From Solirubrobacteraceae bacterium (GTDB lineage: Bacteria; Actinomycetota; Thermoleophilia; Solirubrobacterales; Solirubrobacteraceae), in the NCBI GenBank assembly GCA_036561505.1, contig DATBPE010000176.1:1941-65940 (forward strand): a stretch of 64,000 bases of DNA, read 5' to 3'. A program made the position numbers and the translations under genes. The notes under the pieces were generated by a model. That model did no database searches. It was not told the DNA's origin and saw nothing but the letters and a program-made list of their open reading frames with translations. Below are positions 1 to 64,000 of this stretch, in pieces (the stretch's first letter is position 1; each line of letters opens with the position of its first letter).

Positions 1-491
1 TGCCACGGCCGCATGGGCGTCACCTGGACGGCCCGGAGCTAGAGCGGTTCGCGTGCGAGCTGGCGGCGCGCCCGGAACTGTGGATAGATCTGGTGAGCCA
101 CGACAGCCAGCAGCGCACCTACGAGGAGCTACTCAGCGACGAGCATCTCACCGCCTGGTTGATCTGCTGGTTGGACGACCAGGACACCGGCTTTCACGAC
201 CACGACATCTCAAGCGGGGCGGTCTGCGTGGTGGGCGGGCGTGTGCGTGAGCAGCGGCTGAGGATCGGCGGCCATTCCCAAGACCGCAACTTCGCGGTGG
301 GGGAGAGCTTTCACATCACTTCCTCAGATATTCATCGCGTCCGTCACGCCGGCGAAGGCCCAGCGGTTACTTTGCACGCCTACTCGCCGCCGCTGGAGCG
401 CATGGGGGCCTACATCATCGGCCAGGACGGCGTGCTCAGGCGCCAATCGGTCTCCCAGGAGGAGGAGCTGCGTCCGCTACAGAGGCAGTGA
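1..491 (+). CDS. Cysteine dioxygenase-like cupin protein, 5' end beyond the window edge
   Basis: The frame of ORF 93..491 stays open back to base 3 (PRPHGRHLDGPELERFACELAARPELW...). Motifs WLICW..QDTGFHDH, IHRV and TLHAYSPPL are typical of CDO type I. Confidence 0.8.
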   Translation, partial: PRPHGRHLDGPELERFACELAARPELWIDLVSHDSQQRTYEELLSDEHLTAWLICWLDDQDTGFHDHDISSGAVCVVGGRVREQRLRIGGHSQDRNFAVGESFHITSSDIHRVRHAGEGPAVTLHAYSPPLERMGAYIIGQDGVLRRQSVSQEEELRPLQRQ

Positions 492-612
492 GGTGATCTG
501 AGGGCTACCCGGGGCGTCCAATCCGCGTGCTCGTGCTGAGTATCCGTGTCCTACCGCCTTGTGGTGCTCGGAGTCCTAGACCAAGTCAGTGGGTAGCCCA
601 TACTGTGCATCC

Positions 613-2247
613 ATGGCCACGGCACGCTCTGCGGCTTCGGTGAAGCGTCTCACTCTGATCGCGTGCATCATGGGGTCGGGCATCGTTCTGCTCGACGGCA
701 CGGTCGTGAACGTCGCGCTGCCGACGATCCAGCGCGCTCTCGGCGGTGGGCTGGCGGCGCAGCAGTGGGTGGTCAACGGCTACCTGCTGACGCTCGGCTC
801 GCTGATCCTGATCGGCGGCTCACTGGGGGACCTGTTCGGGGAGCGGCGGGTGTTCGCGCTGGGGGTTTCGGGCTTCGGCGTAGCGTCGGCGATCTGTGCG
901 CTGGCGCCCAGTATCGGCGTGCTGGTGGCGGCGCGCGCCGTGCAGGGAGTCGCCGGTGCTCTGTTGGTGCCCAGCTCGCTGGCGGTGATCGTCAACACTT
1001 TTCCAGTGTCCGAGCGCGGGGGCGCCATCGGTAGCTGGACCGCGTGGGGTGCGATCGCCGGGGTACTCGGCCCGCTGGCCGGCGGGGAGCTCTTGGCGAT
1101 CGCCTCCTGGCGCTGGATCTTCCTGATGAACGTGCCACTGGCGATCCTGTGCGTGTCACTGATCCTGACAGTGATTCCGCCCAGCGCCCCACGAGAGGAG
1201 AAGGCGCGAACGATCGATGTGCCCGGGGCGCTGCTGTGCGCCGCCGGCCTTGGCGGCCCGGTGTTCGCGTTGATCGAGCAGCCGCGACTGGGATGGTCCA
1301 GCCCAGCGGTGATTCTGCCGCTGAGCGTCGGCATCGGGCTGCTGGCGTGCTTCACGCTATATGAGTCGCGCGCCAGGGACCCGATGCTGCCGCTGCGCCT
1401 GTTTGGCAAGCGCAACTTCTCGGCCGGGAACATCGAGACCTTCTCGATGTATGCGGGGCTATCGATCCTGTTCTTCTTCCTGGTGCTGTTCCTGCAGCAG
1501 ATAGGCGGCTACACGCCGCTGAAGAGCGGCCTTGCGACGCTGCCGGTGACGGTTGTGATGTTCGCCCTCTCGCGCCGCTTCGGAGCGCTTGCCGATCGCT
1601 TCGGACCACGCCTATTCATGGGCGCCGGCCCGCTGGTCGCGGCGGTGGGCCTGCTGCTGTTCCAGCGCGCGGGCGCACAGGTCGACTACCTCTCCGAAGT
1701 GCTCCCGCCACTGCTGATCTTCGCGCTTGGGCTCTCGATGACGGTGGCGCCGCTGACGGCGGCTGTGCTGGCGGGCTCAGAGCACGAGGCTGGCGTCGCC
1801 TCGGGTGTCAACAACGCGATTGCACGGGTCGCTGGCCTGTTGGGCACCGCGGCGGTGGGTGCGGCGATCTCCTCCTCGTTTGCCTCGGCCATAGACGATC
1901 GCCTATCGGGCACGCCGCTTACAAGCGCGGCGCGTCTAGCGGTAAGGGAAGCAAAGCGCCTACCGCTCGGGCGCCCAGACATCCACAACATGCCTGCGGC
2001 GCAGGCGCATGCGGTGAGTGTGGCGGCCGAATCGGCCTCGCTACACAGCTTTCACCTGGGCATGGCGATCGCGGCGGTGCTGGTGGCGATCGGCGGTCTG
2101 GTGGGCGTCCTCGGCATCCGCAATCCGCGCCGGGAGGCGATCCACGCCGAGAGCTGCGCGGGCGGTCAGTTTGTGGGCGCGAGCTCGGAGATCGACTGGC
2201 AGGACGTCCGCGAGACGACGGCTAGGCAAACGGGCTCCCCGGCGTAG
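613..2247 (+). CDS. MFS transporter, DHA2 (EmrB/QacA-like, 14 TMS)
   Basis: LDGTVVNVALPTI, WVVNGYLL, GSLGDLFGERR and GPLAGG motifs; many TM segments. ATG at 613 chosen over the ORF start at 589. Confidence 0.9.
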   Translation: MATARSAASVKRLTLIACIMGSGIVLLDGTVVNVALPTIQRALGGGLAAQQWVVNGYLLTLGSLILIGGSLGDLFGERRVFALGVSGFGVASAICALAPSIGVLVAARAVQGVAGALLVPSSLAVIVNTFPVSERGGAIGSWTAWGAIAGVLGPLAGGELLAIASWRWIFLMNVPLAILCVSLILTVIPPSAPREEKARTIDVPGALLCAAGLGGPVFALIEQPRLGWSSPAVILPLSVGIGLLACFTLYESRARDPMLPLRLFGKRNFSAGNIETFSMYAGLSILFFFLVLFLQQIGGYTPLKSGLATLPVTVVMFALSRRFGALADRFGPRLFMGAGPLVAAVGLLLFQRAGAQVDYLSEVLPPLLIFALGLSMTVAPLTAAVLAGSEHEAGVASGVNNAIARVAGLLGTAAVGAAISSSFASAIDDRLSGTPLTSAARLAVREAKRLPLGRPDIHNMPAAQAHAVSVAAESASLHSFHLGMAIAAVLVAIGGLVGVLGIRNPRREAIHAESCAGGQFVGASSEIDWQDVRETTARQTGSPA

Positions 2248-2266
2248 GCGTCCGCAGGCCGGGTTC

Positions 2267-3361
2267 TCAGTGCCATTCGGTGGTGCGCCAATTATCGCTT
2301 GGTGACTCCGGTGTGAGCCACGGCGGCATCGCCAGCTCGAGGCGCTCCGCCAGCGCGTTCACATAGGGCTCGTAGAACGCCCGCATGCGGGTCATCCGCT
2401 CCGCGATCACCTGCGGCTCGGCGCTCATCTGGACGCCGAGCGCGGTCAACTGGCCGATCAGTTCTTCAAGCTCCGCCGCCGGCAGACGCTCGAGTGACGG
2501 CGGGGTGGGGGAGACATGGAAGCTGTAGCTGAGGTCCGCGACGGCGTGACGGGCAATCGCGAAAGTGAAACGGGTTGCGTCGACCGTGCCCGCCGGGGCG
2601 GCAGCGATCGCAAACGCACAGGCGTCGAGCACGGTGCAGATCGCCGCCAGCCAGTTCTGGTTGACGTGCTGGGAGCGGAAATAGGCGAGCACCGGGTAGG
2701 CGAGGTGAGTCTCCATCAGCTCGGCCACCCACGGCTCCCAGCCGCCCAGGTAGCGGTTCAGTGCCGGCCAGCCCTCGTGGTCGGCGCTACGCAGCAGCAG
2801 ACGGCCGGCGCTCGGTGGTGAACCCGCGCGTGCATCCAGTTGGGAGACGGTCGCCTCGCGCCGCGAGAAGGCCTGGTAGAGAGAGGGCAGGTAGCCGATC
2901 ACGATCGCCAGCACCGCCAGCCCGCTGCCGGAGTCGATCACCTGGATGATCCGTGCGAACGTGGTCTGCGCCGTCAGGCTCGCGGGCCCGTCGGTGGTCA
3001 TCGTCGCGGCACTGAAGTAGAGGTCGTTGCCGAAGCTCACCGTCGCGTGCATCGGACCGAGATGCGAACCGGCCGCCCACTGTAGGCAGGCATAGCCAAA
3101 CATCATCGCGGCAACCCATAGCACGAGGTTCAGCAGCAGCCCGAACGGCCCGTAGATTCCGAGCATCGTGTCGGCTGCCTGCGCGGGCAGCAGGCGCGCA
3201 GCACGCCGCCAGGGAAGCCAGGCGTAGTTGAATACCGAGCGCACGATCGCCGGGTCGCGCTTGACCCGTCGCGGCAGCAAAAACGCCACGAAGATCTCGA
3301 CCAGCATCAGCAGGACGAGCGTGCCCCCGAGTAGCCCCACGAGAATCCGCATTCCCAGCAC
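2267..3361 (-). CDS. Ion-channel-like (Ion_trans_2 / 2TM) membrane protein with a degenerate filter
   Basis: TM - pore helix (DLYFSAATMTT) - TM layout, followed by YLPSLYQAFSRRE and ETHLAYPVLAYFRS motifs. Confidence 0.7.
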   Translation of the reverse strand: MLGMRILVGLLGGTLVLLMLVEIFVAFLLPRRVKRDPAIVRSVFNYAWLPWRRAARLLPAQAADTMLGIYGPFGLLLNLVLWVAAMMFGYACLQWAAGSHLGPMHATVSFGNDLYFSAATMTTDGPASLTAQTTFARIIQVIDSGSGLAVLAIVIGYLPSLYQAFSRREATVSQLDARAGSPPSAGRLLLRSADHEGWPALNRYLGGWEPWVAELMETHLAYPVLAYFRSQHVNQNWLAAICTVLDACAFAIAAAPAGTVDATRFTFAIARHAVADLSYSFHVSPTPPSLERLPAAELEELIGQLTALGVQMSAEPQVIAERMTRMRAFYEPYVNALAERLELAMPPWLTPESPSDNWRTTEWH

Positions 3362-3418
3362 GATATGGGACCCGCAAGCGGGACACCCGCCGTCCCCTGC
3401 GGCCGGGCGGGCGGCGGC

Positions 3419-3751
3419 TCAGCCGCCCGGACCCTCGGCGTAGTTGCGCATCGCCTCGATCACCGGTGCCAGCATCCGTCCCTTGTCGGTCAGCCGGTAC
3501 TCGACCGTCGGCGGGCTGGAGGGGATGACGTTGCGCGCCAGCAGCCCCGCGGCCTCCAGGTCACGCAGACGCTCGGAGAGCATCCGCGGCGAGATGCCGG
3601 CGACCGCGTCAGCGAACTCGTTGAAGCGCAGCGCCCCGGAAAGCGCCGCGTAGATGATCGATAGCTGCCAGCGCCGCTCCAGCAGGTCAGCGGTTCTGCG
3701 GACCTGCAGTGGAACGGGCTGGCATCTACGAGACTTGATGGGCGACATCAC
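3419..3751 (-). CDS. HxlR-family winged-helix transcriptional regulator
   Basis: DLLERRW, LRFNEF, ISPRMLSERLRDLE and PPTVEYRLT.KG motifs; overlaps the end of lon. Confidence 0.9.
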   Translation of the reverse strand: MMSPIKSRRCQPVPLQVRRTADLLERRWQLSIIYAALSGALRFNEFADAVAGISPRMLSERLRDLEAAGLLARNVIPSSPPTVEYRLTDKGRMLAPVIEAMRNYAEGPGG

Positions 3752-6227
3752 GGGTGGGCTCGAGTGCCCGATCGAGGACCTCCTGGACGGTCATCACCGG
3801 GTGGAAGGTCATCTGCTCACGGACCTCCTCGGGGATGTCGTCCAGATCGCCGCGGTTTCGCTCGGGCAGGATCACATCGGTGAGGCCGGCCGCGTGCGCG
3901 GCGAGGACCTTCTGCTTCAGGCCGCCGATCGGCAGCACCCGTCCCTGGAGGGTCACCTCTCCGGTCATCCCGACGGTGTGCTTGACGGGGCGACCGGAGA
4001 GCAGCGAGGCCATCGCGGTGACCATCGTCACGCCGGCGCTCGGCCCGTCCTTGGGGATCGCACCGGCAGGAACGTGCACGTGGAACTCCTGTCCTTCAAA
4101 GGCGCCTTCCTCGATCCCGATCTCCTCGGCGTGCCCGCGCACGTAGGAGAGGGCGATCTTGGCGGACTCCTTCATGACCTCCCCGAGCTGGCCGGTGAGC
4201 ACCAGGCCGGATGAGTTAGAGCCGCCACTTCGCATCGCGGTGGCCTCGACGAACAGCACGTCACCGCCGGTACCGGTCACCGCCAGACCTGTCGCGACAC
4301 CGGGTGTCGCGGTGCGCGAGGCGGACTCCTGGAAGAACTTCTGGCGTCCGAGCGCGTCGCGCACGGTCTCCTGATCGATCTTCACGGGGATCTCGATCGT
4401 CGCCCTGGCCTTTGCGGCCTTGGCCTTGCTCTTCTTGGCGGGCTTCTTGGGATCCTCGAGTGGGAGCTTGCCGTTGCTCTCGGCGGGGGACTTCTTTGAG
4501 TCCTTGCCGGGCGGCTTGGGCTGCTCGCCTGTCTGGTTTTGAGCCGAGGCGATCTTCGTGGCGGTCTTGCGCAGCAGTGTCCCAAGCTCGCGCTCGAGGC
4601 TGCGCACGCCGGCCTCGCGGGTGTACTCCGCGATGACGGTCCGCAGGACATCGTCGGGGATCTCGACCTCGCCCTCGCGCAGGCCGTTGCGGTCACGCTG
4701 GCGTGGCCACAGGTAGCCCTTCGCGATCGCGAGCTTCTCCTCTGAGGTGTAGCCGTCGAAGCGAATCACCTCCATGCGGTCCAGCAACGGACCGGGGATC
4801 GTGTCCGCGACGTTCGCGGTCGCTATGAACATCACCTGGCTGAGGTCGAGCTCGACGTCGAGGTAGTGATCGCGGAAGGAGTGGTTCTGCGCGGGGTCCA
4901 GGACCTCGAGCAGCGCCGCGGATGGATCTCCACGCCAGTCCGCGCCGACCTTGTCGACCTCGTCGAGCAGGATCACGGGGTTCATCGTCTTGGCGTCGCG
5001 CAGGGCCCTGACCAAGCGTCCTGGCAGGGCACCGATGTAGGTGCGCCGGTGCCCGCGGATCTCCGCCTCGTCGCGCACGCCGCCGAGGGACATGCGTACG
5101 AACTCACGGCCCAGGGCACGGGCGATCGACTCGCCGATCGAGGTCTTGCCGGTACCCGGGGGTCCGATCAGGGTCAGGATCGCACCGGACTTGGGGTCGG
5201 CCTCGATGCCGCGGTCCTGACGCAGCTTGCGCACCGCCAGGTACTCGGTGATGCGGTCCTTGACGTCTTCCAGTCCAGCGTGGTCGGCGTCCAGCACCGC
5301 CCGTGCGCCCACCGGGTCCAGGTGCTCCTCCGAGCGCTTGGACCATGGGACAGCGATCAGCCAGTCAAGGTAGGTGCGGATCATCGATGACTCGCCCGTC
5401 TGCTCGCCCATCCGCTCTAGGCGACCCAGCTCCTTGTGGGCCTGCTCGTTGACTTCCTCGGGCATCCCGGCGGCCTCGATCTTTGCGCGGTACTCCTCGA
5501 CGATCGAGCCCTCGTCCTCGTCGAGCTCCTTGCGGATCGACTCCATCTGCTTGCGCAGGAAGTACTCGCGCTGCTGCTTCTCAGCGCCCTCCTGCACGTC
5601 CTCGCGGATGCGCTTTCTGACCTGCAGCTCCGCGAGTGACTCGCGCTGCAGCTTGACCGCGAGCTCCAGACGGTCGGTGACGTCGGTCGTGCGCAGCAGC
5701 TGTACCTTCTGCTCGTAGGACAGGTTGGGGGAATAGCCGGCCGAGTCCGCCAGGGGGCCAGGCTCGACGATCGCCCGCAGGAACGCCGCGATCCGCCCGT
5801 CGTCGCCGCGAAGCTCGAGGATCTCCTCGACGATCGCGCGGTATTCGCGTTCGAGATCGCGCGTGCGCCCGTCGACGGGGACCTCGTCGGGACGCTCGTC
5901 GACCTCGACGCGTAGCTCGCCGTCGGGACCGGTCTGGGCGGCTCCGATCAGCGCGCGGTGCGCACCGGATAGAGCGACCGCGCGACCGCCGCCGGGCAGA
6001 CGCAGCCGGTCCTCGACCTCGGCGATCGTGCCGACCTCTAGAAACTCGTTCTCGTGTCGTGGGACGAGCACGACCCGCTCGTCCTCGCCGACCTCAACCG
6101 TGAGCGTTATGCCCATGTTGGGGAAGACGACCGTGTCGTCCATCGGGATCAGCCGCAGCAGCGGCCGGGAAGTCGGGGAAGACGGCCGATCGGCTGTCTG
6201 ATTGTTGTTCTCTGGAGATGAGGGCAT
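3726..6227 (-). CDS. lon: Lon protease (endopeptidase La)
   Basis: LON N-domain, Walker [10 protein letters not shown], Walker B ILLDEVDK, catalytic PKDGPSAG and PIGGLKQK motifs. Confidence 0.97.
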
Positions 6228-6557
6228 CAGGTATACGCTCCATATGAGCTTACGAAAGTGTAGTTAGTATAGCCAAGATTGTTGCTGATGCAAGTACCTC
6301 TGTTGGTGGCTCGATTAGAGGACCGCCACACCGCGGACCGATCGAGGCAGGGGCGCGCGTTTTAGCCTCACGGATTGCTGTGCAGCAGCCAGCACCCGCC
6401 GGGTTTCCCGGGCAGGAGGAAAGGACGGTCCTACCTGCTGCTCCGACCCGTATGAAGCCTCCAGGACAGCGCCGGATGACCATGCCCGAGGACCGCGTCC
6501 CGGTCGGTGTCCACCGGACGGAATAAGCGCTGTCCATGGACCCATAAGCGAGATTTC

Positions 6558-9521
6558 TTGAGTCAAGCTTCATTCGAGCCTACGATCACCGAGCTGCTCG
6601 CCGCGGGGGAGCCCGACCTGGCTCGGGCGCGGGTGATCGAGTGGATCGCCGATCACGGTGAGTCCTTTAGTGCTCGTCAGCTGTATCAGGACTGGCTGAT
6701 CGCCGGCGGCGCCCCGGCGCTCCTACGCGCTGCACTGAAAGGATGGATCGACCTCCATGGCCGGCGTCCCGAGGCCAAGTTTCTCTACCGCGCTTGGCTT
6801 GACGGCGGCGGCGATCTCGAGCTCGTCAGGAGGCCAATAGAGAATTGGGTTGCTCTTCACGGTGAAGGCCCGGACGCCGGATTGGTCTACCAACCCTGGC
6901 TGCGGGCCGGCGGTGAGCTCGATCTCGTCAGAGAGCGCCTCACTGCCTTCCTCTGCCTCCATTGGAATGTGGCGGCGATCGATCTCGTCTACGGCGCCTG
7001 GCTGAAAGCCGGAGGTGAGCCGCAGCTGGTGAGGCGGCCACTGGAGAATTGGCTTGCCCGCGAAGGCCAGGATCAACCGGACACAAAGTTCCTGTTCACG
7101 GCCTGGCTTCACGGCGGTGGGGATCTCGAGCTCGTACGCGCGCCGATCGCCACCTGGGTCGCCAAGCGCGCTGAGGTAAAGGACACCAACTTCGTCTTCG
7201 AGGCATGGATCGCCCATGGCGGCGAGCTCGATCTCATCCGCGACCCGCTCAGGCGCTGGCTTGACCTTCACGGCCGTGAGCACGTCGACGCCGGGTTTTT
7301 GTATCGCGCGTGGCTGGAGGCCGGCGGCGAGCTCGATCTTCTCAGGGAGCCGCTTGTCCAATGGCTCGACCTCCACGCCGAGAACCCCGACGTTGGCATC
7401 GTCTACCGAGCCTGGCTCAGTGCCGGCCACGGCGAGCCGCAGCTCGTCCGCGGCGCGCTTGTGCGCTGGCTTCACCAGCACGCACACAGCGCCGGCGCGG
7501 AGCTCGTCTGCGGCGCCTGGCTGGAGGCCGGCGGCGAGCTCGATCTGGTCAAGAAGCCGCTTGCCCGGTGGCTCGCGAGCGACCACGAGGCGCCCGAGGA
7601 CTGCAGGGTCTACCACCTCTGGTTGAAAGCCGGCGGCAAGCTCGAGCTCGTACGAGAGCCGATTCGCCGCTGGCTTTCAGATCACGGCGATGAGCCACAG
7701 GCCCGGTTCATCTATGACGCCTGGCTCACGGCCGGGGGTGAACGCGAGCTGGTGCAAGCGTCCCTTGTGCGCTTCCTCCAGTGCAACGGCACACTCCCTC
7801 AGACCTGTTTCGTCTTCCGCGCCTGGCTGGCGGCGGGAGGCGAGCCGGATCTGATCGCAGAGGCGCTGTCGGGCTGGCTTTCAGAGCACGGCGCCACCGA
7901 GCCAGAAACGACATTCGTTTTCTGCGGCTGGCTGGCCGCCGGCGGCGCACTGCAGCACATCAGGGAGCCGATCCTGGCGTGGATGAACGTACACGCGCAG
8001 ATCAAGGACACGAGCTTCGTCTTTGCGGCCTGGCTTGACGGGGGCGGCGAGCTCGAGCTGATCAGAGCACCGATCGTGCGCTGGCTCGCCAAGCACGCGT
8101 TGGCGGCGCAGGCGCGGTTCGTCTTTCGGGCGTGGCTTGACGCACGCGGTGAGGTGCAGTTCGTGCGCGAGCAGATCATTGCCTGGCTTGGGCGCCACTC
8201 CGACCAAAGCGCCGTCAACCACCTCTGCCGGGCCTGGCTTGACGGGGGCGGCGAGCTCGATCCTGTCAGGCGACTACTCCCCGGTTGGCTGCAGAAGCAC
8301 GCACAGCTCCCCGAGGCACAGTTCCTCTACTGCTCCTGGCTTTCAGCCGGGGGGGAGCGCGCGATCATCGCCAAGGCACTCGTCGCCTGGCTTTCGGTGC
8401 ATGCCCCCGAGATGGCCGCCGGCAACGTCTACCGAGCATGGCTTGACTCGGGCGGGCGCCACGAGGTCATCCGCCCGGGACTCGAGCGCTGGCTCCAGAC
8501 CCCCGCCGCCGTGGACAAGACCGCGCTGTACATATACCGGTCGTGGCTTCACAGCGGCGGCGATCGGGAGCTGGTAAGCGGACCGCTGAGCGCATGGTGT
8601 GCGGCCAATACCGCCGCCGGTGCAGCCCAGTTCGTGTTTGGGTCCTGGCTTTCAGCCGGCGGCGCACCCGCTCACATCCGTGCGCCATTTGGCCGCTGGC
8701 TTGCGGTCTTTGCCCGCCGCCAGCACGCCGGATCGATGCTGCGCGGCTGGCTCGACCACGACGGAGACCTCGAACTGGTGCGTGCGCCGATCGCGCTCTG
8801 GCTAGAGCACAACGGCCTCTGGGTTGGCGCCCAGTTCATCTTCCGCTCCTGGCTTTCGGCCGGCGGTGAGCTCGATTTTCTGCGCCAGCCGGTCGCCCGC
8901 TGGCTCGAGCAGAACAGCCGCACGCTAAACGCCCACTACTTCTTCGGGACCTGGCTCTCTGGCGGCGGTGAGCTCGATCTGCTCGCCCCGGCGCTCGTCG
9001 CCTGGTGCGCCGTGCACGCCCAACACGAGCAGGCCAGCTTCGTCTACCAAGCCTGGTTGCGCCACGACGGGGACCCGGCGCTCGTCAGAGAGCCGATGCT
9101 TGGCTGGCTGGCCGTTCGCGGGCGCAAACGTATCGCCAGCTGTGTCATTTGCGCCTGGCTGAACCGCGGCGGCGACCAGGAGCCGGTAGAAGAGCCGATC
9201 CGCCGCTGGCTCGCCGCCCAGGGTCACACACCACAGGCCAGTTTCCTCTTTCGAGCATGGCTCGACAGTGGCCGCGATCTCGAGGTCATACGCCCGCCGA
9301 TTCGCCGCTGGCTGACGTGCAAACCATGGCCTGAGGCGGTCAAGGCGGTGTACGAATCGTGGCTTGCCGCCGGCGGTGAGCTCGAGCGGCTGCGGGCGCC
9401 CGCGACCCGCCCGATCAATCAGAGACGCGGCTTCACCCCCACCCGCACGCAGACGAGGGGCTCACAGCGGCCGCCCGGCCTGGCCTGCGCACACGGGAGC
9501 ACAGTTGATCGCCACCTTTGA
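6558..9521 (+). CDS. Trp-rich 34/35-aa tandem helical repeat protein 1 (cap + 26.5 repeats), unknown function
   Basis: Repeat consensus AxFvYxAWLxAGGELELVREPIxxWLxxHxxxxx, counted by hand. TTG start at 6558 chosen because SFEPTITELLAAGE aligns with the N-termini of the two paralogs; the ORF is open from 6507. Confidence 0.9.
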   Translation: MSQASFEPTITELLAAGEPDLARARVIEWIADHGESFSARQLYQDWLIAGGAPALLRAALKGWIDLHGRRPEAKFLYRAWLDGGGDLELVRRPIENWVALHGEGPDAGLVYQPWLRAGGELDLVRERLTAFLCLHWNVAAIDLVYGAWLKAGGEPQLVRRPLENWLAREGQDQPDTKFLFTAWLHGGGDLELVRAPIATWVAKRAEVKDTNFVFEAWIAHGGELDLIRDPLRRWLDLHGREHVDAGFLYRAWLEAGGELDLLREPLVQWLDLHAENPDVGIVYRAWLSAGHGEPQLVRGALVRWLHQHAHSAGAELVCGAWLEAGGELDLVKKPLARWLASDHEAPEDCRVYHLWLKAGGKLELVREPIRRWLSDHGDEPQARFIYDAWLTAGGERELVQASLVRFLQCNGTLPQTCFVFRAWLAAGGEPDLIAEALSGWLSEHGATEPETTFVFCGWLAAGGALQHIREPILAWMNVHAQIKDTSFVFAAWLDGGGELELIRAPIVRWLAKHALAAQARFVFRAWLDARGEVQFVREQIIAWLGRHSDQSAVNHLCRAWLDGGGELDPVRRLLPGWLQKHAQLPEAQFLYCSWLSAGGERAIIAKALVAWLSVHAPEMAAGNVYRAWLDSGGRHEVIRPGLERWLQTPAAVDKTALYIYRSWLHSGGDRELVSGPLSAWCAANTAAGAAQFVFGSWLSAGGAPAHIRAPFGRWLAVFARRQHAGSMLRGWLDHDGDLELVRAPIALWLEHNGLWVGAQFIFRSWLSAGGELDFLRQPVARWLEQNSRTLNAHYFFGTWLSGGGELDLLAPALVAWCAVHAQHEQASFVYQAWLRHDGDPALVREPMLGWLAVRGRKRIASCVICAWLNRGGDQEPVEEPIRRWLAAQGHTPQASFLFRAWLDSGRDLEVIRPPIRRWLTCKPWPEAVKAVYESWLAAGGELERLRAPATRPINQRRGFTPTRTQTRGSQRPPGLACAHGSTVDRHL

Positions 9522-12500
9522 ACCATCGCCCGGCGAGCTGCTCGCCAACCGTGAACTGAGCCTGATCCGCGATCGAGTGGCCGCCTGGTTGAAGCAGAAC
9601 GCCACCGAGCTCGGCTGCAGCTACCTGTTTGACGAATGGCTGAGCCAGGGCGGGGACTCAGAGCTCCTACGCGAACCGATTCGCCGCTGGCTGGAGATCC
9701 ACCGCGAGCATCTGGACGCCCGCTTCCTCTACAAGGCGTGGCTTACGGCCGGCGGCGAGCTGGAGCTCGTGCGCGAGCCGATCCTCGCCTGGATCGCCCG
9801 GCACGCCGACATCCAAGCAGCCGGATTCGTCTACTCCGCGTGGCTTGACGGCGGCGGCGATCTGGAGCTCGTGCGCGAGCCGATCCGCCGCTGGATCGCC
9901 GCACACGGCTCGAGCGAGCCGGACTCGGGGTTCCTCTACAAGGCGTGGCTCGCGGCCGGCGGCGAGCTCGATTTCGTGCGTGAGCCAATCACAGGCTGGC
10001 TGGCGCACGGCGCCAACCACACCGAAGTCAACTACCTCTACGGAGCATGGCTTGAAGCCGGCGGTGAGCTCGATTTCGTGCGCGCAGGCGTGCACCGGTG
10101 GTTGGAGGAGCACGGCGAGACACCGCACGCGAGCTTCGTCTACAACGCCTGGCTGCGAGCCGGCGGCGAGCTCGAGCTCGTGCGCAAGCCGATCGCCGAG
10201 TGGTTCCTCACCAACGCCGAGTTCCCCTCAGTCGAGTTCCTCTTCAAGGCGTGGCTCGAGGCCGGCGGAGAGATACAGATCCTGCGCGAGCCGATGCGCC
10301 GCTGGATTGAGAAAAACAGCGACGGCGAGAACGCCCACTTCGGCTACTGCGCCTGGCTAGAGGCCGGCGGTGAGCTGGAGCTCGTACGTGAACCGATCCT
10401 CGGGTGGCTCGAGCATCACGGCGAGGAGCCCCAAGCAATGTTTCTCTACCACACCTGGCTGGGCGCAAACGGTGATCTGGACACGGTCCGCCGGCCAATC
10501 GGCAGATGCCTGGCCAAGCACGGCGAGGCGCCCGACGCTCACCTCATCCACGGAGCCTGGATCGCCGCCGGGGGTGAGCTCGATCTGCTGACAGACCACC
10601 TGCGCCGCTGGTTTGCCGCCAACGCCGAGCAGAACGAGGCCACCAAGTTCCTGCTCAGCGCCTGGTTGGACGGCGGCGGTGCGCTGGAGCTGGTGCGCGA
10701 GACCGTGCAGATGTGGACAGATGCCCACGCGGAGAGCCTGGATGAGTCATTCGTGCTGTGCTCGTGGCTGCAGGCGGGCGGTGAGCCGGAGCTCCTGCGC
10801 GAGCCGATCCGCCGTTGGCTCGAGCTTCACGCCACCAGCGAACAGGCCCAGTTCCTGTATTCGGCCTGGCTCTCCCACAAAGGCGAACGAAAGCTCGTCA
10901 ACGACGCCATCCTCGCCTGGCTTCAGGCGAATCCCACCGACGCGAAGGCCGTCTACGTCTTCGCCGCATGGCTCAGCTGCGGCGGCGGCCTCGACTTGAT
11001 GCGCCAACCGATCCGCCGCTGGTTGGATGGCGAGGCCAGCGGCAGCGAGCCTGCCCAGTTCCTCTACCGGGCATGGCTCGACGCGGGCGGCGAGACAGAC
11101 CTCCTACGCGAGGCGATCAGCGGCTGGTGTGAGAAGAACCCCGGGTCGATCAGCACCGAATTCGTGCTGCGCTCCTGGTTGCAGGCCGAAGGTGAGATCG
11201 AGTTCGTGCGCGAGCCAATGCGAGCCTGGATCGAGGCGTTTAGCTCCCAACAACACTCCGGCTCGATGTACTGCGCCTGGCTTGACGGCGGCGGCGATCT
11301 GGAGCTCGTGCGCGAGCCGATCCGCCGCTACCTGCAGACCAACGCGAGCGTCCGCGAGAACACCCAGTTCCTGTACCGCTCATGGCTTCAGTCCCGCGGC
11401 GAGACAGAGCTCATCCGCGAAGCGGTCCGACGTTGGCTTCACCGGCACGCCTGCAGCCTGCACGCAAGCTTCCTCTACAAGGCCTGGCTCGAGGCCGGTG
11501 GCGAGACGGATCTGGTGCGCGAGCCGATCCGTGCATGGATCGCCAGATACCCGCGCAACGCGCGAGCCGGATTCGTCTACTGCGCCTGGCTTGCCGGCGG
11601 CGGCGACACCGCGCTCGTGCGCGATGCGATCGGATCGTGGTTTGTGACGCACGCGTCGTGGAGACCGGCCCATCAAACCTTCCAGGCGTGGCTTGACGCC
11701 GGCGGGGAGCTCGGCATCCTCAGCACCCCAATCGCGACTTGGATAAAACGCCACCACATCAGCAAGGACGCACGCCTGCTCTACCGCGCCTGGCTTGCGC
11801 GCGGCGGCGATCTGGATCTGGTGCGCGAGCCGATCCGTGCGTGGCTGTCAGTGTTCGCCGGAAACCCGCAGGCCGCCATCCTGATACGAGCCTGGCTTGA
11901 CTCCGGCGGCGAGCCGGCGCTCGTGCGAAAAGCGCTGCGTAGCTGGCTCTCACATCCACAGCGCCCGCTCGCCGCGAGAGTGCTCTGCAGGGCGTGGCTC
12001 ACGGCCGGTGGAGAGCGAGACCTAGACGGCCTGGAGCGCCACATGAGCGACGGCGCGCCACACACGAGGATTCCCGTCCCGCTCGGCGCGGGCAGGTCGG
12101 AGCATGAGATCGCCGATGTGTCGACGTGCGCTAACGAGACGTAGTTGAGCCCAGACTTCACCCCCTCGACGGCTGAGCTGCTCGCCGCGGGCGAAATCGA
12201 CCGCGTGCGCGAGGAGTTGATCGGGTGGCTCGCCGACCACGGCGAGGAACTCGCCAGCAGCTACATCTACCCAGAGTGGCTGCAGTTCGGAGGAGAGCCA
12301 GATCTGGTGCGCGAGCCGATCCGCCGCTGGCTAGCAGCCCACCGCGAGCATGCCGACGCCCAGTTCGTCTACAAGGCGTGGTTGGACTACGGCGGCGAGC
12401 TAGAGCTCGTGCGCGACGCGATCGCGCAGTGGCTCTCGGTCCACGCCAACGAGCCCTACGCCGGCTTCGTCTATGCCCCGTGGCTCGTGGCCGGCGGCGA

Positions 12501-14960
12501 GCTGGAGCTGGTGCGTGAGCCGATCAAGGCGTGGCTCGATCTCCACAACGACCTCGGCGAAGACACCGGCTTCCTGCACAAGGCGTGGCTTGCGGCCGGC
12601 GGCGAGCTGGAGCTCGTGCGCGAGCCGATCAGAGCGTGGTTGGCAGCCAACGCCAAGGAGCAGTTCGCGCACTTCGTCTACTGGGCGTGGCTTGACGGGG
12701 GCGGTGAGCTGGAGCTCGTGCGCGAGGCGATCATCGCGTGGCTCGAGCGCTACGCCACCGAGCAGAGCGCCGGATTTGTCTACCCCGTGTGGCTTGAAGC
12801 CGGCGGCGAGGTCGAGCTCGTACGCGAGGGGCTGCGGCAATGGCTCGAGCTCCATGGCGCTGAGCTCGGCGCCGCCGAGTTCCTGTATGAGGGATGGCTC
12901 GACGTCACCGGTGAGCTGGAGTTCGTGCGCGAGCCGATCACTCGCTGGCTCGAGAACTGCGCCTGCTCAAACGACGCCCAATTCGTCTACCGCGCCTGGC
13001 TGCGGGCCGGCGGCGATCTGGATCTGGTGCGCGAGCCGATCACCGGCTGGATCTCTACCCACGGCACCGAGCAGTCCGGCGCGTTTGTCTACAAGGCGTG
13101 GTTGGACGCCGGGGGAGAGCTCGATCTGCTGCGCGAGACGATCGCGCTGTGGCTCACCAAGCACGCCGGCGAACACGACAGCGTGTTCCTGTATCGCGGA
13201 TGGCTGCGCGCCGGCGGCGAGCCGCGACTCGTGCGAACGGCACTCCAGCGGTGGCTTTCAGAGCACGGCGCGAGCGTCGAAGGACAATTGATCTACAGCG
13301 CCTGGATCGACGTCGCCGGCGAGCTCGATCTGATCAGAGAGCCCCTGCGCCGCTGGTTTGCCGCCAACGGCGAGCACCAGGAGGCGACAAAGTTTCTGCT
13401 GTGCGGCTGGCTTGACGCGGGCGGCGAGCCGGCCCTTGCACGCGAAGCGCTGGAGCGGTGGGTGCGCGCACGCGTGGACACCGTCGAGGTGTCCTTCGTG
13501 CTGTGCTCCTGGCTTGACGCCGGGGGAGAGCGCGAACTGATGCGAACGGCGATCGCGCGCTGGCTCTCCCAGTACGCCACGGTCCCCTCGGCACAGTTCG
13601 TCTGTGTCTCCTGGCTGGCGGCCGGCGGCGAGCTCGATCTCGTGCGCGAGCCGATCCGGGCGTGGCTGGAGGCCAACCCGCTGCTGAACTCCGCCGGGGT
13701 GCTGATCAGCCGCTGGCTCGACCGCAAGGGCGAGCGCAAACTGGTGCGCGAGTCGCTACACCGCTGGCTCACCGCCCACACCAACAACGTGCACGCCCAC
13801 TTCCTCTACCGGGCGTGGTTGGACGCCGGCGGGGAGGTCGACGACGTCCGCGAGCCGTTGCGCCGCTGGCTTGAAACACATGCCGCCTACACCGCCGTTG
13901 ACTTCCTCTGTGTCTCCTGGCTTGCCGGCGGCGGCGAGCCCGAGCTGATCGCCGAGCCGGTACGCCTGTGGCTGGCGGCCAAGGCCACCACCGAGCCCGC
14001 ACGGGACCTGTGTTTTCGCTGGATCGACGCCGGCGGTGATCTCGGGGTCGTGCGCGAGCCGCTGCGCCAGTGGCTCGCCGAGCAGGGCACCACCGAAGAG
14101 GCCCAGTTCCTCTACCACGTGTGGCTACGCGCCGGCGGTGAACTCGGGCTGGTACGCGAGCCGATCACCGCCTGGCTTGCGCTGCACCGCCAGGCGCCCT
14201 GTGCCCAGTTCGTCTACAAGGCATGGCTCGATGGGGGCGGCGAGCTCGAGCTCGTACGCCAGGAGATCCTCGAATGGCTCACCGAACACGAACTTTCAGC
14301 GCCGGCTGGGTTCGTCTACCCGGCTTGGCTGAATCGCGGCGGCGATCTGGATCTCGTGCGCGAGTCGATCCGCCACTGGCTTTCAGAGCACGAGCGCGAG
14401 CACTCGACGCGCTTTCTGTACCGCGCATGGTTGGAGGCCAAAGGCGAGCTCGGCCTCGTACGCGAGCCGATCTCCAAATGGCTCGATCGGCACTCCAGCA
14501 CCCACGACGCCAGGGACGTGCTGCAGTCGCTGCTGAAGGCCGGCGAACCCTGGCGTGAGGTGAGCGAACCGGTATGCCGCTGGCTGGACGCCCACGGCCA
14601 GGGCTCCTCGGCCAGCTTTCTGTATGAGACCTGGCTTGACTGCGGCGGCGATCTGGAGCTCGTGCGGGAGCCGATCAGAGGCTGGCTGGCCGCGCACGCC
14701 AAGAGCGCCAACGCCAAGTTCGTCTACCGCTCGTGGCTGGATGGCGGCGGCGATCCGGAGCTCGTGCGCGAGCCGATTCGCCAGTGGCTGCGCCTGCACG
14801 CCCGCGTCCAGAACTCCACCTTTGTCTATCAGGCTTGGATCAAGCGCGGCGGCGATCTGGAGCTCGTGCGCGAGCCGATCTCCCGCTGGCTGCGCGCCGG
14901 TCCGACCCCCACCCAGACGAGGATCCTGCGCGAAACATGGCTCGCGGCCGGCGGCGAGGC
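6670..14960 (+). repeat. Degenerate coding tandem repeat, 102-105 bp unit
   Basis: Core tggct..c.gccggcggcgagct.ga.ct.gtgcgcgagccgatc...c.ctggct recurs at about 102 bp spacing through all three genes. Confidence 0.9.
9505..12144 (+). CDS. Trp-rich 34/35-aa tandem helical repeat protein 2 (cap + 23.5 repeats), unknown function
   Basis: Same repeat. TTG at 9505 with GGGAG just upstream; N-terminus TFEPSPGELLA matches the paralogs; overlaps the gene 1 stop by 17 bp. Confidence 0.9.
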   Translation: MIATFEPSPGELLANRELSLIRDRVAAWLKQNATELGCSYLFDEWLSQGGDSELLREPIRRWLEIHREHLDARFLYKAWLTAGGELELVREPILAWIARHADIQAAGFVYSAWLDGGGDLELVREPIRRWIAAHGSSEPDSGFLYKAWLAAGGELDFVREPITGWLAHGANHTEVNYLYGAWLEAGGELDFVRAGVHRWLEEHGETPHASFVYNAWLRAGGELELVRKPIAEWFLTNAEFPSVEFLFKAWLEAGGEIQILREPMRRWIEKNSDGENAHFGYCAWLEAGGELELVREPILGWLEHHGEEPQAMFLYHTWLGANGDLDTVRRPIGRCLAKHGEAPDAHLIHGAWIAAGGELDLLTDHLRRWFAANAEQNEATKFLLSAWLDGGGALELVRETVQMWTDAHAESLDESFVLCSWLQAGGEPELLREPIRRWLELHATSEQAQFLYSAWLSHKGERKLVNDAILAWLQANPTDAKAVYVFAAWLSCGGGLDLMRQPIRRWLDGEASGSEPAQFLYRAWLDAGGETDLLREAISGWCEKNPGSISTEFVLRSWLQAEGEIEFVREPMRAWIEAFSSQQHSGSMYCAWLDGGGDLELVREPIRRYLQTNASVRENTQFLYRSWLQSRGETELIREAVRRWLHRHACSLHASFLYKAWLEAGGETDLVREPIRAWIARYPRNARAGFVYCAWLAGGGDTALVRDAIGSWFVTHASWRPAHQTFQAWLDAGGELGILSTPIATWIKRHHISKDARLLYRAWLARGGDLDLVREPIRAWLSVFAGNPQAAILIRAWLDSGGEPALVRKALRSWLSHPQRPLAARVLCRAWLTAGGERDLDGLERHMSDGAPHTRIPVPLGAGRSEHEIADVSTCANET

Positions 14961-15141
14961 GAACGCCGTGATGCTCAGCCCGGGCCGCGAGACGCCGCCC
15001 GCCATCGGCCAGACCCCGCGGCGGCGGCGAGCCGACCATCCCCAGCGAACGCCCCGCACGCCGATCGCCCGCGCAGGTGCACGCCCAGCGCCGGGAGCGG
15101 GCGAGCATCCCGCTCAGCGCCGGCGGCGGAAGCTCACCTGA
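12145..15141 (+). CDS. Trp-rich 34/35-aa tandem helical repeat protein 3 (cap + 26.5 repeats), unknown function
   Basis: Same repeat. TTG directly after the TAG of gene 2; N-terminus DFTPSTAELLAAGE; Arg-rich C-terminal tail. Confidence 0.9.
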   Translation: MSPDFTPSTAELLAAGEIDRVREELIGWLADHGEELASSYIYPEWLQFGGEPDLVREPIRRWLAAHREHADAQFVYKAWLDYGGELELVRDAIAQWLSVHANEPYAGFVYAPWLVAGGELELVREPIKAWLDLHNDLGEDTGFLHKAWLAAGGELELVREPIRAWLAANAKEQFAHFVYWAWLDGGGELELVREAIIAWLERYATEQSAGFVYPVWLEAGGEVELVREGLRQWLELHGAELGAAEFLYEGWLDVTGELEFVREPITRWLENCACSNDAQFVYRAWLRAGGDLDLVREPITGWISTHGTEQSGAFVYKAWLDAGGELDLLRETIALWLTKHAGEHDSVFLYRGWLRAGGEPRLVRTALQRWLSEHGASVEGQLIYSAWIDVAGELDLIREPLRRWFAANGEHQEATKFLLCGWLDAGGEPALAREALERWVRARVDTVEVSFVLCSWLDAGGERELMRTAIARWLSQYATVPSAQFVCVSWLAAGGELDLVREPIRAWLEANPLLNSAGVLISRWLDRKGERKLVRESLHRWLTAHTNNVHAHFLYRAWLDAGGEVDDVREPLRRWLETHAAYTAVDFLCVSWLAGGGEPELIAEPVRLWLAAKATTEPARDLCFRWIDAGGDLGVVREPLRQWLAEQGTTEEAQFLYHVWLRAGGELGLVREPITAWLALHRQAPCAQFVYKAWLDGGGELELVRQEILEWLTEHELSAPAGFVYPAWLNRGGDLDLVRESIRHWLSEHEREHSTRFLYRAWLEAKGELGLVREPISKWLDRHSSTHDARDVLQSLLKAGEPWREVSEPVCRWLDAHGQGSSASFLYETWLDCGGDLELVREPIRGWLAAHAKSANAKFVYRSWLDGGGDPELVREPIRQWLRLHARVQNSTFVYQAWIKRGGDLELVREPISRWLRAGPTPTQTRILRETWLAAGGEANAVMLSPGRETPPAIGQTPRRRRADHPQRTPRTPIARAGARPAPGAGEHPAQRRRRKLT

Positions 15142-16079
15142 ACGTCCTCCTGCTCCAGACGCTCCTCGACCTCCGCCGAGGAGCGCAGGCTGCGTTCATC
15201 CGCGGAGGTCAGCGGGCCGCCGAAGAGGCTGCGCGGCCACAGCCGCCGAGCACGCACCACGTTCACCTCCGCGGCGAGCAGCGTTACCTGGCTGCCGAGA
15301 TACAGCCACGCCAGCAGCCCCAGCACCAGCGCGAAAAAACCCGAGGTCTCCTGCGCCCGGCGGATCACGTGATCGACGTAGTAGCCGCCGATGTACTGCA
15401 GCAACTGCCAGCAGACCGTGGCGAGGATCACTCCGGGCAACAGGTCCCTGGTGTGCACCTCCTCGACGGTCAGTAGCCGAAAGGCGGTGAAGAACAGCAG
15501 CAGGTTCGCCGCCAGCGCCACCAGCACCCCCGCCAGTACCCCCGCCAGCGCCAGCGCCCCGTGGGTCTGCGCCGTCACGTACCCGGCGGCGGCGGTCGAG
15601 AGGACCATCAGCGAGCCCAGCACCGCCAACAGTCCGAGGCCGCGCAGCCGTTGCAAGGCGAAGTTCGGGCGATGCTTGTGCGGGACGTGCCAGACCTGGT
15701 TGAAGGCGTTCTGGGCGGCGCCGGTTATCCCCAGGCCGGCAAGGACAGAGGCGATCAGGCCGATCGCCAGTCCCAGGCCGCTGCCTTTGAGGGAGCGCAC
15801 GTTGCGCTCGAGCTGAACGCCGATGATCGGAAACTCGCTGAGGGTGGAGTGAAGGACGCTGTGCTGGGCGGCCGGGTTGCCCTGCAGCACGAAGCCGAGG
15901 ATCGTCACGAACACCAGCAGCAGCGGGAAGATCGAGAGAAAGCCGTAGTAGGCGACGAGTGCCGCCAGCTGGCTGGCCTGATCGTCTGAGAACTTCTTCA
16001 GCACCGCCAGTGGGAAGGACAGCCAGCGCCGGCTCTGTTGGTAGCGCTCAAAGCGCCGCGGCTGCTCGGAGAGCTTCAT
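15114..16079 (-). CDS. YihY/virulence factor BrkB family membrane protein
   Basis: KFSDDQASQLAALVAYYGFLSIFPLLL and LGLLAWLYLGSQVTLLAAEVN motifs. ATG at 16079 chosen; the longer ORF overlaps the sigma gene. Confidence 0.9.
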   Translation of the reverse strand: MKLSEQPRRFERYQQSRRWLSFPLAVLKKFSDDQASQLAALVAYYGFLSIFPLLLVFVTILGFVLQGNPAAQHSVLHSTLSEFPIIGVQLERNVRSLKGSGLGLAIGLIASVLAGLGITGAAQNAFNQVWHVPHKHRPNFALQRLRGLGLLAVLGSLMVLSTAAAGYVTAQTHGALALAGVLAGVLVALAANLLLFFTAFRLLTVEEVHTRDLLPGVILATVCWQLLQYIGGYYVDHVIRRAQETSGFFALVLGLLAWLYLGSQVTLLAAEVNVVRARRLWPRSLFGGPLTSADERSLRSSAEVEERLEQEDVQVSFRRRR

Positions 16080-16184
16080 GACCGTGGGGTCGGCCGCCGC
16101 ACGGCGCGCCTGGCTGTGGGCGGGCGCGGGGCGGGCTGTGATCGGGAGGGGGGGTGTGGGGAGCGATTCACGCGACATCCATAC

Positions 16185-16856
16185 GTGTCTACCCAATCCG
16201 CCAGCGAAAAAAGAGTCCTCGACGGAAACTGGTCGATCCGGTCCTACCGGACCATAGCGGCCGAAGATCCCGCCGAGGAGGTCGCCGTCGTCTCCCAGCA
16301 GAAGCGCGAGATTCTGTTGCGGGCCTACCGGCAGTGGCTGCGCCTCGAGGACCTCGAAGATTGCCTGAGCCAGGCGACGCTCGAGCTGGTGGCACGCGCC
16401 CGGCGGGGAGGCAGCTTCTCCGGAGCCGGCCACATCGCCAACGCGCTCGAGCAGAAGTTCCTCTCGCGCATACACGACCGCCGCCGCGCGCTTGGCGGGC
16501 GCAGCGCGATGGAGGCGGCGCTCGACGGCGCATTGCAACTGGGCGAGCCCAACAGCGGCGGAGTCGACATCGCCGACGTGCGCGCCAGCACCGAAGAGCG
16601 CGTCGCGGGGCGAATGGAACTGGGTCAGGTGACCGAGGCCGCCAAGCGCCTAACAGCCGACCAGCGGCTCGTACTCGCCTGCCAGGTCGCACTGGACATG
16701 AGCTGCCGCGAATTCTGCGATCAGTTCGGCTGGTCACCGGAGAAGTACCGCAAGGTGGCTCAGCGTGGCCGCACACGCCTGCGGCTGCTCAGCGGCGCTG
16801 AGCGTGTCCCACTTTCGAGTACGGCGTCGGAGATGAACACGAGGACCCACCTATGA
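16185..16856 (+). CDS. Sigma-70 family (ECF-like) RNA polymerase sigma factor
   Basis: Region-2-like EDLEDCLSQATLEL and region-4 HTH LTADQRLVL...MSCREFCDQFGWSPEKYRKVAQRGRTRLR. Start uncertain (GTG 16185). Confidence 0.7.
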   Translation: MSTQSASEKRVLDGNWSIRSYRTIAAEDPAEEVAVVSQQKREILLRAYRQWLRLEDLEDCLSQATLELVARARRGGSFSGAGHIANALEQKFLSRIHDRRRALGGRSAMEAALDGALQLGEPNSGGVDIADVRASTEERVAGRMELGQVTEAAKRLTADQRLVLACQVALDMSCREFCDQFGWSPEKYRKVAQRGRTRLRLLSGAERVPLSSTASEMNTRTHL

Positions 16857-17019
16857 AATTCACACTCTCCGCTCATAGGCTTGTCCTCAGGGACGCCAGT
16901 GGCCACTCGCACGGACAGTCGCTGGGTGTTTCCGCTCAGCACGCAAACGGTCGCGGTCAGAGTTCATCCCCGCTCAGACCGTCGACCGTTTGCGTGTATC
17001 TGTCAATGGTGGTGAAGTG

Positions 17020-17748
17020 ATGTTTTCCCGCCGCGCGCCAAGTGAGGTTTACCGCGTCTACGGTGAGGATGACCTCTTCACCGATTCCGAGGAGCCCACC
17101 AACACATACCCACCAGCGGCTCCCGAAGAGCCACCGGTCCTCGAGCGTCTCTCAGAGGAACACCAACCGGCGAGCTCTTTTCACGAGTACGACACAACCG
17201 AATACGAGCCGGTAGTCCAGCAACCCGCTCCCGAGCCGGCCTACATTCCCCCGCGCCCGCACCAGCAGGAGCCTGAGCTCGACGAGCTGGCGCTCGCCTC
17301 GGGCGGCCTCTACGGAAAGGCCGAGGGCCAGCGGCGCAACCTCGGGCTGTATGCCCTCGGGGTGCTCCTGGCGCTGTTGCTGATCGGTGTGATCGCGACC
17401 GGTGTACTGAAACCCTCACCCACCCAAAGTCACACAAACACGAGTAATCCGTCCGCTGTACAAAACGTGGCAGTCGCGCCGTCGACGCCAAGTGTCACTA
17501 CCCAGCCGCCCTCCAGGCGCGCCACCCCAGCGGCCAGGCGACACCGTCCGCGTCCCCTCAACAGCTACCGTCCGCCAGCCGTGCACCACAGCGCGCCGGC
17601 TAGCTCCCCACCGCGTGGCGCTTTCACCACCGCACCGTCACACTCCGCGCCGGCACCGGTGAGCCAACCTGTCGCCCCGGTGAGCGCTCCGGCACCAAGC
17701 TACGCCGCGCCAGCCTCCTCGGGCCCCGAGTTCAGCTTCGAGCATTAG
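17020..17748 (+). CDS. Single-pass membrane protein with acidic N-terminus and Pro-rich C-terminus
   Basis: One TM segment (LGLYALGVLLALLLIGVIA); ends in PEFSFEH; first gene of the T4SS-like operon. Confidence 0.7.
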   Translation: MFSRRAPSEVYRVYGEDDLFTDSEEPTNTYPPAAPEEPPVLERLSEEHQPASSFHEYDTTEYEPVVQQPAPEPAYIPPRPHQQEPELDELALASGGLYGKAEGQRRNLGLYALGVLLALLLIGVIATGVLKPSPTQSHTNTSNPSAVQNVAVAPSTPSVTTQPPSRRATPAARRHRPRPLNSYRPPAVHHSAPASSPPRGAFTTAPSHSAPAPVSQPVAPVSAPAPSYAAPASSGPEFSFEH

Positions 17749-17755
17749 GGCCGCC

Positions 17756-18607
17756 GTGTCCACAAGGGCCTCTGTGACAGTAACCCCAAGGCCATTGTGG
17801 CGCATCCGGCTGAGCCGCGTGTGGACACGCTACCTGCTGTATCTACTCGCCGCCTGGGGGCTTGCCGCGAGCGCCCGATTTGCGATCGCGCCGCCGACCC
17901 CGCCGACCCCGAAGATCCCGCACATCGAAACTCCCGACCGCGCCGCGGAAGGATTCGCCGCGCTTTTCACCCGCCACTATCTGAGCTGGAACTCGAGCTC
18001 ACCAGAAACCTACCGCAAGGAACTCGAACCGTTTCTGGGGGCGAGTTTCGTAGGTCAAGTGGCCACACAGCTGCCGACCAAGGGCGAGCAGCAGGTGCAG
18101 TGGACCGAAGTGGTGCAGTCGCGTGAAGTGAAGGCCGGCGAGCACGTCTACACCGTCGCCGCGCAAACCGACACCGCTGGGTTGCTGTACCTGACCGTCG
18201 ACGTGATGCGCCAGTCGGCGGGCAGCCTCGCGCTGGCGAGCTATCCCGCGTTCGTCGGCGCTCCGACCTCCACGACACTGGAGAACCTCACCGAACACCT
18301 CAAGGACGTCGAAGAACCGCGCCTATCCACGGTGGTGAACCGTGCGCTCAGTAACTACCTCAGCGGATCGGCATCCGATTTGGCGGCGGACCTCTCCAGC
18401 GAAGCCCAGGTTTCGCTACCCGGCATGTCACTGGCGCTGCAGTCCGTCTCCCAATTGAAGTGGCTCCCCGGCCACCAGTCGGTGTTCGCGGTGGCGCTCG
18501 CCAGAGACCAGCGCGGCGCCCAATACACCCTCACTTACGAGATGGACATCTCCTACCAGCAGGGCCGGTGGGAGATATCCGCGATCCAGATGAACCCCGA
18601 CACCTAA
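17756..18607 (+). CDS. Conjugal transfer protein, TcpC/VirB8-like
   Basis: N-terminal TM, AEGFAALFTRHYLSW, two NTF2-like halves ending in GRWEISAI; position upstream of TcpE/VirB4-like genes. Confidence 0.7.
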   Translation: MSTRASVTVTPRPLWRIRLSRVWTRYLLYLLAAWGLAASARFAIAPPTPPTPKIPHIETPDRAAEGFAALFTRHYLSWNSSSPETYRKELEPFLGASFVGQVATQLPTKGEQQVQWTEVVQSREVKAGEHVYTVAAQTDTAGLLYLTVDVMRQSAGSLALASYPAFVGAPTSTTLENLTEHLKDVEEPRLSTVVNRALSNYLSGSASDLAADLSSEAQVSLPGMSLALQSVSQLKWLPGHQSVFAVALARDQRGAQYTLTYEMDISYQQGRWEISAIQMNPDT

Positions 18608-18621
18608 CAAAGGAAATCGAG

Positions 18622-19026
18622 ATGAACCAGCCGCCGACACGCAAGCTCTATTTCAGACCTCGCCCGCAGCTCGCAAGGATCTGCGCCGGCATGTTCGTCG
18701 TGCTGGTGCTGGCGGGCGCCTGCCTTGCGCCCTCGAGCGCCCTCGCTGGCCCGAAGGTCGGATCCCCCAAAGGGACCCCCACGACAGAATCAAGCGGCGG
18801 GTTGGCGCTGGAAAGCGCTGCGGCCAAGGCCAGCACCACCGGACGCAGCGTGGCGATGAGCCTGATCGGCCTGGCGTTCGCGATCGCCGCGATCGTGCTG
18901 GCCTTCCGGCGCGACTTCAAGGAGGCCGGCGGTGTGCTGTTGATCGGGGTACTCGCGGTCTTCCTGGCCAACGGCACCGGAGTGAGCGTGCTCAAGGAAA
19001 CGGTCGAAAAGCTGTTCGGTCCGTGA
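18622..19026 (+). CDS. Small membrane protein, VirB2/TcpD pilin-like
   Basis: AAGGA RBS; signal-like segment ending ALA, then two hydrophobic helices separated by FRRDFKE; synteny. Confidence 0.55.
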   Translation: MNQPPTRKLYFRPRPQLARICAGMFVVLVLAGACLAPSSALAGPKVGSPKGTPTTESSGGLALESAAAKASTTGRSVAMSLIGLAFAIAAIVLAFRRDFKEAGGVLLIGVLAVFLANGTGVSVLKETVEKLFGP

Positions 19027-19057
19027 TCGTGGGCACGGCGAACATAGGGGTGTCTAG

Positions 19058-19783
19058 ATGAGCAGCCCTGACACGGTCGAGATCCGCTCCTATCGCCGGG
19101 TATTCGACCTCGAGCGGCGGATCTACCGCATCGATCGGATGCGCCTGAACCCGGGCGGCATCCCCGTCCGCGGGGTGCTCTATTTCATCCTGGTGCTACT
19201 GGCGCTGCTCGTGCTCGGGGTGATGCCCGTCACGCGGCTGGCCGTGCACCTGCTGCCCTGGTACATGCGTGACTTGGCGCTACCGGGAGGGCTGGCGGCG
19301 CTACTGACGATAATCCGCGTCGAGGGACGGCCGTTTCATCTCGCGGCCTTCTCGCTGGCGCGCTATCTGTCCGGGCCACGTCAGCTCTCGGGGCTGCGTC
19401 CCTGCCAACCGATTGGGACGCGCTGGGAACCACAGGAGCTCCTGTTTCTGCCCGACGGCTCCGATGCGCGTCTGCGGCGGCTGCGCTTCACCGGTCCCGG
19501 GGCCGCGCTCGTCACAGTCGCCCACGAGCGTGCGGTCTGGCCCGGGTCGGCTCTGCGCGGAATGCCGCGGTTGACGCTGCGTGCCTTGGCGGCGCCCAGG
19601 ACGCTCCCCAAAGGAAAGGTGATCGAGCTGCGCCGCGGGGTGTGCATGCACGTTCACCCAAGCGCCCCGCCCGCGCGCCGCGTACGGGTACCCGCCGGTG
19701 GCGCCCACGCGCGTGGGGTGAGCGGGCGCTCTGACCACACCCAGCGCCGGCCGGGCGGCAAACCGCGTTGGGGATACGGGTAG
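19058..19783 (+). CDS. TcpE-family (VirB3-like) conjugal transfer membrane protein
   Basis: IRSYRRVFDLERRIYRID N-terminal motif, two TMs, then EGRPFH; lies immediately before the VirB4-like ATPase. Confidence 0.75.
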   Translation: MSSPDTVEIRSYRRVFDLERRIYRIDRMRLNPGGIPVRGVLYFILVLLALLVLGVMPVTRLAVHLLPWYMRDLALPGGLAALLTIIRVEGRPFHLAAFSLARYLSGPRQLSGLRPCQPIGTRWEPQELLFLPDGSDARLRRLRFTGPGAALVTVAHERAVWPGSALRGMPRLTLRALAAPRTLPKGKVIELRRGVCMHVHPSAPPARRVRVPAGGAHARGVSGRSDHTQRRPGGKPRWGYG

Positions 19784-19788
19784 CGCGG

Positions 19789-22230
19789 ATGCAGTCACCG
19801 ATCAGCTTCGTGTACGGGAACTGCGTGTTCGCAAGCGGCCTGGACGACGGCTGGGCGGCGTTCGTCGCCCAGCCCGCCTCCTATGACGGGCTGCCCCTCA
19901 GCGAGAAGCGCTCACGCTTCCTGTCGCTGATGGGTGCGCTGGAGAGCGCCGAAGCGGACATACAGATCCTGCGCGTCAGTCGCCGCTGGCAGGTGGAGAG
20001 CTACCTGCGCGAGCTCGAGCGGGCCCCCGGCGCGCACGAGCAGTCGCTGCGCCGCTACACACGCGGGCACGCCGAACACATCGGGGAGTCCGGCGCCGCG
20101 CAGCCGCGCGTCTTCTTCCTGGTCAGCCTGCGTGACCCCGACCGCGACCTGGCCTCCTACGTGTCAAAGGCGCTGGAAAGCCACCCGCGTGACTGGCTGG
20201 GGTCGCTGCGACGCGGAATGCAACGCCACGACCGGCGCCTGTTGCCCGCACCCGAGCTCGAGCGTGCGCGCGTGCGCGCCGACCAGGCGCACGCTCGCCT
20301 GGCGGACTACCTGTCGGTCCGTCCGGCGCGCACAGTGGAGCTGCAGTGGCTGGTGCGCAGGGCGTTCTGCCGCGGCCTGGGGGAGCCCGAAGTGGAGGGA
20401 CTGCACGAACCCAGGGCGCTGGTGTTCGAGCGCAACGGCGAGGCTATCCTCGCGCCGCTGGAGGGCGACGTGATGCGCTGGATGGACGGCTATGTGGAGC
20501 ATCGCGGCAGAGCGCTGCGGATCGAATCAGAGCAAGGCACCAGCTGGCAGACGCAGCTGGTTCTCGGTGCGCTGCCGGAACGAGCGAGCTTCCCCGGAGC
20601 AAGGGTCGAGCTGATGTTCGCGCCCGTGGAAAGCCTGCCGTTCAGCGTCGACCTGTCGCTCAACGCTCGCTATCTGCCCAACCAGCTGGCGCTGCGGATC
20701 TCGCGGCGCAAGATCCAGGACGCCGACCAGATCCTCAAGGCCGAGTCCGACGGCGAGCAGGGCGTCTCAGATCAGGGATACGAGCGCACCCAGCAGGCGC
20801 GTGACTTGCTCACCTATCTGCAGTCCTCCAGCCGCCCGCCACTGTTGCGCGCGACGCTCCTGATCGGGATCGGCGCCCGCAGCGAGGATGAGCTGGAGGA
20901 GCGCGTGGAGATGACCAGGCGCGCCTACGGGGAGATCCGTCTGCACCGTCCGGTGGGCGATCAGCTGGAGCTCTTCTGCCAGCAACTACCCGGGCAGCGC
21001 ACCCGCGTCGCCGGCTACGACGACACCCTGACACCCGAGCAGGTCGCCGCGATGATGCCGACCGCGACCCACTCGGTGGGCTCCGAGCGCGGGTTCTACC
21101 TCGGACACACCCTTTCGGGCTCCTGCCAGCCGGTGCGCTTCAATCTGCGCGAGGGCTCCGAGAGCAACCGCAACACCGCGATCCTAAGCGTCGGGGCGCT
21201 CGGCTCGGGCAAGACCACACTCGACCAGAAGCTCAAGTACGAGGGCTTCTTGCTCGGCGCGCGGATCATCGACTGTGACCCCAAGGGCGACCACCGGTTT
21301 CACCTGCTGGAGGAGGTCGCCCCGCACACCGAGTGCATCACCCTGCGACCCGACCCGGCGCTGCGCGGCGTACTGGATCCGCTGCGGGTCGCCCCGGCGC
21401 ACCTGCGTCAGGACGCGGCGGTGTCCTTCCTGCGCGATCTGCTTCCCGGCCGCGCCGAGCCGGCGTGGGAGACGGCGGTCGTCAAGGCGGTGGACGTCGT
21501 CACCCGGCGCGCCAGCCAACCGACGTGCCTGGAGGTCGTGCACGCCCTGCGCGAAGGCGACGAGACCGACATGCAGGTCTCAAAGACCCTCGAGGTGTAC
21601 GCCCACGCCGGACTGACCCAGCTCGGATTCGCCGACGCGCAGGTACCGCCGCCGCCGGTCGGGCACCGCCAAGTCACATATCTGCCGATCCGGGATCTGC
21701 CGAGCCCCGAGCCGGGAACCCCACGCTCGGAGTACTCGCAGGCCGAGCGGGTCGGTGAGCAGATCGTGCGTCTGATCGCGATGTTCGCGATGCACCTGAT
21801 GAGCTCCGAGCGCGAGCGCCTGAAGCTGTTCTCCTTCGACGAGGGCTGGCGACTGCTCAAGGACCCGATCGGCCGCACGCTGTTGGCGTCCCTGCAGCGG
21901 ATGGGACGCTCCGAGCTGGCTGTCCCGATCATCTCCACCCAGCTGGTGACCGACGCGCTAGTGGGGGAGCGCGAATCGCTGGAGAACCTGCTCGGTGCGA
22001 CGTTCGTGTTCGGGATGCGCTCGGAAGCCGAAGCCGGGCGTGCACTGAGCCTGTTGGGACTGGACCCCGAAGACCACCGCATGCGCCAGCGGCTTTTGGA
22101 GTTCGAGTCCGGACGCTGTCTGTTCAGAGACCATCGCGGCCGCGTCGAGGCGATCCAGGTCGAGGTCGTGCTCCCCGAGCTGCTGCGTGCGTTCTCGACC
22201 ACGCCAGAGCCCGCGGGGCAAGGTGCATAA
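19789..22230 (+). CDS. VirB4-like ATPase (TcpF/ConE, AAA_10 type)
   Basis: Walker A GALGSGKT, DCDPKGD, Walker B FSFDEGW, RMGRS..., STQ and GRCLFRDHRGRV motifs; about 810 aa. Confidence 0.85.
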   Translation: MQSPISFVYGNCVFASGLDDGWAAFVAQPASYDGLPLSEKRSRFLSLMGALESAEADIQILRVSRRWQVESYLRELERAPGAHEQSLRRYTRGHAEHIGESGAAQPRVFFLVSLRDPDRDLASYVSKALESHPRDWLGSLRRGMQRHDRRLLPAPELERARVRADQAHARLADYLSVRPARTVELQWLVRRAFCRGLGEPEVEGLHEPRALVFERNGEAILAPLEGDVMRWMDGYVEHRGRALRIESEQGTSWQTQLVLGALPERASFPGARVELMFAPVESLPFSVDLSLNARYLPNQLALRISRRKIQDADQILKAESDGEQGVSDQGYERTQQARDLLTYLQSSSRPPLLRATLLIGIGARSEDELEERVEMTRRAYGEIRLHRPVGDQLELFCQQLPGQRTRVAGYDDTLTPEQVAAMMPTATHSVGSERGFYLGHTLSGSCQPVRFNLREGSESNRNTAILSVGALGSGKTTLDQKLKYEGFLLGARIIDCDPKGDHRFHLLEEVAPHTECITLRPDPALRGVLDPLRVAPAHLRQDAAVSFLRDLLPGRAEPAWETAVVKAVDVVTRRASQPTCLEVVHALREGDETDMQVSKTLEVYAHAGLTQLGFADAQVPPPPVGHRQVTYLPIRDLPSPEPGTPRSEYSQAERVGEQIVRLIAMFAMHLMSSERERLKLFSFDEGWRLLKDPIGRTLLASLQRMGRSELAVPIISTQLVTDALVGERESLENLLGATFVFGMRSEAEAGRALSLLGLDPEDHRMRQRLLEFESGRCLFRDHRGRVEAIQVEVVLPELLRAFSTTPEPAGQGA

Positions 22231-24877
22231 CCTCGCCAGCAACCGCTCGAGCAACCTGCTCCTCACGGCTCTGCGGCGGGGATCGCTGATCGCCGTAACG
22301 GTCGTGCTGTGGTGTGCAAACACCGCCGCCGCGAGGCCGATCGAAGAACACGCCCCGTCTCCGCCCACACACAAAGCCCCCGCCAAAACACCGGCGAAAA
22401 CACCCTCAAAACCAGCAGAACCGACGCCCAAACCGACCACCCCGCCGACGAGCAAAACAACCGAAGAATCCTCCTCCGCGTCGCCCCCCAGCCGTGGCGA
22501 ACCGCTCGGAAGTAACGGCGGCTCGAGCCCGCTGTGCAGCAACCCCGCGGTGCTCTCGCCGCCGGCGCAGCGCAACTGCGAAACCTCCAACTTCATCGGC
22601 GCTTCCGCACCGACCGGCAACTACGCCTTTGACGTAAACATCGACACCGGCATCGCCAACCTCAGCAACGACATCTCGGCGACGATCGAGAACTTCCTGC
22701 AGTTCGGCTGGATGGGCCTCGTTGCGCTCGTCCACGGCCTGATCGTGATGTACGAGTGGTGCTACTCGCTGAACCTGGTGAGCTCGCTGATGAGCGAAAT
22801 CACACGGGGCCTGCACAGCACGCAACTGACCTTCACCCAGCCGCTGATGATGGTGGCGCTGACGATCGCCTCGGTGCTGGCCGTCTACAACGGCCTGTTC
22901 CGTCGACGAGTCGCCGACACGGTCGGCCAGGTGATGATGATGCTCGCCATGATGATCGGCGGCCTGTGGGTGATCCTCAACCCCGCCGGCTCGATCGGGG
23001 CGGCCGGGCAGCTGGCCAACGAAGCGAGCCTCGGGACGCTGAGCGCGGTCACCACCGGCAGCCCCAACAACTCCTACCGCAACCTGTCCGAAGCGATGCG
23101 CAAGGTCTTCAACGGCGTCATCACCGTCCCCTGGTGCTACATGGAGTTCGGCGACGTCGCGTGGTGTCGCGACCCCGCCCAGATAGACGGCGAACTGCAA
23201 AAAGCGGGCCAGAAAATCGCCGAAACAGAGCAGAAAGAAAGCAAATGCTCCGGGCTGTGCGGCGCGGGCGCCTCTCCCCACGACCGCGGTCTGGCCACCA
23301 GCGCGTTTCTTTTGAAAAACGCAAGAACCAACGGCGAACTGTTCCTGGCGCTGCCCGCAAACGAAGTCGACCGCAACTCGGTGAAAACCGAAGGGTCGCT
23401 GCTGGCGGTGCTCTGCGGCTCAGAAGAAGCCGCCGACGAATGCAACACCTCCACGCAGACGGCGCCTCAGGCCGAATTCCGCACCGAGCGGGGAACGGGA
23501 TCGCGGGTCATCGGTCTGATCCTGATCTGGCTCGGCGCGCTCGGCATGCTGCTGCTGCTCGGGTTCTTGGTCTTCCGTCTACTGGAGGCGGCGATCGCCG
23601 CACTGTTGTACCTGCTGCTGGCACCAGCGGCGGTGCTCGCGCCCGCGCTCGGCGACGGCGGACGGGCGGCGTTTCGCGGCTGGGCCACGAGATTGCTCGG
23701 GGCGGTCATCTCCAAGCTGGTGTACTCGTTTCTTCTGGGTGTGGTGTTGATGATGATGAACCTGCTGCTCGGCCTGAAGGGCCTCGGCTGGTGGGCGCAA
23801 TGGCTTTTGATCTCCGCGCTGTGGTGGGTGGCGCTACACCACCGGCACAAGGTGCTCAGCTTCGCCCACGGCTCAAACGGTGATTTCGAGACGCGCAGCA
23901 TGCGCTGGTTCTACAGGGTCAGGATGGCCCAGGATCTCGGGCGGATCGCCGGGTGGGCCAGGCACAAGCTCTCGCCACCGCCACCGGCCACACCGCGAAG
24001 CCCCCGCACCCCTGGAGGGGGAGGCGGACGCAAAGGCCCACACAAACCGCCGGGCGGCTCCGGCGGCTCAGGCACAGGAGCCCCAGGTGGCGGCTCCGGC
24101 GGCGGCACAGGCAAAGGCACCGGAAAGAAAGGCGCGGGATCGAGCGGCTCGGCAAGAACGGAACCCAAGAGAGAACGCAAGAAGAGAGAAGGCTCGGAAA
24201 CCGGCGGAGGCAAAGCGTCCGAGAAAAAGGACGACGACGCGACCGGGCGCCCGCCGAACGGGGCCGAGGAACTCCCCGATCGCGAGTCGGCCACGGCAAA
24301 CGTCAAACCGCCCACCAGAGATAGTGAGAACTCGGAAGGCAAAGGCGAGGGCGCCGACAGACAAACCGCCTCGGCACTACCTGACCTAGGCGACCTCGAA
24401 GAGCGTTCCCGGGCAGCCGATAGAGCCGCCAAAGAAACCAAAGCCAGGAAACCCCGCAAGGGCTCGAGCACCACAGACAAAGCCACACGCACAGAAAAAC
24501 CCGAGCCGTCGCCGCCACCCACACCGGCCAGTCCCGCACGCCGCTCCGGCACACGTAAGCCACCAACCGCTGCCGGGTCGGCGGCGAACGTTGCACGCCC
24601 GGAGAGCCCGCCGAGCGCCGAGCGTGTCTCCGGCGAGGATCACAAGGCCCCGTCAACCCCGGCGCGGGCCACGCGAACACGCACACCATCCCCACAATCT
24701 CAGGAGCCGACGCTCGACCAGGCGGAACTATCACGCGCGCTTGCCAGATACCGGGCCGGAAGGGAAGCCGGCCACCGCAAGCCCCGCGGGTCAGGGGACC
24801 GAGCACAAAATCTGGCCAGACAATTCAAAGAAGGCAGCGGGCGTAGCGTGGGCAGACCCCCCGCAGGCAAAAAGTAG
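22223..24877 (+). CDS. VirB6/TcpH-like polytopic membrane protein with long low-complexity C-terminal tail
   Basis: Multiple TMs, PWCYMEFG motif, Cys-containing loop and Gly/Pro/Lys-rich tail; overlaps the ATPase stop. Confidence 0.7.
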   Translation: MHNLASNRSSNLLLTALRRGSLIAVTVVLWCANTAAARPIEEHAPSPPTHKAPAKTPAKTPSKPAEPTPKPTTPPTSKTTEESSSASPPSRGEPLGSNGGSSPLCSNPAVLSPPAQRNCETSNFIGASAPTGNYAFDVNIDTGIANLSNDISATIENFLQFGWMGLVALVHGLIVMYEWCYSLNLVSSLMSEITRGLHSTQLTFTQPLMMVALTIASVLAVYNGLFRRRVADTVGQVMMMLAMMIGGLWVILNPAGSIGAAGQLANEASLGTLSAVTTGSPNNSYRNLSEAMRKVFNGVITVPWCYMEFGDVAWCRDPAQIDGELQKAGQKIAETEQKESKCSGLCGAGASPHDRGLATSAFLLKNARTNGELFLALPANEVDRNSVKTEGSLLAVLCGSEEAADECNTSTQTAPQAEFRTERGTGSRVIGLILIWLGALGMLLLLGFLVFRLLEAAIAALLYLLLAPAAVLAPALGDGGRAAFRGWATRLLGAVISKLVYSFLLGVVLMMMNLLLGLKGLGWWAQWLLISALWWVALHHRHKVLSFAHGSNGDFETRSMRWFYRVRMAQDLGRIAGWARHKLSPPPPATPRSPRTPGGGGGRKGPHKPPGGSGGSGTGAPGGGSGGGTGKGTGKKGAGSSGSARTEPKRERKKREGSETGGGKASEKKDDDATGRPPNGAEELPDRESATANVKPPTRDSENSEGKGEGADRQTASALPDLGDLEERSRAADRAAKETKARKPRKGSSTTDKATRTEKPEPSPPPTPASPARRSGTRKPPTAAGSAANVARPESPPSAERVSGEDHKAPSTPARATRTRTPSPQSQEPTLDQAELSRALARYRAGREAGHRKPRGSGDRAQNLARQFKEGSGRSVGRPPAGKK

Positions 24878-24947
24878 CGTTGCCATCATCGCGGTCCACT
24901 CGAGCGAGTGGGGTTCGCTGAGGGCTTTCGGGTAATACAGTGCTCTG

Positions 24948-26192
24948 ATGGCCGAGGAGCGGATCGACTACTTGCTGATTGGCGGCGGGCTGGCCGGCGC
25001 GAGTGCCGCTAGCGCCCTGCGCGAGTACGGCGCCGACGGGCGGATTCTGCTCGTCGGCCGCGAGCCAGACCCGCCCTATGAACGCCCGCCCTGCTCCAAG
25101 GGCTACCTGCAGGGCTCAGAAACCCGCGAGCAGACGTTCGTAAAGCAGCCGCAGTGGTATGAGAACAACGAGGTCGAGCTGCTCACCCGCACGAGCGTCA
25201 CCGCCCTGGATCTGGGCGAACGTACCGCGACCCTCTCGGACAAGCGCGTGATCAACTTCTCCCAGGCGCTGATCGCGACCGGCGCGAACGTGCGCCGCCT
25301 GAACGTTCCGGGCTGCGAGCTGGAGGGGATCCACTATCTGCGGACCCTCGGCAACGCTGACGCCATCCGCGCCGGGGCGCAGAACGCCGAGCACATAGTG
25401 TTGATCGGCGGCTCATACATCGGCTGCGAGGTCGCCGCGTCGCTGAGCATGATGGGAAAGCGCTGCTCGATCGTGATGCAGGAGCAGATCACGCTCGAGC
25501 GCGGCTTCGGTCGGGACGCCGGGCGTTTCTTTCAAGACGTCCTTCGCGAACACGGCGTCAGCATCCACGGCGCCGATGAGCTCGAGCGCCTGGAGGGCGA
25601 CGGGCAGGTGGGCAGGGTGATCACCAAGGGCGGTCTCGAGCTCCCCGCCGACCTGGTGGTGATCGGCGCGGGTGTCGTACCGGATGTCCGCCTGGCTCAG
25701 AACGCCGGCATCGAGATCGGCCAGGGCGGCGGAGTGCGCTGCTCGGCGCTGCTGGAGAGCTCCGTCCCGGGGGTCTTCGCCGCCGGGGACATGTGCGAAT
25801 ACGACTCGACGATACACGGGCGTTCGTTGCGCGTGGAGCACTGGGACGTCGCCGTGAATCACGGCAAGACAGCCGCCCTGAACATGCTCGGCAAAGACAC
25901 ACCGCACGAGGTCGTGCCGTACTTCTTCTCCGATCTGGCCGACTGGGCCTCGCTCGAGTACGTCGGTCCCGCCCGCGACTGGGAGAAGGAGATCGTGCGC
26001 GGCTCAATCGAGGACGGCAAGTTCTCGGTCTGGTACGTAAAGGACGGGCGGCTCGCAGGCGCCCTATCAGTCGAGCGCTCGGAGGATCTCGAGCACGCCC
26101 GCCGGCTGATCACCGAGCACACCACTCTCGATGAGGTGCACCTGCGGACGCTCGCCGACGCTGAGGGCGACCTGGCGCAGATCGGCGGCTAG
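24948..26192 (+). CDS. FAD/NAD(P)-dependent oxidoreductase (ferredoxin reductase-like)
   Basis: GGGLAG, PYERPPCSKGYL, ATGA, IGGSYIGCE, FAAGD, RVEHW and VPYFFSD motifs. Confidence 0.92.
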   Translation: MAEERIDYLLIGGGLAGASAASALREYGADGRILLVGREPDPPYERPPCSKGYLQGSETREQTFVKQPQWYENNEVELLTRTSVTALDLGERTATLSDKRVINFSQALIATGANVRRLNVPGCELEGIHYLRTLGNADAIRAGAQNAEHIVLIGGSYIGCEVAASLSMMGKRCSIVMQEQITLERGFGRDAGRFFQDVLREHGVSIHGADELERLEGDGQVGRVITKGGLELPADLVVIGAGVVPDVRLAQNAGIEIGQGGGVRCSALLESSVPGVFAAGDMCEYDSTIHGRSLRVEHWDVAVNHGKTAALNMLGKDTPHEVVPYFFSDLADWASLEYVGPARDWEKEIVRGSIEDGKFSVWYVKDGRLAGALSVERSEDLEHARRLITEHTTLDEVHLRTLADAEGDLAQIGG

Positions 26193-26231
26193 CCCGCTGG
26201 CGCCGTCTGTAGCGGCGCTGTAGTATCCCGG

Positions 26232-26398
26232 CCGTCCATAGGTCGGTGGTCAAGGGAAGCCGGTGAAAGTCCGGCGCGGACCCGCCACTGTGACCGGGGA
26301 TGCCAACCGCGGCGCGAAAGCGCAGCCACTGATCGGCCGCTCGGCGGATCGGGAAGGCGCGGAGGGTGGGCCCGGGAGCCAGGAGACCTGCCTCCGAC
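26232..26398 (+). promoter_or_regulatory. Cobalamin (B12) riboswitch
   Basis: AAGGGAAgccGGTGaaagtCCggcgcggacCCGCCACTGTGA ... GCCACTG ... GGGAAGGC ... AGCCAGGAGACCTGCC B12-box, upstream of an ECF operon. Confidence 0.95.
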
Positions 26399-26434
26399 CC
26401 AAGCCCACAAGCCCTCGTGGAAAGGGGTTGGCTC

Positions 26435-27655
26435 ATGCTCAAATCTCCTCGTATCACCGTGGCTCTCTGTGCCACCACGCTAGTGCTCTCGCTCGGGTGC
26501 GCGAACTCGTTTGCCGCTGCGATTACGGTCAAAGTGCGCGTCGAGGGCTCCACCAACACGCTGTTCGAAGGCAACGTGACGACCCAACCAGAAAAGTTCG
26601 AAACCACATCGAGCGGAGGCGCTTTTCCCTGCAACTACAAGGAAAACGGCCCTAGTTCGAAAGAAAAGACGACCTTCGAAAATGGCGGCAACGAAAGCGC
26701 TACTCCCACTACCGCGCTGCACGCTGCCGCGCTTGCCGCTGGCCTGACGTTCAACGCGGAATGGTTTGGCTCCGGCAAAACCGCAACCGAAAACCCCGGC
26801 GACTTCTTCGTGACCCAGGTGGGCACGGACCTCAATCAGAGCGAAGAACCCTTCGACTCGTGGGGTTACGCGGTCAACGACACAACCGCGGTCGTCGGTG
26901 GTTGTCAGATCGCATTGGCTCCCGGCAACGAAGTGCTGTGGGCCTACAACTACTTCAACCTCAAGCACCTGCTGAGCATCGGCGGCCCTGCGATCGTGAC
27001 CGCGGGGGTGCCGTTCACCGTGCACGTGACCGACGGGCAGAACGGCGAACCCATCTCCGGTGCCGCGATCGGCGAGCTGCTCTCCGGGGTCACCGCACCG
27101 ATCCCCGCCAGCGCCACCACCGACATCAACGGCAACACCACGATCACCCTCGCGCGCAACGGGGCGGTCACACTGAAGGCGACCCGCGCTGACTCCGTGC
27201 GCTCCAACGGTCTGGCTGTGAACGTCGAGGAAAAGGCGTGTGCCTGCGCTGGACCTCCCTCCTCACAGCCCCCCCCGACGACCTCCAGCACCGATGTGGC
27301 GAAGGTCGGTGGGGTACATGGCGGGCACCGCTACACCCATCGTTCGGCCCCACGCGTGCTCAGCGGAACCGTCGCGATCCCGGCAGGCGGGACGCTGCGC
27401 GACGTGCGCATCAGCCTCACACGCCGCCGCCACGGCCGCTGCTTTGCCTTCAGCGGATCGCGAGGACGCTTCGTGCGCGACCACAAGTGCCGGCCTTCGT
27501 TCTTCAGCGTGGGAGGATCGGAGTCCTTCAGCTACCTGCTGCCGGCACGCCTGCCGGCCGGGCACTACACCTACGACATCGAGGCGATCGACAGTTCCGG
27601 AAAGCCCACCAAACTCGTCGGCGGCACCAGCCATGTCGTCTTCAGCGTCGGCTAG
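26435..27655 (+). CDS. Secreted protein with DUF4430-like (transcobalamin beta-domain-like) and Ig-like domains
   Basis: Signal peptide; VKVRVEG, FFVTQVG, SWGYAVN and EVLWAY motifs; first gene after the riboswitch. Confidence 0.65.
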   Translation: MLKSPRITVALCATTLVLSLGCANSFAAAITVKVRVEGSTNTLFEGNVTTQPEKFETTSSGGAFPCNYKENGPSSKEKTTFENGGNESATPTTALHAAALAAGLTFNAEWFGSGKTATENPGDFFVTQVGTDLNQSEEPFDSWGYAVNDTTAVVGGCQIALAPGNEVLWAYNYFNLKHLLSIGGPAIVTAGVPFTVHVTDGQNGEPISGAAIGELLSGVTAPIPASATTDINGNTTITLARNGAVTLKATRADSVRSNGLAVNVEEKACACAGPPSSQPPPTTSSTDVAKVGGVHGGHRYTHRSAPRVLSGTVAIPAGGTLRDVRISLTRRRHGRCFAFSGSRGRFVRDHKCRPSFFSVGGSESFSYLLPARLPAGHYTYDIEAIDSSGKPTKLVGGTSHVVFSVG

Positions 27656-28430
27656 AGCGGGCGTACTGGCTGTGTTCGTGGCGGTCCTCGTGGCCGTCAC
27701 GAACACCGCTGTCAGCACCGCGGGACACGCGCTGGACGCCCACCCGGCAAAGGCCGCCCCCGCGGTGCAAAGCATGGTCGTGGGGGCAAGCGGACAGATC
27801 CTCTTCGGCCCGCGCACGATAAAGGCGCGCGCCGTCACAACCGAGGTCAGCACCCGCCGCTGCGCGGTCGGGAAGGGCACACCACTCGCGGCGCTGCTCG
27901 CCGTTCAGCACGCCGGCGGCCCGCGGGCACGGCTGCGCGACTACGGTCACTGCGGCCCTGCGCCGGCGGACTCCGGGCAGCTGTTTGTCTACTCCCTGGC
28001 AGGGGAGAGCAACACGGGTCAGAACGGCTGGGAGTACAAGGTGGGGCACCTCTCCGGGAGCACCGGTGCCGCCGAGGAGAGCGGGCCCTTCGGAGACGGC
28101 CGTCTACTCACAAGCGGCCAGCGGGTGCTGTGGTTCTGGTGTGTGGCGCAAACCGGAGGCTGTCAGCGGACGCTCGACTTCACCACGAGCCCGACATCCC
28201 CCGCTCCCGGCTCTGAGCTGACGGTCACTGTCACGGGCTATGAAAACGCCGGTAACGGTGCACCCGTCACGGGTGCCACGGTCACGATCGATCAGGCCCA
28301 TCAAAGCGCGATCACCGGACCGGACGGCACCGCCACACTAGCGGCGCCGAGCACACCCGGGCGCTATCGGATCAGCGTCGAAAAGGCCGGCCTCGTGACG
28401 TCCTTTCCCCAGACGATCACGGTAACGTGA
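27633..28430 (+). CDS. Secreted DUF4430-like protein with C-terminal Ig-like domain
   Basis: Signal-like N-terminus; TPLAAL, LFVYSLAGE, GWEYKV and RVLWFW motifs parallel the preceding gene. Confidence 0.6.
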   Translation: MSSSASARAGVLAVFVAVLVAVTNTAVSTAGHALDAHPAKAAPAVQSMVVGASGQILFGPRTIKARAVTTEVSTRRCAVGKGTPLAALLAVQHAGGPRARLRDYGHCGPAPADSGQLFVYSLAGESNTGQNGWEYKVGHLSGSTGAAEESGPFGDGRLLTSGQRVLWFWCVAQTGGCQRTLDFTTSPTSPAPGSELTVTVTGYENAGNGAPVTGATVTIDQAHQSAITGPDGTATLAAPSTPGRYRISVEKAGLVTSFPQTITVT

Positions 28431-29368
28431 CCCCCAGCCCACCCAAGCTGCTGGCGCCCGCGCTCTGCTGCATGATCGCGCTGGCTGGGTGTGGGCTTGG
28501 ACCAGGACCGGTCCCCACCAAGGTGACGCTCACCGTCACACGCGAATTCGGCCACACACAGATGCAAAAGACGACACGCCCACGGGCTGCCGGCGCGGAA
28601 ACGGTGATCAGTCTCCTGGAGCGCAACGAGCACATCGCCACCCGCTACGGCGGCGGGTTCGTGCAGAGCATCGACGGTTTCTCCGGCGGCGCTCGCTCCG
28701 GCGCGCCGACCGACTGGTTCTACTACGTCAACGGGATTCAGGCGGCCAAGGGCGCCGCTCAGACCAACGTGCATCCGGGCGATCACATCTGGTGGGACCT
28801 GCACGACTGGAGTCAGGCCGCGGACATACCGGCGGTCGTCGGATCCTTCCCGGAGCCGTTTCTGAACGGCTCCGAAGGTAAGCGGCTGCCGGTGCGAGTC
28901 CAGTGCCAGACCGTCGCCAGCCCACCGTGCCAAACCGTGGTGCGCCGGCTGGCCCAGCTCGGCGTTCCAGCCGCCACCGCCGGGATCGGGGTGACCGAAG
29001 GCAAGCAGATCCTGCGGGTCCTGGTCGGAACGTGGCGCGGCATCCAAGCCGACCCCGCCGCACAGAAGATCGATGAAGGACCACGCTCGAGTGGCGTCTA
29101 TGCACGCTTCTCAAAGAACGCTCAGACACTCACGCTGGAGGACGATCAGGGCCAGGCCGTACGCACGCTCTCCACCGCCGGCGGTCTGATCGCCGCCACC
29201 CGCTACGCCGACGAAAGCCCCATCTGGGTGGTAACCGGCACCGACAACGCCGGCCTGGAACTCGCCGCGCGCGGCTTCGATGCGCCCACGCTCAAGGACC
29301 ACTTCGCCGTGGCCTTCTCACCCACTGGCCCGGTGGCCCTGCCGCAGATCGGGGTGAGCTCACGATGA
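28427..29368 (+). CDS. DUF4430-domain lipoprotein
   Basis: Lipobox LAGC; TRYGGGFVQSIDG, DWFYYVNG and GDHIWWD motifs. Confidence 0.8.
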   Translation: MTPSPPKLLAPALCCMIALAGCGLGPGPVPTKVTLTVTREFGHTQMQKTTRPRAAGAETVISLLERNEHIATRYGGGFVQSIDGFSGGARSGAPTDWFYYVNGIQAAKGAAQTNVHPGDHIWWDLHDWSQAADIPAVVGSFPEPFLNGSEGKRLPVRVQCQTVASPPCQTVVRRLAQLGVPAATAGIGVTEGKQILRVLVGTWRGIQADPAAQKIDEGPRSSGVYARFSKNAQTLTLEDDQGQAVRTLSTAGGLIAATRYADESPIWVVTGTDNAGLELAARGFDAPTLKDHFAVAFSPTGPVALPQIGVSSR

Positions 29369-30255
29369 GGACGATGCCGCTCTTCTACCGGCGCCTGGCC
29401 AGCCCCCTGCACGCCACGCGAGCGGGTGTCGGGGCCCTGTGGGCGGGCACACTGACGGCGGCCACGCTGGTTCTCTACCACCCACTGGTGCTGCTCGCGC
29501 TGCTGGCGGCGGTGCTGTGCGCCGGAGCCGGGGCTGGCGTCGCGCGGCTACTGGCCCGTTCGATGCGAACCGCCGCGATCGTGTGGCTGCCGATCGTTGC
29601 CGTCAACGTGCTCGTCTCACGCGAAGGCCTGACCGTGTTCGCTCGCCTCGGTGACCTGGGGCCGTTCGGGCAGGGCGATTTGACGCTCGAGGCGGTCGTC
29701 TTTGGCAGCGTAATCGCGCTGAAGGTGATGCTGCTGATCCTCATCACCACACTCGCCAGCCTCACCGTCGACCCCGACGAGCTTCTGCGGATCCTGCGGC
29801 GGCTGTCGTTTCGCTCGGCGCTCACCGCTTCGCTGGCTACCCGCATGATCCCCGTACTCGCAGCCGACGCGCAGCGACTGGCAGAGGCGCAGAGGACGCG
29901 TCCCGGTGGCGCGCCCGCGGGCGCACGGGCGCGTGTGGCGCTGCTTCGCGCGGTCGTCGGGGGTTCGCTTGATCGGGCGATGGACGTGGCCGCCACTCTC
30001 GAGATACGGGGTTTTGCCACAGCGCGCCGCGCGCCGCGCATCAGACGTCCCTGGTCGCGCCACGACATCGCGTTCCTTCTCTCCGCCGCCGCCATCGCCG
30101 TCGTGGCGGTCTTCGCGAGACTCACCGGAGCGGCGCGCTTCGATGCCTATCCGGAAATCCACGCGCCGATCGATGTGGGCACGATCATCGTTTGCTCGGC
30201 GCTCCTCGCCGCCGCGCTGCTGCCATTCGCCGATCGTCGCGGGATCGACCCGTGA
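29365..30255 (+). CDS. ECF transporter transmembrane T component (CbiQ/EcfT)
   Basis: Hydrophobic; AQRTR and LEIRGF Arg motifs. Confidence 0.88.
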   Translation: MRTMPLFYRRLASPLHATRAGVGALWAGTLTAATLVLYHPLVLLALLAAVLCAGAGAGVARLLARSMRTAAIVWLPIVAVNVLVSREGLTVFARLGDLGPFGQGDLTLEAVVFGSVIALKVMLLILITTLASLTVDPDELLRILRRLSFRSALTASLATRMIPVLAADAQRLAEAQRTRPGGAPAGARARVALLRAVVGGSLDRAMDVAATLEIRGFATARRAPRIRRPWSRHDIAFLLSAAAIAVVAVFARLTGAARFDAYPEIHAPIDVGTIIVCSALLAAALLPFADRRGIDP

Positions 30256-31898
30256 GCACGCCGCTGCTGTCCTTCGACAGAGTCACCTACCGCTATCCAG
30301 GTGTTCAGACGGCGGCCCTCGACGACGTCAGCCTCGTCATCCATCCCGGAGAGTTCTGCCTGCTGGCTGGTCTCTCCGGTCACGGCAAGTCCACGCTGCT
30401 GCGCGCAGCCTGCGGGCTCGTGCCGCACTTCCACGGCGGACAGTTCGCCGGGCGTGTCACGCTCGCGGGCCTCGACACGCGCGAGCACGGACCCGCACGC
30501 CTGGGGAGCATCGCCGGCGTGCTCTTCCAGGACCCCGAGACGCAACTGGTGATGAGTACCGTCCGCGCCGAGCTGGCACTTGCGCTTGAGAGCTGTGGCC
30601 ACAGCGCCGCGGCGGTCGCGCGCGGGGTCGAGGAGGTCGCGCTTGCACTCGGCATCGACTCGCTGCTCGATCGCTCATCGCACGAGCTCTCAGGAGGGGA
30701 GAAGCAGCGCGTGGCACTAGCCGCCGCTCTGGCCGGCAGACCGCGGCTGGTGCTGCTCGACGAGCCCACCTCGCAACTGGATCCGGTCGCCGGGGATGAG
30801 CTGATCGGCCTGCTGCGCAGACTCAACCAGGAGTGGGAGACGACAATCGTGCTGGCCGAGCACCGCCTGGAGCGCTGCCTTGCGGCCGCCGATCGCGTGA
30901 TCGCGCTCGAGCATGGACGGATTGGCTGCGACGGTGACCCAGAGGCGTTCCTCGAATGGGCGGTGCGCCGAGCACCCGCGCTACAGACACCCGCGGCCAA
31001 GCTGTTCGCGCTCCTCGGCCTGAAACCCGCACCGGCGGGCGTCAGACAGGCCCGTACGACGCTGCGAGCGCACGGGCGGCTGCCCGAGCAGCCACAGGAG
31101 CAGGCTTCGCCGCCTGCGCCCCCAGCACGGGTCACCTTCGCAAGACGCCGGGCCGATCGGTCTCGAGCGGCGCTAGAAATGAACGGGGTCTGGCACGAGC
31201 TGCGCGACGGCCCAGCGATCCTGCGTGGGATCACATTGCGCCTGGGCGCGGGTGAGAGCGTGGCACTGATGGGGCGCAACGGCGCCGGCAAGTCAACGCT
31301 GCTGCGCCACGCCGCCGGGCTGCTCGAGCCGACCCGAGGCCATCTGCGGCGAGCGGGCAGGGTGGCACTGCTGCTGCAGAATCCGGGCGACTACTTCATC
31401 CACGAACACGTCGGCGATGAGGTCTCCGCCCGTGCCCTGGCGCGGGCCGGGTTGACAGAGCTCGCGCGGCGCAACCCGCGCGATATCTCCGGCGGCGAGC
31501 GCCAGCGTCTGGCCCTGGCGATCGTCACCGACTCGGAGGTTGCACCGGCGGTACTCGCGCTCGATGAGCCCACCCGCGGCATGGACCGCGCCGCCAAGGC
31601 CGCGCTGGCCGAGGAGCTGCGCCGACGCTCGCAGAGCGGGCAGGCCGTGATCGTGGCTACGCACGACCCCGAGTTCGCCGCCGCGTGCGCTGATCGCGCC
31701 ATCCTGCTGGCCGACGGGAGGGTGATCGCCGAAGACACCGCTTCGGGGCTGCTCGCCGGAGGCTGGTACTTCGCCACCGAGACCGCACGCATCCTCGGCG
31801 GCGCCGGCGGCGCGCTGCTACCCGAGCAGGGAGCCGAGCTGCTGCGCGGGTACGCCGATGGCAGCACCGCCCCCGCCCCTGCGAGTCTCGCGAGATGA
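30252..31898 (+). CDS. ECF transporter fused double ATPase
   Basis: Two ABC cassettes: GLSGHGKST/LSGGEKQR/LLDEPT and GRNGAGKST/ISGGERQR/ALDEPT. Confidence 0.92.
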   Translation: MSTPLLSFDRVTYRYPGVQTAALDDVSLVIHPGEFCLLAGLSGHGKSTLLRAACGLVPHFHGGQFAGRVTLAGLDTREHGPARLGSIAGVLFQDPETQLVMSTVRAELALALESCGHSAAAVARGVEEVALALGIDSLLDRSSHELSGGEKQRVALAAALAGRPRLVLLDEPTSQLDPVAGDELIGLLRRLNQEWETTIVLAEHRLERCLAAADRVIALEHGRIGCDGDPEAFLEWAVRRAPALQTPAAKLFALLGLKPAPAGVRQARTTLRAHGRLPEQPQEQASPPAPPARVTFARRRADRSRAALEMNGVWHELRDGPAILRGITLRLGAGESVALMGRNGAGKSTLLRHAAGLLEPTRGHLRRAGRVALLLQNPGDYFIHEHVGDEVSARALARAGLTELARRNPRDISGGERQRLALAIVTDSEVAPAVLALDEPTRGMDRAAKAALAEELRRRSQSGQAVIVATHDPEFAAACADRAILLADGRVIAEDTASGLLAGGWYFATETARILGGAGGALLPEQGAELLRGYADGSTAPAPASLAR

Positions 31899-33820
31899 GC
31901 TGGCCGCTCGCGTCATTTCTCCTCGTCGCGGTGGTACTCGCGGTCGGCTGGCTTGCATATGAGCGCCGGCGCCCCTCGGCGCGCACCGCCGCGGTTGTCG
32001 CGGTCATGGCCGCTCTGGCCGCGCTCGGGCGAGACGCGTTCGTGGCGTTGCCCGACGTCAAGCCGATAACCGCTATGACGCTCGTGGTCGGCTACGCGCT
32101 CGGCCCGGTGCCCGGGTTCACCGTCGGCGCGCTGGGGATGCTGGTCTCGAACTTCATGCTCGGTCAGGGCCCGTACACGCCGTGGCAGATGGCGGCCTGG
32201 GGCTTGGTCGGTTTGATCGGCGCGATGCTCGGGCGTCTCAGCGGGCGCCGTCTCGGGCGTGTGCCGCTGGCATTGGCATGTGCGTTCTCGGCGCTCGCGG
32301 CCAAGGAGGTCATGAACTTTTACACCTGGACGCTGGGTGCGGTCCACACCCCCGCCGCGTTCCTGGCGGTCGCCGGCCAGGCGCTGTCCTTCGACATCAC
32401 CGACACGGTCGCCAGCTTCCTCTTCGGTCTCGCCTTCGCGCCCGAGCTGGCAAGGGTTCTCGCCAGGATGCGCGTGCGCATGGAGGTGATCTGGGTGGCC
32501 CCGGAAGCGACGATCGGTCCTCCTGACGTGCCGCCGGGAGGCAGAGGTAGCCGCTCGCCGCTGGGGGTCCTCTGCACGCTCCTGGCTGTGGTGGGCGCCG
32601 CGGCGCTACTGGTGCTCTGCCCGCGCGTATCGGGTGCGCCAGCAAGCCAAGGGCACAGCGCGGAGCGCCCGCCCGCAGCTCAGGTGACCGCCACGCCATC
32701 CCAGCGGCCGGCCGGGGCACCGGCCTCGGCCGCCAGGCGCGATCTCTCCCGCGAGATCTCCTACCTGGCCGCCGCGCAAAACACCGACGGCGGCTTCGGC
32801 GGGGCGCGCGGACAGTCAAGCAGCGAGCTCTACTCCGGCTGGGTGGCGATCGGGCTCGCAGCCGCCGGGCGGGACCCGCTGAGCGTACGCCACAACGGGC
32901 ACACCCTGCTCGACGCGCTGCGCGGCGAAGCCTCAGCTCTGCACGGCGCCGGCGACCTAGAGCGCACGATCCTCGCGCTGCACGCCTGCGGCGTGGCCAC
33001 CAACTCCCTGGACGGGCGCGACCCGCTCGCCGAACTGCTGCGCTTCAGAGACTCAGACGGCTCGTTCTCCGGCCAAGTGAACCTGACGGCGTTCGCGATC
33101 TTCGCGCTGCGCGCCGCTGGAGCGCCGGCCAGCGACGAGAAGGTGCGCAAGGCCGCAGCGTGGATCGCCCGCGAGGAGAACACCGACGGCGGCTTTGGCT
33201 TCGGCGTATACGGCGGGCCAAGCGACGTCGACGACACCGCGGCGGCACTGCAGGCGCTGATCGACGCCGGGCAGCGCACCGGGACGGTGCTTTCGCGCGC
33301 CGTGTCGTTTCTGACGAGCGCCCAGAACCTCGACGGTGGCTTTCCGATGCAACCCCCAGAACAGTCAAACGCCCAATCGACCGCCTGGGCGATCCAGGGC
33401 CTGGTTGCGGCAGGGCGGCACCCGAGCACCCTCAGACACCGTGGCAGCGCCACCCCGCTGGGCTACCTGCAGGGCCTGATCGCCCCCGACGGCAGCGTCC
33501 GCTACTCCCGCACCAGCACCCAGACCCCGGTTTGGGTGACCGCTCAGGCGCTCACCGCACTAGCGCTGAAGCCGCTGCCGATAACCCCGGTCAAGCCCCC
33601 CGGACGTGTTGCGAGCTCCCCCGACACGACCAAAGCGCCCCCAACTGGAAAAGCCAACCCACCCGCGACGGCGCTCCAGCAGGCCAGGAGATCCACGGCC
33701 AAACCATCCAGTCCTCGACCGGCCGCGTCGAGCACCGGTCAAGTCGAAGATCGCCTGGACGCCATGGCCCGCACAGCCGGTGCGCTGGCTGGCATGCTGC
33801 TCGCCCCGATCCTGCGATAG
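31895..33820 (+). CDS. ECF S-component (CbrT-like) fused to a prenyltransferase/squalene-cyclase-repeat alpha/alpha toroid
   Basis: N-terminal LPDVKP and GQGPYTPWQMAAWG membrane domain; C-terminal repeats QNTDGGFG, DSDGSF, ENTDGGFG, QNLDGGF and PDGSV. Confidence 0.8.
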   Translation: MSWPLASFLLVAVVLAVGWLAYERRRPSARTAAVVAVMAALAALGRDAFVALPDVKPITAMTLVVGYALGPVPGFTVGALGMLVSNFMLGQGPYTPWQMAAWGLVGLIGAMLGRLSGRRLGRVPLALACAFSALAAKEVMNFYTWTLGAVHTPAAFLAVAGQALSFDITDTVASFLFGLAFAPELARVLARMRVRMEVIWVAPEATIGPPDVPPGGRGSRSPLGVLCTLLAVVGAAALLVLCPRVSGAPASQGHSAERPPAAQVTATPSQRPAGAPASAARRDLSREISYLAAAQNTDGGFGGARGQSSSELYSGWVAIGLAAAGRDPLSVRHNGHTLLDALRGEASALHGAGDLERTILALHACGVATNSLDGRDPLAELLRFRDSDGSFSGQVNLTAFAIFALRAAGAPASDEKVRKAAAWIAREENTDGGFGFGVYGGPSDVDDTAAALQALIDAGQRTGTVLSRAVSFLTSAQNLDGGFPMQPPEQSNAQSTAWAIQGLVAAGRHPSTLRHRGSATPLGYLQGLIAPDGSVRYSRTSTQTPVWVTAQALTALALKPLPITPVKPPGRVASSPDTTKAPPTGKANPPATALQQARRSTAKPSSPRPAASSTGQVEDRLDAMARTAGALAGMLLAPILR

Positions 33821-33864
33821 CAGGACCCGCAGCCTCAGAGCGCCGAGGGCTTTACCCTGTAACT

Positions 33865-34758
33865 GTGTCGATCAGCTCGATCGTCAGAAATCCTGAGCCG
33901 ATCAGCCCCGCCACGGCGCTGCGCTACGCGGCGCTGTGCGTCGTCGGGCTGGCCTTGACCTGGGTGGCCGCCAGCCTCGTGCCGGCCAGTCACGTACAGG
34001 ACGCCGTCGCGCTCAGCGACTTCACCCAACTCGCCCATCCGCGTGTGGATGTGCTGGCAAAACTGATGCTGGCGCTGCTCGATCCGCCGCTCTACACGCT
34101 GTGGGCGATAGCGCTCGTGGGGATAGCGCTCGGACGCGAACGCCCCAAGGTCGCTCTCGCCGCCGCGCTGGTGCTTGTGTTGGCGCCGCTCAGCGCCGAG
34201 GCGCTCAAGCCGCTGCTCGCCCACCCACACGCGCACGTCGGCTACGCCACGGTCGGAGCGGCCTCCTGGCCGAGTGGCCACTCGACCGCCGCAATGACAC
34301 TCGCGTTGTGCGCCGTTTTGATCGCCCCACGCCAGGCGCGTGCGCTCGTCGCCGCGTGTGGCTGCGCGTTCGCGATCGCCGTGGGCTTCTCGCTGTTGGT
34401 GCTCGCCTGGCATTTGCCGAGCGACGTCTTCGGCGGCTATCTGCTGGCGGCGCTGTGGAGCTCGCTGGCGATCGCCGCGCTTGCTCTCGCCGAGCGCAGA
34501 TGGCCCTCAGCGGCCCCACGGGTGCAGCGGTCCGCCCGCGTCTTGCCGGCGCTCGCTAGCTCGCTGATGGTGCTGCTCGGTGTGCTGCTGGCTGTCATCG
34601 CCGCGTTTGGGATCCTCGTCGGCGTCTCGCTGGCGGTCCGTCACCGCCATCTGGCGCTGTTCGCCGTGGACCACCGCGCCCTGGTGGTTGCCGCGTTTGG
34701 GATCGCGACACTCGCCGTGTTGATCGCCTCGACCCTGACCGCCGCGCTGCGACGCTGA
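33865..34758 (+). CDS. PAP2-family membrane phosphatase
   Basis: LKPLL..P, SWPSGHST and WHLPSDVFGG motifs. Start uncertain. Confidence 0.85.
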   Translation: MSISSIVRNPEPISPATALRYAALCVVGLALTWVAASLVPASHVQDAVALSDFTQLAHPRVDVLAKLMLALLDPPLYTLWAIALVGIALGRERPKVALAAALVLVLAPLSAEALKPLLAHPHAHVGYATVGAASWPSGHSTAAMTLALCAVLIAPRQARALVAACGCAFAIAVGFSLLVLAWHLPSDVFGGYLLAALWSSLAIAALALAERRWPSAAPRVQRSARVLPALASSLMVLLGVLLAVIAAFGILVGVSLAVRHRHLALFAVDHRALVVAAFGIATLAVLIASTLTAALRR

Positions 34759-34765
34759 AGAGCCT

Positions 34766-35353
34766 CTAAGCGGGCTTGTCGGCGCCCTGGGCTTCGCCGC
34801 CGGGATGACCGCCGCCCGGGTCCCACAGCAGCTCTGACTCCTCGCCGACCGCGCGCGAGAGGATGAAAAGCAGATCCGACAGGCGGTTCAGGTAGCGCAA
34901 AACCTCGGGGTTACCGTCTGTTACCGCCAGCGCCCTGCGCTCGGCGCGACGGCAGACCGTGCGAGCGAGATGCAGATGGGCGGCGGCGAGGCTGCCGCCC
35001 GGTATCACGAAGGAGTGCAGCGGCTCTAGCTTGGCGTTGACCTCGTCGCAGGCCTGCTCGAGCCACGCGGTGTATTGAGCGCTCACTCGCAGACGTGTGC
35101 GCTCGTCTGAGCTGGGAACCGACAGGTCGGCGCCGACATCGAGCAGCTCGTTCTGCACACGCGTAAGCCAGACGGCGAAATCCTCAGGCAGACCGGGGTG
35201 CGCCAAGCACAGCCCGATCGTCGCGTTGAGCTCGTCCACCGTGCCGTAGGCCTCCACCCGCGGATGATTCTTGGACACCCGGCTCATGTCACCCAGATGC
35301 GTCTGTCCATCGTCGCCGAGCTTGGTGTAGATACGTGTGAGGTTGATCGTCAT
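34766..35353 (-). CDS. pduO: ATP:cob(I)alamin adenosyltransferase, PduO type
   Basis: IYTKLGDDGQT, EAYGTVDELN, RTVCRRAER and YLNRLSDLLF motifs. Confidence 0.93.
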   Translation of the reverse strand: MTINLTRIYTKLGDDGQTHLGDMSRVSKNHPRVEAYGTVDELNATIGLCLAHPGLPEDFAVWLTRVQNELLDVGADLSVPSSDERTRLRVSAQYTAWLEQACDEVNAKLEPLHSFVIPGGSLAAAHLHLARTVCRRAERRALAVTDGNPEVLRYLNRLSDLLFILSRAVGEESELLWDPGGGHPGGEAQGADKPA

Positions 35354-35453
35354 CAGACAGTCCGCACGGGCTGATCGAAGCTCGCCAGTGACCCCATGAT
35401 AGGCACCCGGGCGGTCCCTCGTCGGCGCAATAAGGTACTTTCCCGGCCCTGCG

Positions 35454-36584
35454 ATGCGAATAGGTGTTCCGAAGGAGACCGCGGCGGGAGAGCACCGGGT
35501 GGCGCTCGTGCCAGAGGTCGTCAGCAAGCTGCAGGCCAAGGGCCTCGACGTCGTCGTGCAGAACGGCGCGGGTGAGGACGCCCTGCTGAGCGACGCCGCA
35601 TACACCGACGCCGGCGCCAAGACCACCGCCGACGCGTCTGAGGTGTGGGGCTGTGATGTGGTCGTGACGATCGCACCGCCGGACCCCCAAGCGATCCGTG
35701 GCCTTGGCTCGGGCTCGATCCTGATCGGCTTCCTCGCGCCGTTGACGAGCCCGCAGACCACCCGTGCGCTGGCGGACGCGAAAGCGACGGCGTTCGCGAT
35801 GGAGGCGATCCCGCGAATCTCGCGGGCACAGGCGATGGACGCGCTGTCTTCGCAGGCGAACGTCGCGGGCTACCGCGCGGCGCTGCTGGGCGCGGAGGAG
35901 ATGGGCCGCTTCTACCCGATGCTGATGACAGCGGCGGGCACGATCCCGCCGGCGAAGGTGCTCGTCCTGGGCGTCGGCGTCGCCGGACTGCAGGCGCTCG
36001 CGACCGCCAAGCGCCTGGGCGCGCGCACAACCGGCTATGACGTTCGCCCGGAGGTCGCCGAGCAGGTGCAGTCGCTCGGCGCGCAATGGCTCGATCTCGG
36101 CATCGAGGCCAGCGGCGAGGGCGGCTACGCACGCGAGCTGACCGAGCAGGAGCGCGCCAGCCAGCAACAGGCTCTGACCGACGCGATCAAGGGCTTTGAC
36201 GTGGTGATCACAACCGCGCTCGTGCCAGGTCGCCCCGCGCCTAGGCTCGTCACGGCGGAGGCTGTGGAAGGGATGAAGCCGGGTTCGGTGATCGTCGATC
36301 TGGCGGGCGAGGCGGGCGGCAACTGCGAGCTGACCGAGCCGGGCGAAACCGCGATCAAGCACGACGTCAAGATCGTCTCGCCGTTGAACCTGCCCGCGAG
36401 CATGGCCGAGCACTCCTCGCAACTGTTCGCACGCAACGTGCAGGCACTGCTCGACCTGTTCGTAGGCGAGGACGGTGCGCTGCAACTCGACTTCGAGGAT
36501 GAGATCGTCAAGGGCGCTTGTGTGGTGCGCGACGGCGAGATCGTCCATCCGGGAGCCAAAGCCGCTGTGGAGGCCGCCGCATGA
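35454..36584 (+). CDS. pntAA: NAD(P) transhydrogenase subunit alpha, part 1
   Basis: MRIGVPKE, PRISRAQAMDALSSQ, GVGVAGLQA and GGNCEL motifs. Confidence 0.95.
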   Translation: MRIGVPKETAAGEHRVALVPEVVSKLQAKGLDVVVQNGAGEDALLSDAAYTDAGAKTTADASEVWGCDVVVTIAPPDPQAIRGLGSGSILIGFLAPLTSPQTTRALADAKATAFAMEAIPRISRAQAMDALSSQANVAGYRAALLGAEEMGRFYPMLMTAAGTIPPAKVLVLGVGVAGLQALATAKRLGARTTGYDVRPEVAEQVQSLGAQWLDLGIEASGEGGYARELTEQERASQQQALTDAIKGFDVVITTALVPGRPAPRLVTAEAVEGMKPGSVIVDLAGEAGGNCELTEPGETAIKHDVKIVSPLNLPASMAEHSSQLFARNVQALLDLFVGEDGALQLDFEDEIVKGACVVRDGEIVHPGAKAAVEAAA

Positions 36585-36904
36585 TCATCGCCAGCACCCT
36601 CACCACCAACCTCGCGATCCTCGTGCTGGCCGGGTTCATCGGCTTCGTGGTGATCTCCAAGGTGCCGAACACGCTGCACACACCGTTGATGTCGGGCACC
36701 AACGCGATCCACGGAATCGTGCTTTTGGGCGGCCTGCTCGTGGTGGGCCTGTCGGGCAACGGCGCGTTCAACAAGGTCATCCTCGTGATCGCGATCGCAT
36801 TCGGCACGATCAACGTCGTCGGCGGCTTCCTCGTGACCGACCGCATGCTCGAGATGTTCAAGACGAAACCGAAGTCCTCCGGTGATGAGGAGAAGAAGTC
36901 GTGA
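36581..36904 (+). CDS. pntAB: NAD(P) transhydrogenase subunit alpha, part 2
   Basis: LHTPLMSGTNAIHG and NVVGGFLVTDRMLEMF motifs. Confidence 0.95.
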   Translation: MIIASTLTTNLAILVLAGFIGFVVISKVPNTLHTPLMSGTNAIHGIVLLGGLLVVGLSGNGAFNKVILVIAIAFGTINVVGGFLVTDRMLEMFKTKPKSSGDEEKKS

Positions 36905-38328
36905 GCAGCCTGCCGCTCGCCAGCACCTTCCTGCAGGACCAGAGCTTCCTGGACATCCTCTACATCATCGCGTTCGGTCTGTTCATCCAGGGTCTGCGTG
37001 GCCTCTCCGGACCGACGACCGCTGTGCGCGGAAACCGGATCGCCGCTGTCGGCATGGCGATCGCCGTGATCGCCACTTTGCTGAACGTGGACGAGGGCAA
37101 CTGGGCGCTGATCGTGATCGGTGTGGCGCTCGGTACCGCCGTCGGGGTGCCGGCGGCGCGTCAGGTGAAGATGACCGCGATGCCGCAGATGGTGGCGCTG
37201 TTCAACGGTGTCGGCGGCGGCGCCGTGTTCCTGATCTCCTGGTCTGAGTTCCGACTCAGCCATGGCTTCAACGGCACCGCGACATACATCGCGATCTTCT
37301 CGCTGTTCGCCGCGATCGTCGGATCGGTGTCGTTCTGGGGCTCGAACATCGCGTTCGGCAAGCTCCAGGAAATCATCCCCGGCAAGCCGATCACGCTCGG
37401 CTCCTCCCAGCAGTTCGTCAACCTGCTGCTGGCGCTGATCGCAGTGGCGTGCGGTGTGGCGATCGCCGCCGGCGAACACTCCGAAGCGCTGTTCATCGTG
37501 CTGCTGGCCTCGGCGGCGCTACTGGGCAACGCGGTCGTGCTTCCGATCGGCGGGGCGGACATGCCGGTCGTGATCTCGCTGCTGAACGCGTTCACCGGCC
37601 TATCGGCTGCCGCGACGGGGATCGCGCTGAACAACCCCGCGCTGATCGTGGCGGGGATGATCGTCGGCGCGTCCGGCTCGATCCTCACGAACCTGATGGC
37701 CGTCGCGATGAATCGCTCGATCCCAGCGATCATCGCCGGCGGCTTCGGCGGCGGGGGAGCGGTCGAGGGCGCCTCAGGCGCGGGGGAGCACGCCGGCACC
37801 GTCCGCTCCACGAGCGCGGCCGACGCGGCGATTCAGCTGGCCTACGCCAACCGCGTGGTGATCGTGCCCGGGTACGGTATGGCGGTCGCACAGGCCCAGC
37901 ACGCGGTGCGCGAGCTGACCAAGGAGCTCGAGAAACGCCAGGTGGAGGTCAGCTACGCGATCCACCCAGTCGCGGGACGCATGCCCGGGCACATGAACGT
38001 GCTGCTGGCCGAGGCGGACGTGCCGTATGACCAGCTCAAGGAGATGGACGACGCCAACCCCGAGTTCTCCCGCACCGACGTCTCACTTGTGATCGGGGCC
38101 AACGACGTCACCAACCCCGCGGCCAAGAACACGCCGTCCTCACCGATCTACGGGATGCCGATCCTGGAGGTCGCCGACAGCACCTCGGTAATCGTGATCA
38201 AGCGCTCGATGAACCCAGGCTTCGCGGGCATCGAAAACGAGCTCTACTACGACCCCAAGACGACGATGCTGTTCGGGGACGCCAAGTCGGCGGTGAGCGA
38301 GATCACCTCCGAGCTGGGACAACTCTAA
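36901..38328 (+). CDS. pntB: NAD(P) transhydrogenase subunit beta
   Basis: MTAMPQMVALFNG, IGGADMPVVISLLN and HPVAGRMPGHMNVLLAEA motifs. Confidence 0.96.
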   Translation: MSSLPLASTFLQDQSFLDILYIIAFGLFIQGLRGLSGPTTAVRGNRIAAVGMAIAVIATLLNVDEGNWALIVIGVALGTAVGVPAARQVKMTAMPQMVALFNGVGGGAVFLISWSEFRLSHGFNGTATYIAIFSLFAAIVGSVSFWGSNIAFGKLQEIIPGKPITLGSSQQFVNLLLALIAVACGVAIAAGEHSEALFIVLLASAALLGNAVVLPIGGADMPVVISLLNAFTGLSAAATGIALNNPALIVAGMIVGASGSILTNLMAVAMNRSIPAIIAGGFGGGGAVEGASGAGEHAGTVRSTSAADAAIQLAYANRVVIVPGYGMAVAQAQHAVRELTKELEKRQVEVSYAIHPVAGRMPGHMNVLLAEADVPYDQLKEMDDANPEFSRTDVSLVIGANDVTNPAAKNTPSSPIYGMPILEVADSTSVIVIKRSMNPGFAGIENELYYDPKTTMLFGDAKSAVSEITSELGQL

Positions 38329-38412
38329 AACCGGGCACCGCCTCAGGGAAGCCATCGGCCGCCACGGCGCACCGGCGTGCCATCCACTCCCAGACGCCAT
38401 ACTTGTGAAGGT

Positions 38413-39096
38413 ATGAATTCACCGATCCGCGCAGTCACCGCCTTTCTACTCGTTCTAGGGCTGGGGCCCGCAAACGCGCTCGCGGCCGGCGGCGATCAAG
38501 CCGCGACCCGCTCGTATGTCCTTGCCAACTACGCGCTGATGCGCAGCGCGCACACCAAGATCCGCATCGCCGAGGCGAGCATCAGCCAGCTCAACAAGAC
38601 ACTCGGCGAACAGTGCCCGAACGTGGCCGTCAACTCACCCCAGAGCACCGAATCCCAGAAGATGAGCGACGAGGTCGCCGGTGCGCTGTGGTCGATCGTC
38701 TACCACACAGATGTCCTCGCGGTCAACCGGTTCGTCAGCGCCGTACGGCCGCTGCACTGGAGTAACCACAAGCTCACCCGCATCGCCCGCAACTACGCCA
38801 AGAGCCTCGCGCAGCTGGCGAGCCTGCCGATGCCCGACATCTGCGGCGACGTGCGCGCCTGGACCGCCAGCGGCTTCAAGACGATCCCAGCCGCCACCAT
38901 CGTCTTCGATCGGCGCCTGGACGCGATCGGGGCAAGCACGATCCCGGCGCGGCTACTGGAGCCCTACGAGCCGCCGTCACTGAAGAGTCTCGCGCAACGC
39001 GCCTCGCGCCTCGAACTGCAGCTGGAACACATCGAAACGAGCATCGGTTTCAACGACTGGAACCAGATGCTCGAAACACTCGGCCTGAACCAGTAG
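38413..39096 (+). CDS. Hypothetical secreted helical protein
   Basis: Signal peptide ending ANALA; GC-biased third codon positions; no recognised motif. Confidence 0.65.
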   Translation: MNSPIRAVTAFLLVLGLGPANALAAGGDQAATRSYVLANYALMRSAHTKIRIAEASISQLNKTLGEQCPNVAVNSPQSTESQKMSDEVAGALWSIVYHTDVLAVNRFVSAVRPLHWSNHKLTRIARNYAKSLAQLASLPMPDICGDVRAWTASGFKTIPAATIVFDRRLDAIGASTIPARLLEPYEPPSLKSLAQRASRLELQLEHIETSIGFNDWNQMLETLGLNQ

Positions 39097-39166
39097 AGCC
39101 GCCGCCGCGCGGGAGCGCCAGGCCGGGCACGGCTCACCGACGCGACGCTCTGAAAGACTGCCGGTC

Positions 39167-40888
39167 GTGATCGAGCGCTCTCAGGCACTCATGGCGCTGT
39201 CCGGCAACGACTTCGACGTGGTGGTCGTGGGCGGTGGCATCACCGGCGCCGGGGTCGCGCTGGACGCTTCCACACGCGGCTACAGCGTGGCGCTGCTGGA
39301 GCGCGCCGACTACGCCTCCGGCACCTCCAGCCGCTCTAGCAAGCTAGTGCACGGGGGCCTGCGCTACCTGCAGAACTTCGACCTCGGGCTGGTCCGCGAG
39401 GCGCTATTGGAGCGTCAGCTGATGGTGGCGCTGGCGCCGCATCTGGTGCATCCACTGCCGCTGGTGGTACCGGCCTTCGACGGGGCACGCCCGGATCGCC
39501 TGATGGGCGTCGGCCTGAACCTCTATGACGTGATGTCCGTCGATCGTGACCGGCTGCGCTCGCGCCGCGGGCGGCGTGCCCGCTCCGAGCGCGGCGCGGG
39601 GGAGGCCCCACGCCGGGAGCGCACGGGCTCATCCGAGACCGCGGAGTCCTGGAGTCCCGAGCGCCATCGGGTGATCTCCGGTGAGGAAGTCCTCAGCCTG
39701 CTGCCCGCCCTGGCGGCGCGCGAGCCGACCAGCGGCTATCTGTTCTACGACTGCCAGACCGATGACGTGCGGCTCGTGCTGACCGTGCTGGGCGAGGCCG
39801 AGCGCTTCGGCGCGGTCTGCGCCAACCGCGTCGATGTCACCGGCCTGCTCGAGCACGACGGCCACACCCAGGGCGTGCGCGCACTGGACGTAGAGAGCGG
39901 CGCGCAATTCGAGGTGCGTGCCGCGAACGTCGTCAACGCCACCGGGGTTTGGGCCGACGAGCTGCGCCCCAACGAGCTGCGCGAGGCGGAGCTGCCCCGC
40001 ATCCGTCCCAGCCGCGGCACTCACATAACCCTCGACCACGACGACCTGCCGCTGGTGGGTGGCGCGATCGTTCCGGCGGGCGCCGGACGCACGATCTTCG
40101 CGCTGCCGTGGCTCGGCCGCACGCTGGTCGGAACCACCGATAACGACTACGAGGGTGAGCTCACGCACATAGCGCCCTCAGCCGAGGACATCGACTATCT
40201 GCTCAGTGCAGTCAACGAGTTCTTCGCCAGCGCCATCTCGCCACAGCAGATCACCGGTGCGTTCGCGGGTGTCCGCCCGCTGATCTCAACAGGCGACCCC
40301 AAGAAGTCGGTGGACATCTCACGCAAGGCGGAGCTGTATGAGACCTCCAGTGGGATGATCACGATCACCGGCGGCAAGCTGACCACCTGGCGGCGCATGG
40401 CCAAGCTGGCCGTCGACCGGCTGGTCGAGCGCGAAGCCCGCGACGCTCCCTGCCGCACGCACGAGATACCGCTCGGCCAGGCTGTCGCCGTCGAGGAGTT
40501 GCCGCGCGTGGAGGGTGTGCCGGAGGAGTCCTACGCGGCGCTGGCCGCGCGCTACGGCTACGCCGCGCACGAGGTTCTGGGCCTGGCGGCCGAGCGCGGA
40601 GAGCTCGCGCAGCCGATCGTGCCCGGTCTGCCCGATCTGCTGGCCGAGGCCGTGCTGGCGGCTCGTCGCGAGCAGGCCCGCGGAGTGGGCGACGTGTTGC
40701 TGCGACGCACCAGGCTGGGACTGCTCGCCGCCGGCGATCTCGACGGCGGCGATCCCCTCGGCGCGGTGCGGCTGGTGGCTGACGTGATGGCGCGTGAGCT
40801 GGGCTGGGACGCCGAGCGGGCCGGTCTCGAGATCGCGCGCTTTGAAAGCGAAGCTCGAGCGGAGGGGATCGCCGGTGTGCCCGGCTGA
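39167..40888 (+). CDS. glpD: FAD-dependent glycerol-3-phosphate dehydrogenase/oxidase
   Basis: GGGITGAG, GTSSRSSKLVHGGLRYL, AGVRPL and GGKLTTWR motifs. Confidence 0.9.
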   Translation: MIERSQALMALSGNDFDVVVVGGGITGAGVALDASTRGYSVALLERADYASGTSSRSSKLVHGGLRYLQNFDLGLVREALLERQLMVALAPHLVHPLPLVVPAFDGARPDRLMGVGLNLYDVMSVDRDRLRSRRGRRARSERGAGEAPRRERTGSSETAESWSPERHRVISGEEVLSLLPALAAREPTSGYLFYDCQTDDVRLVLTVLGEAERFGAVCANRVDVTGLLEHDGHTQGVRALDVESGAQFEVRAANVVNATGVWADELRPNELREAELPRIRPSRGTHITLDHDDLPLVGGAIVPAGAGRTIFALPWLGRTLVGTTDNDYEGELTHIAPSAEDIDYLLSAVNEFFASAISPQQITGAFAGVRPLISTGDPKKSVDISRKAELYETSSGMITITGGKLTTWRRMAKLAVDRLVEREARDAPCRTHEIPLGQAVAVEELPRVEGVPEESYAALAARYGYAAHEVLGLAAERGELAQPIVPGLPDLLAEAVLAARREQARGVGDVLLRRTRLGLLAAGDLDGGDPLGAVRLVADVMARELGWDAERAGLEIARFESEARAEGIAGVPG

Positions 40889-41001
40889 CCGGTTCGCCCG
40901 CCCCGCGCGCTAGTCTTGCTCGGGCCCTCACGGGTGCCGGCTGCTGCTCAACGCAGCTGGATGCTGACCACCCCACCAGACACCGAAAGGCAGAGACTGA
41001 C

Positions 41002-42309
41002 ATGACCGTGTTCGAGCCCTCCGAGCTTCAGGCGAGCCCCCTCTCCGACCTGCACGCGATCGCCGACCAACTGGGACTCGATGGCTATCGCAAACTGCGC
41101 AAGGAGGAGCTGATCGAGGCGATCATCTCCCGCTCAAAGCCCTCAGATGAGACATCGGAGGACTCAGAGCACGGCGACGGTGCCCAGCGTCGGCGGCGCT
41201 ACATCCGCCCCGGGCGCTTCAAATCCCCAGACCGCGAGGCCGAGGAGCCATCCAAAGACGAGCCGGCGAGCAAGGAGCGGCCGGCGAGCAAGGAGCAGCC
41301 GGCAAGCAAGGCACAGCCGTCGCGCAAGGAACAGCCGTCGCGCAAACCGGCCAGAGAGCCCGCCAAACAGGCCGCCAAAGAACCCGCCAAGCAGCCCGCC
41401 GCGGAGGATCGGGTGGCCGAGGGTGTGGTGGAGCTACTCGGCAACGGCTCGGCGTTCCTGCGAGTCACCCCGCCGGAGGCCTCTGATGAGGACGTATACA
41501 TCTCCGCGGCTCAGGTCCGCCGCTGCGAGCTGGTCTCCGGCGACAAGGTGACCGGGCCGGTGCGCACCCCGAGACGCTCAGAGCGCTACCCATCGCTGGT
41601 GCGGGTGGACACGATCAACGGCTCCTCCGCCGACACGGTCGCCGACGGTCCCCGCTTCGAGGATATGCCGGCCTCCTACCCCTCCGAGCGGCTACAGATG
41701 AACTCCGAGGACCCGACACTGAAGGCGATCGAATGGCTCACACCGATCGGCAGGGGTTCGCGGGCGGTCATCGTTGGCGCCTCCCGCGCCGGCAAGACCG
41801 AGACGCTGCGACGGATCCTCGGCGCGCTCAGCTCGACTGAGAAACTCGAGGTGCTCGTGGTGGCACTCGGACTGCGCCCCGAGGAGCTCAGCGAGTTCCG
41901 GGAGGGCCCGGTCGCCCCGGTGGCGGCGCTCAGCTTCGCGACCTCCGCGGACTCCCAGGGGCAGGCCCTTGATCGCGCGATGGAGACCGCCAAGCGCATC
42001 GCCGTTCGCGGCGGCGACGCGCTCGTGCTGATCGACACGCTCGACGGGCTCCATCCCACCACAGCACGCAAGGCGCTTGCCTGCGCACGCAACCTCACCG
42101 CCAGCGGCACACTGACGGTGATCGCGACAGCCAGCAGCTCCTTCGGAGGGGAGACGACGGTGATCGCACTGGACGTGGCGCTGACGAGCACCGGGCGGCT
42201 GCCGGCGATCGACCTGCTCTCGAGCGGCACCCTGAAGGCCGAGCTCCTGGTCGGTGAGGACGGCGCGAACGCGATCGCCCAGGCGCGCGCCAACGCCCTG
42301 GTGCAGTAG
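41002..42309 (+). CDS. Rho-like protein: Rho N-terminal and RNA-binding domains plus a degenerate ATPase domain
   Basis: LRKEELIEAI, DVYISAAQVRR..L.SGD, PIGRGSR, AGKT, RPEE and ARNL motifs; several canonical motor motifs are missing. Confidence 0.8.
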   Translation: MTVFEPSELQASPLSDLHAIADQLGLDGYRKLRKEELIEAIISRSKPSDETSEDSEHGDGAQRRRRYIRPGRFKSPDREAEEPSKDEPASKERPASKEQPASKAQPSRKEQPSRKPAREPAKQAAKEPAKQPAAEDRVAEGVVELLGNGSAFLRVTPPEASDEDVYISAAQVRRCELVSGDKVTGPVRTPRRSERYPSLVRVDTINGSSADTVADGPRFEDMPASYPSERLQMNSEDPTLKAIEWLTPIGRGSRAVIVGASRAGKTETLRRILGALSSTEKLEVLVVALGLRPEELSEFREGPVAPVAALSFATSADSQGQALDRAMETAKRIAVRGGDALVLIDTLDGLHPTTARKALACARNLTASGTLTVIATASSSFGGETTVIALDVALTSTGRLPAIDLLSSGTLKAELLVGEDGANAIAQARANALVQ

Positions 42310-42323
42310 CGGCTAAACCGGTT

Positions 42324-42785
42324 TCAGCGCCGGTAGGCTACCCGGCCCCAGGAGGGCTCGGGGGAGAGCTCGATCGTTTCCCCGTCACGGTCGGGTTGCA
42401 CGTAGGAGAAGCTGCCGGTCGTCTCGATGAACGCGACTTCCAGCTCACCCTCGTTGACCCTCTGATCGAGCCACGCTCCACGGAAGACCAGCCGGCGCAG
42501 CCAGTGCACCAGCGACCGTTCCGCCGGCCCCACGATCTCCGGCCAGCAGTCGTTGACGTGCTCGCCGAGCGCCGAAGCGGGATCGGAGATCTCGCCGTTT
42601 ACGACGAGATTGACCAGATCCTCCAGCTCGTCCTCGCCCAGGCGCCCGCCGACGAATCCGAGCCGCAGCGCCGCCTGCTCGCAGCGCTCTGAGAAGTCGC
42701 ACTCGTTGAAGGTGAAGCGCAGCTCGCCGTACTCCAAGACGAAGTCATCACCAGAGTCGTAGTTTCCGCGGCGGGTCTGTTGCAT
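42324..42785 (-). CDS. Hypothetical protein
   Basis: Acidic 153-aa ORF with globular-looking composition filling the gap between two + strand genes. Confidence 0.7.
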   Translation of the reverse strand: MQQTRRGNYDSGDDFVLEYGELRFTFNECDFSERCEQAALRLGFVGGRLGEDELEDLVNLVVNGEISDPASALGEHVNDCWPEIVGPAERSLVHWLRRLVFRGAWLDQRVNEGELEVAFIETTGSFSYVQPDRDGETIELSPEPSWGRVAYRR

Positions 42786-42933
42786 AGGTCGCTAAAAAGG
42801 GTAGGGGAAAATGGCCGTCGGCATCATATGCCGGGTTCCTCCAAGGCGATCGGTGATGCACGGGTTCTTGCACCCAAGCGAGCCGGCGCCGATCGACGTC
42901 CTGCCGGCGCCGGCATATACGCTGCTGCGCTAG

Positions 42934-44844
42934 ATGGCACGCCTGACCCAACACGGACTGCGGCGCGTGCTCGGCACAAGCGCCCTGTTCTCCACAGCCT
43001 ACGGCAACGTCGGCTCCTCGATCTACTACGCGCTGGGACTGGTCGCCTCCTACGCGCTCGGACTGACCCCGATCGTCTTTTTGATCACAGGAGTGATCTT
43101 CTACCTGACGGCCGCCACCTACGCCGAGGCGACAGCGATGTATCCCGAGGCGGGCGGCTCCTCCAGCTTCGCGCGCCACGCCTTCAACGAGTTCTGGTCG
43201 TTCTTCGCGGCCTGGGCGCAGATGCTCAACTACACGATCACGATCGCGATCTCGGCGTTCTTCGTGCCGCACTACATCGGTGGCCTGTTCTGGCCGGCGC
43301 TCGAACACGGCCCCGGGGACGTGCTGTTCGGGATCGGGGCGGTGATCGTGCTCTCGCTCGTGAACGTCGTCGGCGTCAAGGAGGCCGCCGGCCTGAACAT
43401 CGTGCTGGCACTGACGGACTTCGCCACCCAGCTGCTGCTGGTCGCGGTCGGGATCGCGCTGGTGCTCTCCCCGCACGTCCTGCTCGCAAACGTGCACCTC
43501 GGTGTCGCCCCGAGCTGGAAGGATTTCCTGATCGCGATCCCGATCGGCATGATCGCCTACACCGGGATCGAGACGATCTCCAACATGGCCGAGGAGGCCC
43601 GCGACGAGACCAAAACGGTCCCGCGGGCGATCAAATTCGTCGTCATCGCCGTGTTCGCGATCTACGCGGCACTACCGATGGTCGCCCTCTCGGCGCTACC
43701 GGTGCACAAGGAAGCCGACGGCAAATACAGCACGCTGCTCGGCAAGAGCGAGGCCCACGGCGGCTTCGCGGGCGACCCCGTGCTCGGAATCGTCAAGCAC
43801 CTGCACCTAGGTGCCCTACAGAGCGCCGGGGAGATCTATGTCGGGTTGCTCGCCGCCACGATCCTGTTCATCGCCGCCAACGCCGGCATCATCGGTGTCT
43901 CGCGCCTGGTCTACTCGATGGGCCTGCACCGCCAGCTTCCCGATCGGCTCGGCCGCCTGCATCCACGCTTCTCCACACCGTGGATCGGGATCCTCCTGTT
44001 CGGAGGGATCGCCTGCCTGACGATCATCCCGGGCAAGGCCGAATTCCTGGGCAACATGTACGCGTTCGGGGCGATGCTGTCGTTCACGATCGCTCACCTG
44101 GCGGTGATCCGTCTGCGCATCAAGGCGCCCGAGCAGCCGCGCCCCTACCGCGGGCCGGGCACACTGCGCATTGCCGGACGGGAGCTGCCGCTGTTCGCGC
44201 TGCTGGGGGTGCTAGGCACGGGCCTGGCGTTCGTCACGGTCACGCTCCTGCATCTGGACGTCGCGGTCGCCGGCGTGATCTGGCTGGCGCTCGGAATCGC
44301 CGTGTATGTCCTCTACCGCCACCGTCAGGGACTGGATCTGCGCAGCACCGCCAAAGTCGACCGTCCCGAGCGTCCCGCTGACTTTCAGGCGCTCGAGTAT
44401 CGCACCGCGCTGGTGCCGATCTTCGGCGGCGACGTGAGCGCCGCGACGCTCGGCAGCGCCGCGAAGCTGGTCGGCGAGAGCGGGGTCATATACGCGGTGT
44501 TCGTGCTGCTGGTGCCGAGCCAGCTGTCCCTGGAAGCGGGCCTCGAGGACGAGGAGGCGCACGGACGCTCGGTGCTAGAGAGCGCACGGATCAAGGCACG
44601 CCGCGCGGGGCTGCGAGTGCACACCGGCCTGATCCGCACGCGCCATCCCGGCGCCTCGCTGGTGGCGGAGGCCGAACGGGTCAAGGCCGACGTGATCTAC
44701 TGGTCCACGTTGCACGCGCCCTCCGGAGAGCAGCGCATCGGCCCGACAGCCACCTATCTGCTCTCAAAGCGTCCCTGCCGTGTGATCATCGAGACCGAGA
44801 CCTATGCGGGCCCCACGGGCGAGCGCTCACCGGTCCTGGTCTGA
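42934..44844 (+). CDS. APC-family permease with C-terminal USP-like domain (copy 1)
   Basis: YGNVGSSIYYALG, PEAGGS and YTGIETISNMAEE motifs; C-terminal TALVPIFG...RPCRVII. Confidence 0.9.
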   Translation: MARLTQHGLRRVLGTSALFSTAYGNVGSSIYYALGLVASYALGLTPIVFLITGVIFYLTAATYAEATAMYPEAGGSSSFARHAFNEFWSFFAAWAQMLNYTITIAISAFFVPHYIGGLFWPALEHGPGDVLFGIGAVIVLSLVNVVGVKEAAGLNIVLALTDFATQLLLVAVGIALVLSPHVLLANVHLGVAPSWKDFLIAIPIGMIAYTGIETISNMAEEARDETKTVPRAIKFVVIAVFAIYAALPMVALSALPVHKEADGKYSTLLGKSEAHGGFAGDPVLGIVKHLHLGALQSAGEIYVGLLAATILFIAANAGIIGVSRLVYSMGLHRQLPDRLGRLHPRFSTPWIGILLFGGIACLTIIPGKAEFLGNMYAFGAMLSFTIAHLAVIRLRIKAPEQPRPYRGPGTLRIAGRELPLFALLGVLGTGLAFVTVTLLHLDVAVAGVIWLALGIAVYVLYRHRQGLDLRSTAKVDRPERPADFQALEYRTALVPIFGGDVSAATLGSAAKLVGESGVIYAVFVLLVPSQLSLEAGLEDEEAHGRSVLESARIKARRAGLRVHTGLIRTRHPGASLVAEAERVKADVIYWSTLHAPSGEQRIGPTATYLLSKRPCRVIIETETYAGPTGERSPVLV

Positions 44845-44894
44845 TTCTCCAACCCAGGAGAGGGTGCTGGCACACTTCTTGAGATGGTTTGAGT

Positions 44895-46349
44895 ATGAGC
44901 TCCGCGACGCTCTCCCCGCTGCTGTTGAAATCCGAGCGCCCCGCGCGCACGACCGGTGTGCTGGTCGCCCTCGCGAGCGTGACCGCCGCGACGCTCGTGA
45001 TCTACCCGCTCAAGCAGGTCACCCCCGTGCTTTCGCTGGGCGTGCTGTACGTGCTGGCGGTGCTGGTGGTGGCGATGTTCTGGGGGCTGGCGCTCGGAAT
45101 CGCCACCAGTGTCCTGAGCGCCGCGGCCTTCAACTTCTTTCACCTGCCGCCGGTCGACCGTTTCGCGCTGAACGACCAACGCGACTGGGCCGCGCTGTTG
45201 GCGTTCGTAGCGGTCGCCGTCGCCACCGGACTGCTCGCCGAACTCGCACGGCTGCGTAGCCGCGAGGCCGAACAGCGCCGCCAGGAGGCCGACCTGGCAT
45301 CCGAGATGGCCCAGCTACTGCTCGGCGGCGAGGACCTGGAGGGCGTCCTCGACCTCGCCGCCCAGCGCCTGGCCGCCGTCGTGGGCGCCACAAGCGCGCA
45401 GATCTCGCTGACTCAACTGGACGCTGACGGCCATTCGATTGCCTTCACCCTGCAGAGCGCCGGCAGGGCGATCGGGACGCTGCTGCTCGCCGGCACACCC
45501 TCGAGCGCCGAACGGGCCCGCATCGCCACGCGTATCGTGCCGCTGCTGGAGTCGATCCTCGCCGCCGCGCTGCACCGCGCCGAACTGCAAGCCGAGGTGG
45601 TGGAGACAGCCGCGCTCAGACGCAGCGACGAGCTCAAGACAGCCGTCCTGCGCTCGGTCTCCCACGACCTGCGCACACCGCTGACAGCGATCCTGATGGC
45701 AGCCACCGCGCTCGACCCGCAAGCGCCCACCAGCGAGAATGTCGGGGACGTACGCGAGCAGGTGATCGACGCCGCAACGCGGCTGTGGCGTCTGATCGAG
45801 AAGCTGCTCGATCTGTCGGTGCTGCAGGCCGGCCACGCCGAGCCACGGCTGGTGTGGTACTCGATCGACGAGGTTCTGCAGGAGGCCGTCGAGCAGACAG
45901 GCACCGACGCCGCCCTGTTCAAGCTCTCAGTCCAGCAGGGAATGCCGCTGCTGCAGGGCGATCCAGCCCAACTGGAGCGAGCCTTCGCCAACGTGCTGGA
46001 GAACGCCGCACGCTACTGCAGCGAGAAACCCGTGTCGGTAAGGGCGCGAACCGTGCGCGACCGGATCCGGGTGCTGATCGTCGACCAGGGGCCGGGCATC
46101 GCCCCAAGCGAGCAGGAGCGCATCTTCCTGCCCTTCTATCGCACGCCCTCCTCTCAGCCCGATCACGCGGGATCCGGGCTGGGCCTGGCGATCACCAGAG
46201 GCTTTCTGGAGCTCAACGGCGGACGCATCAGCGTCGAGTCGCTACCCGGACACGGCACCAGCTTCGTCGTGGAGTTCCCGCTCGTGACGCAGGACCCCGC
46301 GCTCCTCTCGACGCGGTCCACGAGCAACGGAGCGGCCGATGGCCAATGA
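44895..46349 (+). CDS. KdpD-like sensor histidine kinase (DUF4118 membrane domain + HisKA/HATPase, no KdpD N-terminal domain)
   Basis: Four TMs with FNFFHLPP; SVSHDLRTPLT, NVLENA, DQGPGI and GSGLGLAI motifs. Confidence 0.88.
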   Translation: MSSATLSPLLLKSERPARTTGVLVALASVTAATLVIYPLKQVTPVLSLGVLYVLAVLVVAMFWGLALGIATSVLSAAAFNFFHLPPVDRFALNDQRDWAALLAFVAVAVATGLLAELARLRSREAEQRRQEADLASEMAQLLLGGEDLEGVLDLAAQRLAAVVGATSAQISLTQLDADGHSIAFTLQSAGRAIGTLLLAGTPSSAERARIATRIVPLLESILAAALHRAELQAEVVETAALRRSDELKTAVLRSVSHDLRTPLTAILMAATALDPQAPTSENVGDVREQVIDAATRLWRLIEKLLDLSVLQAGHAEPRLVWYSIDEVLQEAVEQTGTDAALFKLSVQQGMPLLQGDPAQLERAFANVLENAARYCSEKPVSVRARTVRDRIRVLIVDQGPGIAPSEQERIFLPFYRTPSSQPDHAGSGLGLAITRGFLELNGGRISVESLPGHGTSFVVEFPLVTQDPALLSTRSTSNGAADGQ

Positions 46350-47019
46350 GCGGATCCTCGTCTGCGACGACGACGCGCAGATCCGCCGGGCGCTGAATTT
46401 GATCCTGCGCGACGCCGGCTACGAGGTGCGGATCGCCGCCACAGTCGAGGAGGCGCTCGACCGCGCCGCCGTCGACGGCCCGCACCTGGCGATCATCGAC
46501 CTGCTGCTCCCCGACCAGCACGGGATCGAGCTGTGCCGGCGCCTGCGCGAGTGGACCGAGATACCGATCCTGATCCTCTCAGCGATCGGCGACGAGCAGA
46601 CGAAGATCGACGCGCTGCACCAGGGCGCCGATGACTATGTCACCAAGCCCTTCGGCCCCGGGGAGCTGGTCGCCCGGGTGAACGCCGCGCTGCGTCGCGC
46701 CGGTCGCGATCCGAGTGAGCCCCGCGTCGAAGTCGACGGGCTGATCGTCGATCTGGCAGCGCACTCGGTGTCGCTCGACGGAATCGATGTCCACCTCACA
46801 CCGACGGAGTTCTCGCTGCTGCGCTTCCTATTGCTCAACCGGGGACTACTGATGACCCATCGCCAGCTTCTGATCGAGGTCTGGGGACCCGAGTATGCCG
46901 ACGCCACCCCAGTGCTGCGAACGCACATCGCCAACCTGCGCAGCAAGCTCCAGGCCGACGGGCGCCAACGGCGCCTGATCCGCACCGACTCGGGCATCGG
47001 ATACCGCTTCAGTGCCTGA
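46339..47019 (+). CDS. KdpE-like OmpR-family response regulator
   Basis: ILVCDDD, DLLLPD, GADDYVTKPF, HRQLL.EVWGPEY and GIGYRF motifs. Confidence 0.9.
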   Translation: MANERILVCDDDAQIRRALNLILRDAGYEVRIAATVEEALDRAAVDGPHLAIIDLLLPDQHGIELCRRLREWTEIPILILSAIGDEQTKIDALHQGADDYVTKPFGPGELVARVNAALRRAGRDPSEPRVEVDGLIVDLAAHSVSLDGIDVHLTPTEFSLLRFLLLNRGLLMTHRQLLIEVWGPEYADATPVLRTHIANLRSKLQADGRQRRLIRTDSGIGYRFSA

Positions 47020-47033
47020 AGCGAACAGCTCGA

Positions 47034-47083
47034 TCTTTGCGAAATCTAAATGTCTTAGGCGCAATCCTTGATACGTCCTTGAT
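47034..47083 (+). promoter_or_regulatory. Putative OmpR/KdpE-type direct-repeat operator
   Basis: TCCTTGAT at 47065 and 47076 (11 bp period), preceded by weaker TCTTTGC/TCTAAAT at 47034/47045, in an AT-rich spacer. Confidence 0.55.
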
Positions 47084-47149
47084 GGGGAGAGACCTAGCCT
47101 AAAAGGTGTGAAAATCAAGCCCCGAGTCCACCATCGGGACCGGCGCTAG

Positions 47150-49102
47150 ATGGCACGCCTGACCCAACACGGGCTGCGCCGCTCAGTCGGCGTCCCAGGG
47201 CTGTTCGCGACCGCCTACGGCAACGTCGGCTCCTCGATCTACTACGCGCTGGGACTCGTAGCCGCGCACGCGCTGGGGCTCACTCCACTGGTGTTCATGT
47301 TCGCCGGCGGACTATTCGTGCTGACCGCCAAGACCTACGCGGAGGGCGCCTCGATGTTCCCCGAGGCGGGCGGCTCCTCCTCCTTTGCCCGCCACGCGTT
47401 CAACGACATCGTCTCGTTCTTCGCCGGCTGGGCACTGAGCCTCGACTACATCATCACGATCGCGATCTCAGCGTTCTTCGTCCCGCACTACCTGGGCGCG
47501 TTCTTCCCGAGCCTCACCCACAACCCCGGCGACATCATCGGCGGGCTGGTCACGATCGTACTGCTCGCCGCGCTGAACATCCGCGGTCTGGGCGAGTCCG
47601 CGAAGCTCAACCTGTTCTTGGCCGTAACGGACCTTTGCACACAGGTGCTGCTGGTCGCCTTCGGCTTCGTACTGGTGCTCAACCCCTCGCTGTTGATCGA
47701 CCAGGTGCACCTGGGCACCGCACCCAGCTGGACCCAGGTGATATTCGCCCTGTCGGTCGCGATGGTCGCCTACACCGGGATCGAGACCGTCTCCAACATG
47801 GCCGAGGAGGCCAAGGACCCCGGGCACGACATCCCCAAGTCGGTCAACCTCGTGTTGTTTGCCGTACTCGGCGTCTACGCGGGCATCTCGGTGGTCGCGC
47901 TCTCGGCGCTGCCGGTGATCCACCACGGAGTCGGCTACAGCCCGGCGCTGCTAGAAACCTTCAAGCACCCCGGCTATGCCACGGCGCTAGGCGGGCACTT
48001 CGAAAACGACCCGGTACTCGGCATCGTCTCGCGCCTGGGTCTGCACGGCACCCTGCTGACATTCGTACGCGGCTACGTCGGTGTGCTCGCCGCGACGATC
48101 CTGTTCATCGCCACCAACGCCGGGCTGATCGGGATCTCCCGATTGTCGTGGTCGCTGGCCGAGCACCGCCAGCTCCCGAGCGTGTTCTCGCGCCTGCATC
48201 CGAAGTTCCGCACCCCGTGGTTCACGATCGTGTTCTTCTCGATCCTCGCGGGCCTATTGATCATCCCGGGAGAAACCACGCTGCTCGGCAACCTCTACTC
48301 CTTCGGGGCGATGCTCTCCTTCACGATCGCCCACATCTCGGTGGTCGCGCTGCGCTTGAAGGACCCCGATCGCGAGCGCCCCTACCGGATGCCGTGGAAT
48401 ATCAGTGTGCGGGGCCGTCCGATTCCGCTGACGGCGGTGCTGGGGGGGATCGGCACGTTCGCGGCCTGGTGCGCGGTCGTCGCGCTACACCCCGAGGCGC
48501 GCACGATCGGCATCCCGTGGATGGTGCTGGGCTTCGGCGGCTACTTCATCTACCGCCGCCAGCAGGGACTCGATCCCCGCAAGCACTACAAGATCGAGCG
48601 TCCCGAACGCCCCGCCGACTTCGAGGAGCTCGAATATCGCACCGCGCTGGTGCCGATCTTCGGCGATGACGTGTCCGCCGCCGCGCTCTCGAGCGCCGCC
48701 AAGCTGGTGGGACAGGAAGGTGTGCTCTACGCCGTCTTCGTGCTTCCCGTCCCCAGTCAGCTCTCACTCGAGTCGGGCCTCGAGGACGAGGAGGCCCACG
48801 GACGCTCGGTGCTAGAGAGCGCCCGCATCCAGGCACGCCGAGCGGGCATCAAGATCCACACCGGCCTGATCCGCACACGCAACCCCGGGGCGGCGCTGGT
48901 CGCCGAGGCCGAGCGCGTCAGCTGCGATGTCATCTACTGGTCCACGCTGCACGCCCCAGCCGGGGAGCAGCGCATCGGCCCGACCGCGATCTACCTGCTC
49001 TCAAAGCGCCCCTGCCGGGTGATCATCGAGACCGAAAATCGCCGCTCATCGCGGGCCCGCGACGCGCCTACTGGACGCCCAGAACGATTCGCCAACGCGT
49101 GA
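47150..49102 (+). CDS. APC-family permease with C-terminal USP-like domain (copy 2)
   Basis: Paralog of 42934..44844 with the same MARLTQHGLRR start and a near-identical USP region. Confidence 0.9.
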   Translation: MARLTQHGLRRSVGVPGLFATAYGNVGSSIYYALGLVAAHALGLTPLVFMFAGGLFVLTAKTYAEGASMFPEAGGSSSFARHAFNDIVSFFAGWALSLDYIITIAISAFFVPHYLGAFFPSLTHNPGDIIGGLVTIVLLAALNIRGLGESAKLNLFLAVTDLCTQVLLVAFGFVLVLNPSLLIDQVHLGTAPSWTQVIFALSVAMVAYTGIETVSNMAEEAKDPGHDIPKSVNLVLFAVLGVYAGISVVALSALPVIHHGVGYSPALLETFKHPGYATALGGHFENDPVLGIVSRLGLHGTLLTFVRGYVGVLAATILFIATNAGLIGISRLSWSLAEHRQLPSVFSRLHPKFRTPWFTIVFFSILAGLLIIPGETTLLGNLYSFGAMLSFTIAHISVVALRLKDPDRERPYRMPWNISVRGRPIPLTAVLGGIGTFAAWCAVVALHPEARTIGIPWMVLGFGGYFIYRRQQGLDPRKHYKIERPERPADFEELEYRTALVPIFGDDVSAAALSSAAKLVGQEGVLYAVFVLPVPSQLSLESGLEDEEAHGRSVLESARIQARRAGIKIHTGLIRTRNPGAALVAEAERVSCDVIYWSTLHAPAGEQRIGPTAIYLLSKRPCRVIIETENRRSSRARDAPTGRPERFANA

Positions 49103-50780
49103 GCCCGCCGCTCTCAGCAGAACCCGCCGTCAGGGTGCCCAGCGAACGCAGGTAGGTGAAGGTCTTGCCGAAGGTCGTGCTTTCCTGCACGTTGAGGCTT
49201 TCCAGCACCCCGATGATCGTCGGGAAGTCAAGCAGCAGATCGGGTTTCATTTCCGGGCCGAGGGTGCTCTGCGCGGTGGTGTAGGCGGGGGATCCAGCGA
49301 GCGGGGAGGAGGACTGGAACGCCGCCTGCACCGAAGCTTCGCCCAGGCCGATCACGAACTTGCCCTGGCCGTCGGCGACGTCGATGCTCAGCAGCGAGCC
49401 CTTCAACTTGACCGTCACCGCCGCTTCGGCGCCGGGCAGCGAAATCGGGGTGATGCTCGCGCCGTCGCCGCGCAGCAGGCTGGCTAGTTTCGACACCGCC
49501 GCGCGGGAGCGCGCCGGGTTGGTGGAGTCGATCACAACCGCGGCGGTGATGTTCAGCAGGTTGGTGCCGCTGGCGAATATGCCGGCCGAGCCCATCCAGC
49601 TCAAGAATTCGCGATTGAGGGAAGCGCCGTGCAGGTGAAGGGAGGGGATCGTTTCACCGAGACCGCTGGTGGAACCGAGCGAGGCCAGGTGTTCCAGTGA
49701 CTTCACGCTGGTCTGTAGCGAATGGCCGAGGTTGCCGATCCCCACCGCGAACCAGGAGTCGCTCGGGAGCTTTGAGAAGATCTGCGCGGCGGCCGCCTGG
49801 TCGCTTGCTTCAGAGCCCGAGGTTGTGCTCAGCGCGTCCACCGTGATCGAACTCTTGGTCGGTATCACCGTCAGGAACACCGGGCCCTTGCCGGTGAGCA
49901 GCTGACGTAGGTATCCAAGCTGCTGTTCGTTGTGCTTTTCATGGGTGGCACCGACCGAGCCCAGCAGCCCCGTCGGGCTGATGTAGAGCTCGGCGATCGC
50001 GCCTGGGCTGGCCTTGGCGCTGAGCCGACGGTAGCTTTCGGAGTTCTGAAGCGCCGAGGCGCCCTTGACCGTTTCGATGACGCTCTTGAAGGCCTGTTCG
50101 GTGCCGATCACCGCGTAGGAGCCGACGATTCCCGCGGCGTCGCCCTTGGAGTCGACCTGGTAGGAGATCCCCTGGAAACTGGAGTTGTGCACAGCGCCGT
50201 TGCGAGCGGCCTGTGCGTGCAGGAAGACACGCGCCTTGGCGGCGTCCTTGACGTCGAACAGCGCCGCTCCCTGCGTTTCGACGCTCTTCAGCGCCCCGCT
50301 GGCGCCCTGGCCGCTGAGTGCCCCGGAGGAGCCGGCTTCCAGCAGCCCGGTCAGGGAGTCCTTGCCGGTGCCCAGCGAGCTCAAGAACACGCCCACCCGT
50401 TCCCCGGCCCACGGTTGCACTTCAGACCACTTCAGCGGATGCGAGCCTTCTTTGTTTTCTTCCAGCAGCCGCTGGAAGGGATCCTTCGTGTGCGTGAGCT
50501 TTTCCGCGACCGTCTGAATGTCGCTCTGCAGACTCCCGGTCGGCTGGATCACGATGCTCGCGTACAGCGGCGCGGAGGAGGGGACCGCGGAGGCTGGATC
50601 CGGCTGACGCGAGACAGAGGAGCCCGAGGATCCGCAGCCGGCGAGTAGCGGCGCGGTCACCGTGAGGGCAATCAGGGCGTGAAGCGAGGGACGCTTGAAA
50701 TGAAGGGATCGCAACGGTTTCTTCCTTTGATGGGGTACGCCGATCGTACGGGTCCGGTGAGCGCTCGTGCAAGTACCCAA
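49068..50780 (-). CDS. Lipoprotein, DUF3352-like
   Basis: Lipobox LLAGC; PASAVP and VQPWAGERVGV motifs. True start is probably somewhat downstream of 50780. Confidence 0.65.
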   Translation of the reverse strand: MGTCTSAHRTRTIGVPHQRKKPLRSLHFKRPSLHALIALTVTAPLLAGCGSSGSSVSRQPDPASAVPSSAPLYASIVIQPTGSLQSDIQTVAEKLTHTKDPFQRLLEENKEGSHPLKWSEVQPWAGERVGVFLSSLGTGKDSLTGLLEAGSSGALSGQGASGALKSVETQGAALFDVKDAAKARVFLHAQAARNGAVHNSSFQGISYQVDSKGDAAGIVGSYAVIGTEQAFKSVIETVKGASALQNSESYRRLSAKASPGAIAELYISPTGLLGSVGATHEKHNEQQLGYLRQLLTGKGPVFLTVIPTKSSITVDALSTTSGSEASDQAAAAQIFSKLPSDSWFAVGIGNLGHSLQTSVKSLEHLASLGSTSGLGETIPSLHLHGASLNREFLSWMGSAGIFASGTNLLNITAAVVIDSTNPARSRAAVSKLASLLRGDGASITPISLPGAEAAVTVKLKGSLLSIDVADGQGKFVIGLGEASVQAAFQSSSPLAGSPAYTTAQSTLGPEMKPDLLLDFPTIIGVLESLNVQESTTFGKTFTYLRSLGTLTAGSAESGGLTRWRIVLGVQ

Positions 50781-50937
50781 ACCGCGCCGGACCGGGGTGA
50801 CTGCAAGGCGCCTGTCAACCGGCAGAGATGCACGGCGGATTGCAGCTTTCGGTGGCGGGTGCGCTCATCTGGCCTCCACGCAAAAACCGACGCCCAGCGG
50901 CGGTTTTGGCCAACGAATGGTCCGGATCGAGACCATA

Positions 50938-50983
50938 GTGGGAAAAAGTGTGCAACTAGGGTTGCATTGTGGGACAAAGTGGG
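50938..50983 (+). promoter_or_regulatory. MraZ-binding dcw boxes
   Basis: GTGGG-N5-GTGTG ... GTGGG-N5-GTGGG repeats with 10-bp period upstream of mraZ. Confidence 0.8.
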
Positions 50984-50999
50984 ATAGCGTCGCCTTAGC

Positions 51000-51042
51000 G
51001 AGCCGCGGTGGAGGAGCTCCTCCCACTCCTCCACCACGGCTC
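51000..51042 (+). ncRNA. 5'-leader hairpin, candidate mraW RNA motif
   Basis: 17-bp stem with one mismatch (GAGCCGCGGTGGAGGAG / CTCCTCCACCACGGCTC) and pyrimidine loop CTCCTCCCA, upstream of mraZ. Confidence 0.5.
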
Positions 51043-51068
51043 AGTAGTCAGATCAGGAGCAGAGGACC

Positions 51069-51512
51069 TTGGTTTTCCGTGGCACCTTCGATCACACGCT
51101 CGACACCAAGAACCGGCTCAAGGTGCCGGCCCGCTACTGCGCGACGTTCTCAGAGGGTCTCGTGTTGGCGATGCCCGTCGATCTGCAGCCGTGTGTTGGG
51201 GTGTGGCGCCCAGAGGACTACGACCGCTACACCCAGCGTGCGCTGGCCGATCTGCCGCCGCTCTCACCAAAGCTCACCGAACTCGAGCGCTTCTTCTACG
51301 GCAGCTCCCAGGACGCCGAACTGGACAGCGCCGGGCGGATCATGGTGCCCGGCTTCCTATCCGAGCACGCCAACCTCCAAAACAAGGAGGTCGTGGTCGT
51401 CGGAGCAGGAGACCGTTTGGAGCTGTGGGACAGAGCCCGCTGGATTGACCATCGACCGGCGCTGCTGGGCGGCGTCGCAGAGATAACCGCACGTGTCGAG
51501 TTCCCTGCTTGA
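51069..51512 (+). CDS. mraZ: Transcriptional regulator MraZ
   Basis: FRGTFDHTLDTKNRL, LDSAGRI and GAGDRLELWD motifs. Confidence 0.95.
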   Translation: MVFRGTFDHTLDTKNRLKVPARYCATFSEGLVLAMPVDLQPCVGVWRPEDYDRYTQRALADLPPLSPKLTELERFFYGSSQDAELDSAGRIMVPGFLSEHANLQNKEVVVVGAGDRLELWDRARWIDHRPALLGGVAEITARVEFPA

Positions 51513-52566
51513 AATCCCCTACGACGCGGCAATCGAGTGCCGGCGCACCTCCCCGCCCAAAGGCCGCAGGGCGCTCGCCCGCTCCGCGGCCCGTAGCGAG
51601 GGGCGCCCGGAATCCTCTAGCGGCCACATCCCGGTGCTCGCCAACGAGCTGTTGGCGCTCGCCCATCCACATCCCGGTCAGACCGTGATCGACTGCACCT
51701 TCGGCGGCGGCGGGCACGCCCGCCTGGTCGCCCAGCGCCTGGGGTCGACCGGGACGCTGATAGCCATCGACCGCGACCCGCTCGCCGAAGAGCGCTTCGC
51801 CGCGCTGGCCACCGAAGTGTCCTGCTCCGTGCGATTCATCCGCTCGAACTTCTCCCAGGCGCTGGGAGTACTCGCGGGGGAGGGGGTGCGCGCCGACCTG
51901 GCCTACTTCGACCTGGGCATGTCCTCGATGCAGGTCGACACCCGCGAGCGCGGCTTCTCCTACTCCTACGACGCGCCGCTTGACATGCGCATGGATCCCT
52001 CCGAGCCACTCAGCGCCGCGGACATCGTCTCGAGCTGGGATCAGCGCGCGCTGGCCAGAGTGCTGCGCGACTACGGCGAGGAGCGCCACGCCGGCTCGAT
52101 TGCCCACGCCATCGTCAAGCGCCGCGAGAGCGCCCCGATCCACACAACTCTCGAGCTCGTTGACGTCATCAACTCGGCTATCCCGGCGCCCGCGCGCTTC
52201 GCCGGATCGCACCCCGCCAAGCGCGTCTTTCAAGCGCTGCGGATCGCCGTCAACGACGAGCTCGGCCAACTCGACGCCGCGCTGCCGCTCGCCTGGGGAA
52301 TCCTGCGCGAGGGCGGTGTGTTGGCCGGCATCTGCTTTCACTCCCTGGAGGACCGCCGCGTAAAGCGCTTTCTGGTGGCGTGCGCCCGGGGCTGCATCTG
52401 CCCGCCGGACCTGCCGATCTGCGCCTGTGGACGCGAGCCACAGGCCAAGCTGCTCTCCCGCCGCGCCGTTCAGGCCACACCCGGCGAGATCGCACGCAAC
52501 CCCCGCTCGGCCTCAGCGCGGCTGCGCGGAGCACGCAAGCTGACCGACACCGAGCAGGCGCCATGA
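51493..52566 (+). CDS. rsmH: 16S rRNA m4C1402 methyltransferase
   Basis: HIPVL, DCTFGGGGH, DLGMSSMQ, FQALRIAVN, FHSLEDR and NPRSASARLR motifs. Start uncertain. Confidence 0.96.
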   Translation: MSSSLLEIPYDAAIECRRTSPPKGRRALARSAARSEGRPESSSGHIPVLANELLALAHPHPGQTVIDCTFGGGGHARLVAQRLGSTGTLIAIDRDPLAEERFAALATEVSCSVRFIRSNFSQALGVLAGEGVRADLAYFDLGMSSMQVDTRERGFSYSYDAPLDMRMDPSEPLSAADIVSSWDQRALARVLRDYGEERHAGSIAHAIVKRRESAPIHTTLELVDVINSAIPAPARFAGSHPAKRVFQALRIAVNDELGQLDAALPLAWGILREGGVLAGICFHSLEDRRVKRFLVACARGCICPPDLPICACGREPQAKLLSRRAVQATPGEIARNPRSASARLRGARKLTDTEQAP

Positions 52567-53402
52567 CCCCGCCCGCCAGCGCACAACGCGCCCGCACCGC
52601 CAGCAGGCCACGCCGCGTCTCCGGAGCGCCACCCCGGGCACGGCTTAGCACGGCGGCCCCGGCAATCGCCCCGGGCACCCGCCAGCGCCCCCACAACCGC
52701 CCGCCGATCAAAACGGTGCGTGCACCGAAGCCCAACCCGGGACTGCTGGGCGCACTGATCGGCCTACCCGAACACCGTCTGCTCGACCGGATGATCCGCG
52801 GCCGGGTGTGGATCGGATTCGTCGCGTTCGCGCTGATCGGGATCGTCACGATGCAACTGCTCGTGCTGAAGCTGAACACCGGCATCGGCCACGCGCTCGT
52901 GCAACAGAGCCGCCTGCAACGCGAAAACGCCGCCATGAGCATCGAAAACTCGACCGCCGCCGCCGGTGAAAACATCGAGCCCGAGGCAAACCGCAAGGGG
53001 ATGCAGGTCGCGCCCGTCGGGGCGATCGGGTTCGTTACGGTCACAAAGGCGGATATCGCGCACGCCGCCGCTGCGCTACGCAATGCCGCCCCCATCTCTG
53101 CCCGAGGATCGGAAACCCAGACCGCCTCTAACTCCAGCGAACCGTCCGCCACGAGCACCGAAAGCACCGAAAGCACATCCACCCAAACAGCCGCGGCGGA
53201 AACCCCACCGCCATCCACAGCGGAAACCTCGAGCGCCGGCGAAAGCAGCGCGTCAAGCCAAGCCCCGACAGCGGAAAGTGAAAGCGCCAGCGCCACGCCG
53301 AGCCAAACAACATCGAGCGCCGCCGTCGCGCCGAGCGGCGAATCCTCCCCGGTGCAGCCGGCGAGCGCCTCTGGCGGCACCGCGCCACCGAGCCAGGGTT
53401 AG
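52563..53402 (+). CDS. ftsL: FtsL-like cell division protein with Ser/Thr/Glu-rich tail
   Basis: Basic N-terminus, single TM and a coiled coil (LQRENAAMSIE); located between rsmH and ftsI. Confidence 0.65.
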   Translation: MTPPASAQRARTASRPRRVSGAPPRARLSTAAPAIAPGTRQRPHNRPPIKTVRAPKPNPGLLGALIGLPEHRLLDRMIRGRVWIGFVAFALIGIVTMQLLVLKLNTGIGHALVQQSRLQRENAAMSIENSTAAAGENIEPEANRKGMQVAPVGAIGFVTVTKADIAHAAAALRNAAPISARGSETQTASNSSEPSATSTESTESTSTQTAAAETPPPSTAETSSAGESSASSQAPTAESESASATPSQTTSSAAVAPSGESSPVQPASASGGTAPPSQG

Positions 53403-53405
53403 ACG

Positions 53406-55067
53406 GTGGCGCTCAGGCAGCGGCGAATAGGAGCGCTCTTCGGGACGTTCTTTCTACTGCTGGTGCTCGCCGCCGTACGAACCGCGTATCTGGGGTCCGT
53501 ACGCGGAGCGAGCCTGCGCCAAGCCGCACGCGACCAGCAGCTCACACACGTGAAGGTGCCCGCCATACGCGGCACGATCACCGACCGCGACGGCATCGAC
53601 CTGGCGGTCTCCGAGCCAGCACAGGATCTCTCAGCCGACCCCTACCTGCTCAGGACTCCGCTGGCCGCGGCAGCGCAACTGGCGCCTCTGCTCGGCCAGA
53701 CACAGGACAGCGTGCTGCGCAAGCTCTCTGAGCGCAGCGGATTTGTGTATCTCGCCAGGGCGCTACCCGAACGCCAAGCCCAGAAGATCCTGGCACTGAA
53801 GATCCCCGGCGTCGCGGGCACACCGGTCATGCGCCGCGTGTATCCGCGCGGCACGCTCGCCGCCCAGGTACTCGGCGTGGTCGGCATCGAAGGCAACGGA
53901 CTGGCGGGCCTCGAGTACTCCCGAGACTCGCTATTGAGAGGGCGCTCCGGGCAGCGACGTGTGGTCAGCGACGCGATCGGCCAGCCCGTGTCGATCACCG
54001 AAACCCACCGTGTGATCCCCGGGCAATCGCTGACGCTGACGCTCGACGCCAACATCCAACAGCGCACCGAAGACGTGCTCGGCGCCGTCGCCAGGATATT
54101 CAACCCGAAAGACGCCACCGCGATCGTCATGGATCCCCACAGCGGAGCGATCCTGGCGCTTGCCAACTGGCCGCAGGTGAACGCCAACGACCCGGGCGCG
54201 TCATCCTCCGAAGACCAGCAGGATCGCGCTGTCGGCTTCAACTACGAACCCGGCTCGACCTTCAAGGCGTTCACGGTCTCCGGTGCGCTGCAGGGCGGGC
54301 TGATAAGCCCAGACACCCCTTTCAACATCCCCGATCAGATCCAGGTCGCCGACCGCACGATCCACGACGACACCGAACACCCCGAAGAGACGCTCACAAC
54401 CGCGCAGATCCTCGCGCGATCGAGCAACGTCGGCGCGATCAAGATCGGCAAACTCGAGGGCCCGCAGACCTTCAACAGCTGGGTGCATCGCTTCGGCTTC
54501 GGCACACCCACCGGCGTCGAGCTGCCAGGCGAGGAACGGGGAGTGACGCTGCCGTTGGACCACTACTCAGGCTCCTCGATGGGCAACCTCCCGATCGGAC
54601 AGGGCGAGCTGGTCACACCGATGCAGATGGCCACCGCCTACTCGGCGATCGCCAACGGCGGCATCATGCGTGCACCGCACGTGATCGGCGCCGTCGGCGG
54701 GCACCCGCAGCCTCTGCCGGCGGGGCATCGCATCATCTCCGCCGCCACCGCGGCCTCCCTGCGACACATGCTCGAAGGGGTGCTGGCTCCCGGGGGTACC
54801 GCCAGCGAGGTCGAAGTTCCCGGTTACAAGCTCGCGGGCAAGACCGGAACCGCCAGCAAGATCGACCCGGCCACCGGCGAATACTCAAAGAACGCCTATG
54901 TGGCGTCGTTCATCGGCTTCGCTCCCGCTTCTGACCCCAAGCTGCTCGCGGCCGTGGTCGTCGACGAACCGCAGACCGGCTCGATCTTCGGTGGGACGGT
55001 CGCCGCGCCGGCGTTCGGTCAGATCATGTCCTTCGCGCTGCCCTATCTGGGGATCCCGCCCGGCTGA
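53406..55067 (+). CDS. ftsI: Class B penicillin-binding protein (FtsI)
   Basis: RGTITDRDG, EPGSTFK (SxxK), SSNVG (SxN) and GKTGT motifs. Confidence 0.93.
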   Translation: MALRQRRIGALFGTFFLLLVLAAVRTAYLGSVRGASLRQAARDQQLTHVKVPAIRGTITDRDGIDLAVSEPAQDLSADPYLLRTPLAAAAQLAPLLGQTQDSVLRKLSERSGFVYLARALPERQAQKILALKIPGVAGTPVMRRVYPRGTLAAQVLGVVGIEGNGLAGLEYSRDSLLRGRSGQRRVVSDAIGQPVSITETHRVIPGQSLTLTLDANIQQRTEDVLGAVARIFNPKDATAIVMDPHSGAILALANWPQVNANDPGASSSEDQQDRAVGFNYEPGSTFKAFTVSGALQGGLISPDTPFNIPDQIQVADRTIHDDTEHPEETLTTAQILARSSNVGAIKIGKLEGPQTFNSWVHRFGFGTPTGVELPGEERGVTLPLDHYSGSSMGNLPIGQGELVTPMQMATAYSAIANGGIMRAPHVIGAVGGHPQPLPAGHRIISAATAASLRHMLEGVLAPGGTASEVEVPGYKLAGKTGTASKIDPATGEYSKNAYVASFIGFAPASDPKLLAAVVVDEPQTGSIFGGTVAAPAFGQIMSFALPYLGIPPG

Positions 55068-55104
55068 CACCGATTGGCGCTGACCGGGAAACTAGACTGG
55101 GCCT

Positions 55105-56607
55105 GTGTCAGCCCCGAGCGTGAGACTGGATGAGCTCATGCCCACCCAGGCGCGTGGGCCAGTCCCGGCGCTAGAGATAACCGGCCTGGCATACGACAGC
55201 CGCCAGGTGCGCAGCGGCACGCTCTTCTTCTGCATACCCGGAGCCCAGCACGACGGCCACGACTTCGCCGCGCAAGCGATCGGCGCCGGAGCGGCGGCGC
55301 TGGTGGTGGAGCGTCCGCTGGAGCTGGATGTTCCACAGATACAGGTCCCCTCCGTACGCGCCGCGATGGCGGCACTCGCCGCGCGCTTCTACGGTGACCC
55401 CAGCCAACGGCTGCGGGTCGTGGGTGTCACCGGCACCAACGGCAAGACAACCACCGCCTACATCGTGCGCGCCCTGATCGAAGCCGGCGGGGAGCAGTGC
55501 GGGCTGCTGGGCACCGTCAAGTCGGTGATCGCCGGGGCAGAGCGCCCCGCCGTGCGAACCACACCGGAGGCGATCGAGTTGCAACGCGATCTGCGTGCGA
55601 TGCTCGACGGCGGCGATCAGGCCTGCGCGATCGAGGTCTCCTCGCACGCGCTGGCGCTGGGGCGCTCGAGCCACATTCACTTCGCCGCGGCGATCTTCAC
55701 CAACCTGACCCAGGACCACCTGGACTTCCACCAGGACATGGAGGACTACTTCGCCGCCAAGCGCACGCTGTTTCTGCCCGACCAGCCGGGTCGCCCGCCC
55801 GCCCTCAGCGTGATCAACATCGACGACCCCTACGGGCGGCGCCTGGCTGGCGAACTCGAGCGGCCGCTGAGCGTCGCGATCGACAGCGACGCCGACTACC
55901 GCGCGCGCCTGCTGGAGATCGGCCACGAGCAGACACAGATCGAACTGGACACCCCGGACTGCAAAGAGCGTCTGACGCTGGCGCTCCCCGGGCGCTTCAA
56001 CGTCTACAACGCGCTCGGGGCGCTCGCCGCCGTGCATGGCAGCGGCGCAGACATACAGCCGCTGCTGGCGGCGCTCGAGCAGGGGGTTTCAGTCCCTGGG
56101 CGCATGGAGGCTGTGCGCGAGGGACAGGACTTCACGGTGCTAGTCGACTACGCCCACACACCCGACTCGCTTGCCAACGTGCTGGCCGCGGCACGCGAGC
56201 TGACTCACCGGCGCGTGATCCTGGTATTCGGGGCCGGCGGCGATCGTGACCGCGGCAAGCGCCCATTGATGGGCCAGATCGCCGCCCGCGACGCAGATCT
56301 GGCGATCGTGACCTCAGACAACCCCCGCTCGGAGGATCCCGAGGCGATCATTGCCGAGATAATGGCCGGAATGCCGCCAGTTACCCGACCGCCCGGCGCG
56401 CCGGTGCAGGCGATCACCGACCGCCGCGGCGCCATCGAGCGGGCCGTGGAACTCGCGGGCCCCGGTGACGTCCTCGTGATCGCGGGCAAGGGCCACGAGC
56501 AGGGCCAGGAACTCGCTGGAGCAGTCAAGCTGCCCTTCGACGACGTCAGCGTCGTACGCGAAGCGTTGCACGGCTCCCAAACCCAGCAAAACCGGGCCCC
56601 AGCGTGA
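55105..56607 (+). CDS. murE: UDP-MurNAc-tripeptide synthetase MurE
   Basis: GTNGKTT, EVSSH, DHLDFH, DYAHTPD, DNPR (DAP-type) and AGKGHE motifs. Confidence 0.96.
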   Translation: MSAPSVRLDELMPTQARGPVPALEITGLAYDSRQVRSGTLFFCIPGAQHDGHDFAAQAIGAGAAALVVERPLELDVPQIQVPSVRAAMAALAARFYGDPSQRLRVVGVTGTNGKTTTAYIVRALIEAGGEQCGLLGTVKSVIAGAERPAVRTTPEAIELQRDLRAMLDGGDQACAIEVSSHALALGRSSHIHFAAAIFTNLTQDHLDFHQDMEDYFAAKRTLFLPDQPGRPPALSVINIDDPYGRRLAGELERPLSVAIDSDADYRARLLEIGHEQTQIELDTPDCKERLTLALPGRFNVYNALGALAAVHGSGADIQPLLAALEQGVSVPGRMEAVREGQDFTVLVDYAHTPDSLANVLAAARELTHRRVILVFGAGGDRDRGKRPLMGQIAARDADLAIVTSDNPRSEDPEAIIAEIMAGMPPVTRPPGAPVQAITDRRGAIERAVELAGPGDVLVIAGKGHEQGQELAGAVKLPFDDVSVVREALHGSQTQQNRAPA

Positions 56608-58013
56608 TCGACTGGACAGCGCAGCGACTGGCGCGAGCCGCCGGCGCACGGCTTCAGGACGAGGGCCGGCGGGGCACCGGCGCCGGCCCGGCACGCGTTG
56701 TGATCGACTCGCGCGAGGTGCGCGACGGGGACCTCTTCATCGGGCTGCCCGGAAGCCGCGAGGACGGCGGCGCCCACATCTCCGCCGCCTTGGAAGCCGG
56801 CGCCTGGGGGGTCCTGGCGGGCGAGCGCCACACCAGTGCGCTCGAGGAGCCTTCGCCCGGCGCCGTGCTCGTCCACCCCGACCCGCTGGCCGCGCTGCAG
56901 TCGCTCGCCAGGGCATGGCGGGCACAGCTCTCCCAAGCCGGCGCTCAGGTGATCGCCGTCACCGGGTCCAGCGGAAAGACATCGACCAAGGACATCCTCG
57001 CGGCGCTCGCATCCACCCAAAAGCGGACTTTCGCGAGCCCCGAGAACTTCAACACCGAGATCGGGTTGCCGCTGGCGATACTCGCCGCTCCGGCGGGGAC
57101 AGAGGTGCTCGTACTCGAGATGGCGATGCGCGGCGCCGGGCAGATCGCGCAGCTGACCGAGATCGCCAAACCGCAGGTGGGGGTGATCGTCAACGTCGGC
57201 CCGGTGCATCTGGAGCTGCTCGGGTCCCTGCAGGCGATCGCCGCCGCCAAGGCCGAGCTGATCGCCGGGATGGCCCCGGGCGCCACCATCGTGCTACCGG
57301 CGCACGAGCCGCTGCTTGACCCGCACCGCCGCTCCGATTTGAAGCTCATCACCTTCGGTGAGGGCGGCGATGTGTCACTGAACGGGCAAGCGCCCGACGG
57401 ATCGATCGCCATCCGCCACAGCGAGGATCCGATCACGCTGCGGCCATCGTTCTCCCAGTCGCATAATCTGCTGAACCTGCTCGCCGCCGTCGCGGCCGTG
57501 CGGGCCCTTTCAATCACACCGGCCGGGGAGCTGAACGTGAACTTCAGTGCCCTGCGCGGAGAGCGGATCGCCCTGGATAAAGGAGTGCTGCTGATCAATG
57601 ACTGCTACAACGCCAACCCGATTTCGATGCGGGCCGCGCTCGAGGATCTCGTCGCGGTCGCTCCCGGGCGGCGTGTCGCGGTGCTCGGCGACATGCTCGA
57701 GCTGGGCGAGCAGTCCGCCGGGTTTCACCTCCAGATCGCCGGATACGCGGCGGCCCTCGGGGTCGAGCTGCTGGTGAGCGTCGGGGCGCTGTCAGCCGGG
57801 ATGCGCGCGGGCTTCCACGGCGAGTTTCACAGCGCCAAGGACGCCGCCGCGGCCGCCGTGCTGCTCGACGGCCTGCTGCGTGCGGGCGACACCGTGCTCC
57901 TCAAGGGATCACGCGGTGTCGGCCTCGAGCTGATCGCCGAGCGACTGGCGGGCTCGCGCTCGCCCGCCGGCGATTCCCTGGTTGGGTCGCATGCCACCGG
58001 GGGCCACGGCTGA
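56604..58013 (+). CDS. murF: UDP-MurNAc-tripeptide--D-Ala-D-Ala ligase MurF
   Basis: TGSSGKTSTK, NFNTEIGLP, NDCYNANP, LGDMLELG and LKGSRG motifs. Confidence 0.96.
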   Translation: MIDWTAQRLARAAGARLQDEGRRGTGAGPARVVIDSREVRDGDLFIGLPGSREDGGAHISAALEAGAWGVLAGERHTSALEEPSPGAVLVHPDPLAALQSLARAWRAQLSQAGAQVIAVTGSSGKTSTKDILAALASTQKRTFASPENFNTEIGLPLAILAAPAGTEVLVLEMAMRGAGQIAQLTEIAKPQVGVIVNVGPVHLELLGSLQAIAAAKAELIAGMAPGATIVLPAHEPLLDPHRRSDLKLITFGEGGDVSLNGQAPDGSIAIRHSEDPITLRPSFSQSHNLLNLLAAVAAVRALSITPAGELNVNFSALRGERIALDKGVLLINDCYNANPISMRAALEDLVAVAPGRRVAVLGDMLELGEQSAGFHLQIAGYAAALGVELLVSVGALSAGMRAGFHGEFHSAKDAAAAAVLLDGLLRAGDTVLLKGSRGVGLELIAERLAGSRSPAGDSLVGSHATGGHG

Positions 58014-58996
58014 TGGGCCGCATTCTGATCGGCGGGACCGCGGCGCTACTCATCTGCATCTTCCTCAGCCCCAAGTTCATCGAGTTCCTGCGCAAGCGCG
58101 AGTTCGGCCAGCACATCCGTGAGGAGGGCCCCGAGGCCCACCGCCACAAGGCCGGCACCCCGACGATGGGCGGGATCATCATCTTCCTCGCCGTCTCGAT
58201 CCCGTTTCTGATCCTCACCCACTACGAATGGCGCGCGCTCGGCGTGTTCGGCACCGCGATCGCATGCGCGCTGCTGGGCTTCGCCGATGACTACACCAAG
58301 CTCGTGCGGCGCCGCTCACTCGGGCTGCGTGGCCGCACCAAGCTCGCCATCACAATCGCGATCTCGCTGGGACTGTGGCTCGTGGCCACGAAGGGCGCGC
58401 ATCTGACGAGCACCCTGCAACTGCGAGTGATCGACTACCACGTCGAACTGAAGTGGCTGTATCCGGTGTTGATCTACTTCGTCGTGGCCGGCACCACGAG
58501 CTCGGTGAACCTCACCGACGGGCTGGACGGTCTCGCCGCCGGCTGTGCGGCGATCGTGCTGCTCGCCTACGTCGGGATCACCTTCATCACCAACCAGTTC
58601 GACCCCTCCAACCTCGACCTCTCGATGCTGGCGGGCTGCCTGGTCGGCGCGTGCATCGGCTTTCTGTGGTTCAACGCGTTCCCAGCAACGGTGTTCATGG
58701 GCGATACCGGTGCGCTCGGACTCGGTGGAGCGATCGCCGGGCTGGCTGTGATGACCAAGACCGAGGTGCTGCTGATCCTGCTCGGCGGGATCTTCGTGAT
58801 CGAGGCGCTGTCGGTGGCGATCCAGGTGATCTACTTTCAGTGGCGCCACAAGCGCGTCTTCTTGATGGCCCCGATCCACCACCACTTCGAGCTGCGGGGC
58901 TGGTCTGAGACCAAGATCATCCTGCGCTTCTGGATCATCGCCTCGATCTGCTGCGCGATCGGTTTCACCATCTACCGCCAGAGCAGGGGCGTCTAG
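58013..58996 (+). CDS. mraY: Phospho-MurNAc-pentapeptide transferase MraY
   Basis: KAGTPTMGG, VNLTDGLDGL, FMGDTG and MAPIHHHFE motifs. Confidence 0.97.
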   Translation: MGRILIGGTAALLICIFLSPKFIEFLRKREFGQHIREEGPEAHRHKAGTPTMGGIIIFLAVSIPFLILTHYEWRALGVFGTAIACALLGFADDYTKLVRRRSLGLRGRTKLAITIAISLGLWLVATKGAHLTSTLQLRVIDYHVELKWLYPVLIYFVVAGTTSSVNLTDGLDGLAAGCAAIVLLAYVGITFITNQFDPSNLDLSMLAGCLVGACIGFLWFNAFPATVFMGDTGALGLGGAIAGLAVMTKTEVLLILLGGIFVIEALSVAIQVIYFQWRHKRVFLMAPIHHHFELRGWSETKIILRFWIIASICCAIGFTIYRQSRGV

Positions 58997-59049
58997 ACAG
59001 TGGCCAGGCGCTCCCGCGCGCCGGTCCTCAGGCGTGCCCAACAAGAGCG

Positions 59050-60375
59050 ATGAAGCCCCGCCCGCCGCTGCCCGCCGGGCCATATCTGATCCTCGGGCTG
59101 GCGCGCTCGGGGGTAGCGGCCGCCGCCGCGCTCGCAGCCGGTGGGGCGCGTGTGGTGGGCGTCGACGCGGGCGCCCCGCGACAGGCCGCAGAGCTCGACC
59201 AAAGCCCGGTCGAATACCACCTGGAAAACGACGGTCTGGATCTACTGGAGGGGATCCGCACCGTTGTCAAGAGCCCCGGTGTGCCGCAGGACGCGCCCGT
59301 GCTTGGCGCTGCACGGGCACGGGGGCTGAGGATCCTCGGTGAGCTCGAGCTGGCATGGCGGATACTCCCCAACGAGTTCATCGCGGTTACCGCCACCAAC
59401 GGCAAGACCACCACCGTTGAGCTGATCGGGCAGATTCACCGCGACGCCGGGCTGCCGGTCGCCGTCGCCGGCAACGTCGGGACGGCGCTCAGCACACTGG
59501 TGGGGGAGATCGACCCCGAAGTGACGGTGGTGTGCGAGGCCTCCTCCTTTCAACTCGAGGACACGCTGGCGTTCGCGCCCGAGGCGGCGGTGCTGCTGAA
59601 CATCCAACCCGACCACCTGGATCGTCACGGCACGTTCGAGGACTACCGGCGGGCAAAGCTTCGGATATTCGACTTCCAGGACAGCGACGACCTGGCGGTG
59701 CTTCCCAGCAACGACGCTCTGGGGGAGATCGGAGGCGACGGCCGCCGGGTGCTGTTCGGCGATCTGCCCGAAGCGCTCCTGTGCGAGCGAGACGGCGCGC
59801 TGTGGTGGCGGGCCGAGCACCTGCTCGAGGTAAATGAGATCCGCCTGCCAGGCGCACACAACCTCCAGAACGCGATGGCCGCGGCCGCCGTGTGCCTGGA
59901 TCGTGGAGTACCGGCGCAGGCGGTGCGCAGCGCGCTGCGCAGCTTCCCCGGGGTCGCTCACCGCCTGGAGGAGATCGCTCGCCCCGGCGGGGTGATCTAC
60001 GTCAACGACTCAAAGGCCACCAACATCGCCAGCACACTCGTGGCGTTGCGGTCCTTCCCAGACGCGCAAGTGCATTTGATCCTCGGCGGCCAGGGCAAGG
60101 GCCAGGACTTCACCGAACTGCGCGAGCCGCTCGCCGAGTACTGCCGGGCGGTCTATTTGATCGGGGAAGACGCCCCTGCGATAGCGGCGGCGTTGCAAGG
60201 CACAGCCGCCCAAATCCACAGCTGTGAGGCCCTCGAGAAAGCCGTCCACGAGGCGCACAGCCAAGCCCAAACGGGTGAGATCGTGCTGCTCTCCCCGGCC
60301 TGCGCGAGCTTTGATCAATTCACCGACTTCCAGGCCCGTGGCGAGCGCTTCAAGGCGCTGGTGCTGGCCCTCTGA
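59050..60375 (+). CDS. murD: UDP-MurNAc-L-Ala--D-Glu ligase MurD
   Basis: GLARSG, KSPGVP, TNGKTTT, EASSFQL, DHLDRH, NDSKATN and LSPACASFDQF motifs. Confidence 0.96.
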   Translation: MKPRPPLPAGPYLILGLARSGVAAAAALAAGGARVVGVDAGAPRQAAELDQSPVEYHLENDGLDLLEGIRTVVKSPGVPQDAPVLGAARARGLRILGELELAWRILPNEFIAVTATNGKTTTVELIGQIHRDAGLPVAVAGNVGTALSTLVGEIDPEVTVVCEASSFQLEDTLAFAPEAAVLLNIQPDHLDRHGTFEDYRRAKLRIFDFQDSDDLAVLPSNDALGEIGGDGRRVLFGDLPEALLCERDGALWWRAEHLLEVNEIRLPGAHNLQNAMAAAAVCLDRGVPAQAVRSALRSFPGVAHRLEEIARPGGVIYVNDSKATNIASTLVALRSFPDAQVHLILGGQGKGQDFTELREPLAEYCRAVYLIGEDAPAIAAALQGTAAQIHSCEALEKAVHEAHSQAQTGEIVLLSPACASFDQFTDFQARGERFKALVLAL

Positions 60376-60426
60376 TCGCGGTCTTCGCCAGCCCGAGCGG
60401 CGTGGGCGAGTGTCGGCGAAAACTGC

Positions 60427-61869
60427 TCACGCCCCAGAGCACATCGGATCTGCCACGACGGTCGCGGACAGAGGCGGTGCCGGTGCCTCACACAGCGGCG
60501 AGGAGACGCGAACGACGGTGTGTGCCTCTTCGCCTTCGGGTCTGCTCGCCCAGGCAACACTCCACGGAGGCGAGTTCTGCGGCCAGTGACCGCTGAGGTT
60601 GAATGTCGGTAGTGCGCTGAGGACGTGCTCGCTTGGGGATATCTGCTCTGGCGGACCAAACCGCCCGGTCGTGGGCAGGCGTGTCGCCGCGAACACGTTG
60701 CCGCTGTCATAGCCGGGCGGCTGCTCGCTGATCCAGGTCACGATCGCGCCACTTGGCGAGGCGGCCGCCGCGATGTCGCTCGCCAGCTGGTCGGTGGCGG
60801 AGATCGACTGCGGCGCGGCGAACCCCAAGCCGCTTGGATAGGCGGCCTCGACTACGGCGCTCGAGACCGGTGGTAGTCCCGACGGCGTCGCTGCGGCGCC
60901 CAAAAACAGGACCATCGGAGCCTGGCCGTGAACGCTGAGGACGATCGGGGCGAGGCTCGTGCCCGATGGTGCGCCCGTGAGACCGAGCGGGTCACGCTCG
61001 AGCAGCCGCGCAGGGCGAAAGCGCGAGGCGCCGGGGGGCTTCACAGCGACCCGGGTGAAGCCCGGAGACTCGCATCCTCCCTCGCACAGCTGGGTGTCAT
61101 ACCAGGCCAGAACAACGCGACCGTCCGCCCCGACGAAGGGCGTCACGTCGTTCTCGCTGCCACGTGCGCCTGCCCCCAGATTCTCGAGTGCCCCCCAGCG
61201 GCGGCCGTGACGGCGGACACGGGCGAGCATCCGCCCCCGCTTGCTCGGGAAGGCGATCACCAGGTCCCCCTGTGGGCCGGCGGCGGCGCTCACCTGCTCC
61301 GGGTCCTCTCCACCGGAGATGAGCCGCGGGCGCCCAAAGTGCCCACCCGGTGCTCGTACGCTCGCCCACACCGTACGCTGCCCGCCGTTACGGTCGGCTG
61401 CGATCCAGGCCAGCAGCAGTTCACCGCGGGCGTTGCCGGCCAGGCTTGCTCTGCCCACGAACACAGACGCGCCCGGGATCGACATGGGCGAGCCGAAGTC
61501 GCCGGCCACGCCGCCCAGAACGACCATCGGTCTGCTCGTGTTAGCACCGCTGGGCATCAACATAAGCCGCGCGAGACGGCCAGCGCCCAGATCGACCATC
61601 GCCGCGTTCGCATTGCTGGGCGCAAGCCGCCGTTCAGCCCCGAACGCCCCGCCCGCGGGCGCGAGCGCATACCCCGACCCGGGGGTTGTAAAGGTCCCCT
61701 TCCCGCGGATCAAATCCCAGTAATTCCAGGACACCAAATCGCCCGGCGCACCCGATGTGAGCTGTAGGTCGTCGATCTGATCGTGCGGCGCGGAGACCGT
61801 CACCGGCGCCAGCCAGTTCGCCCGCGCACCAGGGGCAAAACATGCCGCCAGGACGAGCACAGCCGCCAT
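60427..61869 (-). CDS. Hypothetical secreted protein with loosely repeated beta-rich units
   Basis: Signal peptide MAAVLVLAACFAPGARA; recurring FG.P..IS and hydrophobic-W motifs. The ORF is open from 61956. Confidence 0.6.
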   Translation of the reverse strand: MAAVLVLAACFAPGARANWLAPVTVSAPHDQIDDLQLTSGAPGDLVSWNYWDLIRGKGTFTTPGSGYALAPAGGAFGAERRLAPSNANAAMVDLGAGRLARLMLMPSGANTSRPMVVLGGVAGDFGSPMSIPGASVFVGRASLAGNARGELLLAWIAADRNGGQRTVWASVRAPGGHFGRPRLISGGEDPEQVSAAAGPQGDLVIAFPSKRGRMLARVRRHGRRWGALENLGAGARGSENDVTPFVGADGRVVLAWYDTQLCEGGCESPGFTRVAVKPPGASRFRPARLLERDPLGLTGAPSGTSLAPIVLSVHGQAPMVLFLGAAATPSGLPPVSSAVVEAAYPSGLGFAAPQSISATDQLASDIAAAASPSGAIVTWISEQPPGYDSGNVFAATRLPTTGRFGPPEQISPSEHVLSALPTFNLSGHWPQNSPPWSVAWASRPEGEEAHTVVRVSSPLCEAPAPPLSATVVADPMCSGA

Positions 61870-62309
61870 GGCGAGGGATCGGCACGCTGAGGAGTTCAGG
61901 CGGTGTGCGTCGCGCAGGTCGCTTCTATGCAGGCGAGACATAGGAGTTATGGGCATATCGTGTGCTCTAACACTGGTCGCGGCGAGATGGAGCTATGGCC
62001 TGTTGTTCGCGCCGCCGCGGCAGCGTGTCGAGCGACGAGCCCAGATCGGTTACGCAGAGCCGACCTAGCCATCGCCGGTCGACCGCGTCCGCCCAGTTCA
62101 CCAAAGCCGCAATGTGCCTATTTGCTCCTGGTTGGGCATAGCTCCTCGTTGCCTTCAGCAACGCAAGACCACCTCTCCAGTGAACGCGGTATCCGTTACG
62201 GCTGCGTGCTAACGCAGACATCGTTCGCGCCGGCTTCTCTCCCCGAAGTTAATAAGCGCCGTGACCCGGGTATCTCTCAATTGCATCCTAAGGCAGAGAG
62301 GACCCTCGC

Positions 62310-64000
62310 ATGACCGTACGCGTGCTTGTAATCGCTATGAGTTGCCTCATGCTCGGCGCGGCACAGGCACTCGCCGATCCGACTCCGTTTGGCAAGCTGC
62401 CATGTACCAGCGGCGGTATCGAAGGCAAAGCGCGACTCTGCGCGGGCGATGGCGAAAGCACGAGAATCTCCTCCTGGGATGGCGTGCCGCTGGACGTCGA
62501 CGTCACCCTGCCGCCGACAAGCGACGGGCCGGGACCGTATCCAACGATCGTGATGCTGCACGGATATGGGGGCAGCAAGACCGAGTTCGAGTCGACCACC
62601 GCGGCCGGGTCCGAACCGGAGACCTACGACTACAACAACGACTACTACTCGCAGCACGGCTACGCGGTCGTCAACTACACCGCCCGCGGCTTCGGTAACT
62701 CCTGCGGTGGTCAGGCCGGTCTACCGAGTAAAGCGACGCTGACGAACGCCACGTGTCTTGCGCACGGCTTCATTCACCTCGCCGACGAGCGCTACGAAGC
62801 ACGCGACACCCAGTATCTGCTTGGGCTGCTGGTCGACGAAGGGATCTCAGATCCGCACGAGCTGGGAGTCACAGGCCTCTCCTACGGAGGCGGCCAGAGC
62901 ATCGAGCTTGCCTACCTGCGCGACCGGATCCGGTGTGCGGGGTCAGAAGACCTCTACGCGGGGGTGGGCACAGACCCCTGCGCCGAACAGCCGACGGGTG
63001 CAATGGTGCCCTGGAGTTCGCCCGCCGGAGTGCCGCTGTCGATTACTGCGGCATATGCACGCTGGCCCTGGTCTGACCTGGCATCCGCGCTCGTGCCCAA
63101 CGGACGCTTCCTGGACTACGACAACGCGACCGATGGCCAGGACGGATCGAGCTCGAGTGAATCCCCGATCGGGGTACCGATCCAGAGCTACATCGACGGT
63201 CTCTACGCCGAGGGCGCCGCGTCGGGTTACTACGAGCCCCCAAGCGGCAACCCAGAATGGAACCTGACCAAGGACTTCGTGCTGATCGCCGCCGGAGAAC
63301 CGGAGAACTCCGAAGATCAGGAAGTGATCAACGACATCGCCGCCTACCACGGCGGATATGGCATCTCGGGAACGCCTGCCGCACTGCTGATGGAGTCCGG
63401 CTGGAGCGATGATCTGTTCCCGCCCGCACAGTCCCTTCGCGTCTATAGCAGCGTGCTCCAGCATCAACCCAACGCAGACATCGCGCTGCAGTTTGGTGAC
63501 GTCGGCCACAGCCGAGGCTCAAACAAGCCACGAGTCAACGAATACTTCAACGACCAGGCGGCGGCGTTCTTTTCCCAGAAGCTCAGAGGTGTAACCGAAG
63601 AAGTGAGCGCTGCGGCGGGCATAGCGCAGGCGCCCGCTGCGGGAAGCGTCACCACGTTCACAACCACCTGCCCGTCGAAGGGTGCCGCAGCGGCCGCGGA
63701 CGGTGGCCCCGATACCGCCGCCTCCTGGAAAGCGATCCAGCAGGGAGTCGTCGCATTCTCCTCATCAAAAGAACAGACGGTCATCAATCCCGGTGGAGGC
63801 CAAGCGCTCGGGCTGACCTTCGATCCGATTCTCCAGCAGGAGAACCCCTCGAGCGCCGGAGCGTGCAGCACCACAAATGCAGAAGAACCCACCGGCAGCG
63901 CCAGCTACAGCACGGAAAGTCAAGGATTCACGCTCATGGGCCTGCCGACCGTCATCGCCAACGTGTCGGTCAACGGCACCGCTGCTGGTGACGGACAGCT
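62310..64000 (+). CDS. Secreted CocE/NonD (peptidase S15)-like alpha/beta hydrolase, truncated by the window end
   Basis: Absent from the ORF track because it has no stop in the window. Hand translation: MTVRVLVIAMSCLMLGAAQALA...SWDGVPLDVDVTLP...MLHGYGGSK...GYAVVNYTARGFG...GVTGLSYGGG. GAGAGG RBS. Confidence 0.85.
   Translation, partial: MTVRVLVIAMSCLMLGAAQALADPTPFGKLPCTSGGIEGKARLCAGDGESTRISSWDGVPLDVDVTLPPTSDGPGPYPTIVMLHGYGGSKTEFESTTAAGSEPETYDYNNDYYSQHGYAVVNYTARGFGNSCGGQAGLPSKATLTNATCLAHGFIHLADERYEARDTQYLLGLLVDEGISDPHELGVTGLSYGGGQSIELAYLRDRIRCAGSEDLYAGVGTDPCAEQPTGAMVPWSSPAGVPLSITAAYARWPWSDLASALVPNGRFLDYDNATDGQDGSSSSESPIGVPIQSYIDGLYAEGAASGYYEPPSGNPEWNLTKDFVLIAAGEPENSEDQEVINDIAAYHGGYGISGTPAALLMESGWSDDLFPPAQSLRVYSSVLQHQPNADIALQFGDVGHSRGSNKPRVNEYFNDQAAAFFSQKLRGVTEEVSAAAGIAQAPAAGSVTTFTTTCPSKGAAAAADGGPDTAASWKAIQQGVVAFSSSKEQTVINPGGGQALGLTFDPILQQENPSSAGACSTTNAEEPTGSASYSTESQGFTLMGLPTVIANVSVNGTAAGDGQ

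Follow-up and report, generated by a model that had tools for sequence, protein, structure and literature searches.

The stretch of DNA analysed here (the window, 64,000 nucleotides) carries three consecutive genes, A, B and C, between the genes for the Lon protease and a BrkB/YihY-family membrane protein. The features of the locus are the following:

3726..6227, minus strand: lon (protease), to the left of the insertion (context, outside the system)
6541..6600, plus strand: 5' region of gene A, with homology to the starts of stand-alone repeat genes in genomes G211, G338 and G459
6558..9521, plus strand: gene A, 987 aa; cap 6558-6671, 26 full repeats 6672-9338, half repeat, tail
9505..12144, plus strand: gene B, 879 aa; cap 9505-9615, 23 full repeats 9616-11973, half repeat, predicted disordered tail
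12145..15141, plus strand: gene C, 998 aa; cap 12145-12255, 26 full repeats 12256-14916, half repeat, basic tail
15114..16076, minus strand: gene for a BrkB/YihY-family membrane protein, to the right of the insertion; in most relatives it adjoins lon on the upstream side

ORF calling returned the three giant genes reported in the preliminary description, all intact and in the same orientation, and splitting the proteins into units recovered the shared cap (37-38 aa), the repeat numbers, the half repeat and the tail described there. Genes A and B overlap by 17 bp, the TTG start of C directly follows the TAG stop of B in frame, and the last 28 bp of C also belong to the convergent brkB. None of the three proteins contains an NTPase, nor, as already noted in that description, a transmembrane or signal-like stretch (maximal 19-residue hydropathy 1.1-1.3). 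Net charges are -10, -32 and -36 for A, B and C, respectively. Pairwise protein identity is only 38-44%, indicating that the three are old paralogues; a recent tandem triplication was rejected on this identity and on the merely partial colinearity of B and C. DNA identity across the start of A (75-83% over 52-83 bp in three other genomes) supports the start at 6558. No Shine-Dalgarno-like motif is seen upstream of A (6541..6600), a promoter scan of 6100-6700 returned no sigma-70-like sites, and the start of A is probably leaderless. The sequencing runs listed as containing the sequence include no RNA data set, which says nothing about expression.

The A/B/C array has inserted between brkB and lon. 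Repeat genes lie between these two genes in just 2 of 52 brkB loci, and orthologues of A sit at other loci. The position next to lon, pointed out earlier, is thus unlikely to matter, and a functional connection with Lon was rejected on these grounds. No repeated or mobile-end sequence corresponding to the lon-A spacer was found in the genome. A T4SS-like cluster (TcpC/TcpE/VirB4, conjugation-like) begins about 2.6 kb away, and the genome encodes two TraG-D_C coupling proteins. Together with the charge of the C-terminal tail of C (+10), this would fit effectors secreted by the neighbouring system with the basic tail as signal. Such a role is very improbable, because the tails are not conserved (B has one of -5, and those of many orthologue groups are short or acidic) and because the sigma-brkB-lon locus, widespread across the genus, rarely contains repeat genes.

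The arrays comprise 75 full units, 63 of 34 aa and 12 of 35 aa, with the signature W8-L9, GG, W25-L26 and H29. W8 is present in 74 units, glycine at position 13 in 73 and W25 in 71. The repeat HMM scores A, B and C at 1086-1245 bits, values that are circular since the model was built from these same units; the best score on 60 shuffled copies is 5.8 bits. No real match to the repeat exists in Pfam, NCBIfam, PADLOC or PDB sequences, in agreement with the earlier remark that its consensus was not recognisable as that of a TPR, PPR or TALE repeat. In particular, A/B/C have no TPR or HAT match in Pfam at E up to 1 and no PPR or PUF match there. A few of the fused homologues described below have sub-threshold TPR_14/HAT scores. 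The weak sequence matches are to the HAT repeats of Rrp5 (E 0.02) and, as a gapless alignment with a period of 34, to AvrBs3 (E 0.11); in the latter the RVD lands on the invariant W8-L9, inside a predicted helix. Among other candidates, SPP1_GP23-1 was dismissed because it passed its Pfam cut-off only by summing many tiny pieces of 16-21 aa. The RXLR, Smr, Endotoxin_mid and PFL_1563 matches were likewise discarded, and so were DARPin matches among PDB sequences, which had E values of 0.07 or more. Tblastn against plasmid and phage collections found no match to the repeat proteins, and IMG/VR contains two loci, one a full fused STAND and one a short weak match. A full-text literature search found no title or abstract start describing this repeat. 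Six motifs and six accessions are absent from the seven supplementary files of PMC13581612 that were searched, figure source data among them.

The AlphaFold2 model of B has a mean pLDDT of 87.8 (residues 849-879 under 50) and that of C residues 1-302 has 82.8. Both have two helices per unit, and the arrays are thus predicted to be capped two-helix alpha-solenoids, lending model-based support to the fold proposed in the preliminary description. The best Atlas structure row is a RESC6 cluster (TM 0.72 over 289 residues), which falls short of the score at which the tool names a family; predicted TPR clusters in the Atlas reach TM 0.53-0.61, and the Atlas feature search gave 0.79 at best, lead level only. 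Matches to solved structures include RESC-A (Z 16.8, rmsd 5.5, 302 aligned), PPR10 (TM 0.37-0.39) and, with Foldseek, PUF (TM about 0.41, rmsd about 12). RESC, PPR10 and PUF, which we take to be RNA-binding or RNA-complex proteins, are the nearest structural neighbours, a point against the protein-binding role favoured below. These model-based matches appear generic, with scores in the range common among helical repeats. TALE chains are absent among the fold-search matches listed, the fold may still be TALE-like, and the viral structure library contains nothing at E under 0.001.

The preliminary description saw no evident catalytic partner. The survey of domain fusions does not bear this out for the repeat in general: a STAND-like NTPase region is common to 116 of the best 120 homologues, as scored with a family HMM that was built from 102 of them. 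In these fused proteins, found in many phyla, 5-25 repeats follow the NTPase region, and there is also a 200-aa C-terminal domain. A Walker A motif is present in 105 of the 120 listed homologues, and a PD-(D/E)xK-like nuclease motif in 77 of the 100 listed homologues with a long N-terminus; further effector types are caspase, trypsin, CHAT and phosphoesterase. Pfam independently returns nSTAND5, nSTAND3 and AAA_16 matches, mostly under the cut-off: PF25199 (nSTAND_NTPase5) matches 13 of 20 homologues at E under 0.05 and 1 of 20 above the curated cut-off. The fused family matches none of the Avs models of PADLOC, and we know of no tested member. At the sequence level, the A/B/C repeat and the C-terminal arm of effector-STAND proteins are homologous.

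By contrast, stand-alone capped arrays were detected in a single genus, in 24 of 400 genomes. Its distribution is patchy and its genes relocate: carriers are scattered on the 52-row brkB tree, with at least 11 changes, and neighbour genes differ between stand-alone groups. The genome carrying A/B/C has five stand-alone copies, and stand-alone proteins have up to 39 repeats. Neither B nor C has a close orthologue, the best being 44-46% identical. PADLOC matches are found in 6 of 132 neighbours of stand-alone genes (three McrB, PDC-S27, UvrA and a group II intron RT). Most neighbours are not defence genes, which weighs against a defensive role.

One stand-alone paralogue lies downstream of mcrB-mcrC in G000:C232, G459 and G211, which are not sisters on the brkB tree. 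This gene order would suit a sensor acting in trans, in which the arm binds a ligand and activates a separate effector, either McrBC or a non-cognate STAND. A candidate for the latter is a different STAND-like fragment located at one end of contig C202; it matches ~100 aa of the NTPase model with E 4.5e-16. The genome is 89% complete. However, no NTPase is encoded in any of the 38 fetched loci around stand-alone genes, and the cognate NTPase region gave one weak P-loop match in 401 genomes. With the whole-family profile, five carriers (two of them single-contig) yielded nothing beyond repeats and short Walker A matches, A/B/C have no effector neighbour, and 6 of 9 genomes with the McrC type of this linkage have no adjoining repeat gene. 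Action in trans is accordingly improbable. It is highly unlikely that A, B and C are what remains of truncated STAND genes, decaying or selfish. Split or frameshifted copies occur in several relatives, where assembly errors are possible, and the codon score of A (0.43) is near the low end of training genes; yet A, B and C are intact kilobase ORFs with a dedicated N-terminal cap and a C-terminal half repeat, and dN/dS for A and core pN/pS are low, as described next.

Orthologues of A are about 60% identical with dN/dS of 0.35-0.36, so that A is under purifying selection, an issue on which the preliminary description had made its proposal depend. Core pN/pS is 0.04-0.16 in all five stand-alone groups. 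Fused arrays evolve differently. The nearest repeats of a gene share 81% DNA identity (median, 47 genes), and most of their differences fall on position 2, where pN/pS is 2.35 (95% CI 1.8-3.05, 29 genes), versus 1.36 at position 6 (CI 0.97-1.79) and 0.42 at outer positions. The same diversification regime is described for interaction surfaces of fungal NLR repeats (PMC4986451). Stand-alone arrays are not homogenised (median nearest-repeat DNA identity 0.64; none of 39 at 0.8 or more). In their long orthologue groups, repeat number and order are kept without gaps, dN/dS is 0.19-0.35, and positions 2 and 6 in helix 1 are varied within a protein and conserved between orthologues; in the A group the mismatch is 45% versus 67% (CI of the difference -0.33 to -0.10). 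In the short 10-repeat group, these positions are the most variable (48% versus 17%, pN/pS about 1.3). Among McrBC-linked genes, the CI of the difference between inner and outer positions reaches zero (-0.28 to 0.0), which counts against the binder role favoured below. The pattern of variable positions is binder-like, which supports the earlier proposal of a set of modular binders.

Since the putative binding positions of the long groups, including A, are conserved and not diversifying, a fixed host ligand fits these groups equally well. A domesticated scaffold or adaptor of a host protein complex, for example of Lon, that is no longer linked to defence would explain this conservation and the gapless arrays, as well as the phosphotriesterase-family gene adjoining one stand-alone group in four genomes (two of them by position). 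Nevertheless, such a role is quite unlikely given the rare and scattered carriers, the neighbours that vary between groups and, for a Lon adaptor, the two occupied brkB-lon loci and relocated A orthologues.

The variable positions also raise the question of a modular nucleic-acid reader, in which each repeat would bind one base of ssRNA or ssDNA via positions 2 and 6 with stacking by the aromatic residue at position 3, in a PPR/PUF-like manner. At position 2, Q/S/G/R predominate (75% in fused arrays); position 6 carries a net positive charge (+0.22 in stand-alone and +0.48 in fused arrays), and position 3 is F/Y in 72-92%. A freely varying repeat number suits a linear ligand, and the RESC6, RESC-A and PPR10 structural matches and the weak Rrp5 and AvrBs3 alignments point the same way. 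On the other hand, A/B/C are net acidic, the residue at position 10, which lies on this same face of the helix, is usually D/E/N, covariation of positions 2 and 6 is modest (rank 19 of 561 pairs, 333 units), the AvrBs3 RVD is aligned with invariant residues, and the structure scores are common for helical repeats. We therefore regard a reader as possible but unlikely. Its corollary is that fused STANDs would be sequence-programmed sensors. The full version, a bacterial programmable reader with a code at positions 2 and 6, in which nuclease-STANDs would sense invader sequence and this genus would use free binders of 20-39 modules, is rather unlikely. Nucleic-acid reading would bear on the point of Lee et al. 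that some STANDs may sense non-protein molecules, and such a code would offer a new natural scaffold for programmable targeting.

The reading we favour, with a probability of roughly 0.4, is that A, B and C are stand-alone solenoids derived from STAND arms, likely specific binders that neutralise foreign proteins without an enzyme of their own. The repeat would have been freed from the NTPase and effector and become a capped alpha-solenoid. Positions 2, 3, 6 and 10 may line the binding groove. The arm of fused STAND proteins would be the sensor, and the ligand a foreign protein of a phage or other mobile element; all 13 STAND-family activators found by Lee et al. (PMC13581612) are proteins, in a screen that offered phage genes only. 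Output would be binding alone, i.e. sequestration, and A, B and C would form a co-translated stack of three different specificities gathered at one insertion site. An uncatalogued repeat is tied to a widespread NLR-like family in which one or two positions of each repeat of the arm diversify, and in one soil genus this arm has been turned into free, capped, multi-copy proteins whose cognate ATPase was not found in the genomes searched. The stand-alone proteins would be an enzyme-free kind of bacterial binder. If so, neutralisation by binding alone would be a non-suicidal, antibody-like bacterial defence. Whether the ligand is a protein or a nucleic acid, such a regular repeat with few specificity positions is a ready binder scaffold.

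Among known repeats, TPR/HAT share the 34-aa unit, predicted to have two helices here, and the terminal half repeat with A/B/C, which differ in their own signature and the absence of a Pfam match. PPR, PUF, RESC and OPR-type proteins are the nearest natural folds found among models and similarly have repeat-specific residues on one helix face, but A/B/C have no sequence match to them, are acidic and reach a global TM of at most 0.42 to solved chains. The PPR unit has 35 aa versus the predominant 34 here. PUF is a 36-aa three-helix repeat, usually in eight copies, unlike the two predicted helices per 34 aa in 23-26 copies of A/B/C. TALEs resemble A/B/C in the 34-aa period, the GG and HG motifs and the terminal half repeat; however, where TALEs have the RVD loop before GG, A/B/C have the invariant W8-L9 in a predicted helix, and they have no large N- or C-terminal domains. 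Fungal NLRs with highly conserved internal TPR, ANK or WD repeats (PMC4986451) are like the fused arrays in being homogenised, in varying repeat number and in the excess of replacements at few positions, and unlike them in the repeat and host, here bacterial; the stand-alone arrays are no longer homogenised. The C-terminal sensor arms of Avs STANDs, of which Lee et al. (2026, PMC13581612) list 684 sensor clusters, are also among the closest known systems. A/B/C themselves lack an NTPase, an effector and the 200-aa C-terminal domain seen in the fused family, and their repeat is, by sequence, homologous to the C-terminal helical array of this effector-NTPase-repeat family.

ORF calling and unit splitting confirmed the three repeat genes of the preliminary description, each consisting of a cap, 26, 23 and 26 full units, respectively, a half unit and a tail. 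The array (genes A, B and C) and its surroundings in the window are as follows:

3726-6227, minus strand: lon
6229-6300: AT-rich element of ~70 bp lying upstream of lon, with 80-98% conservation across dozens of relatives; probable lon promoter or operator
6558-9521, plus strand: gene A, 987 aa
9505-12144, plus strand: gene B, 879 aa
12142-12147: TAG of B in frame with the TTG start of C; readthrough would yield a fused solenoid of ~1,880 aa
12145-15141, plus strand: gene C, 998 aa
15114-16076, minus strand: brkB
16038-24877: sigma-factor-like gene, tcpC, small membrane protein, tcpE, virB4-like gene, mobilome membrane protein
26230-26409: cobalamin riboswitch, matching Rfam RF00174 at 80.4 bits; it precedes the cluster listed next
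26366-33820: cluster resembling an ECF-type transporter accompanied by secreted proteins (gene names from reading ORFs)

The full units measure 34 aa in 63 of 75 cases and 35 aa in 12, and the repeat HMM scored at most 5.8 bits on 60 shuffled copies of the three proteins. Since A and B overlap by 17 bp and B and C adjoin in the same frame with zero gap, the gene junctions suggest that the three genes may be translationally coupled. Codon scores are 0.43 for A, 0.61 for B and 0.71 for C, versus a median of 0.70 (777 training genes). The source genome has two additional stand-alone paralogues, on contigs C232 and C100, whose caps are of this same type.

The sigma-brkB-lon order is conserved in the genus, with lon within the brkB flank at 45 of 52 loci (median gap ~210 bp). 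Among these loci, repeat genes lie between brkB and lon only in the window (three) and in the relative G211 (one, same orientation), and the colinear orthologues of A in G459 and G338 (~60% identity) are located elsewhere; the array is therefore an insertion assembled from old paralogues. The gene order of 16038-24877 is the same in G211; this region looks like a resident conjugation-like locus, and TraG-D_C proteins are present on contigs C52 and C43. That the repeat proteins are cargo of a type IV secretion system is very improbable.

Pfam, NCBIfam, PADLOC and PDB sequences contain no real match for the three repeat proteins. Because a profile from 44 repeat segments matches 935 representatives at E <= 0.001 among 1.84 billion sequences, the repeat is widespread, yet uncatalogued in these libraries. 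No description of it appeared among the papers listed by literature searches; supplements of PMC11417379 and PMC13581612 may list the family, and the families named in the accessible portion of PMC11417379 are other repeats. Each unit is modelled by AlphaFold2 as a pair of helices (residues 1-302 of C at pLDDT 82.8; full-length B at pLDDT 87.8 and pTM 0.57). Structure matches are generic solenoids, including RESC-A (Z 16.8, rmsd 5.5 over 302, HEAT and importin chains being within ~2 Z), PUF (TM ~0.41), PPR10 (TM 0.37-0.39) and, among Atlas structure rows, a RESC6 cluster (TM 0.72) followed by TPR clusters (0.53-0.61). Neither Rrp5 (E 0.02) nor AvrBs3 (E 0.11) is a significant sequence match. 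The main rival explanation, namely, that the repeats read a nucleic-acid code, appears rather unlikely.

The source of the repeat is found among homologues of C (200 found, 120 listed). A central NTPase region is common to 116 of the 120 listed, 102 of which were used to build the family NTPase HMM; a Walker A motif is present in 105, and the NTPase is followed by 5-25 repeats (median 9). This widespread effector-STAND family (P0001-P0120, loci L095-L168), known from sequence, has near-identical 34-aa repeats with a hypervariable position 2. Its effectors mostly show a PD-(D/E)xK-like nuclease motif (77 of 100 listed homologues with a long N-terminus, strict pattern); others have caspase, trypsin, CHAT or metallophosphoesterase domains (Pfam). 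The effector-NTPase-repeat order is the Avs/NLR plan (PMC13581612); PADLOC Avs models gave no match in the fused family. Of 284 fetched proteins, 204 match the NTPase HMM, 44 are C-terminal pieces with the family end domain, 32 have neither and 4 lack the repeat. In P0044, P0047 and P0235 the same repeat sits on a different NTPase scaffold, NB-ARC-like and with CHAT (P0044 also has EAD11), which indicates exchange of the arm between STAND types. A GTDB scan placed the fused form at 55 of 74 loci, in many phyla, and the stand-alone form at 16, all titled Solirubrobacterales or Solirubrobacteraceae, a group to which the host genus presumably belongs; three loci are of unclear form or cut at contig ends. 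The defence context of fused genes is modest: across 35 loci, PADLOC matched 16 of the 137 neighbouring genes, several through generic ATPase or RT models.

Stand-alone genes occur in 24 of 400 same-genus genomes, including one marginal match (G314) and one unpublished genome (G449), and in 0 of 285 genomes from other genera of the order. Among 38 regions from 22 carriers and the source genome, 37 contain repeat ORFs, in 43 segments of which 32 show the cap motif under a strict pattern, and none contains the family's NTPase or end domain. A search of 401 genomes for the cognate NTPase region yielded a single weak P-loop match, and in five carriers a profile of the whole family matched nothing beyond repeats and short Walker A stretches. 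The nearest thing to it in the source genome (89% complete) is a different STAND-like NTPase, distantly related to the fused family and present as a fragment at a contig end (C202:2990-3895). A sensor working in trans is quite improbable. On the single-gene brkB tree, carriers make up 22 of 52 rows and are scattered, requiring at least 11 changes; this suggests that the genes were gained and lost repeatedly. Split or frameshifted copies in relatives (L077, L092, L093, L094; C20, C33 and C38 of G211) represent either birth-and-death or assembly error. Pairwise dN/dS (NG86) ranges over 0.19-0.72 for the full set of 27 pairs from seven groups and is 0.35-0.36 for A versus its orthologues; decay of the repeat genes is highly unlikely.

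Neighbours of other stand-alone copies differ from copy to copy, and PADLOC matched 6 of 132 neighbours of stand-alone genes. The sole recurring defence link is a co-oriented mcrB-mcrC-repeat cassette in three genomes (L031:5202-11563 on C232 of the source genome, L064, L075), across which McrC is 66% identical and the repeat protein only 48-52%; the repeat gene is absent beside this McrC type in six other genomes. A conserved short inverted repeat (CCCAAGCGTTTGGG-like), possibly an operator or promoter, precedes the start of short-group repeat genes by ~15-25 bp (just upstream at L030, L076, L080-L082, L085-L088), and 31-repeat groups have a variant.

Fused arrays are homogenised (median nearest-repeat identity 0.81). 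Among their 111 near-identical repeat pairs, from 29 genes, differences are greatest at helix-1 position 2, with pN/pS of 2.35 (CI 1.8-3.05), followed by 1.36 (CI 0.97-1.79) at position 6 and 0.42 at outer helix-2 positions; the bootstrap was taken over genes because pairs within one gene are not independent, and intervals are descriptive since position classes were chosen after the profiles were seen. The same regime is reported for fungal NLR repeats (PMC4986451). Stand-alone arrays lack this homogenisation (0 of 39 reach identity 0.8). Within proteins of three long groups, positions 2 and 6 vary more than outer positions do, yet between orthologues they are the more conserved (9 vs 24%, 4 vs 18% and 45 vs 67%); the pattern is reversed in the 10-repeat group (48% vs 17%) and the contrast is borderline in the McrBC-linked group. 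One helix-1 face, presumably the concave face of the solenoid, would thus set specificity in both forms, being fixed in some lineages and fast-changing in others. A domesticated host scaffold is unlikely.

We favour, with a probability of roughly 40%, the reading of A, B and C as detached sensor arms: an arm separated from its NTPase would have become a free-standing binder of foreign proteins. Ancestry, variable face, patchy mobile spread and paralogue stacking fit this reading; arguments against it are that the defence context is weak and that the long proteins have conserved faces. This analysis adds the insertion of three genes, the signal of positive selection seen in fused arrays, the existence of two regimes among stand-alone groups, the search for the cognate NTPase across 401 genomes, which did not find it, and the McrBC cassette. 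By the membership tests run, A, B and C do not count as Avs, TALE, PPR or PUF proteins; the RVD of TALE aligns with the invariant W-L of their repeat. In their proposed working mode, they would be alike to the sensor arm of NLR/Avs proteins.
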